Origin: an uncultured Planctomycetota bacterium
GTDB taxonomy: Bacteria; Planctomycetota; Planctomycetia; Isosphaerales; Isosphaeraceae
Assembly (NCBI GenBank): GCA_963845755.1
Contig: CAWJTV010000002.1
Coordinates: forward strand, 9,394-73,393
Direction of reading: 5' to 3'
DNA length: 64,000 nucleotides
How positions within the stretch are numbered: position 1 is the stretch's first letter; each line of letters opens with the position of its first letter. The position numbers and the translations under genes are program-made. The notes beneath the pieces are model-generated. The model saw nothing but the letters and a program-made list of their open reading frames with translations, was not told where the DNA came from and ran no database searches. Shown here piece by piece: positions 1-64,000 of the stretch.

Positions 1-188
1 AAAAGTGTCCGGAGGCCAGCCGCACGGAAACCGACTCGAAGCACGAGTAAGTCCAAGGCCTCCGCCCGCTGACCTGCAAGGCCGATTCGATCGCGGTCGT
101 ACGGATGGATAAAATCCCTCATGGGAGATATCAAACATCTCCCGACCGATTCTGGTCTCACAAGTTCGATTGCCGCATTGTCGGGTGA

Positions 189-1034
189 TTACGCCGATCG
201 GTGCTGGGGATCGAAGTGTTTGACGAGGGTGACCTCGTTACCGCGCTGATTGTACCGGAAGTCGTCAACCAGTCCACGGGCGAGCATGATCCCAAATCCG
301 CCCTCGCGGAGCCCGAGCTCGTTGCGGATCTCCAGATGCCGGATGGGATCTTCATCCGAAGCGGCGTGCGGGAGGTCACGGGGATCGAAACCAGGGCCCT
401 GGTCCTGAATGATGAGCGTCACTGACGCCGGGTCGATCCGGTAAGTGATCCGCAGGACCAGCTCGGCGTTCTTCCGATGGCCCCATTCGATGGCGTTGCC
501 CCCCATCTCCATTACAGCCTGCTTCAGGTCCTTGATGTGGCGTTCGGTCAAGGGGGTATGGGCGAAGAGATCCGCTAACAGGTCGCTGGCTTGGGCCAGG
601 TAGGTCAGCTCGCTTCGGATATCGAAATTGATCTCGCCGGTCGTCCCCTTCTGTAGGTGCTCGTCATGCCACGCGAGCACATCATCCATGATCTGATAGA
701 GTTGCGCCGGTGTGAATGGTTTGATCAGGTAGCCATTGGCTCCGACCCGCACGCCGGCCGCTCGTTCCTTGGTGTCGTGGTGTGCGGTGACCATCACGAT
801 GGGGATGAGGTTCGTCTTGCGATCGCGCTTCAGCCGATCGCACAGCTCAAACCCGTTAATGTCGGGCAGGGCCAGGTCGATGAGGATCAGGTCGGGCTGG
901 CGCCGGCTCACCTCGACGAGGGCCTCGTCTCCCGAGTAAACCTGGACCGGTTCGAAACCACGAGGCCGAACGAGAGTAGCCAGGAGATCATTTGTGTCGC
1001 GCTCATTGTGAACGACCAAAACAGTGCGCGGCAT
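189..1034 (-). CDS. Response-regulator receiver fused to RsbW-like HATPase (anti-sigma/switch kinase) domain
   Basis: Receiver motifs (PDLILIDLALPDINGFEL, MVTAH, YLIKPF) followed by EMGGNAIEWG, DQGPGFD, GGFGIML. Start moved to MPRTVLVV at 1034. Confidence 0.85.
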   Translation of the reverse strand: MPRTVLVVHNERDTNDLLATLVRPRGFEPVQVYSGDEALVEVSRRQPDLILIDLALPDINGFELCDRLKRDRKTNLIPIVMVTAHHDTKERAAGVRVGANGYLIKPFTPAQLYQIMDDVLAWHDEHLQKGTTGEINFDIRSELTYLAQASDLLADLFAHTPLTERHIKDLKQAVMEMGGNAIEWGHRKNAELVLRITYRIDPASVTLIIQDQGPGFDPRDLPHAASDEDPIRHLEIRNELGLREGGFGIMLARGLVDDFRYNQRGNEVTLVKHFDPQHRSA

Positions 1035-1362
1035 GGCAAGACCCGTAGAGCCTACGATAGTACGACCGCTCCCTGTGGCGGAGTCGGTCCAGGATTGGCT
1101 AGATTCATTCTCTCGCGCCGAACCCTGCGTGGCAAGGCTTTGCACCGACGGGACGTTCTGAACGATCGGATCGGCCCTTCTGGGGAGTGTGGGAGTAGCC
1201 CAGGAAGTCGAGATGCGCCTCCCTCTTGCGAGAGCCCCGGCCCCGACGGCACAATTGAGGAATGAGGTTGCATGTCCGACTGTGACTTTCTCCGCTTCCC
1301 CACCGCACCGCCGGCGCACTCGAACGACCGTCAACGGACGTCGCTTGTTGGAACGTAAACCC

Positions 1363-1995
1363 ATGAACGTCACGCAGATCATCGACGCTTTCGGTTACGT
1401 GATTTATGGGGCACTGGCCGTCCTGGCCGTCTGGGGCACCTATAATGGAATCTTACTTTATCGCAGCCTTGCCAAGAAATCGCTGCGCAACCCTTCGGAG
1501 TTGATCGACCAGGTCCGCGAGTTAGGCCGTGCACGCCAGTGGGACAAGGCGGTCAACCTCTGTCAAACCCCTCAGTACTGGCACTCGGCGCTGGCGAAAC
1601 TCATCGCGGTGGCGATCAAGAACCGCGAAAAGGGGCTGGCCAAGATCAGGCAACTGGTGGTCACGGAGTTCCACAGCGAGGTCGTCGCGGGTATGGAGAA
1701 TCGACTGGGTTCGGTCTCGACGATCGTACGGATGGGGCCGCTCCTGGGTCTTCTGGGCACGGTGGCAAGCATGATTCGCGCGTTCGGCCGCATCGGCGGC
1801 TCCGAAAAGGTGAATCCGCAGGCCCTGGCTCAGGACATCAGCCTGGCGTTGTGGGCGACCGGCGCGGGACTGTTGATCGCCAACCCCATGATGCTGATAG
1901 GAAACGACGTCCATGCCCGGCTCAGGCGGCTCCGCGATCGCACGGAGCGACAACTCCAGGACGTCCTCGAAATTCTCGAGAAAGACCACGCGTAA
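1363..1995 (+). CDS. exbB: MotA/TolQ/ExbB proton channel protein
   Basis: GPLLGLLGTVASMIRAF and ISLALWATGAGL motifs, N-terminal TM helix; ATG at 1363. Confidence 0.85.
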   Translation: MNVTQIIDAFGYVIYGALAVLAVWGTYNGILLYRSLAKKSLRNPSELIDQVRELGRARQWDKAVNLCQTPQYWHSALAKLIAVAIKNREKGLAKIRQLVVTEFHSEVVAGMENRLGSVSTIVRMGPLLGLLGTVASMIRAFGRIGGSEKVNPQALAQDISLALWATGAGLLIANPMMLIGNDVHARLRRLRDRTERQLQDVLEILEKDHA

Positions 1996-2061
1996 TCGAT
2001 ATCCCGGCCACCGAGAATCCAATCGTCCGGATCTGAGAAACCGACGAGGGAACCTGCCGCC

Positions 2062-2485
2062 ATGCTACTCCGCCGCGACATCGATGAGGAACGGAACGAG
2101 CACATCGACATGACGCCGATGGTCAACGTGGTTTTCCAGCTCATGACCTTCATGCTCTTTTCCATCCAAATGAGCGGGGGCGAGAAAGTCAACGTGCCCC
2201 CGGCTCGGCACGGGGTCGGTGTGGAGGAATCGTCGGCGACATTCCTGACTCTGACCAAACCCCCGACCGCTGGGGGTGAGTCGCGATTGTTGCTGGGTCA
2301 TGGAGAAGGGTCGCCGGCCACGCTGGAACAGGCGCGGCAGGCGGTCGTGAACGGCGCCAAAGCGGGTCGGCGCAAGGTGATCCTCCAGGCCGATGGAGAC
2401 GTCCCGCATGGCGACGTCCTCAAGGTCGCCGCCGCCGTCGCCCAGGTCGAGGGGATTACGGTCCATGTCGGCGTCCAGGAACTGA
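2062..2485 (+). CDS. exbD: ExbD/TolR biopolymer transport protein (3' end uncertain, probable indel before TGA 2483-2485)
   Basis: IDMTPMVNVVFQLMTFML TM motif and VILQADGDVPHGDV; the computed ORF runs on into the next gene. Confidence 0.75.
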
Positions 2486-2518
2486 CTGGCACTCCATGGC
2501 GCGGCGCAGGGATCTCTC

Positions 2519-3889
2519 GTGAATTGGGACATCTTCCATGCGGACAGCCTGGAGTTGGAGCGCGGGCTGAGCACGGCCGCCGTCCGCCTGGCCCTGGCCA
2601 GCGGGTCGATGTGCGAGGACGACCTTGTCCGGCCCGCGGGCACGACGGCGGCCTGGGCGCGCCTTGCCGATATCCCCGAGCTATCTAATCCCGGGAACGG
2701 ACCTGACACATCATCCCCATTACCGTCCTCGACGGCGGCCCCGGCCCCCCCCGGCGCCGAGCCAGCACCAAGGCCGTTGGCGAATCCGGTGCGCACGCCG
2801 CCGGCCGCGGTACCGCCGCAGCGCGACGAGCACAGCGACTTCGAGATCGAGGCCGATGATGACGGCGCTCCATCTCACACCGCCCCGTCCCCCGCGACCC
2901 CGCCACCTGCCTGGCTCCAGCTTGGCGGCGAACCCGAGGACGTGGCCTTTCCCGTCTTGCCCGATCGACCAGCCGCGGCACGGCCCATCGAGCCGAGCCA
3001 GCCAGTGGCCGAGTCGACCGCGGCCTCAGCGTGGACCTGGGCCGAAGTGGAGGACGAAGACGAGGACGAAGAGGCGGGCGAGTCTTATGCCGAATTCGAC
3101 GAGCAGATCGAGATCCTCGACGACGACGGACCAGCCGGCCTGGAGATCCTGGACGAGGACCAACTCACGGTTCCGAGTCCGTATTCCCGGGAGTCGTTCG
3201 CCGAGACGAGCGGTAGTCGGGTGGCTCTGCCGGTGGTCGCCTCCCGCGATTGGAACGAGGATCGGCAACCGGTCGAGGGCGGGGAAGAGGAGGGCGACTT
3301 CACGCTGACTCGCAGCGGCCCCATGACCGTCGAAGAACTCGATTTGGCCCCGATGGTCGATGTCGCCTTTCAGCTTGTCCTGTTCTTCATGGTGACTGCG
3401 ACGACTGTGCTCTTCAAGACGCTCGAGATCCCCAAGCCCAATTCGGACCCGCCTCCGGGCGCCGTCGCCCAGGGGACCTCGCGCGCGCTCGACGATTTCA
3501 AGGATGCTTACGTCATTGTCGAAATCGACGCCTCCGGTGCGATGAAAATCGATCAGGAGCCGGTCCAGGCGGAATTGAGTGTGCTGGTCGAACGGCTCCG
3601 GACCGCCCGGGAGAAGACGAACCGAAAGACGATGCTGCTCTCGGCCGAATTCGCCACCCCGCACCGCCATGCCGTGCTGGCCTATGATGCAGCCAACGAG
3701 ATAGGCATGGGCATCGCGATTGCGAAACCGACGGGGCCTCAGGCGGCCGGCCCCGGACTATTGACCGGTTCCGGGCGGCCGGGTCTGGCCCCGGTCGCCC
3801 CGACTGCCGCCTCACCGACACCCCGCGCGGCGCCAGATCCGGCCCCGGCTCCCAGCGAACCCGCGCCGAGATCCACGCCCTTTGACTGA
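2519..3889 (+). CDS. ExbD-family protein with N-terminal GYF_2-like domain and long Pro/acidic linker
   Basis: C-terminal LDLAPMVDVAFQLVLFFMV ExbD motif; N-terminal DDLVRPAGTTAAW..LADIPEL resembles GYF_2/DUF4339. Confidence 0.75.
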   Translation: MNWDIFHADSLELERGLSTAAVRLALASGSMCEDDLVRPAGTTAAWARLADIPELSNPGNGPDTSSPLPSSTAAPAPPGAEPAPRPLANPVRTPPAAVPPQRDEHSDFEIEADDDGAPSHTAPSPATPPPAWLQLGGEPEDVAFPVLPDRPAAARPIEPSQPVAESTAASAWTWAEVEDEDEDEEAGESYAEFDEQIEILDDDGPAGLEILDEDQLTVPSPYSRESFAETSGSRVALPVVASRDWNEDRQPVEGGEEEGDFTLTRSGPMTVEELDLAPMVDVAFQLVLFFMVTATTVLFKTLEIPKPNSDPPPGAVAQGTSRALDDFKDAYVIVEIDASGAMKIDQEPVQAELSVLVERLRTAREKTNRKTMLLSAEFATPHRHAVLAYDAANEIGMGIAIAKPTGPQAAGPGLLTGSGRPGLAPVAPTAASPTPRAAPDPAPAPSEPAPRSTPFD

Positions 3890-3993
3890 AATCCAACCCG
3901 ATCGGACCGCTCATTGTAGTTTTCGACAACCATCCCCTCGCTCGGCGCTTCGCTCTCCTCAGAAGCAAGAATCCACGCCTTGCACGCGGCGTG

Positions 3994-4022
3994 TTGCCCG
4001 AGCGAGCCAGGGCTGTTAGAAT
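3994..4022 (+). promoter_or_regulatory. Putative sigma70 promoter of the original tRNA-Gly locus
   Basis: TTGCCC-N17-TAGAAT about 70 bp upstream of the tRNA 5' fragment. Confidence 0.55.
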
Positions 4023-4089
4023 GTGCTCGGCCCTGATGAAGGCCGCATGTGCATCGCGACTCTTCACCAGGCAGGTTGCTTGATCCGCC

Positions 4090-4126
<37 letters not shown>

Positions 4127-4269
4127 TCGAGAAGCTGGCTATTTTGATGCGCTCGACAGGATTGGACAAGTCTGGACAAATCACGTCACAGCAACGGTTT
4201 ACAGCGATCCTCTCTGAAAGTCCACCTGGACAGGCTTAGCCCCATTTCGTCATCCTGAGCCAGAATCTT

Positions 4270-4335
4270 TGGCAACCATAGTGGCAACCAAAATCCGGTT
4301 GCCACACGCGGCGGTCGGATGGGTGTGGCAACCAA
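4270..4335. repeat. TGGCAACC(A) repeat cluster, arm-type-site-like (left end)
   Basis: Direct copies at 4270, 4282 and 4326; inverted copy at 4297-4304. Confidence 0.75.
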
Positions 4336-4543
4336 AACCCCATCCCGCATGCTTCAGAGCGTAGTATTTACATTTATCGATTTTTGCGCTACGCTCGCCT
4401 CGCTTATCGGTGAGTGAGGTTATTATGTCTGGATTTCATCGCGGCGCAAGCCCTTCCATTCGGTATACCCCTGGACCGTGGTCCCGCGGTGGCCGGACGG
4501 CAAGTACCACGCCATCCGCGTCAATGACTGGGAGCGAATCGGA

Positions 4544-5083
4544 CTAGTCTTCGACCCGGGCGTTTGGGTGGCGATTCAAGAACATCCGATCGGCGAGGCG
4601 TCTGGCCTCGGCGACCATTTCGGATTCCGCCTCTCCGGGCCCCGGTTGCAGAAGGACGGTGACGATGCCATGTTTTTCGTCATGCTGGGCCTCGCCCTCC
4701 CAACGGCCGGCGGAGTAGGCGACGGCACCCTTCGCCTTCACCCCGTGGTACACACGTCCCCGCGTGAGAGTCGGCCGCCACACCGATGTCTCACCTCGGC
4801 GATCGTAGGTGACGGAGTATTCGACGCGCGTGCCCGGCTCCTTCTCGTTCTCACCGGCCTGCGAAGGTTCCTCCAAGTCGTCTTCCGGCACCTCGAACAT
4901 TGTCGGCTCGTCCTGGCCGATCACGGGCTGGACGAGGTAGATCCGCCGGCCGTGCGCTGCTAGGGGGCCGCGGTCCTCGATCACCTTGCCGGAGACCCGG
5001 CGCGGCCCGTAGAGGAAGGAGACCGGGTCGCCCACTCGGAAACGCGGCTTCTTTTTCTTTTTCTTTTTCTTTTTGTCACTCAT
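4544..5083 (-). CDS. Hypothetical protein, Lys-rich N-terminus with SH3/KOW-like segment
   Basis: 179-aa ORF starting 10 bp after the HEPN gene stop; FRVGDPVSF...GKVIE pattern. Confidence 0.6.
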   Translation of the reverse strand: MSDKKKKKKKKKPRFRVGDPVSFLYGPRRVSGKVIEDRGPLAAHGRRIYLVQPVIGQDEPTMFEVPEDDLEEPSQAGENEKEPGTRVEYSVTYDRRGETSVWRPTLTRGRVYHGVKAKGAVAYSAGRWEGEAQHDEKHGIVTVLLQPGPGEAESEMVAEARRLADRMFLNRHPNARVED

Positions 5084-5093
5084 AAGCTAGCCC

Positions 5094-5681
5094 TCATGTG
5101 GGCCACGGCGGGCCCCCGATTAGGCTTCCCAGGTATGTCCGCATCACGCGATCGAACGTGCGTGCCAGGCGGTTGCACAGTCTCCGCCATCGGCGTACCT
5201 CGTTTAGCGTGAGGTTGGGTGGCGCTCCCGGGCTCACCGTCGTGAAATTCTGGTGGGCGATCGCGTTCCGCCAATCGTTGAGAATTCCCAGTTCCTTCAT
5301 GGCCGCCTTGTTGTCCGCGAGAAGGCTATTGGCCTCGTCCCAGAACGCAACGCCAAACCAACCGAAGTCGGAACCGAGGCTGCCGGCCTGGGCATTCCTG
5401 CTCTCCAACTGGCGGCCCTCGACGAACCGATTGCGAACGATCTGCGTCACGAGGGCGGGCGGATTGAGATAATCGATGAGGATTGTGACGCTCTCCGTGT
5501 GGAGGTCCCGGCAGAATCCCTGGAACTGAGAGGCGACCATCACGGCATACGCCTGGTTGACCTGTTGGGTCGCGTAGCGCCTGCCCGGCCCCGTCCCGCC
5601 GATGGATGCGTGAGCGTTTGCCATCTCGTCCAAGGCTCGGGCACGGGTTGTCCGCCAGACGCGCAGGGAGTTCGACGGCAT
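5094..5681 (-). CDS. HEPN-domain protein (putative RNase)
   Basis: R-x4-H motif WRNAIAH plus upstream SQFQGFCRDL helix; 195 aa. Confidence 0.7.
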   Translation of the reverse strand: MPSNSLRVWRTTRARALDEMANAHASIGGTGPGRRYATQQVNQAYAVMVASQFQGFCRDLHTESVTILIDYLNPPALVTQIVRNRFVEGRQLESRNAQAGSLGSDFGWFGVAFWDEANSLLADNKAAMKELGILNDWRNAIAHQNFTTVSPGAPPNLTLNEVRRWRRLCNRLARTFDRVMRTYLGSLIGGPPWPT

Positions 5682-5989
5682 GTAACGTCCTCAGACCAAT
5701 CGCACCGCGCACAGCCATTTTTCTAGTCTACCAGGCAACCACTCGCATCGGTAGATTCGCGGTGCCGTCGCCTTGTTCTCCGTATACCGTCAGCGCTAGC
5801 CGTCATACCTACGATGATGGGGCGTTGAATTTCCGGTCGAACCCAGCCAAACCGAAAGGAGACCTCCGTCTCCGAACCTCAAGACTTACGTGTGACGGAC
5901 CACCAGCGCAATTAAGAACGCCGGCGCTTGGCCGGGGTGGTCGATCACTCGTTGGAACCTCATCCTTATCAGAACATTCTCAGGACACA

Positions 5990-6862
5990 TCATATCGGCA
6001 TCTGGCCGCGCTGAATGGCAAACCCGTTGAACCGGTCAAGTGGATCGATACCCCAGCCGTTCAGAAACGTCGTCAGATGCGCCGCCGTCACAACGAACAC
6101 CGTGCGTTCACGAGCCCGGTTGGCCGCTCTGAGGTCTCGGAACCGGCTCTCTGGCATCGCCGTGGCCAAGCTCTTGCGAAAGCGGACAAAAGGGACGGTC
6201 TCGGTGACCGCATTGGCGGCGGCGAGCGTTCCGTCCTCAACTCGAATCGCCGCCGGATCGAAACGGCAGATTGTCAGCGCCGCATTCGTCACGACCACCG
6301 GCACGATGAACAGTCGCAGGTGCTGGGCGTATCCCTGGCTCATGACATTCACTTCCTCGTTACCCAGGCCCTCCACCGACTGTAGGCACTCTACCGCAAG
6401 CGATTCCAGAATCGGCGTGCGCCGCGGCTCATCGCTCGGCATCACGCAGAACTCGGACTGGTAGGACGCAGGGGAGATGCGCACGTCCTCCCAGACGCGC
6501 ACATCGTGCCATTCCGGAGGAGACTTCGTGCGATCGCCGTTTCCCTCAATCTCCAGGCACGAGCAGACGTCGGTTTGTGTCGGAGCGTGTCCCGGCAGGA
6601 GGAAGAGCCAATTCAATTGTCGGGCGTCGTCCGCTCTGATCCGCTTGCATTCCACCACCAAGCGGCATGTTGTGAGATGGTGGTGCGTCAAGACCAAGTC
6701 GATGAATCCGGATGCTCCGTCCGGGATGGCCCAGGGCTGTTCGCGGCTCGCAACCGTCCATCCATGCTCTTGGACCGTAGCGTTGACCTCCTGCTCAACG
6801 CGGAGCTGGAATCCATAACCTGACCGGTTGAACTGCTTCAGGATCTCGTCATGCGTGGGCAT
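5990..6862 (-). CDS. PD-(D/E)XK restriction-endonuclease-like protein
   Basis: SGYGFQLRV ... FIDLVL ... LVVECKR catalytic pattern. Confidence 0.65.
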   Translation of the reverse strand: MPTHDEILKQFNRSGYGFQLRVEQEVNATVQEHGWTVASREQPWAIPDGASGFIDLVLTHHHLTTCRLVVECKRIRADDARQLNWLFLLPGHAPTQTDVCSCLEIEGNGDRTKSPPEWHDVRVWEDVRISPASYQSEFCVMPSDEPRRTPILESLAVECLQSVEGLGNEEVNVMSQGYAQHLRLFIVPVVVTNAALTICRFDPAAIRVEDGTLAAANAVTETVPFVRFRKSLATAMPESRFRDLRAANRARERTVFVVTAAHLTTFLNGWGIDPLDRFNGFAIQRGQMPI

Positions 6863-7002
6863 AGGCGGTTTCTCGCAACCGGTGGACTTGAACTGTGAAC
6901 AAAATCATAGCATATCAACCGGCTCGATGCCCGATCAACACGGACGTACACTATACCTGATCGTTATTCGTAGAAGGAAGTTGTCGGTCCTATTCTCGCC
7001 CT

Positions 7003-8741
7003 GGGTGGAAGACGCGGTTCGTTTTTCTGACGAGTTACGCGGCTTCCCCAGTCTTCCTGGCTTTGTAGCTGCGGAACGGGCTGCTGGGCCGCTCCTTGAG
7101 GTGGCGGTCCAGGCGGCCATCTTCGGAAAGGAAGGCCGCACGGAGTTGGAGGATCGCTTCGGCACCGGCCTCGCTCCAGAACTTCTCCGACCCCTTCACC
7201 CGGCGGTTGAATATCTTCACCGTCGACTCCACGTGGCTGGTCGTCCACGGGAGGCCCTCGCGACGATAGCGCGGATAGTCCATCCGCTCCCGGTTGTCTT
7301 CCAGGTAGCCCAGCACCCGCGCGACGATCCTCCGGGGGTCGTCGTCGGCTAGCCTTTCCAGCGGGCACCCGCACAAGGCGATCTGGGTATCACACCAGGT
7401 GCGAAGCTCCGCGATCACCCGATCGACCCGCCCGTTCCAGCAGGCCTCCGCCCAGGCCTGGAATGACTCCCAGCGGCCCTCGGTGTCGGCGACCATGACC
7501 CGGGCCGCCGTGAAGAGGTGGGCCAGGGCGTGGAGGAAGTTGACGATCGCCACGAAGGTCGGGAAAGAGCGGCGGTGCAGCCCCCAGATCCAGGCCGAGC
7601 CGTCCCCCAAGAACGCCCGGGCGGCGGCCGCGGCGAAGTTCCGCCGTCGGGCCTCGGCGGCGACCATCGGCCCGAAGCGATCGACCGGGGCGGTCGTGGC
7701 CACGTAGGTGCGCACCGATAGCTCCGGCGTACCGCGCGGCTCGGCGGCCTCGGCGACGGCCGGGATCGGCAGCACGGCGGGCTCCTGGATCTCGGGGGCC
7801 GGCGGGCCCATCGGTCCGGTCCCGCCGATGGCCCCGATGACCTTCTCGACGTAGGCCCGATCGCGGAAACAGGCGGGCAATTCCGGCTCGGGGTCGCACT
7901 CGGAGACGACAGGGGCCATCGTCGCCAGGATCGCGATCTTGTCCTCGTGCCAGGCGGCCTGGTGGGCTCCCGGCCCCTGGCCCGCGCCGCGGATCTGGAG
8001 CCGGCCGCCATCGACCTCGACGACCGCCAGGGCTGGCCGTGTCGCGACGCGCGGCTCGAGCGTGCCGGCCTGGAAGCGGTCCACCGGCTCATCCCGCTGG
8101 GACCGCAACTGCTCGCCGAGTTCGCGGGCGATGCGGTCGAGTTGCCGGCCGCTGATGTCCACCTCGGCCAATTCGGCGACGGCCTCGGCTGCCTCGCGGA
8201 AGGAGGGCTCGCGGGTGGCGGAACGGACGATCTTGCGGACTACCGAGGGGCTGTAGTCATGGGACGTCAGCCGTGCGCCGGGCGCGAGGGAAAAAAATCC
8301 CGGCGGCAGGCCGGGCAGTGGCACTGGGGCTCGGCGTAGGTGACCGCGCCGCCCCAGAAGTCGATGGCCCGCGGCTCGCGCTGTACGGCGCAAGGCCGCT
8401 GACACGTCGGGCAGGGTTGCTCGGGCCCCAGCAGCGCGGCCTTCCGCTCCAGCAGATCGGCGATGGTGCCCCGAGCGACGGCGCGGGCGGCGGTGATGGC
8501 CATCTGCTCGATGTCGTCGGCGTCGAGATCCAACTCGGGCCCGACCTCATCGTGGACTGCGCCGGGCCACGACTTTCCCCCACCCTTCGGCGAGCCGCTC
8601 GACGCCGTCTCGATCCATCGATGGTGACTTCTGGAAAGGCATCGGAGGTCCCTCCTTGGACTTCGGGTGATAGACAATCTGGGAAACTCACCTTGACAGC
8701 TTACCAGGGATCGAACGCCGCGCGAACCGCGTCTTCCACCC
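7003..8741 (-). mobile_element. Complete ISKra4-like insertion sequence (1739 bp)
   Basis: 19-bp perfect TIR GGGTGGAAGACGCGGTTCG (7003-7021 / 8723-8741); 9-bp TSD TCTCGCCCT (6994-7002 / 8742-8750). Confidence 0.92.
7035..8642 (-). CDS. ISKra4-family DDE transposase (split over frames; T7 slippery run at 8291-8297)
   Basis: CPTC..CPACRRDFFP, EVDGG, LGDGSAWIW, TSHVESTVK..RVKG motifs; AAGGAGG RBS before ATG at 8642. Confidence 0.85.
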
Positions 8742-8768
8742 TCTCGCCCTGATCCCGCCGCTCCCCTC

Positions 8769-8797
8769 TTGGCCGGTAGGATGCCAGCCGTTAGAAT
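8769..8797 (+). promoter_or_regulatory. Putative island-supplied sigma70 promoter for the intact tRNA-Gly
   Basis: TTGGCC-N17-TAGAAT, same -10 and spacing as 3994-4022. Confidence 0.55.
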
Positions 8798-8817
8798 CGA
8801 TTTGAGCTCGAAAGACG

Positions 8818-8840
8818 GTGGCAACAGGTGTGGCAACCAA
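8818..8840 (+). repeat. GTGGCAAC repeats, arm-type-site-like (right end)
   Basis: GTGGCAACA plus GGTGTGGCAACCAA; the latter is identical to 4322-4335. Confidence 0.75.
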
Positions 8841-8892
8841 GCCGAGAAAAGCATCTGTGCATTTGACGTAAGTCCTTACAGATTAAGCACTT

Positions 8893-8964
<72 letters not shown>

Positions 8965-9084
8965 CTCGACATAACTCCTGCCGAAACCTCAACTTGAGGT
9001 TACCTATCCCGGTCGGATAGTGCGGCGCCAGACCCGCCGGAATGCAGAATAGTTCTGCATTCCCCAGCGACATGAGGTATTGGC

Positions 9085-10379
9085 GTGGCACGCACCCGTC
9101 GGGGAACTCCCCCCTCCTACCGCCGTCACTCTTCCGGTCAGGCCTGCGTCACCGTCCGCGATGGCCAGCGGACGACGCCGCGAGATCCTGCTTGGTAAGT
9201 GGGATTCGCCCGAGTCGAAGGCCGAGTACGCACGGATCATCGACGAACTGGCCGCCCACCAGGGCCGGCTCATGGAACAACAGAAGGACCGGGCCGCCTC
9301 CAGCGACCTCACGGTCAATGCCCTGGTCCTTGCCTTCTGGAAGCACGCCGAGCAGCATTACGGCCAGCCCAGGGAGAAGTCCGCCACGAGCGAGCTGCTC
9401 AACCTGCGCCACGCCTTACATCCACTCAGGGCGCTGTATGGCCACCTCCGGGCCTCCGAGTTTGGCCCGGTCGCCCTCCGGGCCGATCCGCGAGAAGATG
9501 ATCGAGGCCGGCCTGAGCCGGACGACCATCAACGCTCGGATCAACCGGATCCGCCGGGTTTTTCGGTGGGCGGTCTCGGTCGAGCTGATCTCGGCGCCGG
9601 TCCTCCAGGCCCTGGAGACGGTTCCCGGGCTCCAGCGTGGCCGGTCGAATGCGAAGGAAACCGGCAGGGGTCAAGCCGGTCCCGATCGATCGCGTCGAGG
9701 CGACATTGCCCCACCTCAATCCCGTCGTCGCCGCCATGGTCCGGGTCCAGCTCCTGACCGGCTGCCGGGCCGAGGAAGTCATGATCATGCGTGGCTGCGA
9801 CCTGACGCCGGGCGAGCCGAACTGGGAGTATCGCCCGGCCTGGCACAAGACCGCCTGGCGGGGCAAGGACCGCGTCATCATCGTGGGGCCGAAGGCCCAG
9901 GAGATCCTCAGGCCATTCCTCAAGGCCGATCCGCAGGCGTACCTCTTCGACCCGCGCGACGTGGTCGAGGCCCACCATGCGGAGCGGGCCCGGAACGCGG
10001 AAGTCGAAGCCCACGCCCTCGGAGGTCGCCAGGCGGTCCAAGGACCGACCGGGGCAGGGTCACGCCGATCACTACGACCGGCGGACCTACCGCCAGGCCG
10101 TCATCCGGGCCTGCAATCGGGCCTTCCCCCACCCTCAACTGTCGAAGATCAAGCCGAAGAAGCTGACGGCCGATCAGCGGCTCGACCTCAAGGAATGGCG
10201 GCGGAAGCAGCGGTGGTCGCCCTTGCAGCTCCGGCATACGGCCGCGACGACGATCCGGTCACGGTTTGGCCTGGAGGCGTCGCAGGTCGTCCTGGGCCAC
10301 GCAAAGGCCGACGTGACGCAGATCTACGCGGAGACGGGACCTGGCCAAGGCACATGCAGTCATGGCCGAGATCGGTTGA
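9085..10379 (+). CDS. int: Tyrosine recombinase/integrase (several apparent indels)
   Basis: Joined frames give PSYRRHSSGQA N-terminus, TGCRAEE, LQLRHT, VLGH, TQIYAE catalytic residues. Confidence 0.88.
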
Positions 10380-10587
10380 GTTGCCTGCGACATCGGAGAT
10401 CTGGCTCAATGCAATCTGGCGGTCGGAGCACACGGTTCCGGATCACCTTGGACGAGGAAAAATCGACTGCCACGCGATTCGTAGCATTGCGACGCAGATT
10501 GTAGCACCCCTTATTCGGAGGACGCGCGGTGTCGTCCTCTGCACGACGCGCTAAGGCGTCGTGAAGTCCCAGGATCGATGAAGGGGG

Positions 10588-12199
10588 GTGACGATGGTCG
10601 GCCTGGAAGGCGAATTGCCTGGCGGCGTAAGGGGTTGTAAGGGGTCTCACCAGGAGAGAGACGACGAACGCACGCCGAGGATCCTCGTGTGGAGGATCGA
10701 GCGGGGATCCCGGTGGAACTTCCGGCGACTCGGCCGGCGACTGTCGCGCCACGAAGACCTTTTTCGCGACGGCAGCAGGGGCCTCGGCCTGATCCAGGTG
10801 CTCGACGATGGAAAGACACGCCGGATCACGAGGGCGGCGGAACTGGCCCCACTCATCGCCGATCGCATCCCGATGCGTGTCGAGAAAGACGGCAAGGTCA
10901 AGTCCGAGATGCCCGGACGCCGCGATCCTGAACGCCGCCCTCCGGAGCGAGGTCTTCCTGGGCTGTTTCCGGCCGATTGACGGGATCATCCAGCGATCGA
11001 CCTACTTCGAGGATTTCACGCCGGCCCAGCCCGGCTACCACGATCGGGGAGCGGGCGGTCGGATCCTCCACGTAGGTCCTGCCCCCGACGTGGTCGGATC
11101 GCTCGAGACGATCAACCAGTTCCTCGATGTCATGGATTTCGCGACGAATGCCGATCGGACGAACACCGTTGCAGCGGCCCTGACGGTCCTCCTGCGGAAT
11201 CACTGGCCCGGCGAGAAGCCGATCGTGGTCATCACGGCGACGAGGAGTCACGCCGGCAAGGGGACGATCGCCGAGATGATCCGCGGGTGCACGGACAAGG
11301 CGGATATCCCCTACCAGAACGTGGACTGGCCGATGCAGTATCAGTTCCAGCGACAGGTCCGGATGAATCCCGACCTCAGCGTCGTCCTGTTCGACAACGT
11401 GCGACTGGACAGCGCCGGTGGACGGGGTAGGTTCATCCGCTCAGCTTTCATTGAGAGTTTCGTAATGAATCCGGAGCTCATCCTTGCATCGCCGGGCGCC
11501 GGGGATCCAATTGCGATGGTCAACCGGTTCGTGGCACTCCTGAACACCAATGATGGGAGCCTGAGCGAGGACCTCCACAACCGATCCCTGCCGATTCATC
11601 TGTCGCCCCGTGGGAGCATCCATGATCGCAAGTCGTCCATAGGTAACCCGAAGCTCGAATTCCTCCCCCAGAATCGGGATCGCATCGAGGCCGAACTCCG
11701 TGGCATGATCGAGCGGTGGCGACTGGCCGGGATGCCGCGGGACGAGACGGCCAATCATCCCATGACGCCTTGGGCTCGGACGGTCGGAGGCACCCTGATG
11801 GTCAACGGTTTCGCGGACTTCCTCGGCAACCGACAGCGTCGCAGGACGGCGGACAATCCGCTACACGAGGCCCTGGGCATCCTGGGGGCGTCCGCTGTGG
11901 GCAGCCCACTCCGGCCCTCGGAATGGGCTGCGAAGGCCGTCGAGCTGGGTCTCGCGAGGACCTTGTTCCTGGCCACGGAGCGAGACACCGAGAAGGGTCG
12001 AGAGCGGGCCATCGGCGTCACCCTGAGCCGATATCTCGAAGAGACGTTCGACGTACCGACCGAGACACAGGACCTCCGCCTGCGGCTGTCGGGCGGTAGC
12101 CGTCGCTGGACCCACGGTAGGAACCCGCATGTTCGCTATGTCTTTAGCCCGCTTGACGGGAACGAATCAGATACCAGTGTCAGAGAGTGCTCGTCCTGA
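10588..12199 (+). CDS. P-loop ATPase, SF3-helicase-like (frameshift near 10910)
   Basis: Walker A-like TRSHAGKGT, Walker B VVLFDN, motif C-like LLNTN, arginine-finger-like DLHNR. Confidence 0.6.
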
Positions 12200-12848
12200 G
12201 GGGAGGTCGCTGGAGACTGCCGATTCCGGGACAGCGCCGGCTCTGGAGGGCTCACCGGGCGGCGGTCGGGTGAGCCCCTCCCATCTTCCAAGCGAGCGAT
12301 TCGGTATCTCCGGACTTCGGTCGGCTCCGCTTGTTCGTTGTTCGAGAGTTGAGATCCGAACGACTCAACGGAGGAATCCCGGGCCGCAGGTCGCCCGTCG
12401 ATTTCGAAGAAGGCGCAGGGTGTCTACATGATCGAACTACGAGACTGTCCGTTCAATAGCCTTTGTCCGACCCGGTGATCCGCCTACCGGATAGTGTTCA
12501 TTGATTCATTGACGAAATCAATCGCCATCTCTCTATCTAACGGTATTGCACAAGTCTTCGACATCGGAAATGGCGACGAGGCAGACCAAGGGCTCATCGC
12601 GAGAGTTCCTTTGAATCCCTCCGCGAGGTATCGCAGCTCCATCCAAGCACCTATCCTAACGACATCTCGACTTCGGCACTGCCGGGTATCGCATCATCGC
12701 GAGCCATAACCTGACTCCCGATGCACGGCTACCTCCAATGCAGCCCTCAAACCATCGCCGAACAGCGGGTACTTGCAACGGCCGTTCGCATCTATATAAT
12801 CCTGTTCGTCCCTCCCGGATCTGCTGTCGGCGTCGTGGAACAATTGGC

Positions 12849-14471
12849 ATGAGCGAGTTCTTCAATCCATCCCGCGATCAAAAGGCCGTGGCGGCTTATT
12901 TCCTGGGATACCGGAGTCGTACACTATGGATATGGCATGAATTATTCTGGACTGGTTACTTCATTGATGTAAAGACCATCGACTGTGACTCCGGACTCGA
13001 GGACGGTCCATGGCTCGCGGCTGAGGAGATCGATCGGGCGCGGATCGTCTGTGGGAATGCCATAGCTCCGCACAATTACGTCGACATCCTAGACATTCTT
13101 CATTCGTTTCAACTTCTTCCGGAGAGCACGATCGAATCCTGGTGGAAGATGGATCCGAGTCAGCAAAGACTCCTCTCACAGTCAGATCCCCCGTACAAAG
13201 AGAAGTGGGAGAGGCTTCAAAATCTAGTCGAAACAGCGTTCGAATCCGAGAACATACTCACTCGCTATTGTCGGGTCGGCCTGGCTATTGGCGATTACGA
13301 GCTGGCCATGGAAAGAATTCCGGACTTACCTAAATCCATTGATCAAAATACTAACATGCCATGCTTGGCGGAGGCCGCGAAGGGGCTTCCGGCCGACGTG
13401 CTTCGAGACATGCCATTGCTTAGTAGGATCGTCGAACTGGAGCCGGTTTGGATCGCGGAGGGGCCGCAGACCTTCTTCGTTGCACTATTCAATGAACTAG
13501 ACAACATCAGGGGAGAGGTTCCGCGAGGGCTGGAACGATTCCCCCTCCAGTTCACTCTCTTACAGGCTCTCCAAGCAGAGATCTGTTCTGTCCTTGCAGG
13601 CACGCATGTGGAAGAGAATGGGGGAATGCCTCCGAAACAGAGACCGCCCACAGGACCCACCGGCAAAAGAGAGGCATCGACGAATCCCGAGGATTATGAA
13701 TTCGCATTTTGCCTTCATCAGGACCAGTGGCTTGTCGTCTATAGCTCTTCCGCGGGCAAGGAAAAAGGTCATTTCCCTATCAGAAAATCGTTTAATGGAT
13801 TCGCAATCATTAATTTCTTAATTAAAAATCAAGGGCAAGAGCAAGGGTTCTCTCCTGGGGAGATTGTCGAGGCCCTCGATCCGGGTCCCGATAGCTCGAC
13901 AAGGCGACGGAACGAAATGATCGCAAGCGAAATCGGAGGCAAGCGCCGAGACTGGTCGAAATTGAAGGTATTTGATCGCACAGGAATTCGTAATATAATC
14001 AACGCGCTGCGACAACTCCAGGAGGGATATCGGGAATATCTACAAAACCCGTCAGAGAACACGGCGATCGACCATGAGAAAGACTGCATAGAGTTACTTC
14101 AATGTATTCGAGGATCCTTGACGTATGGGACTCATACAAAGGTAGCCATTATCGATGAACTGCTACAATCGCCACTGTTAGAGGCGGATTTCTCGCGTCT
14201 GAACGAGATCGGTCCCGATGATCTCAAAGATCTCAACGAGGGGAAGAATCCTGTGGGGTCGGTGAGGAGCAGGGTGGGAAAAGCGATCACGGACGCGATC
14301 GATCGCATCGCTAAGAAAAGCATGCGCGAGACAGCGAAATATTTGGAATCTACAATTGTGAATCCAAACGGATCTTCTGGCGTTTCCTATGTTCCAGTTG
14401 GAAACGCCCCTCCGAAGTGGGTACTCGATCTTAAGGTCTCCGGGGGATCGGAGGACGTGCAACAAGTGTAA
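12849..14471 (+). CDS. Hypothetical protein, lower GC, C-terminal helical regulator-like domain
   Basis: 540-aa uninterrupted ORF; C-terminal VRSRVGKAITDAIDRI..YLESTI..SYVP resembles tails of ATPase-regulators. Confidence 0.65.
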   Translation: MSEFFNPSRDQKAVAAYFLGYRSRTLWIWHELFWTGYFIDVKTIDCDSGLEDGPWLAAEEIDRARIVCGNAIAPHNYVDILDILHSFQLLPESTIESWWKMDPSQQRLLSQSDPPYKEKWERLQNLVETAFESENILTRYCRVGLAIGDYELAMERIPDLPKSIDQNTNMPCLAEAAKGLPADVLRDMPLLSRIVELEPVWIAEGPQTFFVALFNELDNIRGEVPRGLERFPLQFTLLQALQAEICSVLAGTHVEENGGMPPKQRPPTGPTGKREASTNPEDYEFAFCLHQDQWLVVYSSSAGKEKGHFPIRKSFNGFAIINFLIKNQGQEQGFSPGEIVEALDPGPDSSTRRRNEMIASEIGGKRRDWSKLKVFDRTGIRNIINALRQLQEGYREYLQNPSENTAIDHEKDCIELLQCIRGSLTYGTHTKVAIIDELLQSPLLEADFSRLNEIGPDDLKDLNEGKNPVGSVRSRVGKAITDAIDRIAKKSMRETAKYLESTIVNPNGSSGVSYVPVGNAPPKWVLDLKVSGGSEDVQQV

Positions 14472-15444
14472 CGGGGGCCAAGCGCTCTCCCGAGACATTT
14501 TGACGTCCGCAGGAGTGAGCATCTTTCCTTGCAATCGAGAGGGTGGACACAGCACCCCCATATCGCACGCGGAGTCACCCTAGGTCGCCCTAACTGAACG
14601 GACGCGCAAGTCCCTGTCTGCGCGGACGTCCGTGTGGTTCTGTGGCATTCGCGGTGTGCGAGCTCACGCCGCGGCATAGATCACATCCGGTATCGCCACG
14701 ACATACCCCCACGACGTCTTCGCTCCCCCGAACCGGCGCGGATTCGCCCGACCTATCATCATGTTGTCTCCCTGACCCTCGGTAACGTCGCCCATACCGT
14801 CGCCGTCCCCCCCTTGTCGCAGCCGGCGCGAGCCGGGCCGCCTTGGAAGGTTCCACATCTCCGCCAAACTCCGTTACACCAAGACGCTATCAAGGAAGGT
14901 AACAAAGCTACCCAGAATGTCGCACCGTGCTTGAGAGGAAGATCGTGGCGACGGGGGCCATCGAAAACTGGGACTGGACTAAAGCGGGTAGTACGAGCCT
15001 CACGAACAGGATTTCGGCAATTACCCGGCCAAATCATCGAGGGTAGCAAAGTGAGCCGAGAAGTTGCGCCTATTCCATAGACGGAGGTCGCGGCGATGGC
15101 CGCCGCCGCGAAGCAGGGCAAGTCAACGATCCGCAAGAGAGAGAGTTTTCGATTGCAGAGTTCCGTGGCGAGTCGTCCAGTTAATGGTGGAGGCGATGAC
15201 GGTCACCGCCACGGGAAGCACCAACTGAACCTTCGGGAATATCCTCGCCACACCTTGCAGGAACTTTGCAATGAGATGTCGATCAGCAATGTGGCGATGG
15301 TGACGTCCACAACCTCGAGGGAGGGTAAATGATCCAGCAGCTCCCATCGCCATCTCCCGAAAAAAAATTTTCCGAGGGAATTTCGGCTCTGGGATGTCGA
15401 TTCGTAGGGGCGATGATGACGGCCGCAACCATGAAGGAGGGGAT

Positions 15445-15675
15445 ATGAGCCAACAGCTCACAGTGACTGATGCCGCAGACGAACTCTCGGCCCAGGCCGG
15501 CGAGATGATCCGGCCTCGCGACATCAGTGACCTTCTCTACAAGAGGATCCTGGACGTCAATCGATGCCCGATTGTCGGGGATCGCCGCATGATTCCGCGC
15601 GACTACCTGCCCACGGTGCTGGAGGTCCTCCGGATGCGCGGGCTGATCACCCCCGGCGAGGAGGAGCCCAGTTGA
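15445..15675 (+). CDS. Small HTH / excisionase-like protein
   Basis: AAGGAGG RBS; LTVTDAADEL..RCPIVGDRRMIP winged-helix-like pattern; 76 aa. Confidence 0.65.
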   Translation: MSQQLTVTDAADELSAQAGEMIRPRDISDLLYKRILDVNRCPIVGDRRMIPRDYLPTVLEVLRMRGLITPGEEEPS

Positions 15676-15974
15676 TTGATCCATTACTCGAAGAGCTGAT
15701 TACGCCCAAGGAGGCGACGCGGTACTACCCGCGGAACTCGAAGGGGAGGAAGGTCCACGTGGCAAAAGTTTATCGCGACATGCAAGTCGGCCAGCGAGGG
15801 CTGAAACTTGAGTCGCTCCGTACGCCCCGTCTCGCGACCTCGAGACAAGCGATTGCGAGATTCTTCTCGCGCCTCAGCCTCGGGGCCGCACAGGAGTCGC
15901 CGACGTTGACCGAACGGGCTCGGTCTCGAAATGAAGAGACGATCGAGCGCGAACTCGATCGTCTCGGGATCTGA
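15672..15974 (+). CDS. DUF1580-family (excisionase-like wHTH) protein
   Basis: ELITPKEA..KVHVAKVYR..GLKLES..TSRQAIARF..ELDRLGI pattern; start overlaps the previous stop. Confidence 0.7.
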   Translation: MIDPLLEELITPKEATRYYPRNSKGRKVHVAKVYRDMQVGQRGLKLESLRTPRLATSRQAIARFFSRLSLGAAQESPTLTERARSRNEETIERELDRLGI

Positions 15975-16021
15975 TGTCAAGACGGTCGCCACCCCGCGAA
16001 GAGTGAACCGACCAACCTAAC

Positions 16022-16291
16022 ATGGAGATCAACGACTTGAACAGTCCAATTGTACACATGCAGGTCAACTCTGACAAGGTCCTCCGCATCCAGATCATGT
16101 CGCTACTTCGTCGGACCGGAACCATCGTCCGGGCCTGGCACGACGCAAGGACGTCGTCGGCTGAAGACGAGGACGACCTCCACGATACTCCCCACGTCGA
16201 CAATCCATTGCTCGACATCATGACCCCCGCCCAGGTCAGCTCCTGGTACCGCAGCCAGATGAGCGTCTTCGAGCCGAGGGCGGCAGGTTGA
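16022..16291 (+). CDS. Hypothetical protein
   Basis: 89-aa ORF co-oriented within the element gene run. Confidence 0.35.
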   Translation: MEINDLNSPIVHMQVNSDKVLRIQIMSLLRRTGTIVRAWHDARTSSAEDEDDLHDTPHVDNPLLDIMTPAQVSSWYRSQMSVFEPRAAG

Positions 16292-16480
16292 GTCACCGCA
16301 ATTGGTCCGATCATGGGCTGCCGGGACGGCCCCTGGGCAGGTTCCGGCAGCTCGTTGTAAATGTGTCGCCTGACAGACCGCATGGCCGTTGCATTCGCTT
16401 TCGGGTGGGGCGATCTCAATGCCTACCTTGGGCAAGATCACGACGTTCGACCATCAAGACGGAGCATCAAGGAGCATACC

Positions 16481-17326
16481 ATGACGCGGCCGCTCATTTG
16501 TCGGGATCGTCTGACGCCGGCTGAACAGCGCGAGCTCGAGCGTTGCGCGCACTGGGGCATCAGCCTCCAGACGCTCGACGAGGACAGCAGAGACATGGTC
16601 AACGGCGTCGAGATCCCGATCCTCGGTCAGGATGTGGAGCTCGCGCTGGAGTATTCGATCAGAGCAGCCAGCCGGATGCTCGAGCATCCCGATCCCGCCC
16701 AGCGATGGCAACACGACGTAGCCTTTTTCGCTGTCGGCCGGCTGCTTGCCATCGTCCGCATCGGTCCCGACGGCCCAGTCGTGACGAGGTTCGACCCGAT
16801 CACCCTGCCATCGATCGTGACCGGCATCCCGGGATCGCGACGAGGCCGAAGGCCCTGCATCTACTGGGTTGACGGATCACTCGAGGCGACCAGTTACGGC
16901 GTGGGTACACCGATCGCCGGCCGGGATCCGGCCATCCTGATCGATGAGCTGGTCGGGGCAATGTGCGAGAAGTTGCGTCATCCTGACGCGGACCATAGAC
17001 AGACCGAGGACGTGATAATCACGCATCGTGGACAGATCCTCGCGGCGATCCGGTCGACGGCCTCGGGCCCCGTCGTCACGCGGTTCGATCAGACCGACTC
17101 GTCGGCCGGCAGCCTGGCCGATCCGCCAGATGGCCCCGAACCGTCCACTGTCCCCTTTGGTGCCGGCGGCCAGGACCGGATGCGCCGGTCCACCGTCGGA
17201 CGATCCCCACCTTCCGACGATGAGGAACAGCGCATTGAACCCAACACCATTACGCGCCACCGGGCCGGAAGCTCGGCCTCGCGGACATCGAAACCGCCGG
17301 TAGTGGACTGCCCTCCCGTCTCGTGA
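16481..17326 (+). CDS. Hypothetical protein with duplicated ~80-aa domain (3' end uncertain)
   Basis: AAGGAG RBS; HPD...DV..G.LA.R...GPVVTRFD occurs twice. Confidence 0.6.
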   Translation: MTRPLICRDRLTPAEQRELERCAHWGISLQTLDEDSRDMVNGVEIPILGQDVELALEYSIRAASRMLEHPDPAQRWQHDVAFFAVGRLLAIVRIGPDGPVVTRFDPITLPSIVTGIPGSRRGRRPCIYWVDGSLEATSYGVGTPIAGRDPAILIDELVGAMCEKLRHPDADHRQTEDVIITHRGQILAAIRSTASGPVVTRFDQTDSSAGSLADPPDGPEPSTVPFGAGGQDRMRRSTVGRSPPSDDEEQRIEPNTITRHRAGSSASRTSKPPVVDCPPVS

Positions 17327-18132
17327 TCTTCGGGACGGAAGGCATCGGCAAATCTAGTTTCGGGGCCGCGGCCCCGAAACCCGTCTTTCTGATGACTCAG
17401 AACGAGACGGGGCTCTTGACGCTACTGGACGCCGGCCGCATCCCGCCGACGCCCCATTTTCCGGAGGTCACGACATGGTCCGAGTTGCTCGACGCCATCG
17501 CCGTGCTGAACGACCAGACGCACGACTACCGGACGCTGGTCATCGACACCGTGAACGGGGCCGAGCGACTCTGTCATCAGCATGTCTGCAGGCGAGACTA
17601 CGGAGGTCGCTGGGGTCGGGATGGATTCACGTCGTTCAACCAGGGCTACGACGTGGCCCTGGCGGACTGGCAGGAGTTCCTCCATCGAGTCGATCGTCTG
17701 AGGGCCGTCAAGCGGATGGGCATCATCACGCTGGCCCACAGCCGGATCGCGACGTACCGGAACCCCGAGGGTGCCGACTACGACCGGTTCGTGCCCGACC
17801 TCCATGCCAAGACCTGGGCGCTGACACACAAGTGGGCCGACGCCGTCCTTTTTCTTAACTACGAGACCTTCGTCGACTCCGACCGCGCCGACCTCAAGGG
17901 CAAGGGCAAGGGCGGGAGCCGACGCAAGATCTACACGCAGCGGACCGCGGCGTTCGACGCGAAGAATCGCCATGGTCTGCCCGCAGAAATCGACGGCGGC
18001 CGCAGTGCCGCCGAGGCCTGGCTCCACCTGGCCACCGCGATGAAAACGGCCAAAATGGCCACCCCGACAACCTCCGATTCCGCGACCGTCGCGGACGTCC
18101 TCATCAACGACTCGAACCCTGTTACGGAGTGA
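17323..18132 (+). CDS. AAA_24 / Sak4-like recombination ATPase (true start probably near 17220)
   Basis: GTEGIGKS Walker A, TLVIDT Walker B, LAHS, WADAVLF, AKNRHGLP motifs. Confidence 0.85.
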   Translation: MIFGTEGIGKSSFGAAAPKPVFLMTQNETGLLTLLDAGRIPPTPHFPEVTTWSELLDAIAVLNDQTHDYRTLVIDTVNGAERLCHQHVCRRDYGGRWGRDGFTSFNQGYDVALADWQEFLHRVDRLRAVKRMGIITLAHSRIATYRNPEGADYDRFVPDLHAKTWALTHKWADAVLFLNYETFVDSDRADLKGKGKGGSRRKIYTQRTAAFDAKNRHGLPAEIDGGRSAAEAWLHLATAMKTAKMATPTTSDSATVADVLINDSNPVTE

Positions 18133-18650
18133 TCCCTTCCATGTCGATCGACCCTGGCAAGTACCGCGGCCGAATCCGCGACTACGGCGTGGAGCAGTCC
18201 CAGGCCGGCCAGCAGCATCCGACGGTGTTCCTCAACTTCGAGATCGTCGGTCAATACGACCCGACGACCGGCGAACTCCTGTCCTGTCCGACGGCCAGCC
18301 GAACCTATCGCAAGGCGATCACGCCGAAGACGATCGGCTGGCTGCTCGCCGACCTCAAGGCGATCGGCTACGACAAGCCGGGCCTGGAGTACCTCGATCC
18401 CGAGACTCCTGGTGCCATCGACCTCTTCGACCACGAAATCGATGTAGTCTGCGAGCACGATACCTACGAGGGCCAGACTCGCGAGCGGTGGTCGATCCAT
18501 CGCGAGCGCACCCGCGAGCGGGTCCGCCGCGACGTCCTGGCCAGCCTGGACGCCCAGTACAGCGACCAGATCCGGCGAGTCCTGGGCGCCGACGCGGGTG
18601 ATGTGAACCCGCCGCCGGTCGCTGAGATCAACAACGACAATCCCATCTGA
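18129..18650 (+). CDS. Putative single-stranded DNA-binding protein (DUF669-like)
   Basis: PGKYRGRI N-terminus, beta-rich core, acidic tail ending NDNPI; overlaps the Sak4-like gene stop. Confidence 0.6.
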   Translation: MIPSMSIDPGKYRGRIRDYGVEQSQAGQQHPTVFLNFEIVGQYDPTTGELLSCPTASRTYRKAITPKTIGWLLADLKAIGYDKPGLEYLDPETPGAIDLFDHEIDVVCEHDTYEGQTRERWSIHRERTRERVRRDVLASLDAQYSDQIRRVLGADAGDVNPPPVAEINNDNPI

Positions 18651-18675
18651 TCCTACTCATCGATGCAGATAGGTA

Positions 18676-18708
18676 ATGCCAGGCCGGGCGACTCGTCCGG
18701 CCTGGCAT
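18676..18708. other. 15-bp GC-rich hairpin between the SSB-like and primase genes
   Basis: ATGCCAGGCCGGGCG-ACT-CGTCCGGCCTGGCAT; no U-tract. Confidence 0.55.
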
Positions 18709-18727
18709 CACTTGTCTGCACAACTCC

Positions 18728-21408
18728 TTGGAGCATTCTCCCTTGAGACGCCCAGCAAAGTACGTGACGCTCGTCAACAAGTTGAAGGAGCGTGACGAGG
18801 TTCGGTGGACCGGTAAAGAGTGGCGAACTCGCTGCCCAGCCCATGACGATTACGGACCGAGCCTTTGCGTCAAGCTCTTGCCCGACGACTCCAATACGCT
18901 GATCCACTGCAGCGCCGGCTGCAAGACTGAGTCCATCGTCGCCGAGGTCGGCCTGACGATGGCCTGCCTCTTCCATGACGACGACGAGCTCGTTGAGGTC
19001 GATGAGGACTTCGAGATCGTCAACCAGGCGCCGCGAGCCCCCAGAACCGTCGAACCGCCTCCGGAGACCAAATCTCGGGGCGACGGGCCCGACCGCGTTA
19101 CGGAGCTCGCCAAGCCGGCGGATGCCGACCTGTGCGACCAGGTCTATGGCAAGCTGCTGGCTGGCCTGAGCCTCGCCGATGCCCATCGCCAGGATCTCCA
19201 GCGGCGTGGGCTGAGCGACGAACAGATCGGCCGCCGCTGCTATCGAAGCCTCGGAAAGTACGAGATCCGCCAGGCCATGGGCCGGCTCAAGCAGGAGCTC
19301 GATAACGCGAGCCTGGAGCGCGTGCCTGGGGTCCGGATCCGCAACGGTCGATTGCAGTTCTCCGACCGCGAGGGCCTGCTGGTGCCGGTCCGCGATGCCC
19401 AGAACCGGATCGTCGCCCTGAAGCTCCGCGCCGACGAGTCGAGCGGCGGGGCCAAGTACACCTGGATCTCCAGCTCCGATCAGGGCGGCCCCTCGCCCGG
19501 CTCGCCGCCGCACGTCCCGCTCGGCATGCCGGCCCGCGCCGAGGTCGTCCGGGTGACCGAGGGCGAGCTGAAGGCCGACATCGCCTTCGCGCGCTCGGGC
19601 ATGCCGACGATCGGCGTCCCGGGCGTCGATCAGTGGAAGTCGTGTCTCCCGATCCTCGAGGCCATGGGCGCGAGGATCGTCCACGTCGCGTTCGACATGG
19701 ACGCCCAGACCAAGCCGGGCGTGGCGGCGGCCCTCGCCGCGTGCGTGAGGGAGCTGATCCGTCTGAAGTACGAGGTCCGCCTCGAGACCTGGGAACAGGG
19801 AGATGGCAAGGGGATCGACGACCTGCTCGCCGCCGGCAAGCAGCCCGCGATCGTGACCGGCCAGGAGGTCCTCGCCAGGATCGAGGAGATCGGCACCTCG
19901 GCCGCGGGCCAGCCCGACGACGATGCCGACGACGGGTGGTTTCCTCAGGATCCCGCCGACGAGGTCGCCCCCTTCCCGGTTGATTGCCTGCCGGCCCCCC
20001 TTCGCCAGTTCGCTACCGAGGCGGCCCGGGCTCTGCAATGTCCGGTCAACTTCCTCGGCGTGACCATGCTGGCCGTGGCATCGGCGGCCATCGGCAACAC
20101 CAGGCGGCTCAGGATTCGACGCGGCTACGAGGAGGGCGCGCGAATCTACGCCGCCATCGTGGCGGCGGCCGGCTCGGTCAAGTCGCCGGCCCTGCGCCTG
20201 GTCTGTGACCCGGTCTACGAGCAGCAGAGGCGCCTGATGGCGGGCTACCACGAGGCTCGTCTGCGGTACGTGGCCGACATGGAGGGGTTCGAGCACCGGC
20301 GGCGTCTTGCGTTGAAAACCAAGGACCCGTTGCCGCCGGGATTCGAAAGGCCGACCAAGCCGGTAATGGGCCACGTGTACGTCGAGAATGCGACCGTCGA
20401 ATCGCTGGCCCAGGTCCTGTCCCAGGCTCCGCGGGTGTCCTGATGATCCGCGACGAGCTGACCGGCTGGGTGCTGTCGCTCAACCAGTACCGGTCCGGGC
20501 GAGGGGCGGACCGGCAAGTCTTCCTCTCGTTCTGGTCGGGCGAGCCGACGAAGATCGACCGCAAGGGCGAGCTCGACGAGCCGCTGATCGTCACCGACCC
20601 GTTCGTCTCCGTCATCGGCTGCATCCCCCCGGCCAAGCTCGCCGCCCTCGACGACGGCAATGACGGCGAGGACGGCTTCATGCATCGGATCCTCTCCTCG
20701 TTTCCCCGGCCGGTCAGGGGACGCTACTGGACCTGGGAGGGGATCAGGCCCGAGACCCGCAAGCTCTGGAGCAACGCCGTCGAGGCACTGTACGGCCTGG
20801 AGATGGATCGGGACGAGATGGACTTCCCGACGTCGCGGATTCTCGACCTGGCGCCCGAGGCCTGCCAGCCATGGGAGGCGTGGTACAACGAACACGTCGC
20901 GGAGACCGAGCAACCCGATTTTCCGGACTACCTCGTCGGCCCGTGGTCCAAGCTCGTGGCCTATGCGGCGCGTCTGGCCCTGATCGTCCACCTGCTGCGG
21001 GCCGCCTGCGGGGAGCGGCTCCGCGATGAGGTGGACACCGAGAGCCTCGATCGGGCCTTCCGGCTCATCGCCTACTTCAAGTCCCACGCCCGGGCCGTCT
21101 ACGCCCACCTGCGGCTCCCGAAGAAGCTGGGCCCGATCCAGAAGGTGATCTCCTGGATCCGCGGGCACAACAAGACCGAGTTCCACACGAGCGAACTGGC
21201 CCGCAGCCAGGTGGCCGGCATCCGGAGCCGGAGCGAGGCCGAGGCGATCATGAAGGAGCTGGCCGACCTGGGCTATGGCCGGCTGGAGGAACGCCGAGCG
21301 AAGAACAACCGGAAGGTGACCTGGTTCGTCACCCGGCCGGTCCAGTTGGGTCGAGTTGGGTCCAGTTGGGCAGAGCCACCCAACTCGCCGAATTCCGCAA
21401 GTGCCTGA
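18728..21408 (+). CDS. Primase-helicase: Zn finger + TOPRIM (DUF3854) + DUF3987/YfjI ATPase + wHTH (frameshift near 20435)
   Basis: CPAHDD..CSAGC; VTEGELKAD, AFDMD, KGIDD; AGSVKSP, RDEL, DGFMHR. Confidence 0.85.
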
Positions 21409-22005
21409 ATTCCAATGGTTTAGAATTGACACCTCGGTCCAGTTGGGAAATTGGGTCGCTCCAGAAGGAAAGGAAGATGGGGAGCTACCGGGACGGCCTT
21501 ACCGGCCCCCTCCTGGGTATGAAGGGTATATACCTGGGGAATAAGGTATATATAAGGGGTTTTGAGATAATATAAAGTATTATTTATATTATAAATAATA
21601 TAATATACTATCTCTACCAGATTACACCCCTGCAGGCGGTCTACAAGTAGGGAACGAACTGCACGCTTTTTCCCTGCAATCGCCCAATTTCCCAACTGGA
21701 CAAGGAGACAAGACGCAAGTCATTGAATTTATTGGACTTACGTAGTTCACTCCAGTTGGGTAGGCAGCCCAACTGGACCCAACTTGCCCGATTGGCGCCC
21801 GGAACCGCCGACCAGGGCGGACGATGCCTGGTTACCCCCTGCAGGCGGCGTACCGCCCCGGAACTGGACTCTTTTCCCCCTGGAATTACCCAATTTCCCA
21901 ACTGGACACGGATTTACTGTGTAAACCATTGGCTCAATTGTAGTTGCGGGAATCGGTCCGGTTGGGTGGGTAGCCCAACTGGACCCGATTCGCCTGACTG
22001 GCAAC
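21341..22005. other. Putative replication origin (iterons around an AT-rich core)
   Basis: Multiple TCCAGTTGGG/CCCAACTGGA copies; 19-bp CCCAATTTCCCAACTGGAC at 21683 and 21889 and inverted at 21437; very AT-rich 21525-21612. Confidence 0.75.
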
Positions 22006-22094
22006 CGGGACCGGCGACCGGGTCGGACGTGGCCTGTGGTCCTGGCCGCGGGCGAGATCTATCCTGTCCCATATCATTCGACGAGGAAGCTATC

Positions 22095-24434
22095 GTGAGC
22101 ATCGCCACATCGACGAGGTGCATCGTGCCTATCGGGGATCGGGAGTTCCCCTTCGAGAAGCCATGGTCGGGCCGGACCCTTGCGAATCGCGGGTACCTGG
22201 CCTTCGACACCGAGACCGAGGTCCTCAAGGACAGCGACCGGCAAATCCCGCGGCTGGCCCTGGCCACCGTCTGTGCAGGCGACGAGGCGAGCGCCGTGAT
22301 CCACCCCGATCAGGTCGGCCGGTTCATCCTGGCCCATCCGCGGGCCCGCTATGTCATCCACAACGTCGCCTTCGATTTCTGGGTCGTCGACCACCACCTG
22401 CAGGAACGCGGCGAGGAGGAAGCCAGGAAGGCCTGGTGGGACGCGTGCGAGGGGAACCGGATGCACGACACGATGATCATGGGCCAGTTGATCGAACTGG
22501 CCCGCCAGGATGCCGATCCCAGGCCCCGCAGCCTGGCCGACATGGCGCGGGCCTACGCGCGCATGGAGATCAGCAAGGAGGATCCCTTCCGGATGCGGTT
22601 CGGCGAGCTCATCGGCGTTGACTGGGACCAGGTCGAGGACGGATTCTTCGACTACGCGATCAAGGACGCGATCGTCACTCTCCACGCCTTCAGGCCGATG
22701 CTGCTCGAGGCCCAGCGTCTGATGATGGAGCTCGGGGGCGAGGGAACGGCGCTGGCCGACGACGTGCTCGCGCGGCACGGGGCACTCTCGGAATCCATCC
22801 AGGTCAAGGGCGCGGTCGCCCTGGCCTGCATCGAGCGCCACGGCATGCACCTGGACCTCGATCGCGTCCGATCGGCCGAAACATCGCTCCGGGTCGGGCT
22901 CGAAGCCGCGGTGACCGGACTGCGTGCGATCTGCCCCGAGTTGTTCAAGACCAGCCGGGATCCGGCCACGGGCGAGACGGGCCTCCGCCGCACCCAGAAC
23001 GGCGTGCCTTCGATCTCGGAGGAGGTCTTGCAACGGCAGCTTCGCCGCGTGATCGACGAGATCCGCGAGGCGACCGGCCAGGAGCTCGAAATCCCTACGA
23101 CCGAGCGGACTGGCAAGCTCCAGAGTTCAAGCAAGGTCTGGGCCGAGCATGCCCATCGGCACCCGTTCCTCGAGAACTGGCTCGCGATGAAGGACCTGGC
23201 CAAGCTCTGCCAGTTCTTCTCCGCCCTGCGCGAGCCGGTCGTGCACCCGCGGTATCGCCACCTGCTCCGCACCGGCCGGACGGGCTGCAGCAGGCCGAAC
23301 GTCCAGCAGATCCCGCGTGATGACCAGTTCCGGCAGGCGTTCGTCCCGTCGCCTGGCCATTTCCTGCTGGCGGTCGACTTTTCCTTCATCGAGCTGCGGA
23401 CCCTCGCGGCCCATTGCCTGAAAGTATACGGCCGCTCCGAACTGGCGAACGTGATCAGGACCGGGCGAGACCCGCACGCCTACACGGCCGCCATGATCGT
23501 GGGCGTGCCGTTCGAGGAATTCCTCGGCTGGAAGGATGATGAGACCGTGATCGAACTCAACGGCAAGACGCAGGCGCGAAGGCACCATTTCAAAGAGGCC
23601 CGCCAGCTCGCCAAGCCGATCAACTTCGGCGTGCCCGGTGGACTGGGCGCCGCGAGCCTCGTCGCCTACGCCCGTCACACCTACAAGGTGGACATGACGC
23701 TCGAGCAGGCGGGCGCATTCCGGACCCGTCTGATCGAGGAGATCTACCCCGAGCTCAGGATCTATCTCGATGAGGACGGCATGTCGCTCGTGGCCCACAA
23801 TCTCGGCGTTCCGGTCGGCGAGGTCTGGAATGCCTTCGATCGTGAGGGTACGCGAGCCCCTTATATCCCCCTGGGGATCAGGAACATCGTCCGTGGCAGG
23901 ACCCTGAACTCAAAGGGTAGGCCATACAACCCCTCATATCCCAGCGGGGTGTGGAGAGGGTTGATCCGGCTGTGTCGCAACCCCGAGATCAAACCGCTCC
24001 TCGAACAGCGCCGTGGGAATGCGAAGCTCTGCAATCGCCTGTTCGGTAATGCGGTCGTCACGCTGACCGGCCGGATCCGCGGCGGGGTCAGCTACTCGCA
24101 GTGCCGCAACACGCCGTTCCAGGGCCTGGCCGCCGACGGGGCCAAGCTGGGCCTCTTCCGGCTCATCCGTGAGGGTTTTCGCGTGATCGCCTTCGTCCAT
24201 GACGAGGTCCTGATCGAGCTACCCGATGAGGGAGGGTTCGTGTCAAAGGCCGGGATCGATCAGATCGTCGAGATTCTCTGCTCGGAGATGCAGGCGGTCC
24301 TGGGATGCGACCTGCCGGTTGAAGTCGAGTACGCGCTTTCCACCTGCTGGTCAAAGGACGCAAAGTTGATCGAGGCGGATGGCAAGATCTATCCGTGGAG
24401 TCCGGAGACGACCGGGGCCGGAACCGCGTCCTGA
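22095..24434 (+). CDS. Family A DNA polymerase (3'-5' exonuclease + polymerase, no 5'-3' exonuclease)
   Basis: Exo FDTETE, HNVAFD, YAIKD; motif A VDFSFIELR, motif B RQLAKPINFG, motif C FVHDE; TGR..PNVQQIPR; GTG start with GAGGAAG RBS. Confidence 0.93.
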   Translation: MSIATSTRCIVPIGDREFPFEKPWSGRTLANRGYLAFDTETEVLKDSDRQIPRLALATVCAGDEASAVIHPDQVGRFILAHPRARYVIHNVAFDFWVVDHHLQERGEEEARKAWWDACEGNRMHDTMIMGQLIELARQDADPRPRSLADMARAYARMEISKEDPFRMRFGELIGVDWDQVEDGFFDYAIKDAIVTLHAFRPMLLEAQRLMMELGGEGTALADDVLARHGALSESIQVKGAVALACIERHGMHLDLDRVRSAETSLRVGLEAAVTGLRAICPELFKTSRDPATGETGLRRTQNGVPSISEEVLQRQLRRVIDEIREATGQELEIPTTERTGKLQSSSKVWAEHAHRHPFLENWLAMKDLAKLCQFFSALREPVVHPRYRHLLRTGRTGCSRPNVQQIPRDDQFRQAFVPSPGHFLLAVDFSFIELRTLAAHCLKVYGRSELANVIRTGRDPHAYTAAMIVGVPFEEFLGWKDDETVIELNGKTQARRHHFKEARQLAKPINFGVPGGLGAASLVAYARHTYKVDMTLEQAGAFRTRLIEEIYPELRIYLDEDGMSLVAHNLGVPVGEVWNAFDREGTRAPYIPLGIRNIVRGRTLNSKGRPYNPSYPSGVWRGLIRLCRNPEIKPLLEQRRGNAKLCNRLFGNAVVTLTGRIRGGVSYSQCRNTPFQGLAADGAKLGLFRLIREGFRVIAFVHDEVLIELPDEGGFVSKAGIDQIVEILCSEMQAVLGCDLPVEVEYALSTCWSKDAKLIEADGKIYPWSPETTGAGTAS

Positions 24435-25051
24435 GTTACCTGCAGGCGTCATATCCCGGCGCCCCGCCGGCACATGATGAGGCGGCCGTTGATTCGTTTA
24501 CGCGGAACATTGTGCCGGCGGCCGGGACCCTGTATCGCGTCCGATACGCGGCTGATGGAACTCTACCGTCATCATCATGGGGAACCTGTGTTTATCTGCT
24601 GGATCCCGGCGAACCAGTCGAGTAGGTTTGGAGACTGGTCCGGCACGTAGGTCTTCCGCATGGAGTTCTGGCCAGATGACGGCGATGAGCAGCTCATCCT
24701 CATCATGAACGCAGAGAGAGGTTTGAAATCCGGAGATCCGGCTGATTTGAGGCGGGTAACATGTTTAGCATCTCGCCCTGCTCCCACAGATCATCGACAA
24801 CGGCCAGGATCCCGAAGAATTGCCCGACCATACTCGCTGATGCGATCGCGGCGATGCTCACTCCGCTCCTGACGAGGATGGCGATGGCGTTACCGCCTGC
24901 CGTGCCGTTGTGGTCGCCGTCGATGAGTTCGACCGGACCAATCCTGAAGGCCCGAGGGGACAGGCCGTTGACCCGGGGCTGGACCTGGATGGACAAAGCA
25001 AACGGCTTTCTAGGTAGCCGGGAACGAGGAGGAAGCCGTCCGGAATACGAA

Positions 25052-25456
25052 GGACGTTGACCGAATGGTCCGCCGCGGGGATTTCCCCGCGTCGTCGACG
25101 TGCTCCAGTCCATCGGTTTTCTCCATCCGAATGTCTCGGGCATCGACTCTTCCTGGGCGGTCCGGAGGGGTCGGTTCGGAGCGCCGCCCAAAATCGTGTT
25201 CACCGGTGAGAAGGTGCGAGGAATACCTGCTGCCCACTCCCGATGTCGCGGAGGCCGAGGCAGGCCCGACTTTCCCGTGCCCACCCTGGATGCCCTGGCG
25301 CGCATGACTTTGACCTCCTTCCGGCTCAAGGACAAGGTCCATCTCTTGGACCTGCTCGACGTCGGGCTCATCGACGAAAACTGGTGCGGTCGCCTGCCTC
25401 CGGAGATCGCCTCCAGGCTTCAGGAACTCATCGACGAGCGACTTCGAGAAGGGTGA
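25052..25456 (+). pseudogene. Degraded nucleotidyltransferase-like gene fragment
   Basis: DVD..RRGDF, IVFTGEKVR, LTSFRLKDKVHLLDLLDVGLID spread over frames; no start seen. Confidence 0.45.
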
Positions 25457-25810
25457 TCGGATGGCGATCCCGATCCATTGCCCGACCTGGATCAGCCGAC
25501 CGGTCCGACGCTCGCCGCCCCGGCCGCGAGGAGGCCGCTGTCGCAGATCCTGAAGCCCCTGAAACTCGACTCCCTGACCGTCGCCGATGACCCGGATTTC
25601 CTCAAGCTGATCAAGAAGGAGAAGAACCTGCCCGCCTTCCTCAAGACGGGCTTGCCGACGCTCTACTGAAAGCGTGTACGAGGAGCCCTTGTCGGGTGGG
25701 TCGAAGGCCGTATCGCGGCGTGACGGCCCACACTACGAACTTCGAACTTCGACATCCTGACAGTGTCCTGCTGTCCGAACTTCCCGAGACGAAAGAGACA
25801 AGTGACCGCT

Positions 25811-26322
25811 TCAGTTGAGCCAACCAACGGCCACGCCGACCGGCCGCCCTTGCTCGTAGTAGCGTGCCGAGCTCCATGGCCAATCACAAGGGGCTCGGAC
25901 GAGCCCAGCCCGCACAGGATTCTGATGCATGTAAACGACCTTCTCCTCGATCTTCCGCTCGGAGTACAGGTTGAAGTCATAGAATCGGGCCTGCCAGACT
26001 TGGTCGTCCCGAGGGAATGTTGCGGCGTAGGCGGTGAGGCTGGTTCGAAGGAGCGCTTGATCACCACGGAGCTGCGCTGATTCCATTGCTTGAGGAAGTG
26101 GCTGAGCTGGTCGGGCATGGGGAACCAGATGATCGCGTGGACGTGGTCGGGTATGATGACGAACCCGACGCATCGCCCGCGTTGCCGGCCAAGCTGGTCG
26201 TTCAAGAGATCGACGACGACCTGCTTGGCGTCATCGTGGTCGAGTAGGCGACGACGATGATAGCAAGAGAATGTCACGAAATGGGCATCGCCGTCCCGAT
26301 CGTAATCGCGCCTGGGGTTCAT
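25811..26322 (-). CDS. REP-associated tyrosine transposase (RAYT, Y1 HUH), one frameshift
   Basis: HFVTFSC, IPDHVH (HUH), WQARFYD, YMHQNPVRAGL, WPWSS. Confidence 0.88.
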
Positions 26323-26417
26323 GAGAATTCACCCGAAGGAGAACACGTCCAGGCGAGGCAGATTCCAGCGTCAAGTCTGGGGAAGAGTAGCACACGAACC
26401 GATCAGGGGTCAAAGAT

Positions 26418-26585
26418 GTGGCCTGGATCCACGACATGGCCGGGTCGGTGGCTCTCTCCGTATGACCGGCGGCATGACGTGTCCGGGTTGTGCAGCGACG
26501 AGGATCAAGAGAGATCGACCAGGTCCGGCGAACCTCGGATCCTCTTGTGCCTTCGGCACCCGGACACGTCGTGTGTCCGGGCCAC
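26418..26585. repeat. REP-like palindromes upstream of the RAYT
   Basis: Hairpin CCCGGACAC-GTCGT-GTGTCCGGG (26559-26581); inverted copy 26418-26445 (23/28 identical); partial copy 26476-26488. Confidence 0.7.
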
Positions 26586-26689
26586 CCGCGGCCAGGCAAC
26601 TGTCGATGGCCGCTATGCCCGCTTCCCCGCCTTCGATCGGTTCGGCTCAGGGTCCGAAAACGATGAAGTAGCCACACCGGTTTCTACTC

Positions 26690-29600
26690 TCAGGTTCTCG
26701 TTCGATTCTTCATGACGAGAAGGCCGCTATAATCCACTACGACCACGTCGTCATCCCCATCCTTGTCCACGTCGCCGAGAGTGATTGGGCCGTTTACCTG
26801 GCCTGCATTGTAATCCACCTGTTCGCCGAAGGTTCCGTCGCCCTTGCCCAGGAAAACGGATATCGTAGAGCTGCCCAGGGTGATGATGTCGAGCCGACCG
26901 TCGCCGTTCAGGTCGCTCAGCGCCAGGTCAGAAACGCTGTCGCCAGCGGGAACTTGGACGGGGCTGTCGAACGTTCCATCACCGTGGCCCAGGAATATCG
27001 AAATGCTCGCTCCGCCGCTAATGTTGACGCCGGTAGGGACAGTGACGATGTCGAGCTTGCCGTCTCCATTAACATCTCCGACGGCAAGGGCTCCGGCGTG
27101 TGCGTCACCATCTGGTATCGCGATCGGGTTGCCGAACGTGCCGTCTCCATTGCCAAGCAGGATCAGACGAGAAGAAATGATGTCGAGCTTGCCGTCTTGA
27201 TTGACGTCTCCAAGTGCCGAGTAAAGAAGACTCTGCGGTAACTTGATCGGCTTCCCAAAAGTGCCATCCCCGTTGTTCAGCATTGTTAGCGTCGTCGTAC
27301 CTCCAAGGACGATGTCGAGCTTCCCGTCTCCATTGATATCGCCCAGAGACAAGGAGACCGCGCTGTCATCACTAACCGTGGAGTAGTCAGTGGGAGGACC
27401 GAAGGATCCATCTCCCTTGCCGATGAACACCGACAGCGACCCGGGGCCTTCGCCGACAATGTCCAACTTGCCGTCTCCATTGACATCCCCCAAGGTCACG
27501 GAGTCTACGATAGACCCTCCGAGGGAAAGGTGGGTTGGGTTGCCAAAACCTCCGTCCCCGGTCCCGAGGAGAATCGAAACAGCGGGGCTGGGCCCATTCA
27601 CCGAATAGTCCTCGCTTACGCTGTCGAGGATGCCATCACCGTTCACGTCCCCCAGGGCGGAGTCAAGAGTGTCGTTCGCCACCGGGAACAGGGAAGGGCC
27701 ACGTAAGGTTCCATCTCCGTTGCCCGAAATCACGGACACTTCGTTTGCATAAGATAGGGATGTGATGACGTCAAGATTTCCGTCCCCGTTCATGTCGTAC
27801 AGCGCCAAGGCGCTAACCTCGGTCTCCTGGCTGGAAAACTCAGTTGGACTGGAAAAAGTCCCATCGCCTTTGCCCAAGAGTACACCCAAGGCAGTCCGAA
27901 ATCCAACGTCAAACACGATGTCGGGTTTGCCATCTCCGTTCATATCCCCCAATGCGAATGAAGATCCCGAGACCGGGTATTGAGAAGCGATGCTGAAGGT
28001 CCCGTCGCCGCGACCCAATAGCACCGAGACATTGGAGATACCGTTTTGACTGGACGGAGCAACAATATCAAGCTTCCCGTCTCCGTTCACGTCACCCAAA
28101 GTGCCGTACAACAAACTAACACCGGTAGGCAGCGGAACGTCAATCGGGCTTCGGAACGTTCCGTCACCGTTGCCTAGGAGTACCGAGATGGTGAAGCCCG
28201 AGGCGCTTTCAGTGACGATGTCGAGCTTGCCGTCTCCATTCACGTCCCCCAAGAAGACCGCGGAGTCACCGGCTGTCGTTCCGGGGAGATCCTCGTGCCC
28301 GGCAAACGTACCATCGCCGTTACCCAGGAGGATCGAGAGAGAGTGGTCCACAAGATTCGAGGTGACTACGTCGAGCTTGCCGTCGGAGTTCAAGTCGCCC
28401 AACGTCAAAGCGTACGCACCCTTTCCAGCAGGAAAGTCCACTCGATTCCCGAAGCTTCCGTCTCCGTTTCCCAGGAGAACCGTTATACTGTTGTCGGTGT
28501 AATTCGCAGTTACGATGTCCAGCCTGCCATCCCTATTTACATCGCCAAGAGACACTGCGTCAGGCCCTTTACCGATCGTGTAATCAGTCCGTGACTTGAT
28601 CGTGCCTGACGAGGTTCGAATCAAGACCGTTACGGTATCGGGACCGGATGAAATGAGGTCGGCCGCCGAGTTCGCAGTGACAATGTCGGGCACTCCATCC
28701 CCGTCTAGATCGCCGATGGCAATTGAGTTCGGTCCAGTACCGGTCTCGTAAGTTGGGGTATCGAACAGCAATCCTTGAGTCGGGGGTATTATGGAGAAAT
28801 TAAAATCGATCGCCGAGCTTCCCAGAGAGTTGCCCGCTCGGTCGGTGACCTGAGAAGCATCGATCTGGAGTTGATAAGATCCAGATGCGAGCGGCGGGAA
28901 GAGAATTCGTAGCTCTTTGTCATCGTTTACAAGATCGAATTGCACTGGGTCTATCAAAGATCCGCCGTTCGCCCGAAGTCGGAAGATGCTCTCGGAGGCG
29001 ATCGAGGTCGCCATCGGCTCCGAGAAGTCGAGCTTGACAACGCGCAGTCCAGGTCCGTGAATCGAGCCGTCGGCGGTATTGATGTTCGCGATCGAGGGAG
29101 GTGTCGTATCCGGTAGGAGATCGACGATGAGAGGGTCTGAAAGTGACGTGTTGCCGCCGGTATCTGTGGCGCGTACCTGGATCGTGAGCGACTCACCAGA
29201 TCGGCTTGGCGGATTCAGTGCTATCGCCGAGAGGTCCCAGGGATAGGAGACTGCATTCTGAACGACCTGGCCGTTGACCAGGAGCTCTACGTTGCGTACT
29301 TGCACGTCATCGGACCCCTCAGCTCGGATTGGCACCGAGGAACCTTCGACGATCTGGATGCCGGGCGTGGCGGGGTCGACGTCCTGCAGAGTCGTGCTGA
29401 TACTGACCGAGGGCGCCTGGCCCTTGTTGTCAAAGGGGAGATAATTGACGACCTCGAGGCTCGTGCCATCGGCGACGAATGCGATGCCCGACGCGATCGC
29501 GACATCCGTGGGCGCAGCTTCGAGGTTGATGCGTGTCAGGAAGGAGTTGGTATTGGTGGGATCGGTCCCATCCATGACGTCCAGCACGGGAGCCTCGGTG

Positions 29601-32600
29601 AGCTGCGGGGTCCGCACGGTGCCGGCCGCGAGCACAACCCCGGAGCCGTTCGCCGCGACGGCAGTTCCCCCAATCCGGTTGGACTGTTCTGGCCCGGCCA
29701 GCAGGGTGGGATTGTCGGGATTCGTCACATCGACCGTCGCATACCCGCCGAAGTCGTTGGTCGCACCGGCGAGGTACGCGATCCCGTTGCCCAGGAACAC
29801 TTTGCCACCGGCGCCCGGGACGGCTACCGAACCCCGCACGACCATCTGCGGCCCGGAGATGTCCACGACCTGGAGAGTGTCGTCGCTCTCCATCACGTAG
29901 AGCATCCCGCCCTCTCGCGCCATCCCCGTGACGGGGTTGGCTGACAGGCGGAGGTTCTGGATCAGATCGCCCGTCAGGAGATCATAGGACTGGATCACGC
30001 CGCCGACCGACGTGTAAGCGACCCCGTCGACAACCTCAACTTGGCTCGCGTTCACGTGGACGGTCACTGAGACCAGCGGCTGCGTCGGGTCGGACACGTC
30101 CACGAGTTGCAGGCCACCCGAGTTTGTCGCGACGGCGGCGATTTGGAGATTAGGATCGACCGCAACGTCCGTCGCATTACCGGGTAGGTCGATCTGGCCC
30201 TGGAGTATGAGCTTCTGAAACTGAGACGCATCGACGATCGCCATCCCGTAGGAACCGGTGGCGACGTAGGCGGTCTGTCCGCCCTGGCTGGAGCTCGAGC
30301 CAGTGACGGCTACGCTCTGGGCTTCTCCTTGGAGCGGCAGGCTTGCGATGACGCCGGTCGGGAATGACACATTGGCAAGCGGGTTGAGGCCCTCCTGAAT
30401 CGAGGAGAAGTCGTCGATACCATCGCCGTTAGTGTCGGACTTCGTGAGTGAGGTGCCGACCGCGAACTTGATGTCGTCGGGCAGGCCGTCACCGTTGGTG
30501 TCATTGGCAGTGCTGGCCCGGAATGTGGGTTGGCTCACAATCGTGTTTTGTCCGCTGGCGGCGGTTGTGCCGGCACCATGCGCGACCAAGCCGCTTATCG
30601 GGTCGAATTCCGTCACCTCGTACGCTTGATCGGGCGGCAGGAAGAAGTTGAAATCTCCGAAGGCGTCGGTCCGACCGCGAAGGGTGAAGTCCCCGGGGAC
30701 ATTGGGCAGCGCGATGGCGATATAGTCCATGTCTACCGACGCCGCGGGGCCTCCGGCCGGCATTCCTGTCGCATCAACATGGAGCTCGAAGTCTGGGGTT
30801 ACGGGGTCATTCGAGAGGAACTGAATACCCCCACGCTGCAAGCCGGCGTCCTGGAGGTTGCAGACGAGTGAGAAGGACTGTGACGCTCCGGGGGAGAGCA
30901 CCAACGGGTTGCTCGGGCCGAAGCCGGCAGGCATACCTGTGACGCTGAACTGCGGGTCCTGGATGATGTTAGTGATGGTCAAAGGCTGATCGCCGGTGTT
31001 GGTCACCGTGCCGAAGTTGGACACCGTTTGCGACCCCAAGGAGACGTTCACACCGCCGGCGTTGTTGTTCGGCACTTGAACGGAGATCCGCTGCTGGACG
31101 CTGGCGCCGGTGCCAACTAATGCGATGGTCACAGGGCTGTTCGAGTCGTTGGTCGCGATCGTGAGCGTGGCGGCGAAGGGACCGGGCTGGGACGGATCGA
31201 AGACGATCGAGAACGGGAGAGTGGAGGCGCCATCGGTCACGCCCGCCGGTTGCACGGTCGTCCCCGCCGACAGCCCGACCACCGAGAAGTCGCCGGTCGC
31301 GCCGGTGAATGTCAGGCTGGTGACTGTGAGCGGCTGGCCGCCAAAGTTCGCGAGGTCCAGGTCGAGTAGGCCCTGGGCTTGGCCCGGGCCGTCAGCCAGC
31401 ACGGTGCCAAGGTCATGCTGGGTCTGCCGGTCGGGTTGGCCCGAGGTGGTGAGCACGATGGCCGCGGGCGGGCCGCCCGTCAATTGCGGGGTCACGACAA
31501 GGTTGACGCCGGTCGCGTACTGGTCGGCGGTCAGAGTGACCGATTGGTCCGGGGCCGGGGCCAGGCCGGATGGCGGCACGACGCCCACCGAGTACGAGCC
31601 CGCCAGGAGGTCGGTGAACGTGTACTGCCCATTGGCGTCGGTGACGGAGGTCGGCTCGCCCGGATCGAGCGCGCCGTTGCCGTTAGTGTCGAGGAACACC
31701 GTGACGCCGGGGAGGGGCGTGTCGGCGGTCCCTTCGTAGCTGGTGTCCTGCTCCACGACGCCGGTGATGCTCCCCTGGGCCGGGTGGCCGAAATTGACCG
31801 TCTTCGTCGCGCCGGCCTGCAACAACACTGTGTCGCTGCCCGGCTGGCGCGGGAAGTCCGAGGGCCTGGTCGGGTCGACGACCTCCTGCACGGTGTAGAG
31901 GCCGGGCGTCAGCGGCCCGAAAAAATACTGCCCCTGGCCGTCGGTGGTCGTCGATTGCATGATGGTGCCGTCGGACGCGTCGACGAGCTCGATCGTGACA
32001 CCACTCAATCCGGCGTCGCCCGGTTGGAGGACGCCGGTGTGGCCGGGGTCGACGAACTTCTCGCCGGCCAGGTAGGAGACCGGGCCGACCGTCGGCGTGG
32101 GGCCGACGATGCCGGTCATCTGGCCGCCCGCCGTGCCGACGTTGTAGTTGCCGTTGGAGTCCACGCTGATCGCTTGGACCTGGAATGAGTAGACGTCCCC
32201 GGGGACCAGCGGCGTGCCAAGGTTGTCGTCCGACAGGACGATCGATGGGCCGGGCCCCAGCGCGTCCACGGTCTGTGCGGTGCCTCCCGCGGTCGTATCG
32301 GCCAATGTGACGAGGTAGTGGTCCGCCCCGCTGACCGGGTCCCACGTGAGCTCTTCCTCGTCGCTGCCATACCAGTAGGCCTGGACGTCCTGCACGGCTG
32401 GGAGGGCCGCCGGGTCGGTGATGCTGATGACGGCCGGGTCATAGGCGCTGAACACCGGCACGTTCTGGCCGTCGTCGATCAGGGCGTAGATGTGGTAATC
32501 GCCGGTGGCCAGGTCGAAGGTGCTGGTGTTAACGTCGATCGTGCTCCCGCCGTCGACCGCCGTGGTGGAGGCGATGGGTGTGCCGTCATAGCCGCTGGAG

Positions 32601-35600
32601 TTCGCGTCGAGGAACAATTCGACGGTGGTGCCCGCGGTGGGGACCGAGGCGGTGTAACTCACGTCGAGCATGCTGCCGGGCGCGACGTCGGTGTCGGAGT
32701 TGGGGCTGGTGAGCGACAGGGTCGGCGGCGCCGGGAGCGTCGGCTGGGCGATCCCGTCATAGCTGACGGTGCCCAGGCCCGTCGTGTCGGCGATCGCGAT
32801 GCTCCAGGTCCCCGCAACCGGGTTTGCGATGGTCACCAAGGCGGACGTGCTGCTCGAGAGCGAGGGCACGTACAGGATCGGCCCGGAGGTGGGCGGGTTG
32901 GTCGTGTTAACGGTCGTCTGGTTGCCATTGGGATCGGTGAGCGCCAGCGTCACGCCGCCGCTCTGGAGCGGATCGGTCCACTCGGCGGCCACAAAGGCGG
33001 TACTCGTGCCGGAGGGGACCGTGAACGTGGGGTCGCCGAAGAAGGGGATCGGGATATGGCCGATCGTATCGATGGTCCCATTGAAGAACACCTTGAGGCC
33101 GATCGTGCCCAAGCTCCCCGCGCTCCCGGTGACTTGGACGTAATCCTGGGCCAGGCTGCCCGAGTTGAAGCCCGGGGCGATGTAGATCATCGCCGTAGCG
33201 CTGATGCTCCCCAGGTTGAGGTGCGACAGCAGGCTCAGACCCGGCACCTTGGCGAGCTGGCCTAGGTTCAGCGATGCCGTCTCGGTGCCTGTTAGCCCGC
33301 CGCTTACGGAGCCCATGATGTTACCATTGAGCGTGAAGAGCCCGCCGAGGCCCGACAACGAGCCAGAGAGGAGGATCGAGCCCTTCTGCCAGTCGGCATT
33401 GATGGACTCCATCCCCGACAGGAGACCGGGGGTGAGGAACACGACGTTATCAGTGCCCTCGAAGTGGTTGGCGTCCACCGTCGCGGTCCCATTGATCGAG
33501 ACCAGCGACGAGATCGACAACGACGACAGTCCGGTCCAGTTCGGGAACGGGATTTCGATCGCCGGGCTGATCGCGGGCCCGATGGTAACGCCCAGCGTCC
33601 CGGTGAAGGTGAGCGGCTGGCTCGGATCGGCGATGTTGTTGGCGTGCAGGCCGGCCGTCTGGATCCAGACCGGGACCTCGCCCAGCGGCCCCTCGTTGAT
33701 ATTGTTGGCCGTCAGCCCGACCTCATTGACCGCCCCCTTCAGCAGGCCCAGGGTGCCGTCGAGGGTGATGCTGGTCCCCGGCAACTTCACCGTGATCATG
33801 CCCGTATACTTCTGGGCGACCGTGTTAACCGCCAGGCTCCCCGAGGGGATGCCGAAGCCCTTGGCCGGGAGCGGGGGGATGGTGAAATTGTCGGTGAAAG
33901 AGAACACGCCCTTCACGTCGATTGTGTAGGGGGTGTTGATGTTATTATTGGACGAAATCAGGATATAACTGTCCTTACTCGGGTCGTCGCTCGCCTGCAG
34001 GTTCGCGTCGATCGTGAGCTGGACGCCCTTGATGTCCGCGCTGAGCTTCACCTCGCCGCTGATCTTGAGGCTGGCCGGCGTGCCCGGCTGGCCGGGCTCC
34101 CCGGTCGTCTCGGCCACGTAGTGGATGTGCAGCGCCGTGGACTCGACGTCCACGCCGAACAGGCTGAACTTGGCGTCCGGGAAGTCGATGTCGGCCCCCG
34201 TGATCGACACCGAGCCGTCGGACTTGATCTGGAGGTAGTTGGGGTCGTCGACACTGAATGTCAGGTTTCCCCACTTGGTCGGCAACTTCACCGAGCCCTC
34301 GAGCTGCAGCATGCCGGGCACGAAGGTGATCTTCGTCAGGTCGAACTCCAGGCCGGCGATCTTGGCATTCGCGACCGAGTCGTCGCCCCCGTCCGCGTCG
34401 CCGCCGGACTGGCCGCGCGGGATGTCGATCTCGCCGTCGAAGAGCGTGACCGTCTGGCCGTACATGTCCACCGTGAGCGTGCCGTCGAGTTTGATCTCCG
34501 AATTGTCGGCATAGAAGTCCCCCTCGAAGGTCGTAAGCGATTGGAATGTGCCTCCGCGCAGGCCGATCTCCAGTTTGGCGTTCTCGATCTTGGTCACCTT
34601 GCCGTCGGACTCGATCTGGCCAACCGACAAACGAATCGCGAGCGGATCGAAGTTCAGCAAATCCTGGTTGACCGGGGCGTTGCCTTCGCTGGATCCGTCT
34701 GGAGCGGTCAAGCTGATCTGACCCTGTGGCACGGACGTGTTGTTGGGATCGGGAGTGTATCTCAGAGTGATGTTGCCGGCATCGCCAGCGCTTTGGCTGA
34801 TGCGCGAATCGCCCTGGTAAGTTGGCGTGGGCTGGCTGGGCCCGGCCATGGTTATTGTCATCGATTGTGGATCGGTCGAGTCGACCTGGTCCGTCAGCGG
34901 GAAAGCCAGGCCGTTGGAATCCAAAGTGAAAAGCTCAGCATCGTAAAGCGTCTGGTCGAGGACCGTTTGAATACTGGTCGGCGGGACGGTGGCGACCATG
35001 TTGCCATTCGCGTCGCAGGTCACAGTGTTGGGCGGATAGATCGAGGCCGTGGCCGCGATGTGGATGCTGCCCGACAGCAGATTGCCGATCAGTCCGGCCT
35101 GTCTCATAATCGACCCTTCAGAGTCGAGGAGCGGCGCGCGGGGTCAGGGCGAAGGTGTTCGTACCTCCCGGTGCTAGTTGAAAGTGGTATTCATCCTGAG
35201 AGAAGCTCGTCTCGAAGGCGCGGATTCCCGACAGAGTGATATCGACCTCCACGCTCGTGTTCTTATCAGGGGTGCCCGTGTTCGTGATCGTGATCTTGCC
35301 CGAAGGGCTGGCCCCGCCAATCCAACCCGTGAAAAGTTGGCTACTTCCGTTCAGAGTAACTTTCGGCGCGGTGAGCTGCGTGTCTTTGGGGGGTGGGGTG
35401 CATGGTTGGGGTTTGGCAGGTGATCCCGGCGGCGTCAGCCCGTGCCATCCCGCAGCCGTGACGCCGGAGCCCGGGTCGCTCGTCGCCGTCAGGCCGTCGG
35501 CCGAGACGGTCGCAGTGCCATCGATGACCAGTCGGCCGGTCGTGTGGTCGAAGCTGAGAACGTCCAGCTTCGTCCCCGGCGCGGCGTTGAAGACATTCGG

Positions 35601-38600
35601 GAAGGTCAAGATCGCTGGCGTCGAGAATGTCGTGACACCCGGCGCCTGGATCGTGATGTCGAATGTGTGCTGCATCACACCTGCCGGCAGCATGTCCATG
35701 ACCAATTGCGGCGGAACGGTGCTGATGCCGACGTGGCCGCTCGCCAGCTTCTGGCCGTCGGGCCCGACGAGGCTGCCGGGCTGGACGGTGAGGGTCAGTT
35801 CCTGTTGCTGCTGGGGCGTCAGGTCCGCAGCCGCGCCGGGCTGGACGGTCAGCGTGGTTGGCTCGGTGTTGCTGACGGTCTGGAGGATCGAGTTTGCGAC
35901 GCGCGGCAGATAGACACCCTTTGCGTTGGCCTGGGCCGCCTCCTGTTCGAGGGTGCCCATGCTCCCCATGGCGGTATTGGCCTGGCCCGGCTGGATAGTC
36001 AGGTCCAGCACCATCTCAGGGAAGAAGTAGCCGGCCGGAGGATTGCTCGCTGTGCGACCGTCGACGACAAGTTTGACGTCGCCGGTGGGTACCGAGCTGA
36101 AGGAAAAGCTGCCGTCGGGGCCGGTGACGACCTTCTGGTCCTCTTGTCCAAGGATGTAGACCGTCACCCCGGCGATCGGGTCGAGGTAGACGTCGTCGCC
36201 GGTCATGAGGACGCCGTCGGGGCCGGCCTTGACGTCGTCGGTCGAGTCCGGTTTGAGATCTGGTCCGGGGTCGGCGACGATGCCCGAAAGGCTCGTCCCG
36301 GGCACGCTGGCTGTGCTGACCGTCGTGAAAGTCTCCGTGAGGAGACTGCCGGGCGTGCCGGTGCCGGCCGCGTCGAGGAGGGTGCCGTCCGACGCTTTGA
36401 TCGTCGAACCATCGATCGTCAGCGTGACCCGCGAGGCGCCGGGCATCGGGTTCGTCGGGAAGAGCCAGGCGTATGTGCCGTCGTCGGACGGGACGATCGT
36501 GGTGAGGATCATGGAGCCAGAGGGGTCCTTCAAGTAAAAGTCGTCCGCCGTCAAGGTGGACGGATCGATCGGGCGCGAGAAAATGATCTTGGGTCGGAAG
36601 GTCACGCCGACGTCGACCGAGCCGTCAGTCGGCGCGACGCTGCTGAGCATCAGCGCGGGAGGCGCGGCCAGATTGACGTCCATCGAGTCGTGCGACACGT
36701 TACCGGCCGCATCGCGAGCCGTCACCGTCAGGGTGTGGTCGCCGAGAGACAAGTGGGACTGGTCGAGCACCTGGGAGAACGTGCCGTCTGAGGCGAAGGC
36801 GATCGAGGAGCTCGGTGCCGCCGTCGAAGTTGTACGACAGCGCCGTGATCGCCGAGCCGGTGGCGTCGGCGGTGCCGGCGAGCAACTCACCGTCGGTCAA
36901 GGTGCCGGGCAACGGGCTGGTGAGCGTCAGAGTTGCGCCTTGGTGTCGAGTGTCATGGAGGCGGGGACCAGGGACGTCGCGTTGCCGGCAAAGTCAGTAG
37001 CCTGGAAGTTGATCGTGTGCGCTCCGTCGGACGCGAAGGTCGTCGCGAAGGTCGTCGCCAGGGAGAAGTGACCCTGCGAGTCGAACGAGATCGGCGCGAA
37101 GTTACCGCCGTCGACCTGGGCTTGCAGCGAGGCGACGCCCGAGAGGTTGTCGAGTACGGTCCCGGTGATCGTGAGGTTGGATGAGGTGGTCACGCTCCCC
37201 GTGGACGGGTTGGTGAGTGTGATCGTCGGCGGGCTGTGGTCGCTCGAGGTGGAGAAGGTCTGGAGGACATAAGCACCGAGGTTGCCGCCCGCCGTCAAGC
37301 CGGCTTGATTTGAGAAATCGAAGTGGATGCCGCCGTCGATGCGGCTTTCGCCCGCGTCCGCAGCCGCTTGCTCGAAGCTGGAATACGAGCGAGTGACGCC
37401 GGGCAGGCCGACCGACGAAGTCGTGAAGGTGTAGGAACTGCCGAAGACTGACGTGAGGACTGCTGCCGCGGCGCCGCTGAAGGTGCTGTGGCCTGAGACG
37501 TACTCGGGAAAGGGGGGCGTTGTCAGCAGAGGCACCCAGTTGGCGATCGTCTGAACCTGGCTGTTGCCAGATGGGGAGGGGTCCGCGGCGATCGCGATCG
37601 GCCGCCAGGCATTGTATGTGTACTTGGCGTCCCAGGCGACGACGGCCGCGTCGCCCTCGGCGATGTTCAGCTCGGCGAAGAGTCGGGCGTCCTGCGCCAG
37701 GCTGTCCCCCTGTTGCTGGGCGACCTGCTCCGCGATCGCATTCCAGTGGCCCGGCGGAGTATAGGTGCCGGACTTGTCATTCCAGAAGAGGGCGATCTGT
37801 GTCTCGTCAGCGGTCCGGGTCGTACTGTTGACGGCGCCGAGGCTCAGAGTCTTGTTGACGTCGTCGGCCCACTCCTGGCTGTCCAGGGCGGGCGGCGCCC
37901 CGGTCGGAACTGGCTGTCGCTAGTCATCGCGAACGGCACGAGCGTCGCCCACTGGGGATTCTCGGCGGGGGCGTAGGCGGGAGCTGTCGGCTGCCAGTCA
38001 CCGGGGGCCGTGCCCGGCGTGTAGTCGACGTAGTTGGTGGAACCGTCGTTCGCCCGCATCGCGATGATCGCGTTGGCGACCGACTGGCCCACCGACATCC
38101 CGTCGGTCTTCGACTGGCCATCGGGGACGGTCGCCATGGCGGTGGCCAGGAGCGAGTTGAAACTCGACACCTGTGCCGGGTAGAGATAGGCGAGGACCGT
38201 GTACGCCGCCGCCGAGACGGCCGCATCGGCCGACGCCCCAGCCGGCGCCTTCAGCGAGACGTAGTATCCGGGTGTCCCGTCGATGGCATTGACTGCATCG
38301 TAGACCGCCGCCGAGACCATCGCCAGGCCGCGCGAGGCGTACTCCGGCGTCGACGCGTCGTTCTCGATCGCCTGGAGCTGGACCTGGTTCCAGTAGATGA
38401 CGGGGTTTACACCGCCGGTCGCTGCATCGCGGTGGATCGTCACCTGGTACTGGCTGGTGTTTCCCGCCGCGTCCGTCGCGACGACCGTCAACGCGTTGTC
38501 GCCAAGGGCCAGGCCCACGCCGGGGAACTGGAAGGCGCCGGTATTCGTTGACGACGCCGTCGCGCCCGTCTGGGCGATATTCAGGCTGACGTTGGCGTCA

Positions 38601-40510
38601 GTCTGCCCAGTCAGCGTTGCCTGGCCGTCGGTTGTGCTCAGCGCGAGGCCATTCTCCTGGTCAACGGTGGCTAGGCTGAACGCCGGCTGTACTGGCGGAA
38701 TGGTATCCAGGGTGAAGCGGATGTCGGTCGGTCCGGACACGTTGCCGCGCACGTCGGTAGCCACCAGGCGGACCGTGTGAATTCCGTCGGCCGAGCCGTC
38801 GAGGGCAAGTCCGGTCGTGAACTGGAAATCTCCCGACGAATCGAACTCCAGGGGAACGACAGGGCCCGAGTTGACTTGCTCGGAAAGCGAGGCCACATCC
38901 GCCACGGTACCCGTGACCTCACCGGCGATCGTGACGTTGGAATGGGTCACGAGCCCCTGAGCCGGGCTCTGGATCGAGATGGTTGGCCCCTGTGTATCAA
39001 GAGTGAACGTGAAAGCGAAGGGCTGGGAAATGTTACCAGCCTTGTCGGTGGCCGCGAATTGAACGGTGTTCGAGCCATCGGCTGAACTGTCCAGGGCCAG
39101 GTTCGTCGTGAAGTGGAAGCTTCCCGAAGCGTCGAGAGCAACGTCGGTGTATGCACCGCCATCCACCGAGGCTCGCAGGACGGCGACACCGGTACGTTCA
39201 TCACTGACCTGGCCCTTGATCGCGACATTCTGGGCCGTCACCAATCCGCTCGTCGGACTGCTCACCGTGACGACCGGTGGGACCGTGTCCAGCGTGAAGG
39301 AGTAATCCATCGGGCTGGAGACGTTCCTGGCCTGGTCGGTTGCCGTCAGTTGGACGGTATGAACCCCGTCGGCCGAACCGCCGAGCAGCAAGTTCGTGGC
39401 GTAATGGAAGTTGCCTGAGGAGTCGAAGGAAACATCGACCAATGGGCCCGAATCCACCTGTGCCTGAAGCTTGGCGACGCCCGAGAGGTCATCGGTCACC
39501 TGACCCGTGATTGTGACGTTTGAGTTGGTGAGCAAGTTCGGACCAGGAGTTTCGATCGAGATGATCGGCGGCTGGGAATCGATGATGTCGTTCTTTCGGG
39601 TGACAAACAGGTCGAAGGTTGCACGCTGGCCGAAGGTGTCGGAGGCAGCCACATGGAACGGGGTGACGCCAGTTCCGACCTGAATGGCAAAGTGAAAGAG
39701 ACCATTGGCATCGGCTGACGTAACCTGGCTGGTGGTTCCCACATTCCCCTGATCGAGCGCGAGCGTGGCGCCGGGCTCGGTATGCCCCACGATCGTGATA
39801 TCGGGCTGGGAGACGGTCTCACGGCCGGTCGGATCGAAGGTGCGATCCACCGCTGCGGAGAGCGAAAGAGGCCGCACGTGAGTTGAGGCTCCCAGGTTCT
39901 GCTGTGCCAGCCGCAAGTCCCAGTCGCCGATCCAGCCGTTGCCATTGATGTCCGCATTCGGCAGATAGCGCGGGTTCTCCATTGCGCCCCGGCATGCGAG
40001 CGGATGATTCGCAAGTCCTGGCGATTGACCTGGAAATCGCCGTTGACGTCGCCCACGAGGAATGTGTCGAGGCTATACGTACCGCCGGCGCCTCGTTCGC
40101 CGCCCTCCTTCACAACGAAAGAACCCGGAGTGAGACGAACCAGGGTCAAGCTCTCATTGGACCCCCGCGCACCGTTATGGTGAATCTCGCCCAAGACCTT
40201 TGCGCCGGCCAGGGGGATGATCCGAATCCGGCCAGGGTGTAAAGGATTCTTCCCTTCGCCTTTGACCTTTAACCCGAAGACCATCTGGTCCGAATGGAGG
40301 TGAAAACCGTCGAGTCCTACCTGAATCGTGATCGAATCCGCTTGGTGGCGCGCGACCATCCGATCAGAGAAACTCGCGAAGGGGTCGAGTCCCGGCGAGA
40401 GTAGCGGCCGGTCCTCGAGCACCTCGAGCCGGGGCCGCAGCGCAGCTGCATCTCCGGTTCCTGACCGCCGTGATGGGACGGATTCGCCTAAGGGAACGCG
40501 GAGAACCCAT
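26690..40510 (-). CDS. Giant secreted multidomain protein (~4600 aa, several indels): Ig-like repeats, vanadium haloperoxidase/PAP2, SdrD-B, LVIVD, 14 FG-GAP repeats
   Basis: RLEVLEDRPLLS export-type motif; ORFs 39496-40422, 37844-39982, 36927-37535, 35118-36890 and 26690-35107 read contiguously by frame switch. Confidence 0.75.
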
Positions 40511-40853
40511 GATGAACCCCCTCTTCATAGAAGCTGCCGTCGCAAGAAGATATGAGGAAGTGCCGGATTCAATCTCGTGGTTGGCTTCCACCCAAGCGGT
40601 CCGCTACTGGCGATACACCAATAACGCACTCCACGACAAAGTGGATGCTTGAATCTGGTCGCGGGACAGTGCAGACTAGAGCCAGATCAACCTGTCTCTA
40701 CCTACTAAGCACCATGACAGGTGTAAGACCGGCAAGCTTGATTTCGGAATTCTTCCGGATGCGCTCCCGGTGGCTGTTCTGGCTCTGAGCGGGGTGACGA
40801 GTCTCGGTCAGTGAGAACTCTGTTCACAACCTGGGTTTGGGGCAATGAATTCC

Positions 40854-41461
40854 ATGGGCAGTGGCGAGACCACCCAGTACCAAGGTTGGATCGACCGACT
40901 TCAGGCGGGCGACGACTCGGCCCTCAACGAGATCTTGACCCACTTCGAGGGCCGCCTGATCCATCTCAGTCATCTCATGCTGTCCCAGTTCCCGCGGGTG
41001 CGGCGCTGGGAGGAGACCGGCGATGTCTTTCAGGAAGCGATGATTCGCCTCCATCAGTCGCTCCTGAAGGTGACTCCGGCGACATCCCCGCGATTTCCTC
41101 AACCTGGCGGCGACTCCAGGTCCGACGCGAGCTGCTCTCCCTGGCGAAGGCCCATCGAGCGGATGCTCGACGCAGCCAGGCAGCAGCCCCGGACACGGAC
41201 GGGACGGACAGGTTCGATGAGCCCAGCAACGGCACCGACGGGCCTTGTGAGCTGGCCATCTGGACCGAGTTTCATGAGCAAGTCGGCGCCATGGATGAAA
41301 CCTTGCGCGAAGTGTTTGGGCTGATCTGGTACCACGGTCTGACCCAGCGGGAGGCCGCCGCGGTCCTGGATGTGAGCGAGCGTACCGTTCGGGGGCGTTG
41401 GCAAGAGGCCCGGCTGGCGATGCGTAGAGCCCTCGGCGGACAGTTGCCGGGGCCATCCTGA
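40854..41461 (+). CDS. ECF sigma-70 factor (frameshifts)
   Basis: WIDRLQAGDDSALNE..WEETGDVFQEAMIRL (region 2); YHGLTQREAAAVLDVSERTVRGRW (region 4). Confidence 0.88.
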
Positions 41462-41475
41462 TCAGGGGAACCGCG

Positions 41476-44348
41476 ATGTCGTCGATGACCCAGGATTCTC
41501 CTCACAAGCGGGTGGGCGAGCTTCTCATCGAATGGGAGGAACGGCGCGAGCGGGGAGAAGAGGTCGCGCCGGCGGTCCTGTGCGAGGACTGCCCGGAGTT
41601 GATCGAGGAACTCGAGAACCAGATTCGCGAACTCAAGGCCTGGGACCCGTTGTTGCCTCACATGGTCGGGGGGCGGAACGAGGACTCATCGTGCGAGGAA
41701 CCCGTGGGGGATGACGTCCGGGCAAGCGCCGAGTTCCTGGCGCGGCTGAGCGACTTGACGTTCCACGCCAAGGGGGGACTTGGAATCGTCTACAAAGCCT
41801 GGCACGACGAGCTCCAACGGATCGTCGCCGTCAAGTTCCTTCAGCGGCACCACGCCGCTAACCCGTTCGTTCGCTCACGATTCCTCCGAGAAGCCGAGAT
41901 TACGGCGAAGCTCGAGCACCCGGGGATCGTGCCGATCTACGGGATCGGGCGCGACTCGACCGGGGCTCCCTGCTACGTCATGCGGTTCATCGAGGGCCCC
42001 ACTCTGGAAGAGTCCATCAAGTGCTTCCATGCGACGGTTTGGGCAAGTCCCGGCGGGCGGAACAAGGCTTTTCGCGACCTGATGGGCCATTACCTCGCAG
42101 CCAGCGCGGCGGTCGCCTATGCCCATGGCAAGGGAGTGCTGCACCGCGACATCAAGCCGAGTAACATGGTCCTCGGCCCATTGGGCCAGGTCGTCGTCCT
42201 CGACTGGGGGTTGGGGAAGTCCCCATCAACCTGCGAAGAGAAGACGCGGCGCGCCGAAGCCGCGAACGGTTCAAACTCTCCGCCCTGGGGTTCGGCCACC
42301 CTCGGCCGGATGGGGACGCTGGGCTACATGAGTCGCGAGCAGCAGGATGGTGACTGGCGCCGCGTCAACGCGCGCAGTGATGTCTTCAGCCTCGGCGTGA
42401 CGCTGTATTTCTTGTTGACCGGGAAGCTCCCGTTTCCAGGTGGTTCCGCGGCTGAGGTTCTGAACAAGGTGGAGAACGGCAAGTTCCAACCTCCGCGACA
42501 CCGCGCCGGCGATCCCTCGTCCCCTAGAAGCCATCTGTCTCAGGGCGATGAACGCTCGTCCCGAGGACCGCTATCCGACGGCGTTGGAGCTCGGTGGAGG
42601 ACCTGAAGAGCTGGATGGCCGACGAGCCGGTCTCGGCCGTGCCGGAACGCTGGTACCACCGAGGGGCGCGGGCGGTCCGGCGACATCGGGCGGCGGCGAG
42701 TGTGGCCGTGCTCGGGTTGCTCGTCGTTGCGATTGTGGCCACGGGCGCCGCCTTCTGGATCGCCCACGCCCGAACGGGCGAGCATCGGGCCCGGAAACGG
42801 TCCGAGACTCGGCTCGATCTGGCCATGAGCGCGATCGGCCAGTTCCGAAAGGTGGTCGCGGAGAACCTGGACGTGCAGAACCAGCCCGAGTTGAAACCCC
42901 TCCGAATGAAACTGCTCGAAGAACCGTTGAGATTCTACCAGCAATTGCGCGAAGATCTGAGGCAAGGCGAGGACTCCGATACCGATGCCCGGGCCAAGCT
43001 CGTCCGGGCCACGCTCGATCTTGCCGTGATCGCGGCCGAGATCGGCCCGAATCGTCGAGCGATCCAGAATTTCGAAGAAGCGATCGCGAACCTCGAGGCC
43101 CTGACACGCCAGGACCCCAAGGACCAGGAGGGACAGCTCCTCCTGGCGCGGGGCCATGGAGAAGCTCGGCCTCCTCTTGCGCACCCAGGGGCGTGACGAC
43201 CAGGCTCGCGGCCACCTGGAGCAAGCCCGCAACCTCCTTGAGAAACTCGCGGAGCAGAATCCGAATGGCACGGTCTATCGAGCCGACCAGGCCCGGGCCC
43301 TCGACCGGCTGGCGTTACTCGACCTCACCAGCCAACCCGATCGATCGCGCAACCTGTTCGAGCAAGCGATTGCGATCGACCGCAAACTGATCGAGCAAGG
43401 GCCACCTGAGGTAGCTTCCGTTCGGTCCGACCTGGCCCTGGTGCACAACCACCTCGGGATCCTGCACCGGGCCGAGAACCGACCCGATCAGGCGGAAGCG
43501 TGTTACAACGAAGCGATCGCAATCTTCGAGTCGCTCTTGAGAGAAAACCCTAACCAATCTCCCTATCGAGTCAGCCTGGCGACCGCCCATCACAATCTCG
43601 GCAACCTCCGCGTCCAGAAGGGTGGACTCGGCGCACTCGCAAGCTTCGAACGAGCTCGGGACTTGTTTGAAGCACTCTTACGCGAGCGGCCCGCGGTGTC
43701 CTCCTACCGCGCCCAGCTCGCGAGGACCTGGGGGAACATCGCGGCGCTGCATCGCATCAGGCACCGCCTCGTCGAGGCGCGAGCCGGCTTCGAGCGCGCC
43801 GGGACTTGTTCGAGGAACTCGCCCACGACAATCCCGGAGTCTCTCGCCATCGCCGAGAATTGCTCACGACCTATAACAACCTCAGGCTGCTCTGGATGGA
43901 AGCGAAGCGCCCGGAGAATGTCGTCGCCTGCGTGCAGAGGATCCGCACCCTGCTCGAAGGACTGTTGAAGGAAAACCCCACGGACGAGGGGCTCCAGGTC
44001 AACCTGATTTCCATGTGTACCATGCTCGGCGAAGCCTGCGAAGAACTCGGCCGCGACCGGGAGGCGCTGAACGCTTTCGAGCAAGCTGCCAGCCGGACAC
44101 GAACTCTGATTGATCTGGGTGACGGATCCCCCCTGAAACGGAAAGACTTGCTCGCAATCCTCTCGCCGCTGTTGAAATCCTACAGGAAACTGGGGCGATC
44201 CGCAGATGTCGCCAAGATTACGGAAGAACTGCGTGGGTTGGACGCCGAAAATCCCGACCTTCTCAGCGGAGCCGCATTACCGGCTGATGTTTTCGCACCC
44301 GGATCGAGCAATTCTCACCATACCCCGCCGGCAGGTATCATGCCCTGA
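41476..44348 (+). CDS. Ser/Thr protein kinase with TM helix and TPR repeats (frameshifts)
   Basis: KGGLGIVY, VAVK, HRDIKPSN, DWGLG; hydrophobic VAVLGLLVVAIVATGAAFWI; TPR-like HNHLG/HHNLG repeats. Confidence 0.85.
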
Positions 44349-45123
44349 TCGGCCGCGTGTAGACAGATGTTGTCGATCCTGGGCGCGGGTCTCCTCCCCT
44401 CGCCCGTCCCTCGACTTCTGGCCTCCCAGTGCTCGCCGTCCGGCGGACCCAGACATATGTCGTGCCTCTCGACAACACAAGCCCTGAATCAGAATATTAG
44501 AACATATGTAAATACAAGATAATAAGTCGATGGCGAGGCTCTGAGGGCGGTCTGAAGTTCCCATCTCAAACTTCTCGGGGTATCTGTCCCTCAGCTCCCG
44601 ATATCACTGGTGAGGTCAACCAAGGTGACGATCAGAGTGCTTTGAACAAGTACTCGAGCCTTCAACTACTTGAGTAGCCCGGCGATGATGGTGTTTCTGG
44701 CATCCGGACCGTCGGCCACTCGAAAGGCGGATGCCGGGGGAGCTTCACGAACGATTCGTCGTAGACTTTTTCGAGCCGATTGCCGAGTTCGGCCGGCGCC
44801 GGGACGGCCGGCGCGACGCTCAGAGTGTTGGGCGTCTGGGTCGCTGGAACATGATGAGGGATATCGGACTCGCCGAGGTCTGCCCCATCCTCAACGCCAC
44901 GAGTGATTCGGCAGTCTCCTCCTCGGGTTGGCGTTCCATCGGACTTTCCCAACGGCGACGGGATGACTGCAATCCCGATCCTGATTGATATCTGCACAAG
45001 CTTCCTCTACCGAGTCTTCCTGCTTAATTCCTCCGCGGTTCAAGTCATATATCAATGTGGATGGCATTAACGCTGCCATTCCACACATCGTGACCGAATT
45101 CTCACGTTCGGAGGAACCCGATC

Positions 45124-45492
45124 TTGAGCCACATCGTGACCGTCAAGACCGAGGTCCGCGACCATGCCGCGGTCGCGGCGGCCTGCCGCCGGCTCGCACT
45201 GCCCGAGCCAGTCCAGGGCACGGCCAGCCTCTACAACGGCAATGCCAGCGGGTTACTCGTCCACCTGCCCGACTGGCACTACCCGGTCGTGATCGACACG
45301 GCCAGCGGCAACATCCGCTATGACAACTATGAAGGCTGCTGGGGCGACGAGAAGCATCTCCATCGCTTCTTGCAAGCCTACGTCGTCGAGAGGTCTCGTA
45401 TCGAGGCCCGCAAGAAGAGCTACGTGACCACCGAGCAGTCCCTGGCCGACGGTTCCATCATGGTGGAAATCGAATTGGGAGGCTCGGCATGA
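45124..45492 (+). CDS. DUF1257 (Ycf35-like) protein
   Basis: MSHIVTVKTEVRD..W.YPVV..YDNYEG.WG..LQAY..DGSI pattern; GGAGGA RBS. Confidence 0.8.
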   Translation: MSHIVTVKTEVRDHAAVAAACRRLALPEPVQGTASLYNGNASGLLVHLPDWHYPVVIDTASGNIRYDNYEGCWGDEKHLHRFLQAYVVERSRIEARKKSYVTTEQSLADGSIMVEIELGGSA

Positions 45493-45683
45493 AGAAAGTC
45501 ATACGCGTCATCGTCGGCCCGAAGGGCGAGACGAGAGTTGAGACGAAGGGCTTCACAGGCGGCGAGTGCTGCGAAGCCAGCCGGTTCATCGAGCAGGCCC
45601 TGGGCCAGCCGGTCAACGAGCGGCTCACGGCCGAGTTCTACCAGTCGCAGGCCACCGACCAGCAGATCCGGCAGTCGCAGTGA
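45489..45683 (+). CDS. DUF2997 protein
   Basis: G.TRVETKGFTGGEC.EAS..IE.ALG..TAEFY; ATGA overlap with the DUF1257 gene. Confidence 0.8.
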   Translation: MKKVIRVIVGPKGETRVETKGFTGGECCEASRFIEQALGQPVNERLTAEFYQSQATDQQIRQSQ

Positions 45684-45722
45684 TCTCGGCACCCGCCATC
45701 GTCCTATCTGAGGAGACATGCG

Positions 45723-46115
45723 ATGCACGAGACCTGCGAACAAACCGCTGAGTTTGTCCTGATCGAGGCCATTGCCGCCGCGCTCCGTGACGAGCTGGGC
45801 ATCGCGATCGAGGACCAACCCGGCTTCGATCACCCCTCCGAAGCCCGTCAGGTCAACCGGGCGTTTTGGGTCATGGCCCGGACCATCCTCCGGCCAAACG
45901 CACCGCCGGACGAGGACCTGCCGGCGTTCCTGAGTCGGGTCCTCGGCCAGCTCGCACGGCGACAGCTCGAAGCAGGTCTGCTCGACGCCCGTGAGATCGA
46001 TCACCTGATTGGTCTGGAGCTGGACGGCCGCGACGACTGGCTCGTCTATCTGATCCTGACGGACTGGTCCAAGATCGAGTATCTCCTCCAGACCCGCGGC
46101 CCCTACCAGGGCTGA
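45723..46115 (+). CDS. Hypothetical protein
   Basis: 130-aa ORF with GAGGAG RBS inside the operon. Confidence 0.6.
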   Translation: MHETCEQTAEFVLIEAIAAALRDELGIAIEDQPGFDHPSEARQVNRAFWVMARTILRPNAPPDEDLPAFLSRVLGQLARRQLEAGLLDAREIDHLIGLELDGRDDWLVYLILTDWSKIEYLLQTRGPYQG

Positions 46116-46178
46116 TCCGGACCCGCCCTGATCGACTACGTCCCCAACCCGAACCATCACCATCGACAGGAGGACCTC

Positions 46179-47671
46179 ATGACGCTCGCCGAGCGTTTGG
46201 CTGAGTTCGTGCGCGCCGCCTTCACCGGCCTGTGGATCCAGTCGTTCGAGCACGACGACGCGATCGCCGAGATTGCCCGGCTATGCCGTCAGCAGCGCTG
46301 GGCGTTGGCCACCTGGGATATCGACCGCGGCCTCTCCATCGCCGGACGGTCCGAAGATTCCGCCAGCGTCGTCAATGCCACCGATCCGCTGGCCGCCGTC
46401 CGCTCACTCAGTGTCATGGCGAATCCCGATGGCACGTCGTTACTCGTCCTTCGTAATTTCAACCGGTTCCTGAACAATATCGAGGTCGTCCAGGCCCTCG
46501 ACTCGGCCATCTCCGCCGGCAAGACCGGGCGGACCTTCGTGGTCGTCCTTTCGGCCGTGGTGAATATTCCCGTCGAACTGGAGCGGCAGTTCGTCGTGAT
46601 CGAGCATGACCTGCCCGGCCGCGACCAGCTCGAGCGCATCGCCCGCGGGATCGCCACGGATCCCGGCGAGCTGCCCGAGGGCGATGCACTCACGGCCGTG
46701 CTGGACGCCACGGCCGGCCTGACGCGGGTCGAGGCCGAGAATGCGCTGAGCCTGTCCCTGGTCCGGCACAACCGGGTCACTCCGGATGTGCTCTGGGAGC
46801 TCAAGGCCCAGACGCTCAAGAAGAGCGGACTGCTGACCTTGCATCGGGGCGGCGAGACCTTTGCCGACCTGGGCGGGCTGGAGGCCCTCAAGTCGTTCTG
46901 CACCCGGGCGCTGCGACCCGGTCGGCGGGCCGACGTCCAGGCCGCGGCGTCCTCTTGCTCGGACCGCCCGGCAGTGGAAAGTCGGCCGTCGCCAAATCGC
47001 TGGGCAACGAGACGGGCCGGCCCACGCTGCTGCTGGACGTCGGGGCCTTGATGGGTTCGCTTATCGGTCAAACCGAGGAGAGGACCCGCCAGGCGCTGAA
47101 GATCGCCGACGCGATGGCACCCTGCGTGATCATGATCGACGAGGTCGAGAAGGCGCTCTCCGGCGTCGGCAGCACGGGCGACAGCGGCGTGTCCACCCGG
47201 ATGTTCGGCTCGTTGCTCACGTACCTCAGCGACCACGACTCGGACGTGTTCATCGTCGCGTCAGCCAACGACATCTCGAAGCTCCCGCCCGAGTTCACGA
47301 GGGCAGAACGCTTTGACGGCGTGTTTTTCCTCGACCTGCCGGGCCAGCCCGAGCGGCAGGCGATCTGGCAGATGTATCTCCGCAAGTTCGGGCTCGACCC
47401 CGCTCAGCGCCTGCCGCAAGACCGTGAGTGGACGGGCGCCGAGATCCGATCTTGCTGCCGGCTGGCGGCGTTACTGGACGTCCCGCTGAGCGAGGCGGCG
47501 TCGAACATCGTCCCGGTTGCGGTGACGGCCGGCGAGGCCGTGGAGAAGCTCAGGCAGTGGGCCAGCGGGCGGTGCCTGTCGGCCGAGCGGCCGGGGATCT
47601 ACTCACGCGAGAACAATGGTATGCCCAGGTCGGGACGGAGCGTCCATCGCGGCGATCCGTCAACCAACTGA
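46179..47671 (+). CDS. AAA+ ATPase, Ycf46-like (frameshift near 46945)
   Basis: GGLEALK, GPPGSGKS, IDEVEK, SANDISKLPPEFTRAERFD, WTGAEI. Confidence 0.88.
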
Positions 47672-47912
47672 CAACCACTCCGGCCGGCATCGCGATCGCC
47701 GGCCGAGATCGGGTGACGTAATCCCCTCGCCTCCTGGCTCACCGGCCCTGGAGAACGAGGGTGAGACCGGATATCGCCAAGCTCCTTGCATCTGTACCCC
47801 GGCCGGTCGCTCCCTTCGGGAGAGTCAGCCGGGCTCTCTCATTCATCCCGCTTCGAACGGTTCAACCACGGACCGTTCCCGGCGGGAGCGGTCCCCTCAT
47901 CAGGAGACCGCC

Positions 47913-48530
47913 ATGTCCATCGCATCGTTGAACGACGCCCAGGGCGAGTTCACAGCCCACCTGCCGGTGGTCGAGAACGCCACCCGCTTCGCCTTCCGCC
48001 GCCTGAAGCTGAGGCGACAGGACTACGAGGACGTCCTGGCCGAGACCATCGCCGCCTGCTGGAGCGCCTGGGTCGGACTGATTTCCCGCGGCCGGGACCC
48101 GCTGGAGGTCGGCGTCTCCGGCATCGCCAACTACGCCGTCCGCTACGTCCGGAACGGGCGCCGGATCGCAAACCGGTCGGGCGGCCGGGGGGCCATGGAC
48201 GTCTACCATCGCAAGGCACAGAAGGCCCGGGGATTCCAGGTCATCAACTCCGGCGGAAGCGACGAGACCATCGACGCGGCCGAGGCTGGGGTCTGGAGCA
48301 ACTGCTGCACCCCGGCAGACGAGGCGTGCTTCCGCGTTGACTACGCGGCCTGGTTGGAGGTCCTGGCACCGCGGCGTCGGCGGACGGCTGAATTGCTCGC
48401 CGCGGGGCACGGGACGCTCGAGGTGGCTCAGGAAGTGGGAGTGACGCCCGCCGCGATCAGCCAGGCGCGGTCCTGGTTGCACGAGAACTGGCGAAGGTTC
48501 CAGGGCGGCGAGCCGGCGGCATGCGGCTGA
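47913..48530 (+). CDS. Sigma-factor-like protein with C-terminal HTH
   Basis: CAGGAG RBS; GHGTLEVAQEVGVTPAAISQAR HTH; region-2-like EDVLAETIAACW. Confidence 0.65.
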   Translation: MSIASLNDAQGEFTAHLPVVENATRFAFRRLKLRRQDYEDVLAETIAACWSAWVGLISRGRDPLEVGVSGIANYAVRYVRNGRRIANRSGGRGAMDVYHRKAQKARGFQVINSGGSDETIDAAEAGVWSNCCTPADEACFRVDYAAWLEVLAPRRRRTAELLAAGHGTLEVAQEVGVTPAAISQARSWLHENWRRFQGGEPAACG

Positions 48531-48618
48531 CGGCCCGTACTTCGGGGCGGATGGCGTCGGAGTTATCTCCAATCCTGAAGCATCTCGGGAGATGACCACT
48601 TCCTGCGTCCTCCCTCCG

Positions 48619-48707
48619 GACTCTGGAAAACCGTCCGCGAAATCCGCAAAATTCGCGAAACTCGGTCCGAGAGGGGGATTTTCGCGAATAACGCGGATTC
48701 TGCGGAC
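48619..48707. repeat. Palindromic 9-bp-unit repeat, copy 1
   Basis: TCCGCGAAA-TCCGCAAAA-TTCGCGAAA followed by its inverted counterpart; direct copy at 49507-49592. Confidence 0.75.
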
Positions 48708-48809
48708 GATTCTCAATGCAGGTACGACCCGCCTGGAGTGCCATGATTGGCGTCTGCTGAGCCGTGGATGGCGCGCCAGCCGGGAGCCATGGGGGGCAAG
48801 CGAGCTGAA

Positions 48810-49280
48810 ATGGCGGAGGACGTGCCGAGCCTGATAAACTCGATCACGGGGTCGGGATCGGTGGACAGCAAGGGTTTCGATGGGGCGACGGCAATGGACG
48901 AGGACCTGGTAGGCGATGACGTAAAGATCCTCAACTACACGATCGTCTTCACGAAACGCGACGCCGAGGCGGTCCTCCAGACCGATCGGGAGGAGATCGT
49001 AGACTATCCGACCGACGAGGCTTCGTTCGCCGGGCTCAAGGTAGCCGAGTTCCTCGAGCGCGTTGAGCGGGACGGCATCCCGTGGCCTGCGGACTGGATG
49101 GAGCCTCCGGGCGACGGATACCCGGCCGTGGGCCAGCCGATCAGGCAGATTCCGGAGGGTGACCGAAAGTTCCTCTTGGTCAGCCTGAGTGTGAAGTCGC
49201 GGCGGCCGAAAGCGGTAGCTGAGTTCGATAGGGACCGCACCGAAGTGCTTCGCCGGATCAGAGCGGTGAACACCGAGTGA
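48810..49280 (+). CDS. Hypothetical protein
   Basis: 156-aa ORF between the two palindromic repeats. Confidence 0.55.
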   Translation: MAEDVPSLINSITGSGSVDSKGFDGATAMDEDLVGDDVKILNYTIVFTKRDAEAVLQTDREEIVDYPTDEASFAGLKVAEFLERVERDGIPWPADWMEPPGDGYPAVGQPIRQIPEGDRKFLLVSLSVKSRRPKAVAEFDRDRTEVLRRIRAVNTE

Positions 49281-49506
49281 CTGTCGTCGTGGGCGAGGAG
49301 TGCGTGGACCAGAACGCAATCACACTCTGGAGTTGACCTGGGAAGTCGGGATGTCACTCCTTCCCGCGGCTGGTATCAATCGGCTCTGAATATGGTGCGT
49401 TCCTCTTCCTTGGAGACATCGTCCAAGAGCACGCCCCACGTGAGACTCCCGAGGAGGGAGAGCCAGTGTTCGTTCGGGTCAGTCCGCTCACAGTAACCTC
49501 AATTCA

Positions 49507-49592
49507 GACTCTGGAACCTGTCCGCAAGATTCGCAATATTCGCGAAATTCAGTCCGAAGGGCATTTTCGCGAATTACGCGGATTTTGCGGAC
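49507..49592. repeat. Palindromic 9-bp-unit repeat, copy 2
   Basis: GACTCTGGAA..TCCGCAAGATTCGCAATATTCGCGAAA..TTTTCGCGAATTACGCGGATTTTGCGGAC. Confidence 0.75.
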
Positions 49593-49888
49593 ACATCCTT
49601 ATGATACCGATCGGCAACTCAGTGCCAATGCCGATCGTCAGGCGAGCGCCCAGAACAGAGTCTCCTTGGTTTCTTCCAACCCAGGGCGAACGAAACCGTC
49701 TTCTTCCTTGCCGCGTTCTCCCAAGGAGCGACGCAGTCCGGAATCTTGTTCCTCGTTGCGATCGAGCGAGGAACCTCGCGCAGGGTTTACCACCCTCGAA
49801 CTCGGCTGTCTGACATGAGCCAGCTTTGAGGTGCTACCTGTCGGTTCGTTGCGCTCCTTGGCTGTGGCCCGCCTCGGTGTCGTCGGAC

Positions 49889-50117
49889 GAATGGCACTAG
49901 CTTAAGCGTAACTCGTTTTCAGAAAACGAGTTGTGTCGCGACGGTTTGCCCATTCATAGTATTCAGGAGGATATGAGGTTGGGTCCATGTGGCTTGATTT
50001 GAGGCTAAACTCTCTATCAATATTACAAGCGAATATCTACAATCGTTGAAAACATGTCTGGAGATCCGCACTTAAGCTCAAATGGCATAAAGTGTTACGC
50101 TTAAGCTAGTGCCATTC
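49889..50117. mobile_element. MITE (229 bp, non-autonomous, probably IS4-family-derived)
   Basis: 24-bp perfect TIR GAATGGCACTAGCTTAAGCGTAAC; 12-bp TSD GTGTCGTCGGAC (49877-49888 / 50118-50129); AT-rich, no ORF. Confidence 0.92.
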
Positions 50118-50788
50118 GTGTCGTCGGACCGAAGCGCGAAGCGCTGATTCCACTGGCCCCATCCGCACATAGGGGAGAGAGAGTCAACGAACCCTCGATT
50201 TCCGGGTCCGTCTCGTGCCTCGGGAGAGCCAGCAGATCAGAAACAACGCTCGGCGATGGGCCCTGGTTCGAGTGCGGGCGAGCGGCTGCGAATGACGCGT
50301 CGGAGGGCGTCGCTGTCGAGGGCTGTGGGTCGCGACGCTGTCCGTTGCGATCCCCAGGCCGCTGCCGCTGACGACGAAGAGAGAGGCCCCGACATGAGGC
50401 GTCCCGGCTCGCGCACCGGGCCGTGGGCACCGACCTCCGTGACCCGGCTCGGGGAGGCGGAGCGGCGCTCGAACGGACGACGCGGCGGAGCCGTGTCGCC
50501 AACCGACCGCAAGGTGGACGCCGTGGGACTTCGGGGCGTCGTCGCCTTTGTCCGGGCTTCGCCGCCACTTTCCCTCCCCGATTACCCCGGCAACGAAGAT
50601 CCGCGCCAACCGGATACGAGCCCGAAGCGCCGGCGAGTGAATCCCGGCAGCGACCATCGATTCACTCGCCGGCGCTTTGGGCTCGTATGGGATCTCCTTC
50701 CTTGCCGGGGTCATACCGGACGATGGGAAGACCATCGGCTCACCGCCCCGGGGCCGGGTCGGGACCGCGGGAGCGGCGACCGCTCAAT

Positions 50789-51210
50789 TCAGGAGGTCCA
50801 GAAGTCCGTCGACTTCTTGTTCGAGGTCGTCGGGGCCTGGTAGAAGAACCAGTCGGTGCCGCTGCCGGCCGTCAGGGTGATGGCGTACTTCGCGTTGTAG
50901 TTGACCGTCAGCAGCGGCCGGATCTGGGCCTGGCCCGACGCGTTCGGGTTCTTCGACCAGATACTCAGGATGTCGCGGAACGAGGATCCGGAGCTGACGG
51001 CCGCCGAGCCGTCGATCAGGATGTTGTTGCCGTTACCGACCTTGATCGTGTGCCGCCCCAGGCCGCCGACGATCAGGTTGTTGCCGTTGCCGGCCGCGAC
51101 GGTATCGTTGCCGTTGCCTTCGACCACGACGTTGCTCCCGTCGCCGGGCTGGATGGTGTCGTTGCCGTTGCCCACGGTGACGGTAGTGTTCCCGCCGCCG
51201 GCCGAGACCG
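50789..51210 (-). pseudogene. Orphan RTX-like C-terminal fragment of a secreted protein
   Basis: GNGND/GNGNN nonapeptide repeats and ILSIW..GTDWFF tail, with no start of its own, just after the stop of the giant gene. Confidence 0.65.
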
Positions 51211-51231
51211 AGCCTCGCGACGGCCTCGGGG

Positions 51232-54200
51232 TCAGAGGACCGTCTCGACCTCGCCCGACTTTTTCGTCACCTTGTCGTTGCTCCAGGCGAGGAACCAGTT
51301 GTTGTTCTGCGACTGGGTGCTCCCATCCTGGAGGGTGTTGGCCTTGCCATCCTGCGACACCGTGCTGCCGTTCAGCGCGTCGGCGCCGCCGGTCCCCACG
51401 CCCGCGAAGATCTTGCCGATCCGCGTCGCGTACGAGTCGCTCGAGGTCCACTCGGCCAGGATCGCGTCGAGGGCCGCGATGTTCGCGGCGGTGTCCGCGT
51501 CGTAGCTAGTCGTCCCGCTGACCAGGATGTCGTTGCCGCCGCCGGTCAGCGTATCGCCGCCGGGGCCACCGCCGATCAGGATGTTCATCCCGCTGCCGCT
51601 GTCGGTCAGCTTGTCGCCGCCGCCATTGCCGATGAGGATGTCGTCGCCGGAGCCGGACGCGGTCAGCGTGCTCTTGCCGGCGGTGCCGCCATAGACGATG
51701 GCGCCGCCACCGCCGTTGACCGTCAGGTTGGTCGGGCCGTTCGAGAACCCGCTGGCGTTGACAATCGCGGTGGGATTGCCGCTGGCCGTCGTCACCGTCA
51801 GGTTCGCCTTGGCGAACCCACCCAGGCTCAACGTCCCTCCGCCGGCCAGCGCCAGCGAGGTGTTCGTCAGCGTGACGCCGGCGGTCTCCGTCGCCTTCAA
51901 GGTCTCCGTATTGGACGTCAGGCTGCTGCTCAGGCTGCCGTTGCCGGTCCAGCCCGCCACGGTGAAGGTGTGGCCGGTGCCCGTGTCGGTGAGGTTCGCC
52001 GTGGTGATCCCGGAGAGGGTCAGCGACTGGTTGCCGACCGACAGCGCCGTGTTCGACAGCGCGAAGCTGCCCGAGGCGCTGTTGACGACCGTGTCGGACG
52101 TACCGCTGAGCGATCCGGCACCGGTCCAACCGGTCACGGTGAAGACATGACCGCCGCCGCTGGTGTCCTGGAGGTTCGCCGTCTTGAAGCCGGCCAGGGT
52201 CAAGGAACCGCCGGCCATCGAGGACAGCGCGGCGTTGCTCAGGGTGAAGCCGCCGGCCGCATGATCCACGATCGTCTCCGACTCGCCCTTGAGCGCCCCG
52301 CTCCCCGTCCAGCCGGTGACCGTGAAGGTGTCGCCGCCGGTCCCGGAATCGGTCAGCTTGGCCGTCGTGAACCCGTTCAGCGCCAGCGTCGTGTTCGGGG
52401 CCGTCAACTGGGTGTTGCTCAGGGCGAAGGAGCCGGCGGCGGAGTCGGTCACCGTATCCCCGGCCGAACCCTTGTCGGTCAGCGCGCCCCGCCGGTCCAG
52501 CCGGTGACCGTGAAGGTGTTGCCGCCCGCGGCGCTGCTGTCGGTCAGGTTGGCCGTCTTGAACCCACTGAGCGTCAACTTCGGCAGGCCGGTCACCGCCA
52601 GCGAGGTGTTGGTCAAGGTGACGCTCACCGCGACGCCGTCCGCCAGGGTCTCCGACGCGCCCGTGAGCGACCCGCCGCCGGTCCAGCCGGTGATGGTGAA
52701 CGTGTTGCCGCCCGTGCTCGTATCGGTGAGGTTGGCGGTGGTGACCCCGCTGAGAGCCAGCGCCAGGCCGGTGGGCGATGACAGCGCCGTGTTGCTCAGC
52801 GTGAAGCCGCCGGATTCGCTCACCGTCGCGGTGGCCGTCGTCTTGCCGGTCAGCGAGCCCCCGCCGGTCCAGCCGTTGGCCGTGAATGTCTTGCCCGAGG
52901 CGGTGGCCGATAGGTTGGCCGTGGCGATCCCGCTCAGGCCCAGGCTCATTCCGTCGGTCGAGGACAGCGCGGTATTGGACAGGGTGAAGTTGGAGGCCTT
53001 GCTCGCCGCCACCATGCCCGTGCCCGCCGGGGCGGTCAGCGACCCGGTCCCCGTCCAGCCGCTGACCGTGAACGTGTCGGCGGTGGCGCTCGAGCCGGTC
53101 AGGGCCGCGACCGCGATCCCGCTGAGGTTGTCGGTGAAGGTCGATGAGGCGCCGGTCAGCTTGGCGTTGGTCAGGGTGTAGCTCGATGATAGCGACTCCA
53201 CCACGCTGTCGCCGGCGCCGGTACCCGAGAGGCTGTTCGTGCCCGGCCCGCCCGTCAGGGCCACGCCCGGCACGCTGCCGGCGTTGAGCGCGTCATTGCC
53301 GCTGCCGCCGATGACCGCCGTGATCCCCGTCACCGTCCCGGTCACGCCCGTGGCCGTCCCGTTGGTCCCGTTGCCGAGGTTGACCGTCACGCCGGTGGTG
53401 TAGGCCGAATCGTTGAGCGTGCTCGAGCCGCCGCCCTGGATGCCGCCGGCGAGCGTCGCCGCCGGGGCGAAGACGAAGGCGTTGGTGCCCGAGTCGCCCA
53501 CCAGGCTCCCCGGCGTGCCGCCACTGCCGGTGCCCACGATGTTGAAGGTGTTGGTCGCCCCCTGGACATCGACATTCCGCGTCAGGCCGGTGCCCGGGAA
53601 GTTGATCGTGCTGCCCATCAGACCGTCAGCGGCGCCGAACTGGACCGAGGTGCGGCCGACGGCGAAGACGTCGGTGCTGCCGGGGCCCGACTCGCCGTCG
53701 ATCGTGATCGTCCCGCCGGTGCCGGCGAAGGCCAGCGTGTCGCCGCCGGGGATCGACCCCACGGAAGTCCCGCCCAGGGCGACGTTCAGGCCGGTGTCGC
53801 CGCCGTTGGGCGCGACCACATACTGGTTGCCGGCGGCGACGAGGAAGACCAGGCTATCGGGGGACCCGATGTTCGCATCGCCCAGCCAGGGGCTGAATGC
53901 GACGTTGCCGACGGCCTTCGCGCCCTGGCCGCCCGGATTGGCCGAGTTGGCCGGGCCGGTGCCGCTGCCCCACCAGTCGAACGTGGCCTCGACCGACCTC
54001 GCGGACTGGTTGTCCTGGACGCCCGTGGCGTCGCCGGCGAAGCTGTCGTCGGTGGCCGTCAGGGTCGCCGTGTCCGACGAGCCCGAGCCGACCGCGATGC
54101 CGGTCGCGTCGCTGGCGACGGTGCTGTCGACCACCGGTCGCCCGTCGCGCCGCCCGAAGAGACCGCGATGCCGCCGGCGAAATCGACGACCGTCGTGGCC

Positions 54201-57200
54201 GTCACGGTGAGCAGGCCGCCATGGTCCGTGATGCCCGTGCCGGTCGCCGAGCCCACGAGCGTCAGGCCGGATAGCGAGGCGGTGACGCCCGGATCGATCT
54301 GGATGACGCCGCTGGTGCCGCCGAAGATGTACAGGCCTCCGGCCGGCCCGGTGATCGAGGTGGCCAGCGCCGTGTCGCTCAGCTCGAGCGCGCCCTGGGT
54401 CAAGGTGATGAACGGTCCGGCGGGGAAGGCCGTCGGGTCGAACGAGATTGCGGTGCCGGGGAATTGATCGGCCAGGGCGACGGCACCGGGCAGGGTCAGG
54501 CCGGCCGCCGTCGTGTTCGACTGTCGGGGCCGTCGAGTTGACGACCAGCGAGGACTGGAAGGCGCCGATGTTGACGATGCCGCCGCGGATCAGGCCGCGC
54601 TGATCGGTGGTGACGCCGCCGATGGGTGTGCCGTGGCCGATGGCGGAGCTACCGGGCAGGAGCGCCATCGTCTCGGTCGGGCCGCCGTATTGGCCCAGGG
54701 TCGCCAGGCCGAGGGTCGTCAGGCTGGTCAGGACGATGTTGCCGCTCGAGCCGTTGCTGATCCCGCCCGAGCCGCCGGTGCCGATCAGGTTGAAGCGGCC
54801 GGTGACGGCGGAAGCGGCCACACCGCTGATGTCGTTGGGGCCGCCGTGGGCCGTGTTGCCGGCGACGATCGTGTCGGTCAGGTCCGACGTCCCGGAGGCG
54901 TTATACAGCCCGCCGCCGATGGTGCCGGCGCGGTTGCCGCTGATCGTGCAGTCCTCGAGCCTCGTGATCGAGAGGTTGTACAGCCCGGCGCCAAACGGGG
55001 CGTTGTTGTTCGCGAGGGTGCAGTTGTAGAGGTAGGCCGCGGCCGAGTGGTCGTTGTCCAGCCCCGCCCCGGCGATGGCCCCGTTGCCGCTGACGGTGCA
55101 GGCGGTCATCGACACGGTGCCGCGGTTGTACACCCCGCCGCCGGCTTCCACTGCCGTGTTGCCGCTGATCGTGGAGTCTGTGATCGTCGCCATCACGTCG
55201 TTCGACAACCCGGCGCCGCTGTGAGTCGCCCAGTTGCCGCTGATCGTGGTGCCGTTCTCGATCGTCACCGAGTGGTCACTGAACACGCCGCCGCCGTAGG
55301 TGGCCGTATTGCCGCTGATCGTGCAGCCGCTGAGGAGCGCCGTGCCGGCGTTGTTCAGCCCGCCGCCATCGTCGCGGGCGCGGTTGTCCATGAGGGTGCA
55401 ATTGTAGAGGTAGGCCCGGGCCGAGGCGTCGTTGTCCAGCCCCGCGCCGGTGATGGCCCGGTTGCCGCTGAGGGTGCAATCGGTCAGCGTGGCCGTGCCG
55501 TCGTTTAACAGGCCGCCGCCGAAGCCGGCGGAGTTACCGCCGGTGATGGTCAGCCCTGAGATCGACGCGGTGACACCACCGTCGATCTGGAGCACCCGGC
55601 TGGCCTCGTTGCCGCTGACCGTCACGCCCGCCGCCGGGCCCGTGATCGTCTCCGTCCCGCTTTTCAGCTCGAGCTGCGTGCCATCCAGCACGATCGTCTT
55701 CGCGGCGGCGAAGACGGTCTTGTCGAACGTGATCGCCTCGGTGCCGCCCGTCCCGGCGGCGCCGGCCGCATTGGCCAGGTTGACGGCCTGGCGCAGGCTC
55801 AGGTCACCGGAGGGCGAGCCGGTGCCGTCGAGGGTGGTGTTGACGACCAGCGGGTTGGTCTGGAAGGCGCCGATGTCGGGGGGCGAGTCGAGCGCGAAGC
55901 CGCGCTGATCGGTGGTGACTCCGGCGATGGCGGTGCCCGTGCCGATGGCGGGGCTGCCGGGCAGAAGGGCCATGGTCTGGGTCGGCCCGCCGTAATCGCC
56001 CAGCGGGGCGAGCAGCGGGTTGCCGCCGATCAAGTTGTGGCTGCCCGAGTAGCCGCCCGCGATGTCATCGCCGCTATTGCCCGCGACAATCGTGTTCGTC
56101 AGCGTGGCCGTGCCGCCGTAGTTGTACAGGCCGCCGCCGTTGTTGCCGGCGGAGTTGCCGCTGAGGGTGCAATCGGTCAGCGTGGCCGTGCCGTCGTTTA
56201 ACAGGCCGCCGCCGAAGGAGGCGGAGTTGCCGCTGAGGGTGCAATCGGTCAGCGTGGCCGTGCCGTCGTAGTTGTTCAGGCCGCCGCCGTTGCCAGCGGA
56301 GTTGCCGCTCACGATGCAAGCGGTCAATGTGGCCGTGCCGTGGTTGTTGTACACGCCGCCGCCGTTCCCGGAGGCCGAGTTGTCACTGACAGTGCAGTCG
56401 GTCAGCGTGGCCGTGCCGAAGAGAGCGTAGAGGCCGCCGCCGTTCCCGGAGGCCGAGTTGCCGCTGACGGTGCAATTCGTCAACGTGACCGTGCCGTTGT
56501 AAGCAAAGAGGCCGCCGCCACGGCCCGCGGAGTTGCCGGTGACGATGCAATTGGTCAGAGTGACTGTGCCGGCGTTGTCATACAGGCCGCCGCCGTAGAC
56601 GGCGGCCTTGCCGCCCTGGATCGTCACTCCCGAGATCGACGCGTTGACGCCCCGGTCGAACACGAACACCCCGCTGTTCCCGCCGCCGCTGACCGTCACG
56701 CCGCCATCCGGGCCCGTGATCGTCTCGGTACCGGTGGTGTCGGTCAACTCGAGCGGGCCCAGTGCCAGCGTGATCGTCTGCGGCGCAGCGAAGATGTTCG
56801 GATCGAAGGTGATCTCGTGGCCCGGGAACGCGTTGGCCGCGAGGATCGCCTCGCGAAGGCTGGTCGTGTGCGCGGTGTAGTTGAGGTCATCGGCGGTTGT
56901 GTTCACCACGAAGCTGAGGGGGACGACGGTCAGGAGTTCGCCGAGGCTCGAAACGCCCGCCAGCGACGCCGAGATCACGCTCGTGCCGACGGCCACCGTC
57001 GTGGCCAGGCCGGACGAGTCGATCGTTGCCACCGACGGCAACGCCGACGCCCAGGTCACCGAGTCGGTGATATCGTGCGCCGCGTCGTCGAAATAGATGC
57101 CCGTGGCCGTGAACGGCTCCGTGAGGCCTGCGGCGACGGACGAGTTGCCGGGAGTGACGACGATCGCTAATAGTGTGGGCGAGCTGGTCAAGGTGACGCC

Positions 57201-58742
57201 GGGGCTCGAGACGCCCGCCAGCGACGCCGAGATCACGCTCGTGCCGACGGCCACCGTCGTGGCCAGGCCGGACGAGTCGATCGTCGCCACCGACGGCGTC
57301 GCCGACGCCCAATTCACCGAATTGGTGACGTCGCGCGTCGTGCCATCGGAGTAGGTGCCCGCGGCGGTGAGCCGCTGCGTGAGGCCCACGCCGACAGACG
57401 GATTGCCGGGAGTGACGGTGATCGACGTCAAGGCCGGACGGCTACTCATCCCGAAGGAGGCCAGGTCGGGGACGAGTTGGCTGCCGTTGGGCGTGCCCAG
57501 CCCCGTGACGAGATCGTAGCCCGGGCCGGCATTGAAGCGGTTGTAGCCGTGGAGGATGTCGTGGAAGTCGCCGGGCTCGCTGCTCGCGAGGCTGTAGAGC
57601 GCGGCGAGCAACTGGTCGGAGCTGAAGGTCTGGCCGCCGCCGAGGACACGGCCCTGGTCGGCCAGGGCGACCATGCCTGCCATCAGGGGCGAGGCGAGGC
57701 TGGTGCCGCCGTACACTCCCCACGTCGTGCCGAAGTCGTACGGATCGTAGATGGGCACGCCGGTGCTGGGGTCGGCGTCGGCGGAGATGTCGGGGATCGT
57801 CCGCTGGCCGGTGGACTGGAACGACGTCTGATAGCTCGGTTCAGGCTCATACCGACTGATGCCCCCGCCGCCGCCGATGCTGAGGTTGTACGAGTCGCTT
57901 CCTACGCTCCAGCCGACTTCGCCATCCGTTCCCGTCCCCGGGTAGTCGCCCTGGGAGTCGAGGTTGTACAGGCTGGTACCGCCGACGGCCACGACGTGCG
58001 GCGAGAAAGCGGGATAGCCACCGGGAGCCCCGTGGTCTCCCGTCGAGGCCAGGAAAGCGACTCCCGGTACCTGGAAGATCGGGTCTTCCTGGCTCACCTG
58101 TTCGGGATACTCGAACTCCCCGTAGCTCATCGAGACCACCGTGGCCAGTTTACCGGCCTCGGCCTCGGCCGCGAGGAAGCCCCCATACGTGCCATCGTTT
58201 TCGACGAGGACGATGTTGGCCGCGGGCGCCATCGCGTGGGCCCACTCGACGTCCAGCGCTTCCTCCGCCTCCCAATCGCCCGCACCGGGCCCATTCGGAT
58301 CCAAGCCGGGCAGATTCGTGGTCTGGCCGTTCTGATTGACCTTGATGAAGCTCGGCGGATCGGGCAGGAGGAACTGCTGATCGAAGATGTGCAGTGCACT
58401 CGTCTCGAAGTTGGGATCGGTCGAGTTCACGAAGCTCGGGTTGTCGTAGGCATCGACCAGCGCGATGGTCTGGCCCGCCCCATCTCCCTTCTGCCCCGCG
58501 AAGCTGACTTGACTGAAACCGTAGGCGTTCTGAAGCTGTTGCGGCGTGTAGCCCGTCGGTGCCGACGTCGAGAGGGGGACCCACCCCCCGTTCGGGCCCA
58601 TGACCTCGACGGGCACAGCGCCCGGGACCGCCGCCGAGGACGACAGGACCAATCTGAGTTCCAGGCGCTCGACCGTCGGTCGGAGCGAGTTCCGGGCTGT
58701 TCGCTTGACGACGGGACGTGGGAATCGCTGACGTGATGACAT
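51232..58742 (-). CDS. Giant secreted protein (~2500 aa, indels): S53 sedolisin protease, 2x Big_2, CSLREA/beta-helix repeats, GWTG repeats, RTX-like tail
   Basis: PTVERLELRLVLS motif; EEALDVEWAHAMAP, ASTGD, GGTSLASP; SLREAI; repeated GGGL.N.GTATLTDCT.SGN; GGGNDIL. Confidence 0.82.
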
Positions 58743-58982
58743 GGGTTGCTCCTCTGGGAGGTGTCTGAGATCGGTTCGGAAACGGCACTTACCGTCCGGG
58801 AAGGGCCCTCAAGCCTCGACCCCTGGTTTGATGGTCCCGCGCGGCGCCTCTGTGAATTCGGCCGGCGCCGCCACAGGCACGGACATCTCCCGTGATCGCC
58901 GAACCATCCGGGTCGCCGAGCCGCACCCGCGGCGGGGGCCGGTCGCGGGCCCGGTGTCCGTTCGACCCGCACGAGAGAGGAA

Positions 58983-59009
58983 AGCGGTGATCGCGGCCCG
59001 AACCTTACA
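58983..59009 (-). promoter_or_regulatory. Putative ECF-dependent promoter of the giant S53 gene
   Basis: TGTAAGGTTC-N6-CGATC-A-CCGCT, 22/27 identical to 60065-60091. Confidence 0.6.
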
Positions 59010-59225
59010 GCACTTGGCCAAGAAAGCGGAAAAAAACTCGTCGCGAGCCGGGCGGGTCGGAGACCGGCCGGGGACGGGGCGTCGGGACGGGCGGGCGCGG
59101 CGCGACCCCACGGCCATTTCGTGCCCAGGAAGGATGCGATGGGGGTCGGCCCGGGTTATAATCGCTCGCCGTTGGGATGGATCACCGAGAGCGGTTCGCG
59201 TTGGGGTTGCACACGCGCGACCGAA

Positions 59226-59307
59226 CCCCTCCTTGCGAAGGGGGGGAAAGGAAACCGAGCGCGCCCCTCCCGTTTAGCCCCCTTGCGAACGGGGGCCAAG
59301 GGGGGGT
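59226..59307. repeat. Paired CCCCCTT-GCG-AAGGGGG hairpins (REP-like)
   Basis: Two similar C-run/G-run stem-loops at 59226-59246 and 59277-59296. Confidence 0.55.
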
Positions 59308-59465
59308 GACCCGAGGCGTTCGGCCGCCCGGGCTCGCGCGTGCTCCCCTGATTCGGGAGCCGCTCGAAGTCAATTCCAGCCGCCCCCGTGGCCGACGCGG
59401 TCGCCGGGATGAGCCCGGGCTGGCCGACGGCGGCGGCAGGTGGGCGGCCTGCCGGAGGTCGCGCG

Positions 59466-60047
59466 ATGGCGGCGACAAGGGAAAGTCTCCTGATCCGGGC
59501 GCAGGGAGGCGATGAGGCGTCGTGGAAAGACCTCGCCGACCTGTACCGGCCGTTCCTCGTTAACTGGCTGAGCCGGCACGAGGTCCCGGCCCGGGATGTT
59601 GACGACCTGACGCAGGAGATCCTCGTCTCGGTCGTGCAGTACCTCCCCTCGTTCCGGCACCCGGGGCATCCCGGCGCCTTCCGATCGTGGCTCCGCGTCA
59701 TCGCCGCCAACCGGGTCCATGACTACTGGCGGGCCCGCGAGCCCGAGGCCCCGGTCAGCGGCGGTAGCGGCGTGGCCGAGATCTTGAACCAGGTCGCCGA
59801 CCCGGATAGCGCCCTGAACCGCCATTGGGATGAGGAGCACGATCGCTACGTGCTCCGCTGCCTGCTCGACCTGGTGGAGCAGGAGTTCGAGCCGAAGACC
59901 TTCCGGGCGTTCCGCCGGCTGGCCCTCGACGGCGCCACCGGCGCCGAGGTGGCGGCCGAGCTGGGGCTGAGCGTGGGGGCAGCCTACGTGGCCAAGACGC
60001 GGGTCTTGCAGCGGATCCGTGAGGAGGCGGCCGGGTTGATCGACTGA
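59466..60047 (+). CDS. ECF sigma-70 factor
   Basis: TRESLL..DEASW..LYRP..DDLTQE..FRSWL; EVAAELGLSVGAAYVAKTRV. Confidence 0.92.
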   Translation: MAATRESLLIRAQGGDEASWKDLADLYRPFLVNWLSRHEVPARDVDDLTQEILVSVVQYLPSFRHPGHPGAFRSWLRVIAANRVHDYWRAREPEAPVSGGSGVAEILNQVADPDSALNRHWDEEHDRYVLRCLLDLVEQEFEPKTFRAFRRLALDGATGAEVAAELGLSVGAAYVAKTRVLQRIREEAAGLID

Positions 60048-60064
60048 TCGGCCCTGCCAGATGG

Positions 60065-60091
60065 TGTAAGGTTCCCGGCCCGATCGCCGCT
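60065..60091 (+). promoter_or_regulatory. Putative ECF-dependent promoter of the kinase gene
   Basis: TGTAAGGTTC-N6-CGATC-G-CCGCT in the 93-bp ECF-kinase gap. Confidence 0.6.
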
Positions 60092-60140
60092 ATAAGAAGA
60101 AGTGGAGCCCGTTCTCCCCGACGTCCCTTGAGAGACCGCG

Positions 60141-63100
60141 ATGCACGACTCCGACCCCGGCCACCTGACCGCCGAGCAACTGCGCGCCTTCTCCCACGGG
60201 CAGGTCGAGGCGGCCGAGCAGGAGCGCGTCGCCGCCCACCTGGCCGGATGTGCGGCCTGCTGCGCCGCGCTGGATGACCTCACCCCGCGGGACGCGCTGC
60301 GTGACTCGACTCCGGGACGCGGTCGGCGAGGACCAGGCCAGCCGCGAGGCGGACGCCGCTCGCCAGTCGGCCGTCCGGGCCTTGCGGCGGGGTCACTGGC
60401 GGGAGGGCCTGACGCCCCGGCCGCCCGAGCAGCACAGTGGCGGGATCGCGCGCGACCCCGCTCCGGGATCCGCCCCCGACGCCGCCGACCTGGCAGGTCG
60501 GGGCCTACGACCTCCTCGGCGAGGTGGGCCGTGGCGGCATGGGGGTGGTGTACAAGGCCCGACACCGCGAGCTCAACCGTGTGGTGGCGCTCAAGATGGT
60601 GCTAGCCGGCGAGTTCGCCTCCGCGTCTCAGCGGCTGCGGTTCCAGCGCGAGGCGGAGCTCACCGCCCGGGTCCGGCACACCCACATCGTCCAGGTCTAT
60701 GAGGTCGGTCAGGTGGGGGACCGGCCGTACCTGGCGATGGAGTGGGTCGAGGGCGGCACGCTGGCCGACCGGCTCGACGGCACGCCGTGGCCGGCCCGTG
60801 CGGCGGCGCTCCTGGTCGGCACGCTCGCCCGGGCGATCGACGCGGCGCACCGGCAGGGGGTGATCCACCGCGACCTCAAGCCGGCGAATATCCTGGTGCA
60901 GCCGGCCGAGGAGGCCGACTCGGGCGGGGTGCGGTCGGGCCGCGACGGGGCCGACCCGCTCGGCGGGCTTGTGCCCAAGATCACCGACTTCGGCCTGGCC
61001 CGGACGGTGCAGGGCCAGGCCGGCCTGACGCGGACCGGGTTCACGGTGGGCACCCCCGAGTACATGGCTCCCGAGCAAGCCGGCGGCGACAGCGGTCAGG
61101 TGGGTCCGGCGGTCAACGTTTACGCCCTGGGAGTGATCCTCTATCAACTCCTGACCGGGCGGCCCCCGTTCCGGGGCGAGAGCCCGGCGGAGGTGCTCCG
61201 CGCGTCGGCCTCGGCCCCACCGATCGCGCCGCGGCGGCTCGAGCCGCGGGTGCCGCGCGACCTGGAGACGATCGTGCTCAAAGCCCTCGAGAAGGAGCCC
61301 GCGCACCGCTACCGGACGGCCGAGGCGCTGGCGGAGGATCTGCGGCGGCTCCTCGCCGATGAGCCGATCCTGGCGCGGCCGCCGTCGGCGCTGTACCACC
61401 TGCGCCAGTTCGCCCGCCGGCACACGGGCCTGGTGGGCGGGGTGCTGGGCGTCTTCACCGCCCTGCTGGCGGGGACCATCGTCTCGGTCGGCTTTGCCTC
61501 GCGCGCCGAGCATAACGCCCGACAGGCCATCGCCGAGAAGCGCAAGGCGCAGTTCCAGGAGTACCCGCCCGGCTGGCGGCCGCGGTCGCGGCCCTGTCGA
61601 CGCACGACGTGGCCGACGCCGCGCACCAGCTCGAGGAGGCCCCGGAGGACCTGCGCGGCTGGGAATGGTGGCACCTGCACAGCCGGCTCGACGACAGCTC
61701 GTCGGTGATCCCGATGCCCGTCGGGGAGCGCCGAGTCCTGATCCCCGGCCCGGCCGGGATCCGGTTCGGGGTCCTGGACGGCGACCGCCTGCGCGTCGCG
61801 GATGTGGAGAGGGGCGAGCCGGCGACGGTACCGGTTCGCCTGGCGGTCCGGCGCGCCGTGACGGCCGCGGAGACGAGCCGGGGGCTACGGGTCGCCGTCT
61901 GGGACGGCGGGAACTTCGACCTGCTCGACGAGGCCGGCCGGCTCCTCGGTCGCACGGACATCCCCGAGGGAGCCATGTCCTTGTTCGCCTTCAGCCCGGA
62001 CGGCACCCGGATCGCGTGGATCAAGCCCGAGCGCGATCGGTGGCGGCTCTACCTGGGCGACGCGACGTCCGGCCGGCCGACGACGATCTGCGACGGCCAC
62101 CACGGCTTGATCTGGGGTTTGACCTTCAGCCCGGACGGCACCCGCCTTGCCTCGGTCAGCGAAGACCAGAGCGCGTGCCTGTGGGACACGGCCACCGGCG
62201 CCCTGCTCGCCACGTGTCGGGGGCACGCGAGCAAGCTCCTCAGCGCCGCGTTCCGGCCGGACGGCGCGCGCCTGGTGACGACCTCCGCGGACGGGACGGT
62301 GCGCCAGTGGGGACGTCGCGACGGGCCGGGAGGTCGAGCCGCCTTACGACCACCACACCGGCGAGGTCGCCGCCGCCGTGTACAGCCCGGACGGGCGATG
62401 GGTCGCCTCGGCGGGCACCGACCGCACCGTCCGGGTGTGGCGCGCGACGGGCCGGCAGGACGTGGCGGTCCTGCACGGCCACACCGGGAGCGTGACCGGG
62501 TTGGCGTTCGCCCCGGACGGCCGCCGGCTGGCCTCGCTCAGTATCGAACGGAATCTCGGCTGGGCAGGGGACGATACCGTGCGGGTCTGGGACGTGGACC
62601 CCCACGCGACCCTGCCGGTCCTGCGCGGCCACACCAGCTACGTCTACCCGGTGGCCTACAGCCCCGACGGCCGCTGGATCGCCTCGGGGGACTGGCACAG
62701 CACGGTGCGCCTGTGGGATGCGGCGACCGGCGCGCGTGCGCGAGGTTGCCTCACCCCGGGATCGTGCGGTGTCTGGCCTTCGGCCCCGACGGTCGATGGC
62801 TGGTGAGCGGGTGCGACGGAGGATCCCCGCTGCGGATCTGGGACGTGGCGACGGCTCGCGTCCGCCAGGAGATCCGGGTCCCTTCTCAACATTTCCAGTC
62901 GTTGACCGTCAGCCCGGACGGGAGGAGAGTGGCCGCAACGGCGCTCGACCCGCAGAGCAACACGCACCACCTGCACGTCTGCGACATCGCGTCCGGCGAG
63001 CGACTGTTCTCGGCCCAAGGCGGGGTCCTGGCCTACAGCCCCGACGGCCGCTGGCTGGCCGTCCAGGCCGCGGATATGAAGACCGTGCTCCTCCTGGATG

Positions 63101-63710
63101 CGCGGACGCACGCGACGTCCGCGCGATTCCCTGGCCACGAGAAGGACGTCGTGTCGGCCGCCTTCAGTCCCGACGGCCGCCTCCTGGCTTCGTGCGGCCT
63201 GGACCGTACCGTTCGCCTGTGGCCGCTCGACGGCGGCGCGTGCGTGGTGCTGCGCGGGCACACCGACGATGTCTTCGCGACGGCATTCCACCCCGACGGC
63301 ACGCGCCTGGTGTCGGCCGGCCGTGACCGGGCGGTCTGGCTCTGGGACCTGGCCGGGGCGAGGAAGTGGCGCGGCTCCAGGGCCACACCAGCTACGTCTG
63401 GTCGCTGGCCTTCAGCCCCGACGGCACCACGCTGGCGTCCGGCTCGGGCGACTTCACGGTCCGCCTCTGGGATACGGAGCCGCTGAAGGTGCGCTACCGG
63501 GCGCAACGCGAGGCCGAGGCCCTGCGGCCCGAGGCCGAACGACTGGTGGAGTCGTTATGGCGGCAGAAGCACGACCCGGCCGGGGTCGTGGCCGCCCTCC
63601 GGGCCGACCGGGTGCTGAGCGCGTCGCTGCGTCAGGCGGCCCTGCGTGCTGTGCTGCGGAGGGCACAACCGCCGGAAGCCGTTACAGGCGACCGGCACGA
63701 CACGCCCTGA
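60141..63710 (+). CDS. Ser/Thr kinase with N-terminal ZAS zinc finger, TM helix and WD40 propeller(s) (frameshifts)
   Basis: [36 protein letters not shown]; many GH..V..AFSPDG..D.TVRLWD repeats. Confidence 0.88.
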
Positions 63711-64000
63711 GACGGAGGATGGCCGCCCGACCGGCCGGCCGCACCGGACGGCGCCCATCCTGTTCGAGTGAGTCCGCGAGACGTTCATCGCGATGCGCGA
63801 GCGGGATGACAAGCCCGGCGGCGCGGTCCGCCTCAACGTCATCGGGCGGTCGTGAAAGGACGACGGCCCGGGCAGCCCGATGATCCGGGGGATTGTCCCG
63901 CAGAACCAGAGGGACCCCTGCACGCTCAAGGCATTCCCCGGAGCACTGGATCACCCGGTTGATCTCGGCGAGGCTTGAGGAGCAAGGGCTCGGTGCCGGT

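Follow-up and report, generated by a model that had tools for sequence, protein, structure and literature searches.

A probable degraded island with its own family A DNA polymerase beside a planctomycete tRNA-Gly gene, and related integrative elements in which no virion genes are detected

We have analysed a window of 64,000 nucleotides from the genome of an uncultured Isosphaeraceae bacterium (Planctomycetota; assembly GCA_963845755.1, contig CAWJTV010000002.1, positions 9,394 to 73,393, hereafter C2), in which a tRNA-Gly(CCC) gene is followed by a series of co-oriented genes, listed in Table 1. An initial annotation, made from the sequence alone, had described them as an integrative element equipped with a PolA replisome. 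The tRNA and the iteron origin are present as described, and so are the genes for AAA_24, the SSB-like protein and the proofreading polymerase, all open in frame; the integrase, the SF3-like ATPase and the primase-helicase were also correctly listed, but their frames are broken in the assembly. Only one of two proposed excisionase-like HTH genes has family support, and this is weak (Pfam DUF1580, E 5.5e-4, 19.9 bits, under the cut-off of 24.4).

Table 1. Features of the locus, in window coordinates
Feature	Position	Strand	Basis or remark
tRNA-Gly(CCC), integration target	8893..8965	+	ARAGORN
Predicted left junction, attL side	8966..8990		blastn and direct alignment, C2 vs C44
Tyrosine integrase pseudogene	9085..10379	+	at least 3 frame changes; tblastn with intact homologues
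SF3-like P-loop ATPase	10684..12199	+	frame-shifted between 10911 and 10928
577-aa ORF in low-GC stretch (GC 0.52-0.57)	12738..14471	+	composition
DUF1580-like HTH protein	15564..15974	+	Pfam DUF1580 below cut-off; homologues adjoin integrases
Two ORFs, 89 aa and 321 aa	16022..17326	+	GC3-supported
AAA_24 / Sak4-like ssDNA-annealing ATPase, intact	17323..18132	+	Pfam AAA_24 E 4.3e-34
SSB-like OB-fold protein, 173 aa, open	18129..18650	+	structure model and synteny
Zn-ribbon / DUF3854 (TOPRIM-like) / DUF3987 primase-helicase	18728..21408	+	split at 20441-20443
Origin-like intergenic region	21330..22040		repeats and pattern count vs shuffles
Family A DNA polymerase with 3'-5' exonuclease domain, open, 779 aa	22095..24434	+	Pfam DNA_pol_A, DNA_pol_A_exo1
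Weak candidate attR	44395..44415	+	19/21 positions agree with the final 15 nt of the tRNA and the next 5 nt

The left end was located by comparison with a paralogous copy on contig C44, near-identical to C2 until about 8990 and divergent beyond, which places the predicted junction of the element about 25 nt past tRNA-Gly. In a congeneric genome (G001), a 100% identical tRNA-Gly adjoins a truncated integrase of the same family, an N-terminal fragment interrupted by an IS; similarly, in the related locus L091 tRNA-Gly(CCC) is followed by an integrase. A 1.74-kb IS lies beside tRNA-Gly in the window, and a RAYT-like gene follows PolA. Near-identical DNA was found only in low-depth soil-metagenome contigs. 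A second PolA element, on contig C17, is present in the same genome.

No significant attR was found in the window. The best candidate has a local alignment score of 31; 60 shuffled queries scored up to 33, their 95th percentile being 30, so that the candidate does not surpass the top few percent of shuffles; the contig itself terminates in a repeat at 64000. With the right end undefined, neither the size of the element is established nor the membership of the large downstream "cargo" that had been attributed to it.

Intact integrases from L087, L117, L091, L124 and L005 align by tblastn to four collinear segments (9173-9484, 9486-9662, 9655-9996 and 10016-10333, in frames 1, 2, 3 and 1, respectively), and the GC3 frame plot agrees with these changes of frame. 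No single ORF of this region matches a Pfam family, and PHROGs returned only weak phrog_1 matches. The ATPase, in which a Walker-A-like 'AGKGT' can be read and which has weak PHROG primase/polymerase matches, aligns to a 631-aa homologue (L124:7615-9510; tblastn) with residues 121-198 in one frame and 204-605 in another (46% identity).

The 577-aa ORF, possibly a later insertion or cargo, has no Pfam, PHROGs or PADLOC match, and ESM Atlas gave nothing informative; the 89-aa and 321-aa ORFs match no family and no PDB sequence. Homology of the HTH protein starts near 15669, and its homologues lie beside integrases in L124, L149 and L091, the last matching DUF1580 at E 9.8e-10; the protein is a candidate excision or regulatory factor.

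The AAA_24 gene matches phrog_124 (E 7.1e-37) and is 59% identical to L087:5688-6551. The SSB-like protein has no HMM match; nearly all listed Foldseek matches of its model (mean pLDDT 74.2) are PrgE or SSBs, at weak scores (E 1e-3 to 5e-2, TM 0.2-0.44), and its C-terminal tail reads ..D-x-P-I/F. Homologues occupy the equivalent position in L087 and L094, and occur on the viral contigs L031 and L032 as well. The primase-helicase, which six relatives (L087, L091, L092, L094, L096 and L104) encode in one piece of 840-933 aa, is divided here between ORF 18728-20443, with DUF3987 positions 1-143, and ORF 20443-21408, with positions 148-363: the residue-level junction points to the loss of one nucleotide at 20441, where a GGGG run reads GGG.

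The intergenic region upstream of PolA is predicted to be the iteron/AT-rich origin of the element. The 11-mer GTCCAGTTGGG (at most 1 mismatch) has 12 matches in the window, 10 of which fall within 21340-21984, against 1.18 expected in the whole window. These ten copies lie in both orientations around an AT-rich palindrome (21564-21614), and a 164-nt unit is also repeated, at 73%. The PolA gene probably starts at the GTG at 22095, giving 779 aa, rather than at a TTG at 21723; its product matches phrog_17 (E 8.8e-67), and a 34-sequence alignment shows conserved motifs that we take to be Exo I-III and motifs A, B and C of the polymerase domain. PolA and the SSB-like gene are not adjacent, the latter lying 3.4 kb upstream with the primase-helicase between them.

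With the integrase frame lost and two replication genes interrupted, the copy in the window is most likely fixed in place, and is, on the sequence, probably immobile. An intact and mobile element, whose breaks would be artefacts of the assembly or confined to a single strain variant, seems improbable to us. The assembly does contain indel noise: the 14.7 kb stretch common to C2 and C44, mostly housekeeping, shows 90 mismatches and 33 gap openings of one or two bases, a sign of consensus errors somewhere in it. Moreover, what breaks the primase-helicase is a single base missing from a run of G, and a near-identical soil-metagenome contig has one base fewer at 10919, a difference that would bring the ATPase back into frame; errors or strain differences could thus account for some of the frameshifts. 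However, C2 and C44 show no gap differences over 3920-8990, right beside the integrase, ORFs of 8.4, 6.3, 2.3 and 2.1 kb run uninterrupted in the unique part of the contig, and random error is an unlikely cause of three or more breaks in 1.3 kb of integrase. The C17 element is frame-broken too, in its PolA, and contains IS21 fragments.

The search for relatives yielded 593 PolA sequences. Those of islands, including the one in the window, form genome-only clades inside a clade of 67 rows (SH-like support 99), which also contains viral contigs; the clade beside them consists of viral contigs with terminase and portal genes, while no IMG/VR contig falls within the two island clades. Host Pol I is 29% identical to the element PolA and lies far outside the 67-row clade: the two are distinct lineages. 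The PolA tree proposed in the initial annotation thus separates the island polymerases from that of the host.

Retention of the module by the host for repair or defence, as an extra proofreading polymerase with an annealase and an SSB, would account for the open frames of PolA, AAA_24 and the SSB-like gene beside decaying mobility genes, the integrase being broken at least three times; a published reclassification of PolA does describe accessory chromosomal subfamilies (APEX) coexisting with Pol I. We nevertheless give this explanation very little credence, since the primase-helicase of the same module is broken, and the distribution of PolA is patchy: at E <= 1e-30, 60 related genomes gave a match in 1, and the congener gave no match, so that it is not conserved as a host gene.

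In four Planctomycetota MAGs, elements of 9.4-10.5 kb are bounded by direct repeats of a tRNA 3' end: L088 (10,035 bp, repeat of 49 nt), L103 (9,394 bp, 18 nt), L107 (9,577 bp, 19 nt) and L119 (10,477 bp, 24 nt with 1 mismatch). Each of them encodes an integrase, small ORFs and a PolA that includes the exonuclease domain; a separate ORF for the primase-helicase is found in three and an HTH gene in two, and tandem copies are present in L107 and L119. In L103 the PolA domains lie within one 935-aa ORF, in which no primase family was detected. A small-terminase-like gene was found in one of the four (L107:4769-5200), with weak matches to Pfam Terminase_4 (E 1.3e-3) and phrog_83 (E 9.2e-5). The closest synteny to the window is that of L087, a Gemmataceae genome, where tRNA-Val is followed by an integrase, AAA_24 (59%), an SSB-like gene, a primase-helicase and PolA (52%), a synteny of the kind that the initial annotation had suggested looking for.

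In keeping with that annotation, no capsid, terminase, portal or tail family was found among the window ORFs scanned with Pfam and PHROGs, in which planctomycete phages are poorly represented, and a Pfam scan of 21 + 32 window ORFs gave no relaxase or T4SS family. Queried by tblastn, the terminase and portal clusters from related viral contigs have no match in the window, and neither terS nor capsid-remodelling, psu/delta/sid or other hijack genes were detected in its copy. Just outside the window, the 9.4 kb upstream contain no virion or conjugation family (Pfam only). Within the whole genome (87.9% complete), Terminase_6N matches occur only on C28, C37 and C11, and Phage_capsid (PF05065) and TerL_ATPase (PF03354) have no match. 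No virion, relaxase or T4SS family is found in the C17 element, and PHROGs detected no particle genes in L087, L094, L104 and L117, 10 kb either side included. Of 80 viral loci, 32 have homologues of the terminase/portal clusters; among 75 genome loci the single case is L120, which is a Flavobacteriales contig, and the 28 loci of the two genome-only PolA clades have none. HMM scans took in part of the 75 genome loci, and many flanking ORFs of the relatives have no HMM match at all. In the subtype with PolA far from the tRNA (the window, L087, L091, L157 and C17), no member of which has a defined far end, particle genes that escape recognition may thus still be present.

These results bear on the view that the locus is what is left of a full temperate phage, i.e. 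an integrase and an early replication/recombination module whose late (virion) genes have been deleted or are situated past the end of the contig. Sak4 and SSB are a typical phage pair; SSB-like homologues occur on viral contigs, as mentioned, and the succession of primase-helicase and PolA (33-39% identical) is seen again on IMG/VR contigs that encode terminase-large, portal, RecE/RecT and RusA. The pseudogenes, the IS by the tRNA and the RAYT-like gene would be consistent with decay, and the far end is unseen, the contig ending in a repeat. We regard such an origin as rather unlikely, nonetheless, as no virion family is found over 55 kb downstream and 18 kb upstream, the nearest relatives likewise have none, the island PolA clades contain neither terminase/portal loci nor IMG/VR contigs, and four relatives are complete at about 10 kb. 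The gene set of a temperate prophage (terminase large, portal, major capsid, tail) was not detected in the window and its upstream flank, and an ICE or IME identity is not supported, no relaxase or T4SS family appearing in the window Pfam results.

The sequences thus support the existence in Planctomycetota of a family of tRNA-integrating elements with primase-helicase and PolA, and with no detectable virion genes. The proposal of a PolA-based integrative family is in this respect borne out by the four att-bounded relatives and the 0 of 28 terminase/portal count, whereas the copy in the window is not the intact replisome it was taken for. On balance we favour, with moderate confidence, the interpretation of the locus, from about 8990 to 24434 or further, as a degraded member of this family, whose intact members would be self-replicating and without particle genes. 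In intact members, the tyrosine integrase would insert and excise the element at the tRNA 3' end, perhaps helped by the DUF1580-like HTH protein. The circle would then replicate from the iteron/AT-rich origin, which the primase-helicase may recognise, open and prime by analogy with P4 alpha, a primase-helicase with a nearby iteron-type origin; the proofreading PolA of the element would extend the primers, and in the subtype of the window the SSB-like protein and the Sak4-like annealase would assist. Spread between cells would most likely occur by hijacking the capsids of helper phages, a satellite lifestyle suggested by one of the four relatives and by analogy.

Elements of this kind have precedents in VEIMEs with COG0749, which we take to be the Pol I/family A group, in tycheposons and in CcPol-bearing elements of the SCCmec type, and the contrast initially drawn with known satellites was overstated. 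To our knowledge, the defining gene sets of P4-like satellites, PICIs and PICMIs include no DNA polymerase, that of the host being used; like the planctomycete family, they have a fused primase-helicase near an iteron-type origin (P4 alpha and ori). These elements also resemble the planctomycete family in their integrase at a tRNA or fixed site, size of 7-20 kb, lack of a virion module, and tandem or hot-spot integration (SatelliteFinder families, PMC10085698; PICMI, PMC10803314). Of the features of phage satellites, the window has the replication module (split primase-helicase, iteron/AT-rich region and PolA) and a broken integrase homologue by tRNA-Gly, while L088, L103, L107 and L119 are flanked by att sites.

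VEIMEs, virion-encapsidated integrative mobile elements, are marine phage satellites (Eppley et al. 2022, PMC9618062). Like the planctomycete elements, they are described as small and integrative, with integrase and primase/helicase and no major capsid gene, and some modules combine a small terminase with a DNA polymerase; Dataset S5 of that report assigns COG0749 (DNA polymerase) to 117 VEIMEs, of which 78 belong to module 6, and Dataset S6 gives a figure of 40% of module 6. VEIMEs were recovered from marine virus particles, where they form concatemers, whereas packaging of the planctomycete elements is a prediction; VEIMEs are hosted by marine plankton and not by Planctomycetota, and 'Planctomycet' has 0 occurrences in the main text (PMC9618062). 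The copy in the window has AAA_24, the SSB-like gene and the SF3-like ATPase in addition, the polymerases being compared by description only.

Tycheposons of Prochlorococcus share a tyrosine recombinase acting at tRNA sites, full and partial tRNA copies at the ends, and a replication module given as 'polymerases, primases, helicases', in cargo-carrying or PICI-like forms (bioRxiv 10.1101/2020.12.28.424599). They belong to another phylum, the preprint's description does not name a family A polymerase as a hallmark, and the integrases are likened by description. The window has the tRNA target, the tyrosine recombinase (broken) and the replication module; a layout with large cargo downstream would resemble a cargo-type tycheposon, cargo inside att sites not being established.

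Pipolins, casposons and polintons are integrative too, often repeat-flanked at tRNA genes, and encode their own replicative DNA polymerase, pipolins also being platforms for cargo and defence genes; their polymerases are of family B, primer-independent or protein-primed (PMC7385651, PMC11551731), whereas the element in the window combines a family A polymerase of the RNA-primed type with a separate primase-helicase. A pipolin or other PolB-based identity was discarded, the polymerase matching Pfam DNA_pol_A and DNA_pol_A_exo1 and no PolB family being reported for any scanned window ORF. In SCCmec and related Bacillota elements, the CcPol-MP-Cch2 operon places a family A polymerase next to an OB-fold ssDNA-binding partner and a helicase in a non-viral integrative element (PMC7581432, PMC10061031); CcPol has mostly lost the exonuclease domain and acts as primase together with its partner (PMC10201439). 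The 779-aa PolA of the window, in contrast, keeps its exonuclease motifs, has a separate primase-helicase and a non-adjacent SSB-like gene, and was not assigned to this type.

Self-replicating, satellite-like islands of Planctomycetota are apparently undescribed so far. More tentatively, the att-bounded elements of 9.4-10.5 kb and the larger subtype of the window might constitute a distinct, undescribed class: tRNA-integrating episomes with the complete core of an RNA-primed replisome (primase-helicase, a family A polymerase with proofreading, an iteron origin, sometimes SSB and annealase) and no particle genes, satellites of unknown planctomycete phages, whose PolA co-diversified with the elements rather than with phages. 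This conjecture is possible, but less likely to be right than wrong. If true, they would be the PolA counterpart of PolB-based self-synthesizing elements, and among the smallest replicons encoding a family A replicase. The lesson of the window is a cautionary one, its copy being eroded and its "cargo" not demonstrably its own. Small integrative elements normally borrow the polymerase of the host, while in this family about 10 kb suffice for a proofreading PolA together with a primase-helicase. One may ask why so small an element pays for its own replicase, and whether it parasitises phages, and which ones, in a phylum from which hardly any phages have been cultured. Natural compact modules of origin, primase-helicase and PolA, such as this family offers, could lend themselves to reconstitution in vitro or serve as replicons in the genetics of Planctomycetota.

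The replication and integration genes that the initial annotation placed next to tRNA-Gly(CCC) are present and, as it stated, co-oriented, all lying on the + strand downstream of the tRNA; three of them, however, the integrase, the SF3-like ATPase and the primase-helicase, are broken by frame changes. Their coordinates are collected in the table. The window covers bases 9394-73393 of the 73-kb contig C2, within an assembly of 14.27 Mb in 49 contigs (64% GC, completeness 87.9%, contamination 3.3%), and, because spurious ORFs abound at high GC, genes were called by third-position GC.

Features of the element adjoining tRNA-Gly(CCC), in window coordinates
Feature	Position	Strand	Remarks
tRNA-Gly(CCC)	8893-8965		ARAGORN; sole tRNA found in range
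Integrase homologue	9085-10379	+	
SF3-like P-loop ATPase	10684-12199	+	
577-aa ORF	12738-14471	+	function unassigned; low-GC stretch
DUF1580-like HTH gene	about 15669-15974	+	
Two unknown ORFs	16022-17326	+	
AAA_24 / Sak4-like gene	17323-18132	+	
SSB-like gene	18129-18650	+	173 aa
Zn-ribbon / DUF3854 / DUF3987 primase-helicase	18728-21408	+	
Intergenic region			686 nt, between primase-helicase and polymerase
Family A polymerase with exonuclease domain	from 22095 (probable GTG start)	+	779 aa; Pfam/PHROGs

The polymerase most likely starts at this GTG, since the resulting length fits the approximately 750-800 aa of many listed relatives. The description of the enzyme as a proofreading family A polymerase holds: the exonuclease domain is there, and its presumed motifs, like those of the polymerase domain, vary little or not at all across a 34-sequence alignment. 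The gene directly following AAA_24, in a position conserved in L087, a Gemmataceae locus, is termed SSB-like because of this position, of weak structural matches and of a C-terminal tail of the D-x-P-I/F form. Nearly all listed Foldseek matches to its predicted model (pLDDT 74) are PrgE or SSBs, weak but uniform (E 1e-3 to 5e-2, TM 0.2-0.44), while its profile retrieved nothing below E 0.25 from PDB sequences. The 577-aa ORF has no match in Pfam, PHROGs or PADLOC, and sub-threshold Atlas matches only; a PDB sequence search gave no match for ORFs 16022-16291 and 15564-15974.

The intergenic region next to the polymerase looks, from its repeats, like an origin. Occurrences of GTCCAGTTGGG, allowing at most one mismatch, number 12 in the whole window against 1.18 expected, a count reached in 0 of 100 shuffles; ten of them fall, in both orientations, within 21340-21984, flanking an AT-rich palindrome at 21564-21614, in keeping with the iteron origin initially described.

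Intact integrases of five relatives align to the window as four collinear pieces in frames 1, 2, 3 and 1, therefore at least three frame changes have occurred within 1.2 kb (at about 9485, 9660 and 10000); the frame plot is concordant, and a Pfam search found no family matching any single ORF of the region. In the ATPase, the frame changes between 10911 and 10928, taking as reference the 631-aa homologue of L124, a locus on a MAG contig. Six relatives (L087, L091, L092, L094, L096 and L104) encode the primase-helicase as one ORF, 840-933 aa long; it is split in L157 elsewhere than in the window, and is represented in L117 and L124 by shorter ORFs only. The window break, at about 20437, falls exactly at the expected 'APRG-LLM', where GGG is present and GGGG would keep the frame.

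Whether such breaks are genuine or reflect the assembly can be judged from contig C44, which shares with C2 a 14.7-kb segment (window -7689..8990, C44:1-14918), either a segmental duplication or a strain bubble. The two copies are 99.1% identical and differ by 33 gap openings versus 90 mismatches, an abnormal ratio; the gaps are mostly one-base losses near the C44 start, a pattern suggesting that the consensus of the assembly is locally wrong. The gaps end at window 3919, none being found in the 5 kb adjoining the integrase, and the unique part of C2 contains uninterrupted ORFs of 8.4, 6.3, 2.3 and 2.1 kb: for these reasons integrase decay is considered genuine. Less certainty attaches to the breaks in the ATPase and primase-helicase, which involve a single base each. 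In one low-depth, near-identical soil-metagenome contig a base is missing at 10919, so that the frame of the ATPase would be restored. The second element of the source genome, on contig C17, is damaged as well. Window DNA was found, in small shares, in three soil-metagenome runs of one study, with no RNA run listed; the corresponding Logan contigs are short, low-depth pieces that do not usefully cover the integrase and primase break points. Most likely, the window copy of the element is inert.

The integration site and the left end are well supported, because three observations agree. Identity between C2 and the paralogous flank and tRNA on C44 extends to approximately 8990, some 25 nt beyond the tRNA; in the congeneric genome G001, an integrase of the same family begins behind this tRNA-Gly and is cut by an IS after its first 130-165 residues; and in L091, from a Schlesneria MAG, tRNA-Gly(CCC) is again followed by an integrase. 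No significant attR was found when the tRNA 3' region was compared with window and genome by exact 12-mers, blastn-short and Smith-Waterman, the best candidate, at 44395-44415, matching at 19 of 21 positions with a score of 31, where the 95th percentile of shuffles is 30. Likewise, no significant repeat of the tRNA 3' end was found for L087, L091, L157 or the second element of the source genome. C44 was rejected as an empty site: the DNA downstream of its tRNA-Gly, encoding an epimerase, DJ-1, a tyrosinase, LodA and a glycosyltransferase, occurs nowhere else in the assembly and has no counterpart in C2. G001 could not serve as source of the right flank, its contig stopping in IS copies about 2.8 kb past the tRNA, and it contains no syntenic match to window 9000-45000. 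C2 itself terminates in a repeat common to contigs C7 and C8, window 55411-64000 repeating their ends with 98-99% identity. Since the right end of the element is not defined, the downstream genes, encoding an FG-GAP giant protein, Ig-like proteins, a kinase and TPR proteins, are candidate cargo only. A second, tandem element within the window was also considered and discarded, as tblastn with the integrase clusters matches only 9000-10500.

Other insertions lie around the element. A 4.77-kb insertion (window 4090-8929) lies between a 37-nt copy of the tRNA-Gly 5' half (4090-4126) and the complete tRNA, which starts at 8893; the insertion is missing from G001, where the flank runs straight into the tRNA. 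It contains three minus-strand ORFs, one of them a HEPN RiboL-PSP protein, plus an IS, has no integrase, and has the appearance of another insertion into this tRNA gene, on its 5' side. The 1.74-kb IS (7003-8741) ends in inverted repeats and is bordered by a duplicated 9-bp target (CTCGCCCTG). The C44 copy lacks this IS, which recurs in at least 10 other places of the genome with 99.4-99.8% identity and whose 456-aa ORF matches no Pfam or PHROG family. At 25662-26322, a minus-strand Y1-transposase ORF (IS200-like, possibly RAYT-type) overlaps a REP-like 65-70-nt repeat. G001 contains dozens of copies of this repeat, which in places follow one another regularly at intervals of about 50-100 nt. 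Window 44862-50138 is a multi-copy module that contains a DUF2997 gene (94% identical on C47, 86-89% on C5 and C6). The Ser/Thr kinase at 41476-42606 has strong PADLOC PD-T4-6 matches (best E 9.1e-52), which may reflect the shared kinase domain only.

The claimed lack of virion and conjugation genes is borne out for the families searched. Pfam and PHROGs detected no capsid, portal, terminase, tail, lysis, relaxase or T4SS family in the element, in the rest of the window or in the second element of the genome; Pfam found none of them in the 9.4 kb upstream of the window, and the window gave no tblastn match to the terminase or portal clusters taken from viral contigs of the related loci. Genome-wide, Terminase_6N matches are confined to contigs C28, C37 and C11.

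Among the candidates scored, 593 relatives of the window polymerase were found at E <= 1e-3, mostly metagenomic. Many of these (P0033, P0053, P0057, P0070, P0096 and others) carry DNA adenine/cytosine methyltransferase fusions or a TubC_N-like N-terminus. In cultured phages and plasmids identity is at best about 26% and no match covers 80% of the query, hence no named phage or plasmid relative was found. Only one of 60 related genomes has a match at E <= 1e-30, the congener having none. Alignment-based scans retrieved 80 IMG/VR loci and 75 genome loci, the latter almost all from Planctomycetota. Of the viral loci, 32 contain the terminase and portal clusters, versus one of the genome loci, a Flavobacteriales contig; integrase clusters are present in 37 genome loci versus 5 viral ones. 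No terminal overlap indicative of circularity was found in the 29 whole contigs tested.

The synteny anticipated for Planctomycetota recurs in L087, the nearest syntenic relative, in the order tRNA-Val, integrase, AAA_24, SSB-like gene, primase-helicase and PolA, with no virion-family match among the ORFs within 10 kb. The combination of integrase, SF3-like ATPase, DUF1580 and PolA also recurs beyond the window, since L124 carries all four, its ATPase being 46% identical to that of the window. Gene order in this 11.9-kb contig (L124:18-9510) is primase-helicase, PolA, integrase, a 391-aa ORF, DUF1580-like gene and SF3-like ATPase. In a Pirellulaceae MAG contig with the order PolA, integrase and tRNA-Arg, a 26-tRNA array (L118:130-3901) is found about 6 kb upstream of PolA.

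Many planctomycete loci have a tRNA gene 1.5-4 kb past PolA and an integrase between the two, and in four of them an exact or near-exact copy of the tRNA 3' end is found 9.4-10.5 kb away, bounding elements of 10,035 bp (L088, 49-nt repeat), 9,394 bp (L103, 18 nt), 9,577 bp (L107, 19 nt) and 10,477 bp (L119, 24 nt with one mismatch). A fifth, L153, spans 6.6 kb between 17-nt repeats, and its PolA is degraded. All four units contain several small ORFs, a PolA with exonuclease domain and an integrase; L107 and L119 feature an HTH gene as well, and tandem copies are seen in both. Three have a separate primase-helicase (PriCT_2 + DUF3987, Prim-Pol + AAA_25 or Prim-Pol + DUF3987), while in L103 the PolA domains lie in a 935-aa ORF in which no primase family was detected. 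In L107, a 143-aa protein weakly matches small terminases of two libraries. These units are too small to accommodate a virion module. L213 was excluded from the family: its 46-nt tRNA repeats are 10.9 kb apart, but enclose a truncated PolA and a BNR-repeat protein, with no integrase among the ORFs scanned. The initial description and its reading as a mobile-element family of planctomycetes both hold in part: there are compact, att-bounded relatives without a detected virion module, and the window locus itself is an eroded member.

In a FastTree phylogeny of 100 PolAs, rooted on the long branch of host Pol I and with SH-like supports only, the window polymerase groups with L087 and L094 (95), the att-bounded elements form a separate, genome-only clade of 19 rows, and the viral contigs bearing terminase and portal a third, all three within a 67-row clade (99).

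The source genome contains a second such element on contig C17 (L005, G000:C17:54001-73888), in the order tRNA-Ala(TGC), intact integrase, IS21 fragments (IstB), DUF3987 primase-helicase and PolA. This PolA is 47-50% identical to that of the window, carries a TubC_N match and changes frame for its last approximately 95 residues. Contig C5 contains a 44-nt fragment of this tRNA-Ala (G000:C5:822947-822990), adjoining Mrr and a BREX gene set that is fragmented in part; a link between this fragment and the C17 element is speculative.

Known systems offer partial parallels. Eppley et al. 2022 (PMC9618062) describe, for some module 6 VEIMEs, small terminases together with DNA polymerase genes, and their Dataset S5 assigns COG0749 to 117 VEIMEs; the tycheposon preprint (bioRxiv 10.1101/2020.12.28.424599) names polymerases among replication genes. 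Pipolins, as presented in PMC7385651 and PMC11551731, encode PolB, whereas the window element has a family A enzyme; CcPol of SCCmec-type elements is, according to PMC7581432, PMC10061031 and PMC10201439, an exonuclease-truncated family A enzyme serving as primase. In the 2023 PolA reclassification, among the matches listed, Planctomycetota appear only for AEP-fused 'Hot Spring' PolAs. No paper describing a PolA-bearing family of integrative elements or satellites in Planctomycetota was found in the literature searched. The family of compact PolA-bearing elements is real and apparently undescribed for this phylum; the contrast with known satellites drawn initially is too sharp, since satellite-like islands that encode a family A polymerase of their own are already on record, as in the VEIMEs with COG0749.

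The gene content suggests how an intact member may propagate. The integrase would excise the element as an episome, and its iteron-containing, AT-rich origin would be recognised, by analogy with P4 alpha, and fired by the primase-helicase of the element. The episome would then be copied by its own proofreading polymerase, with the SSB and the Sak4-type annealase possibly handling single-stranded DNA or supporting recombination-dependent replication. The absence of particle genes, the size of the units, their tandem integration at tRNAs and the one TerS-like gene are consistent with spread of the satellite type, which these planctomycete elements may share.
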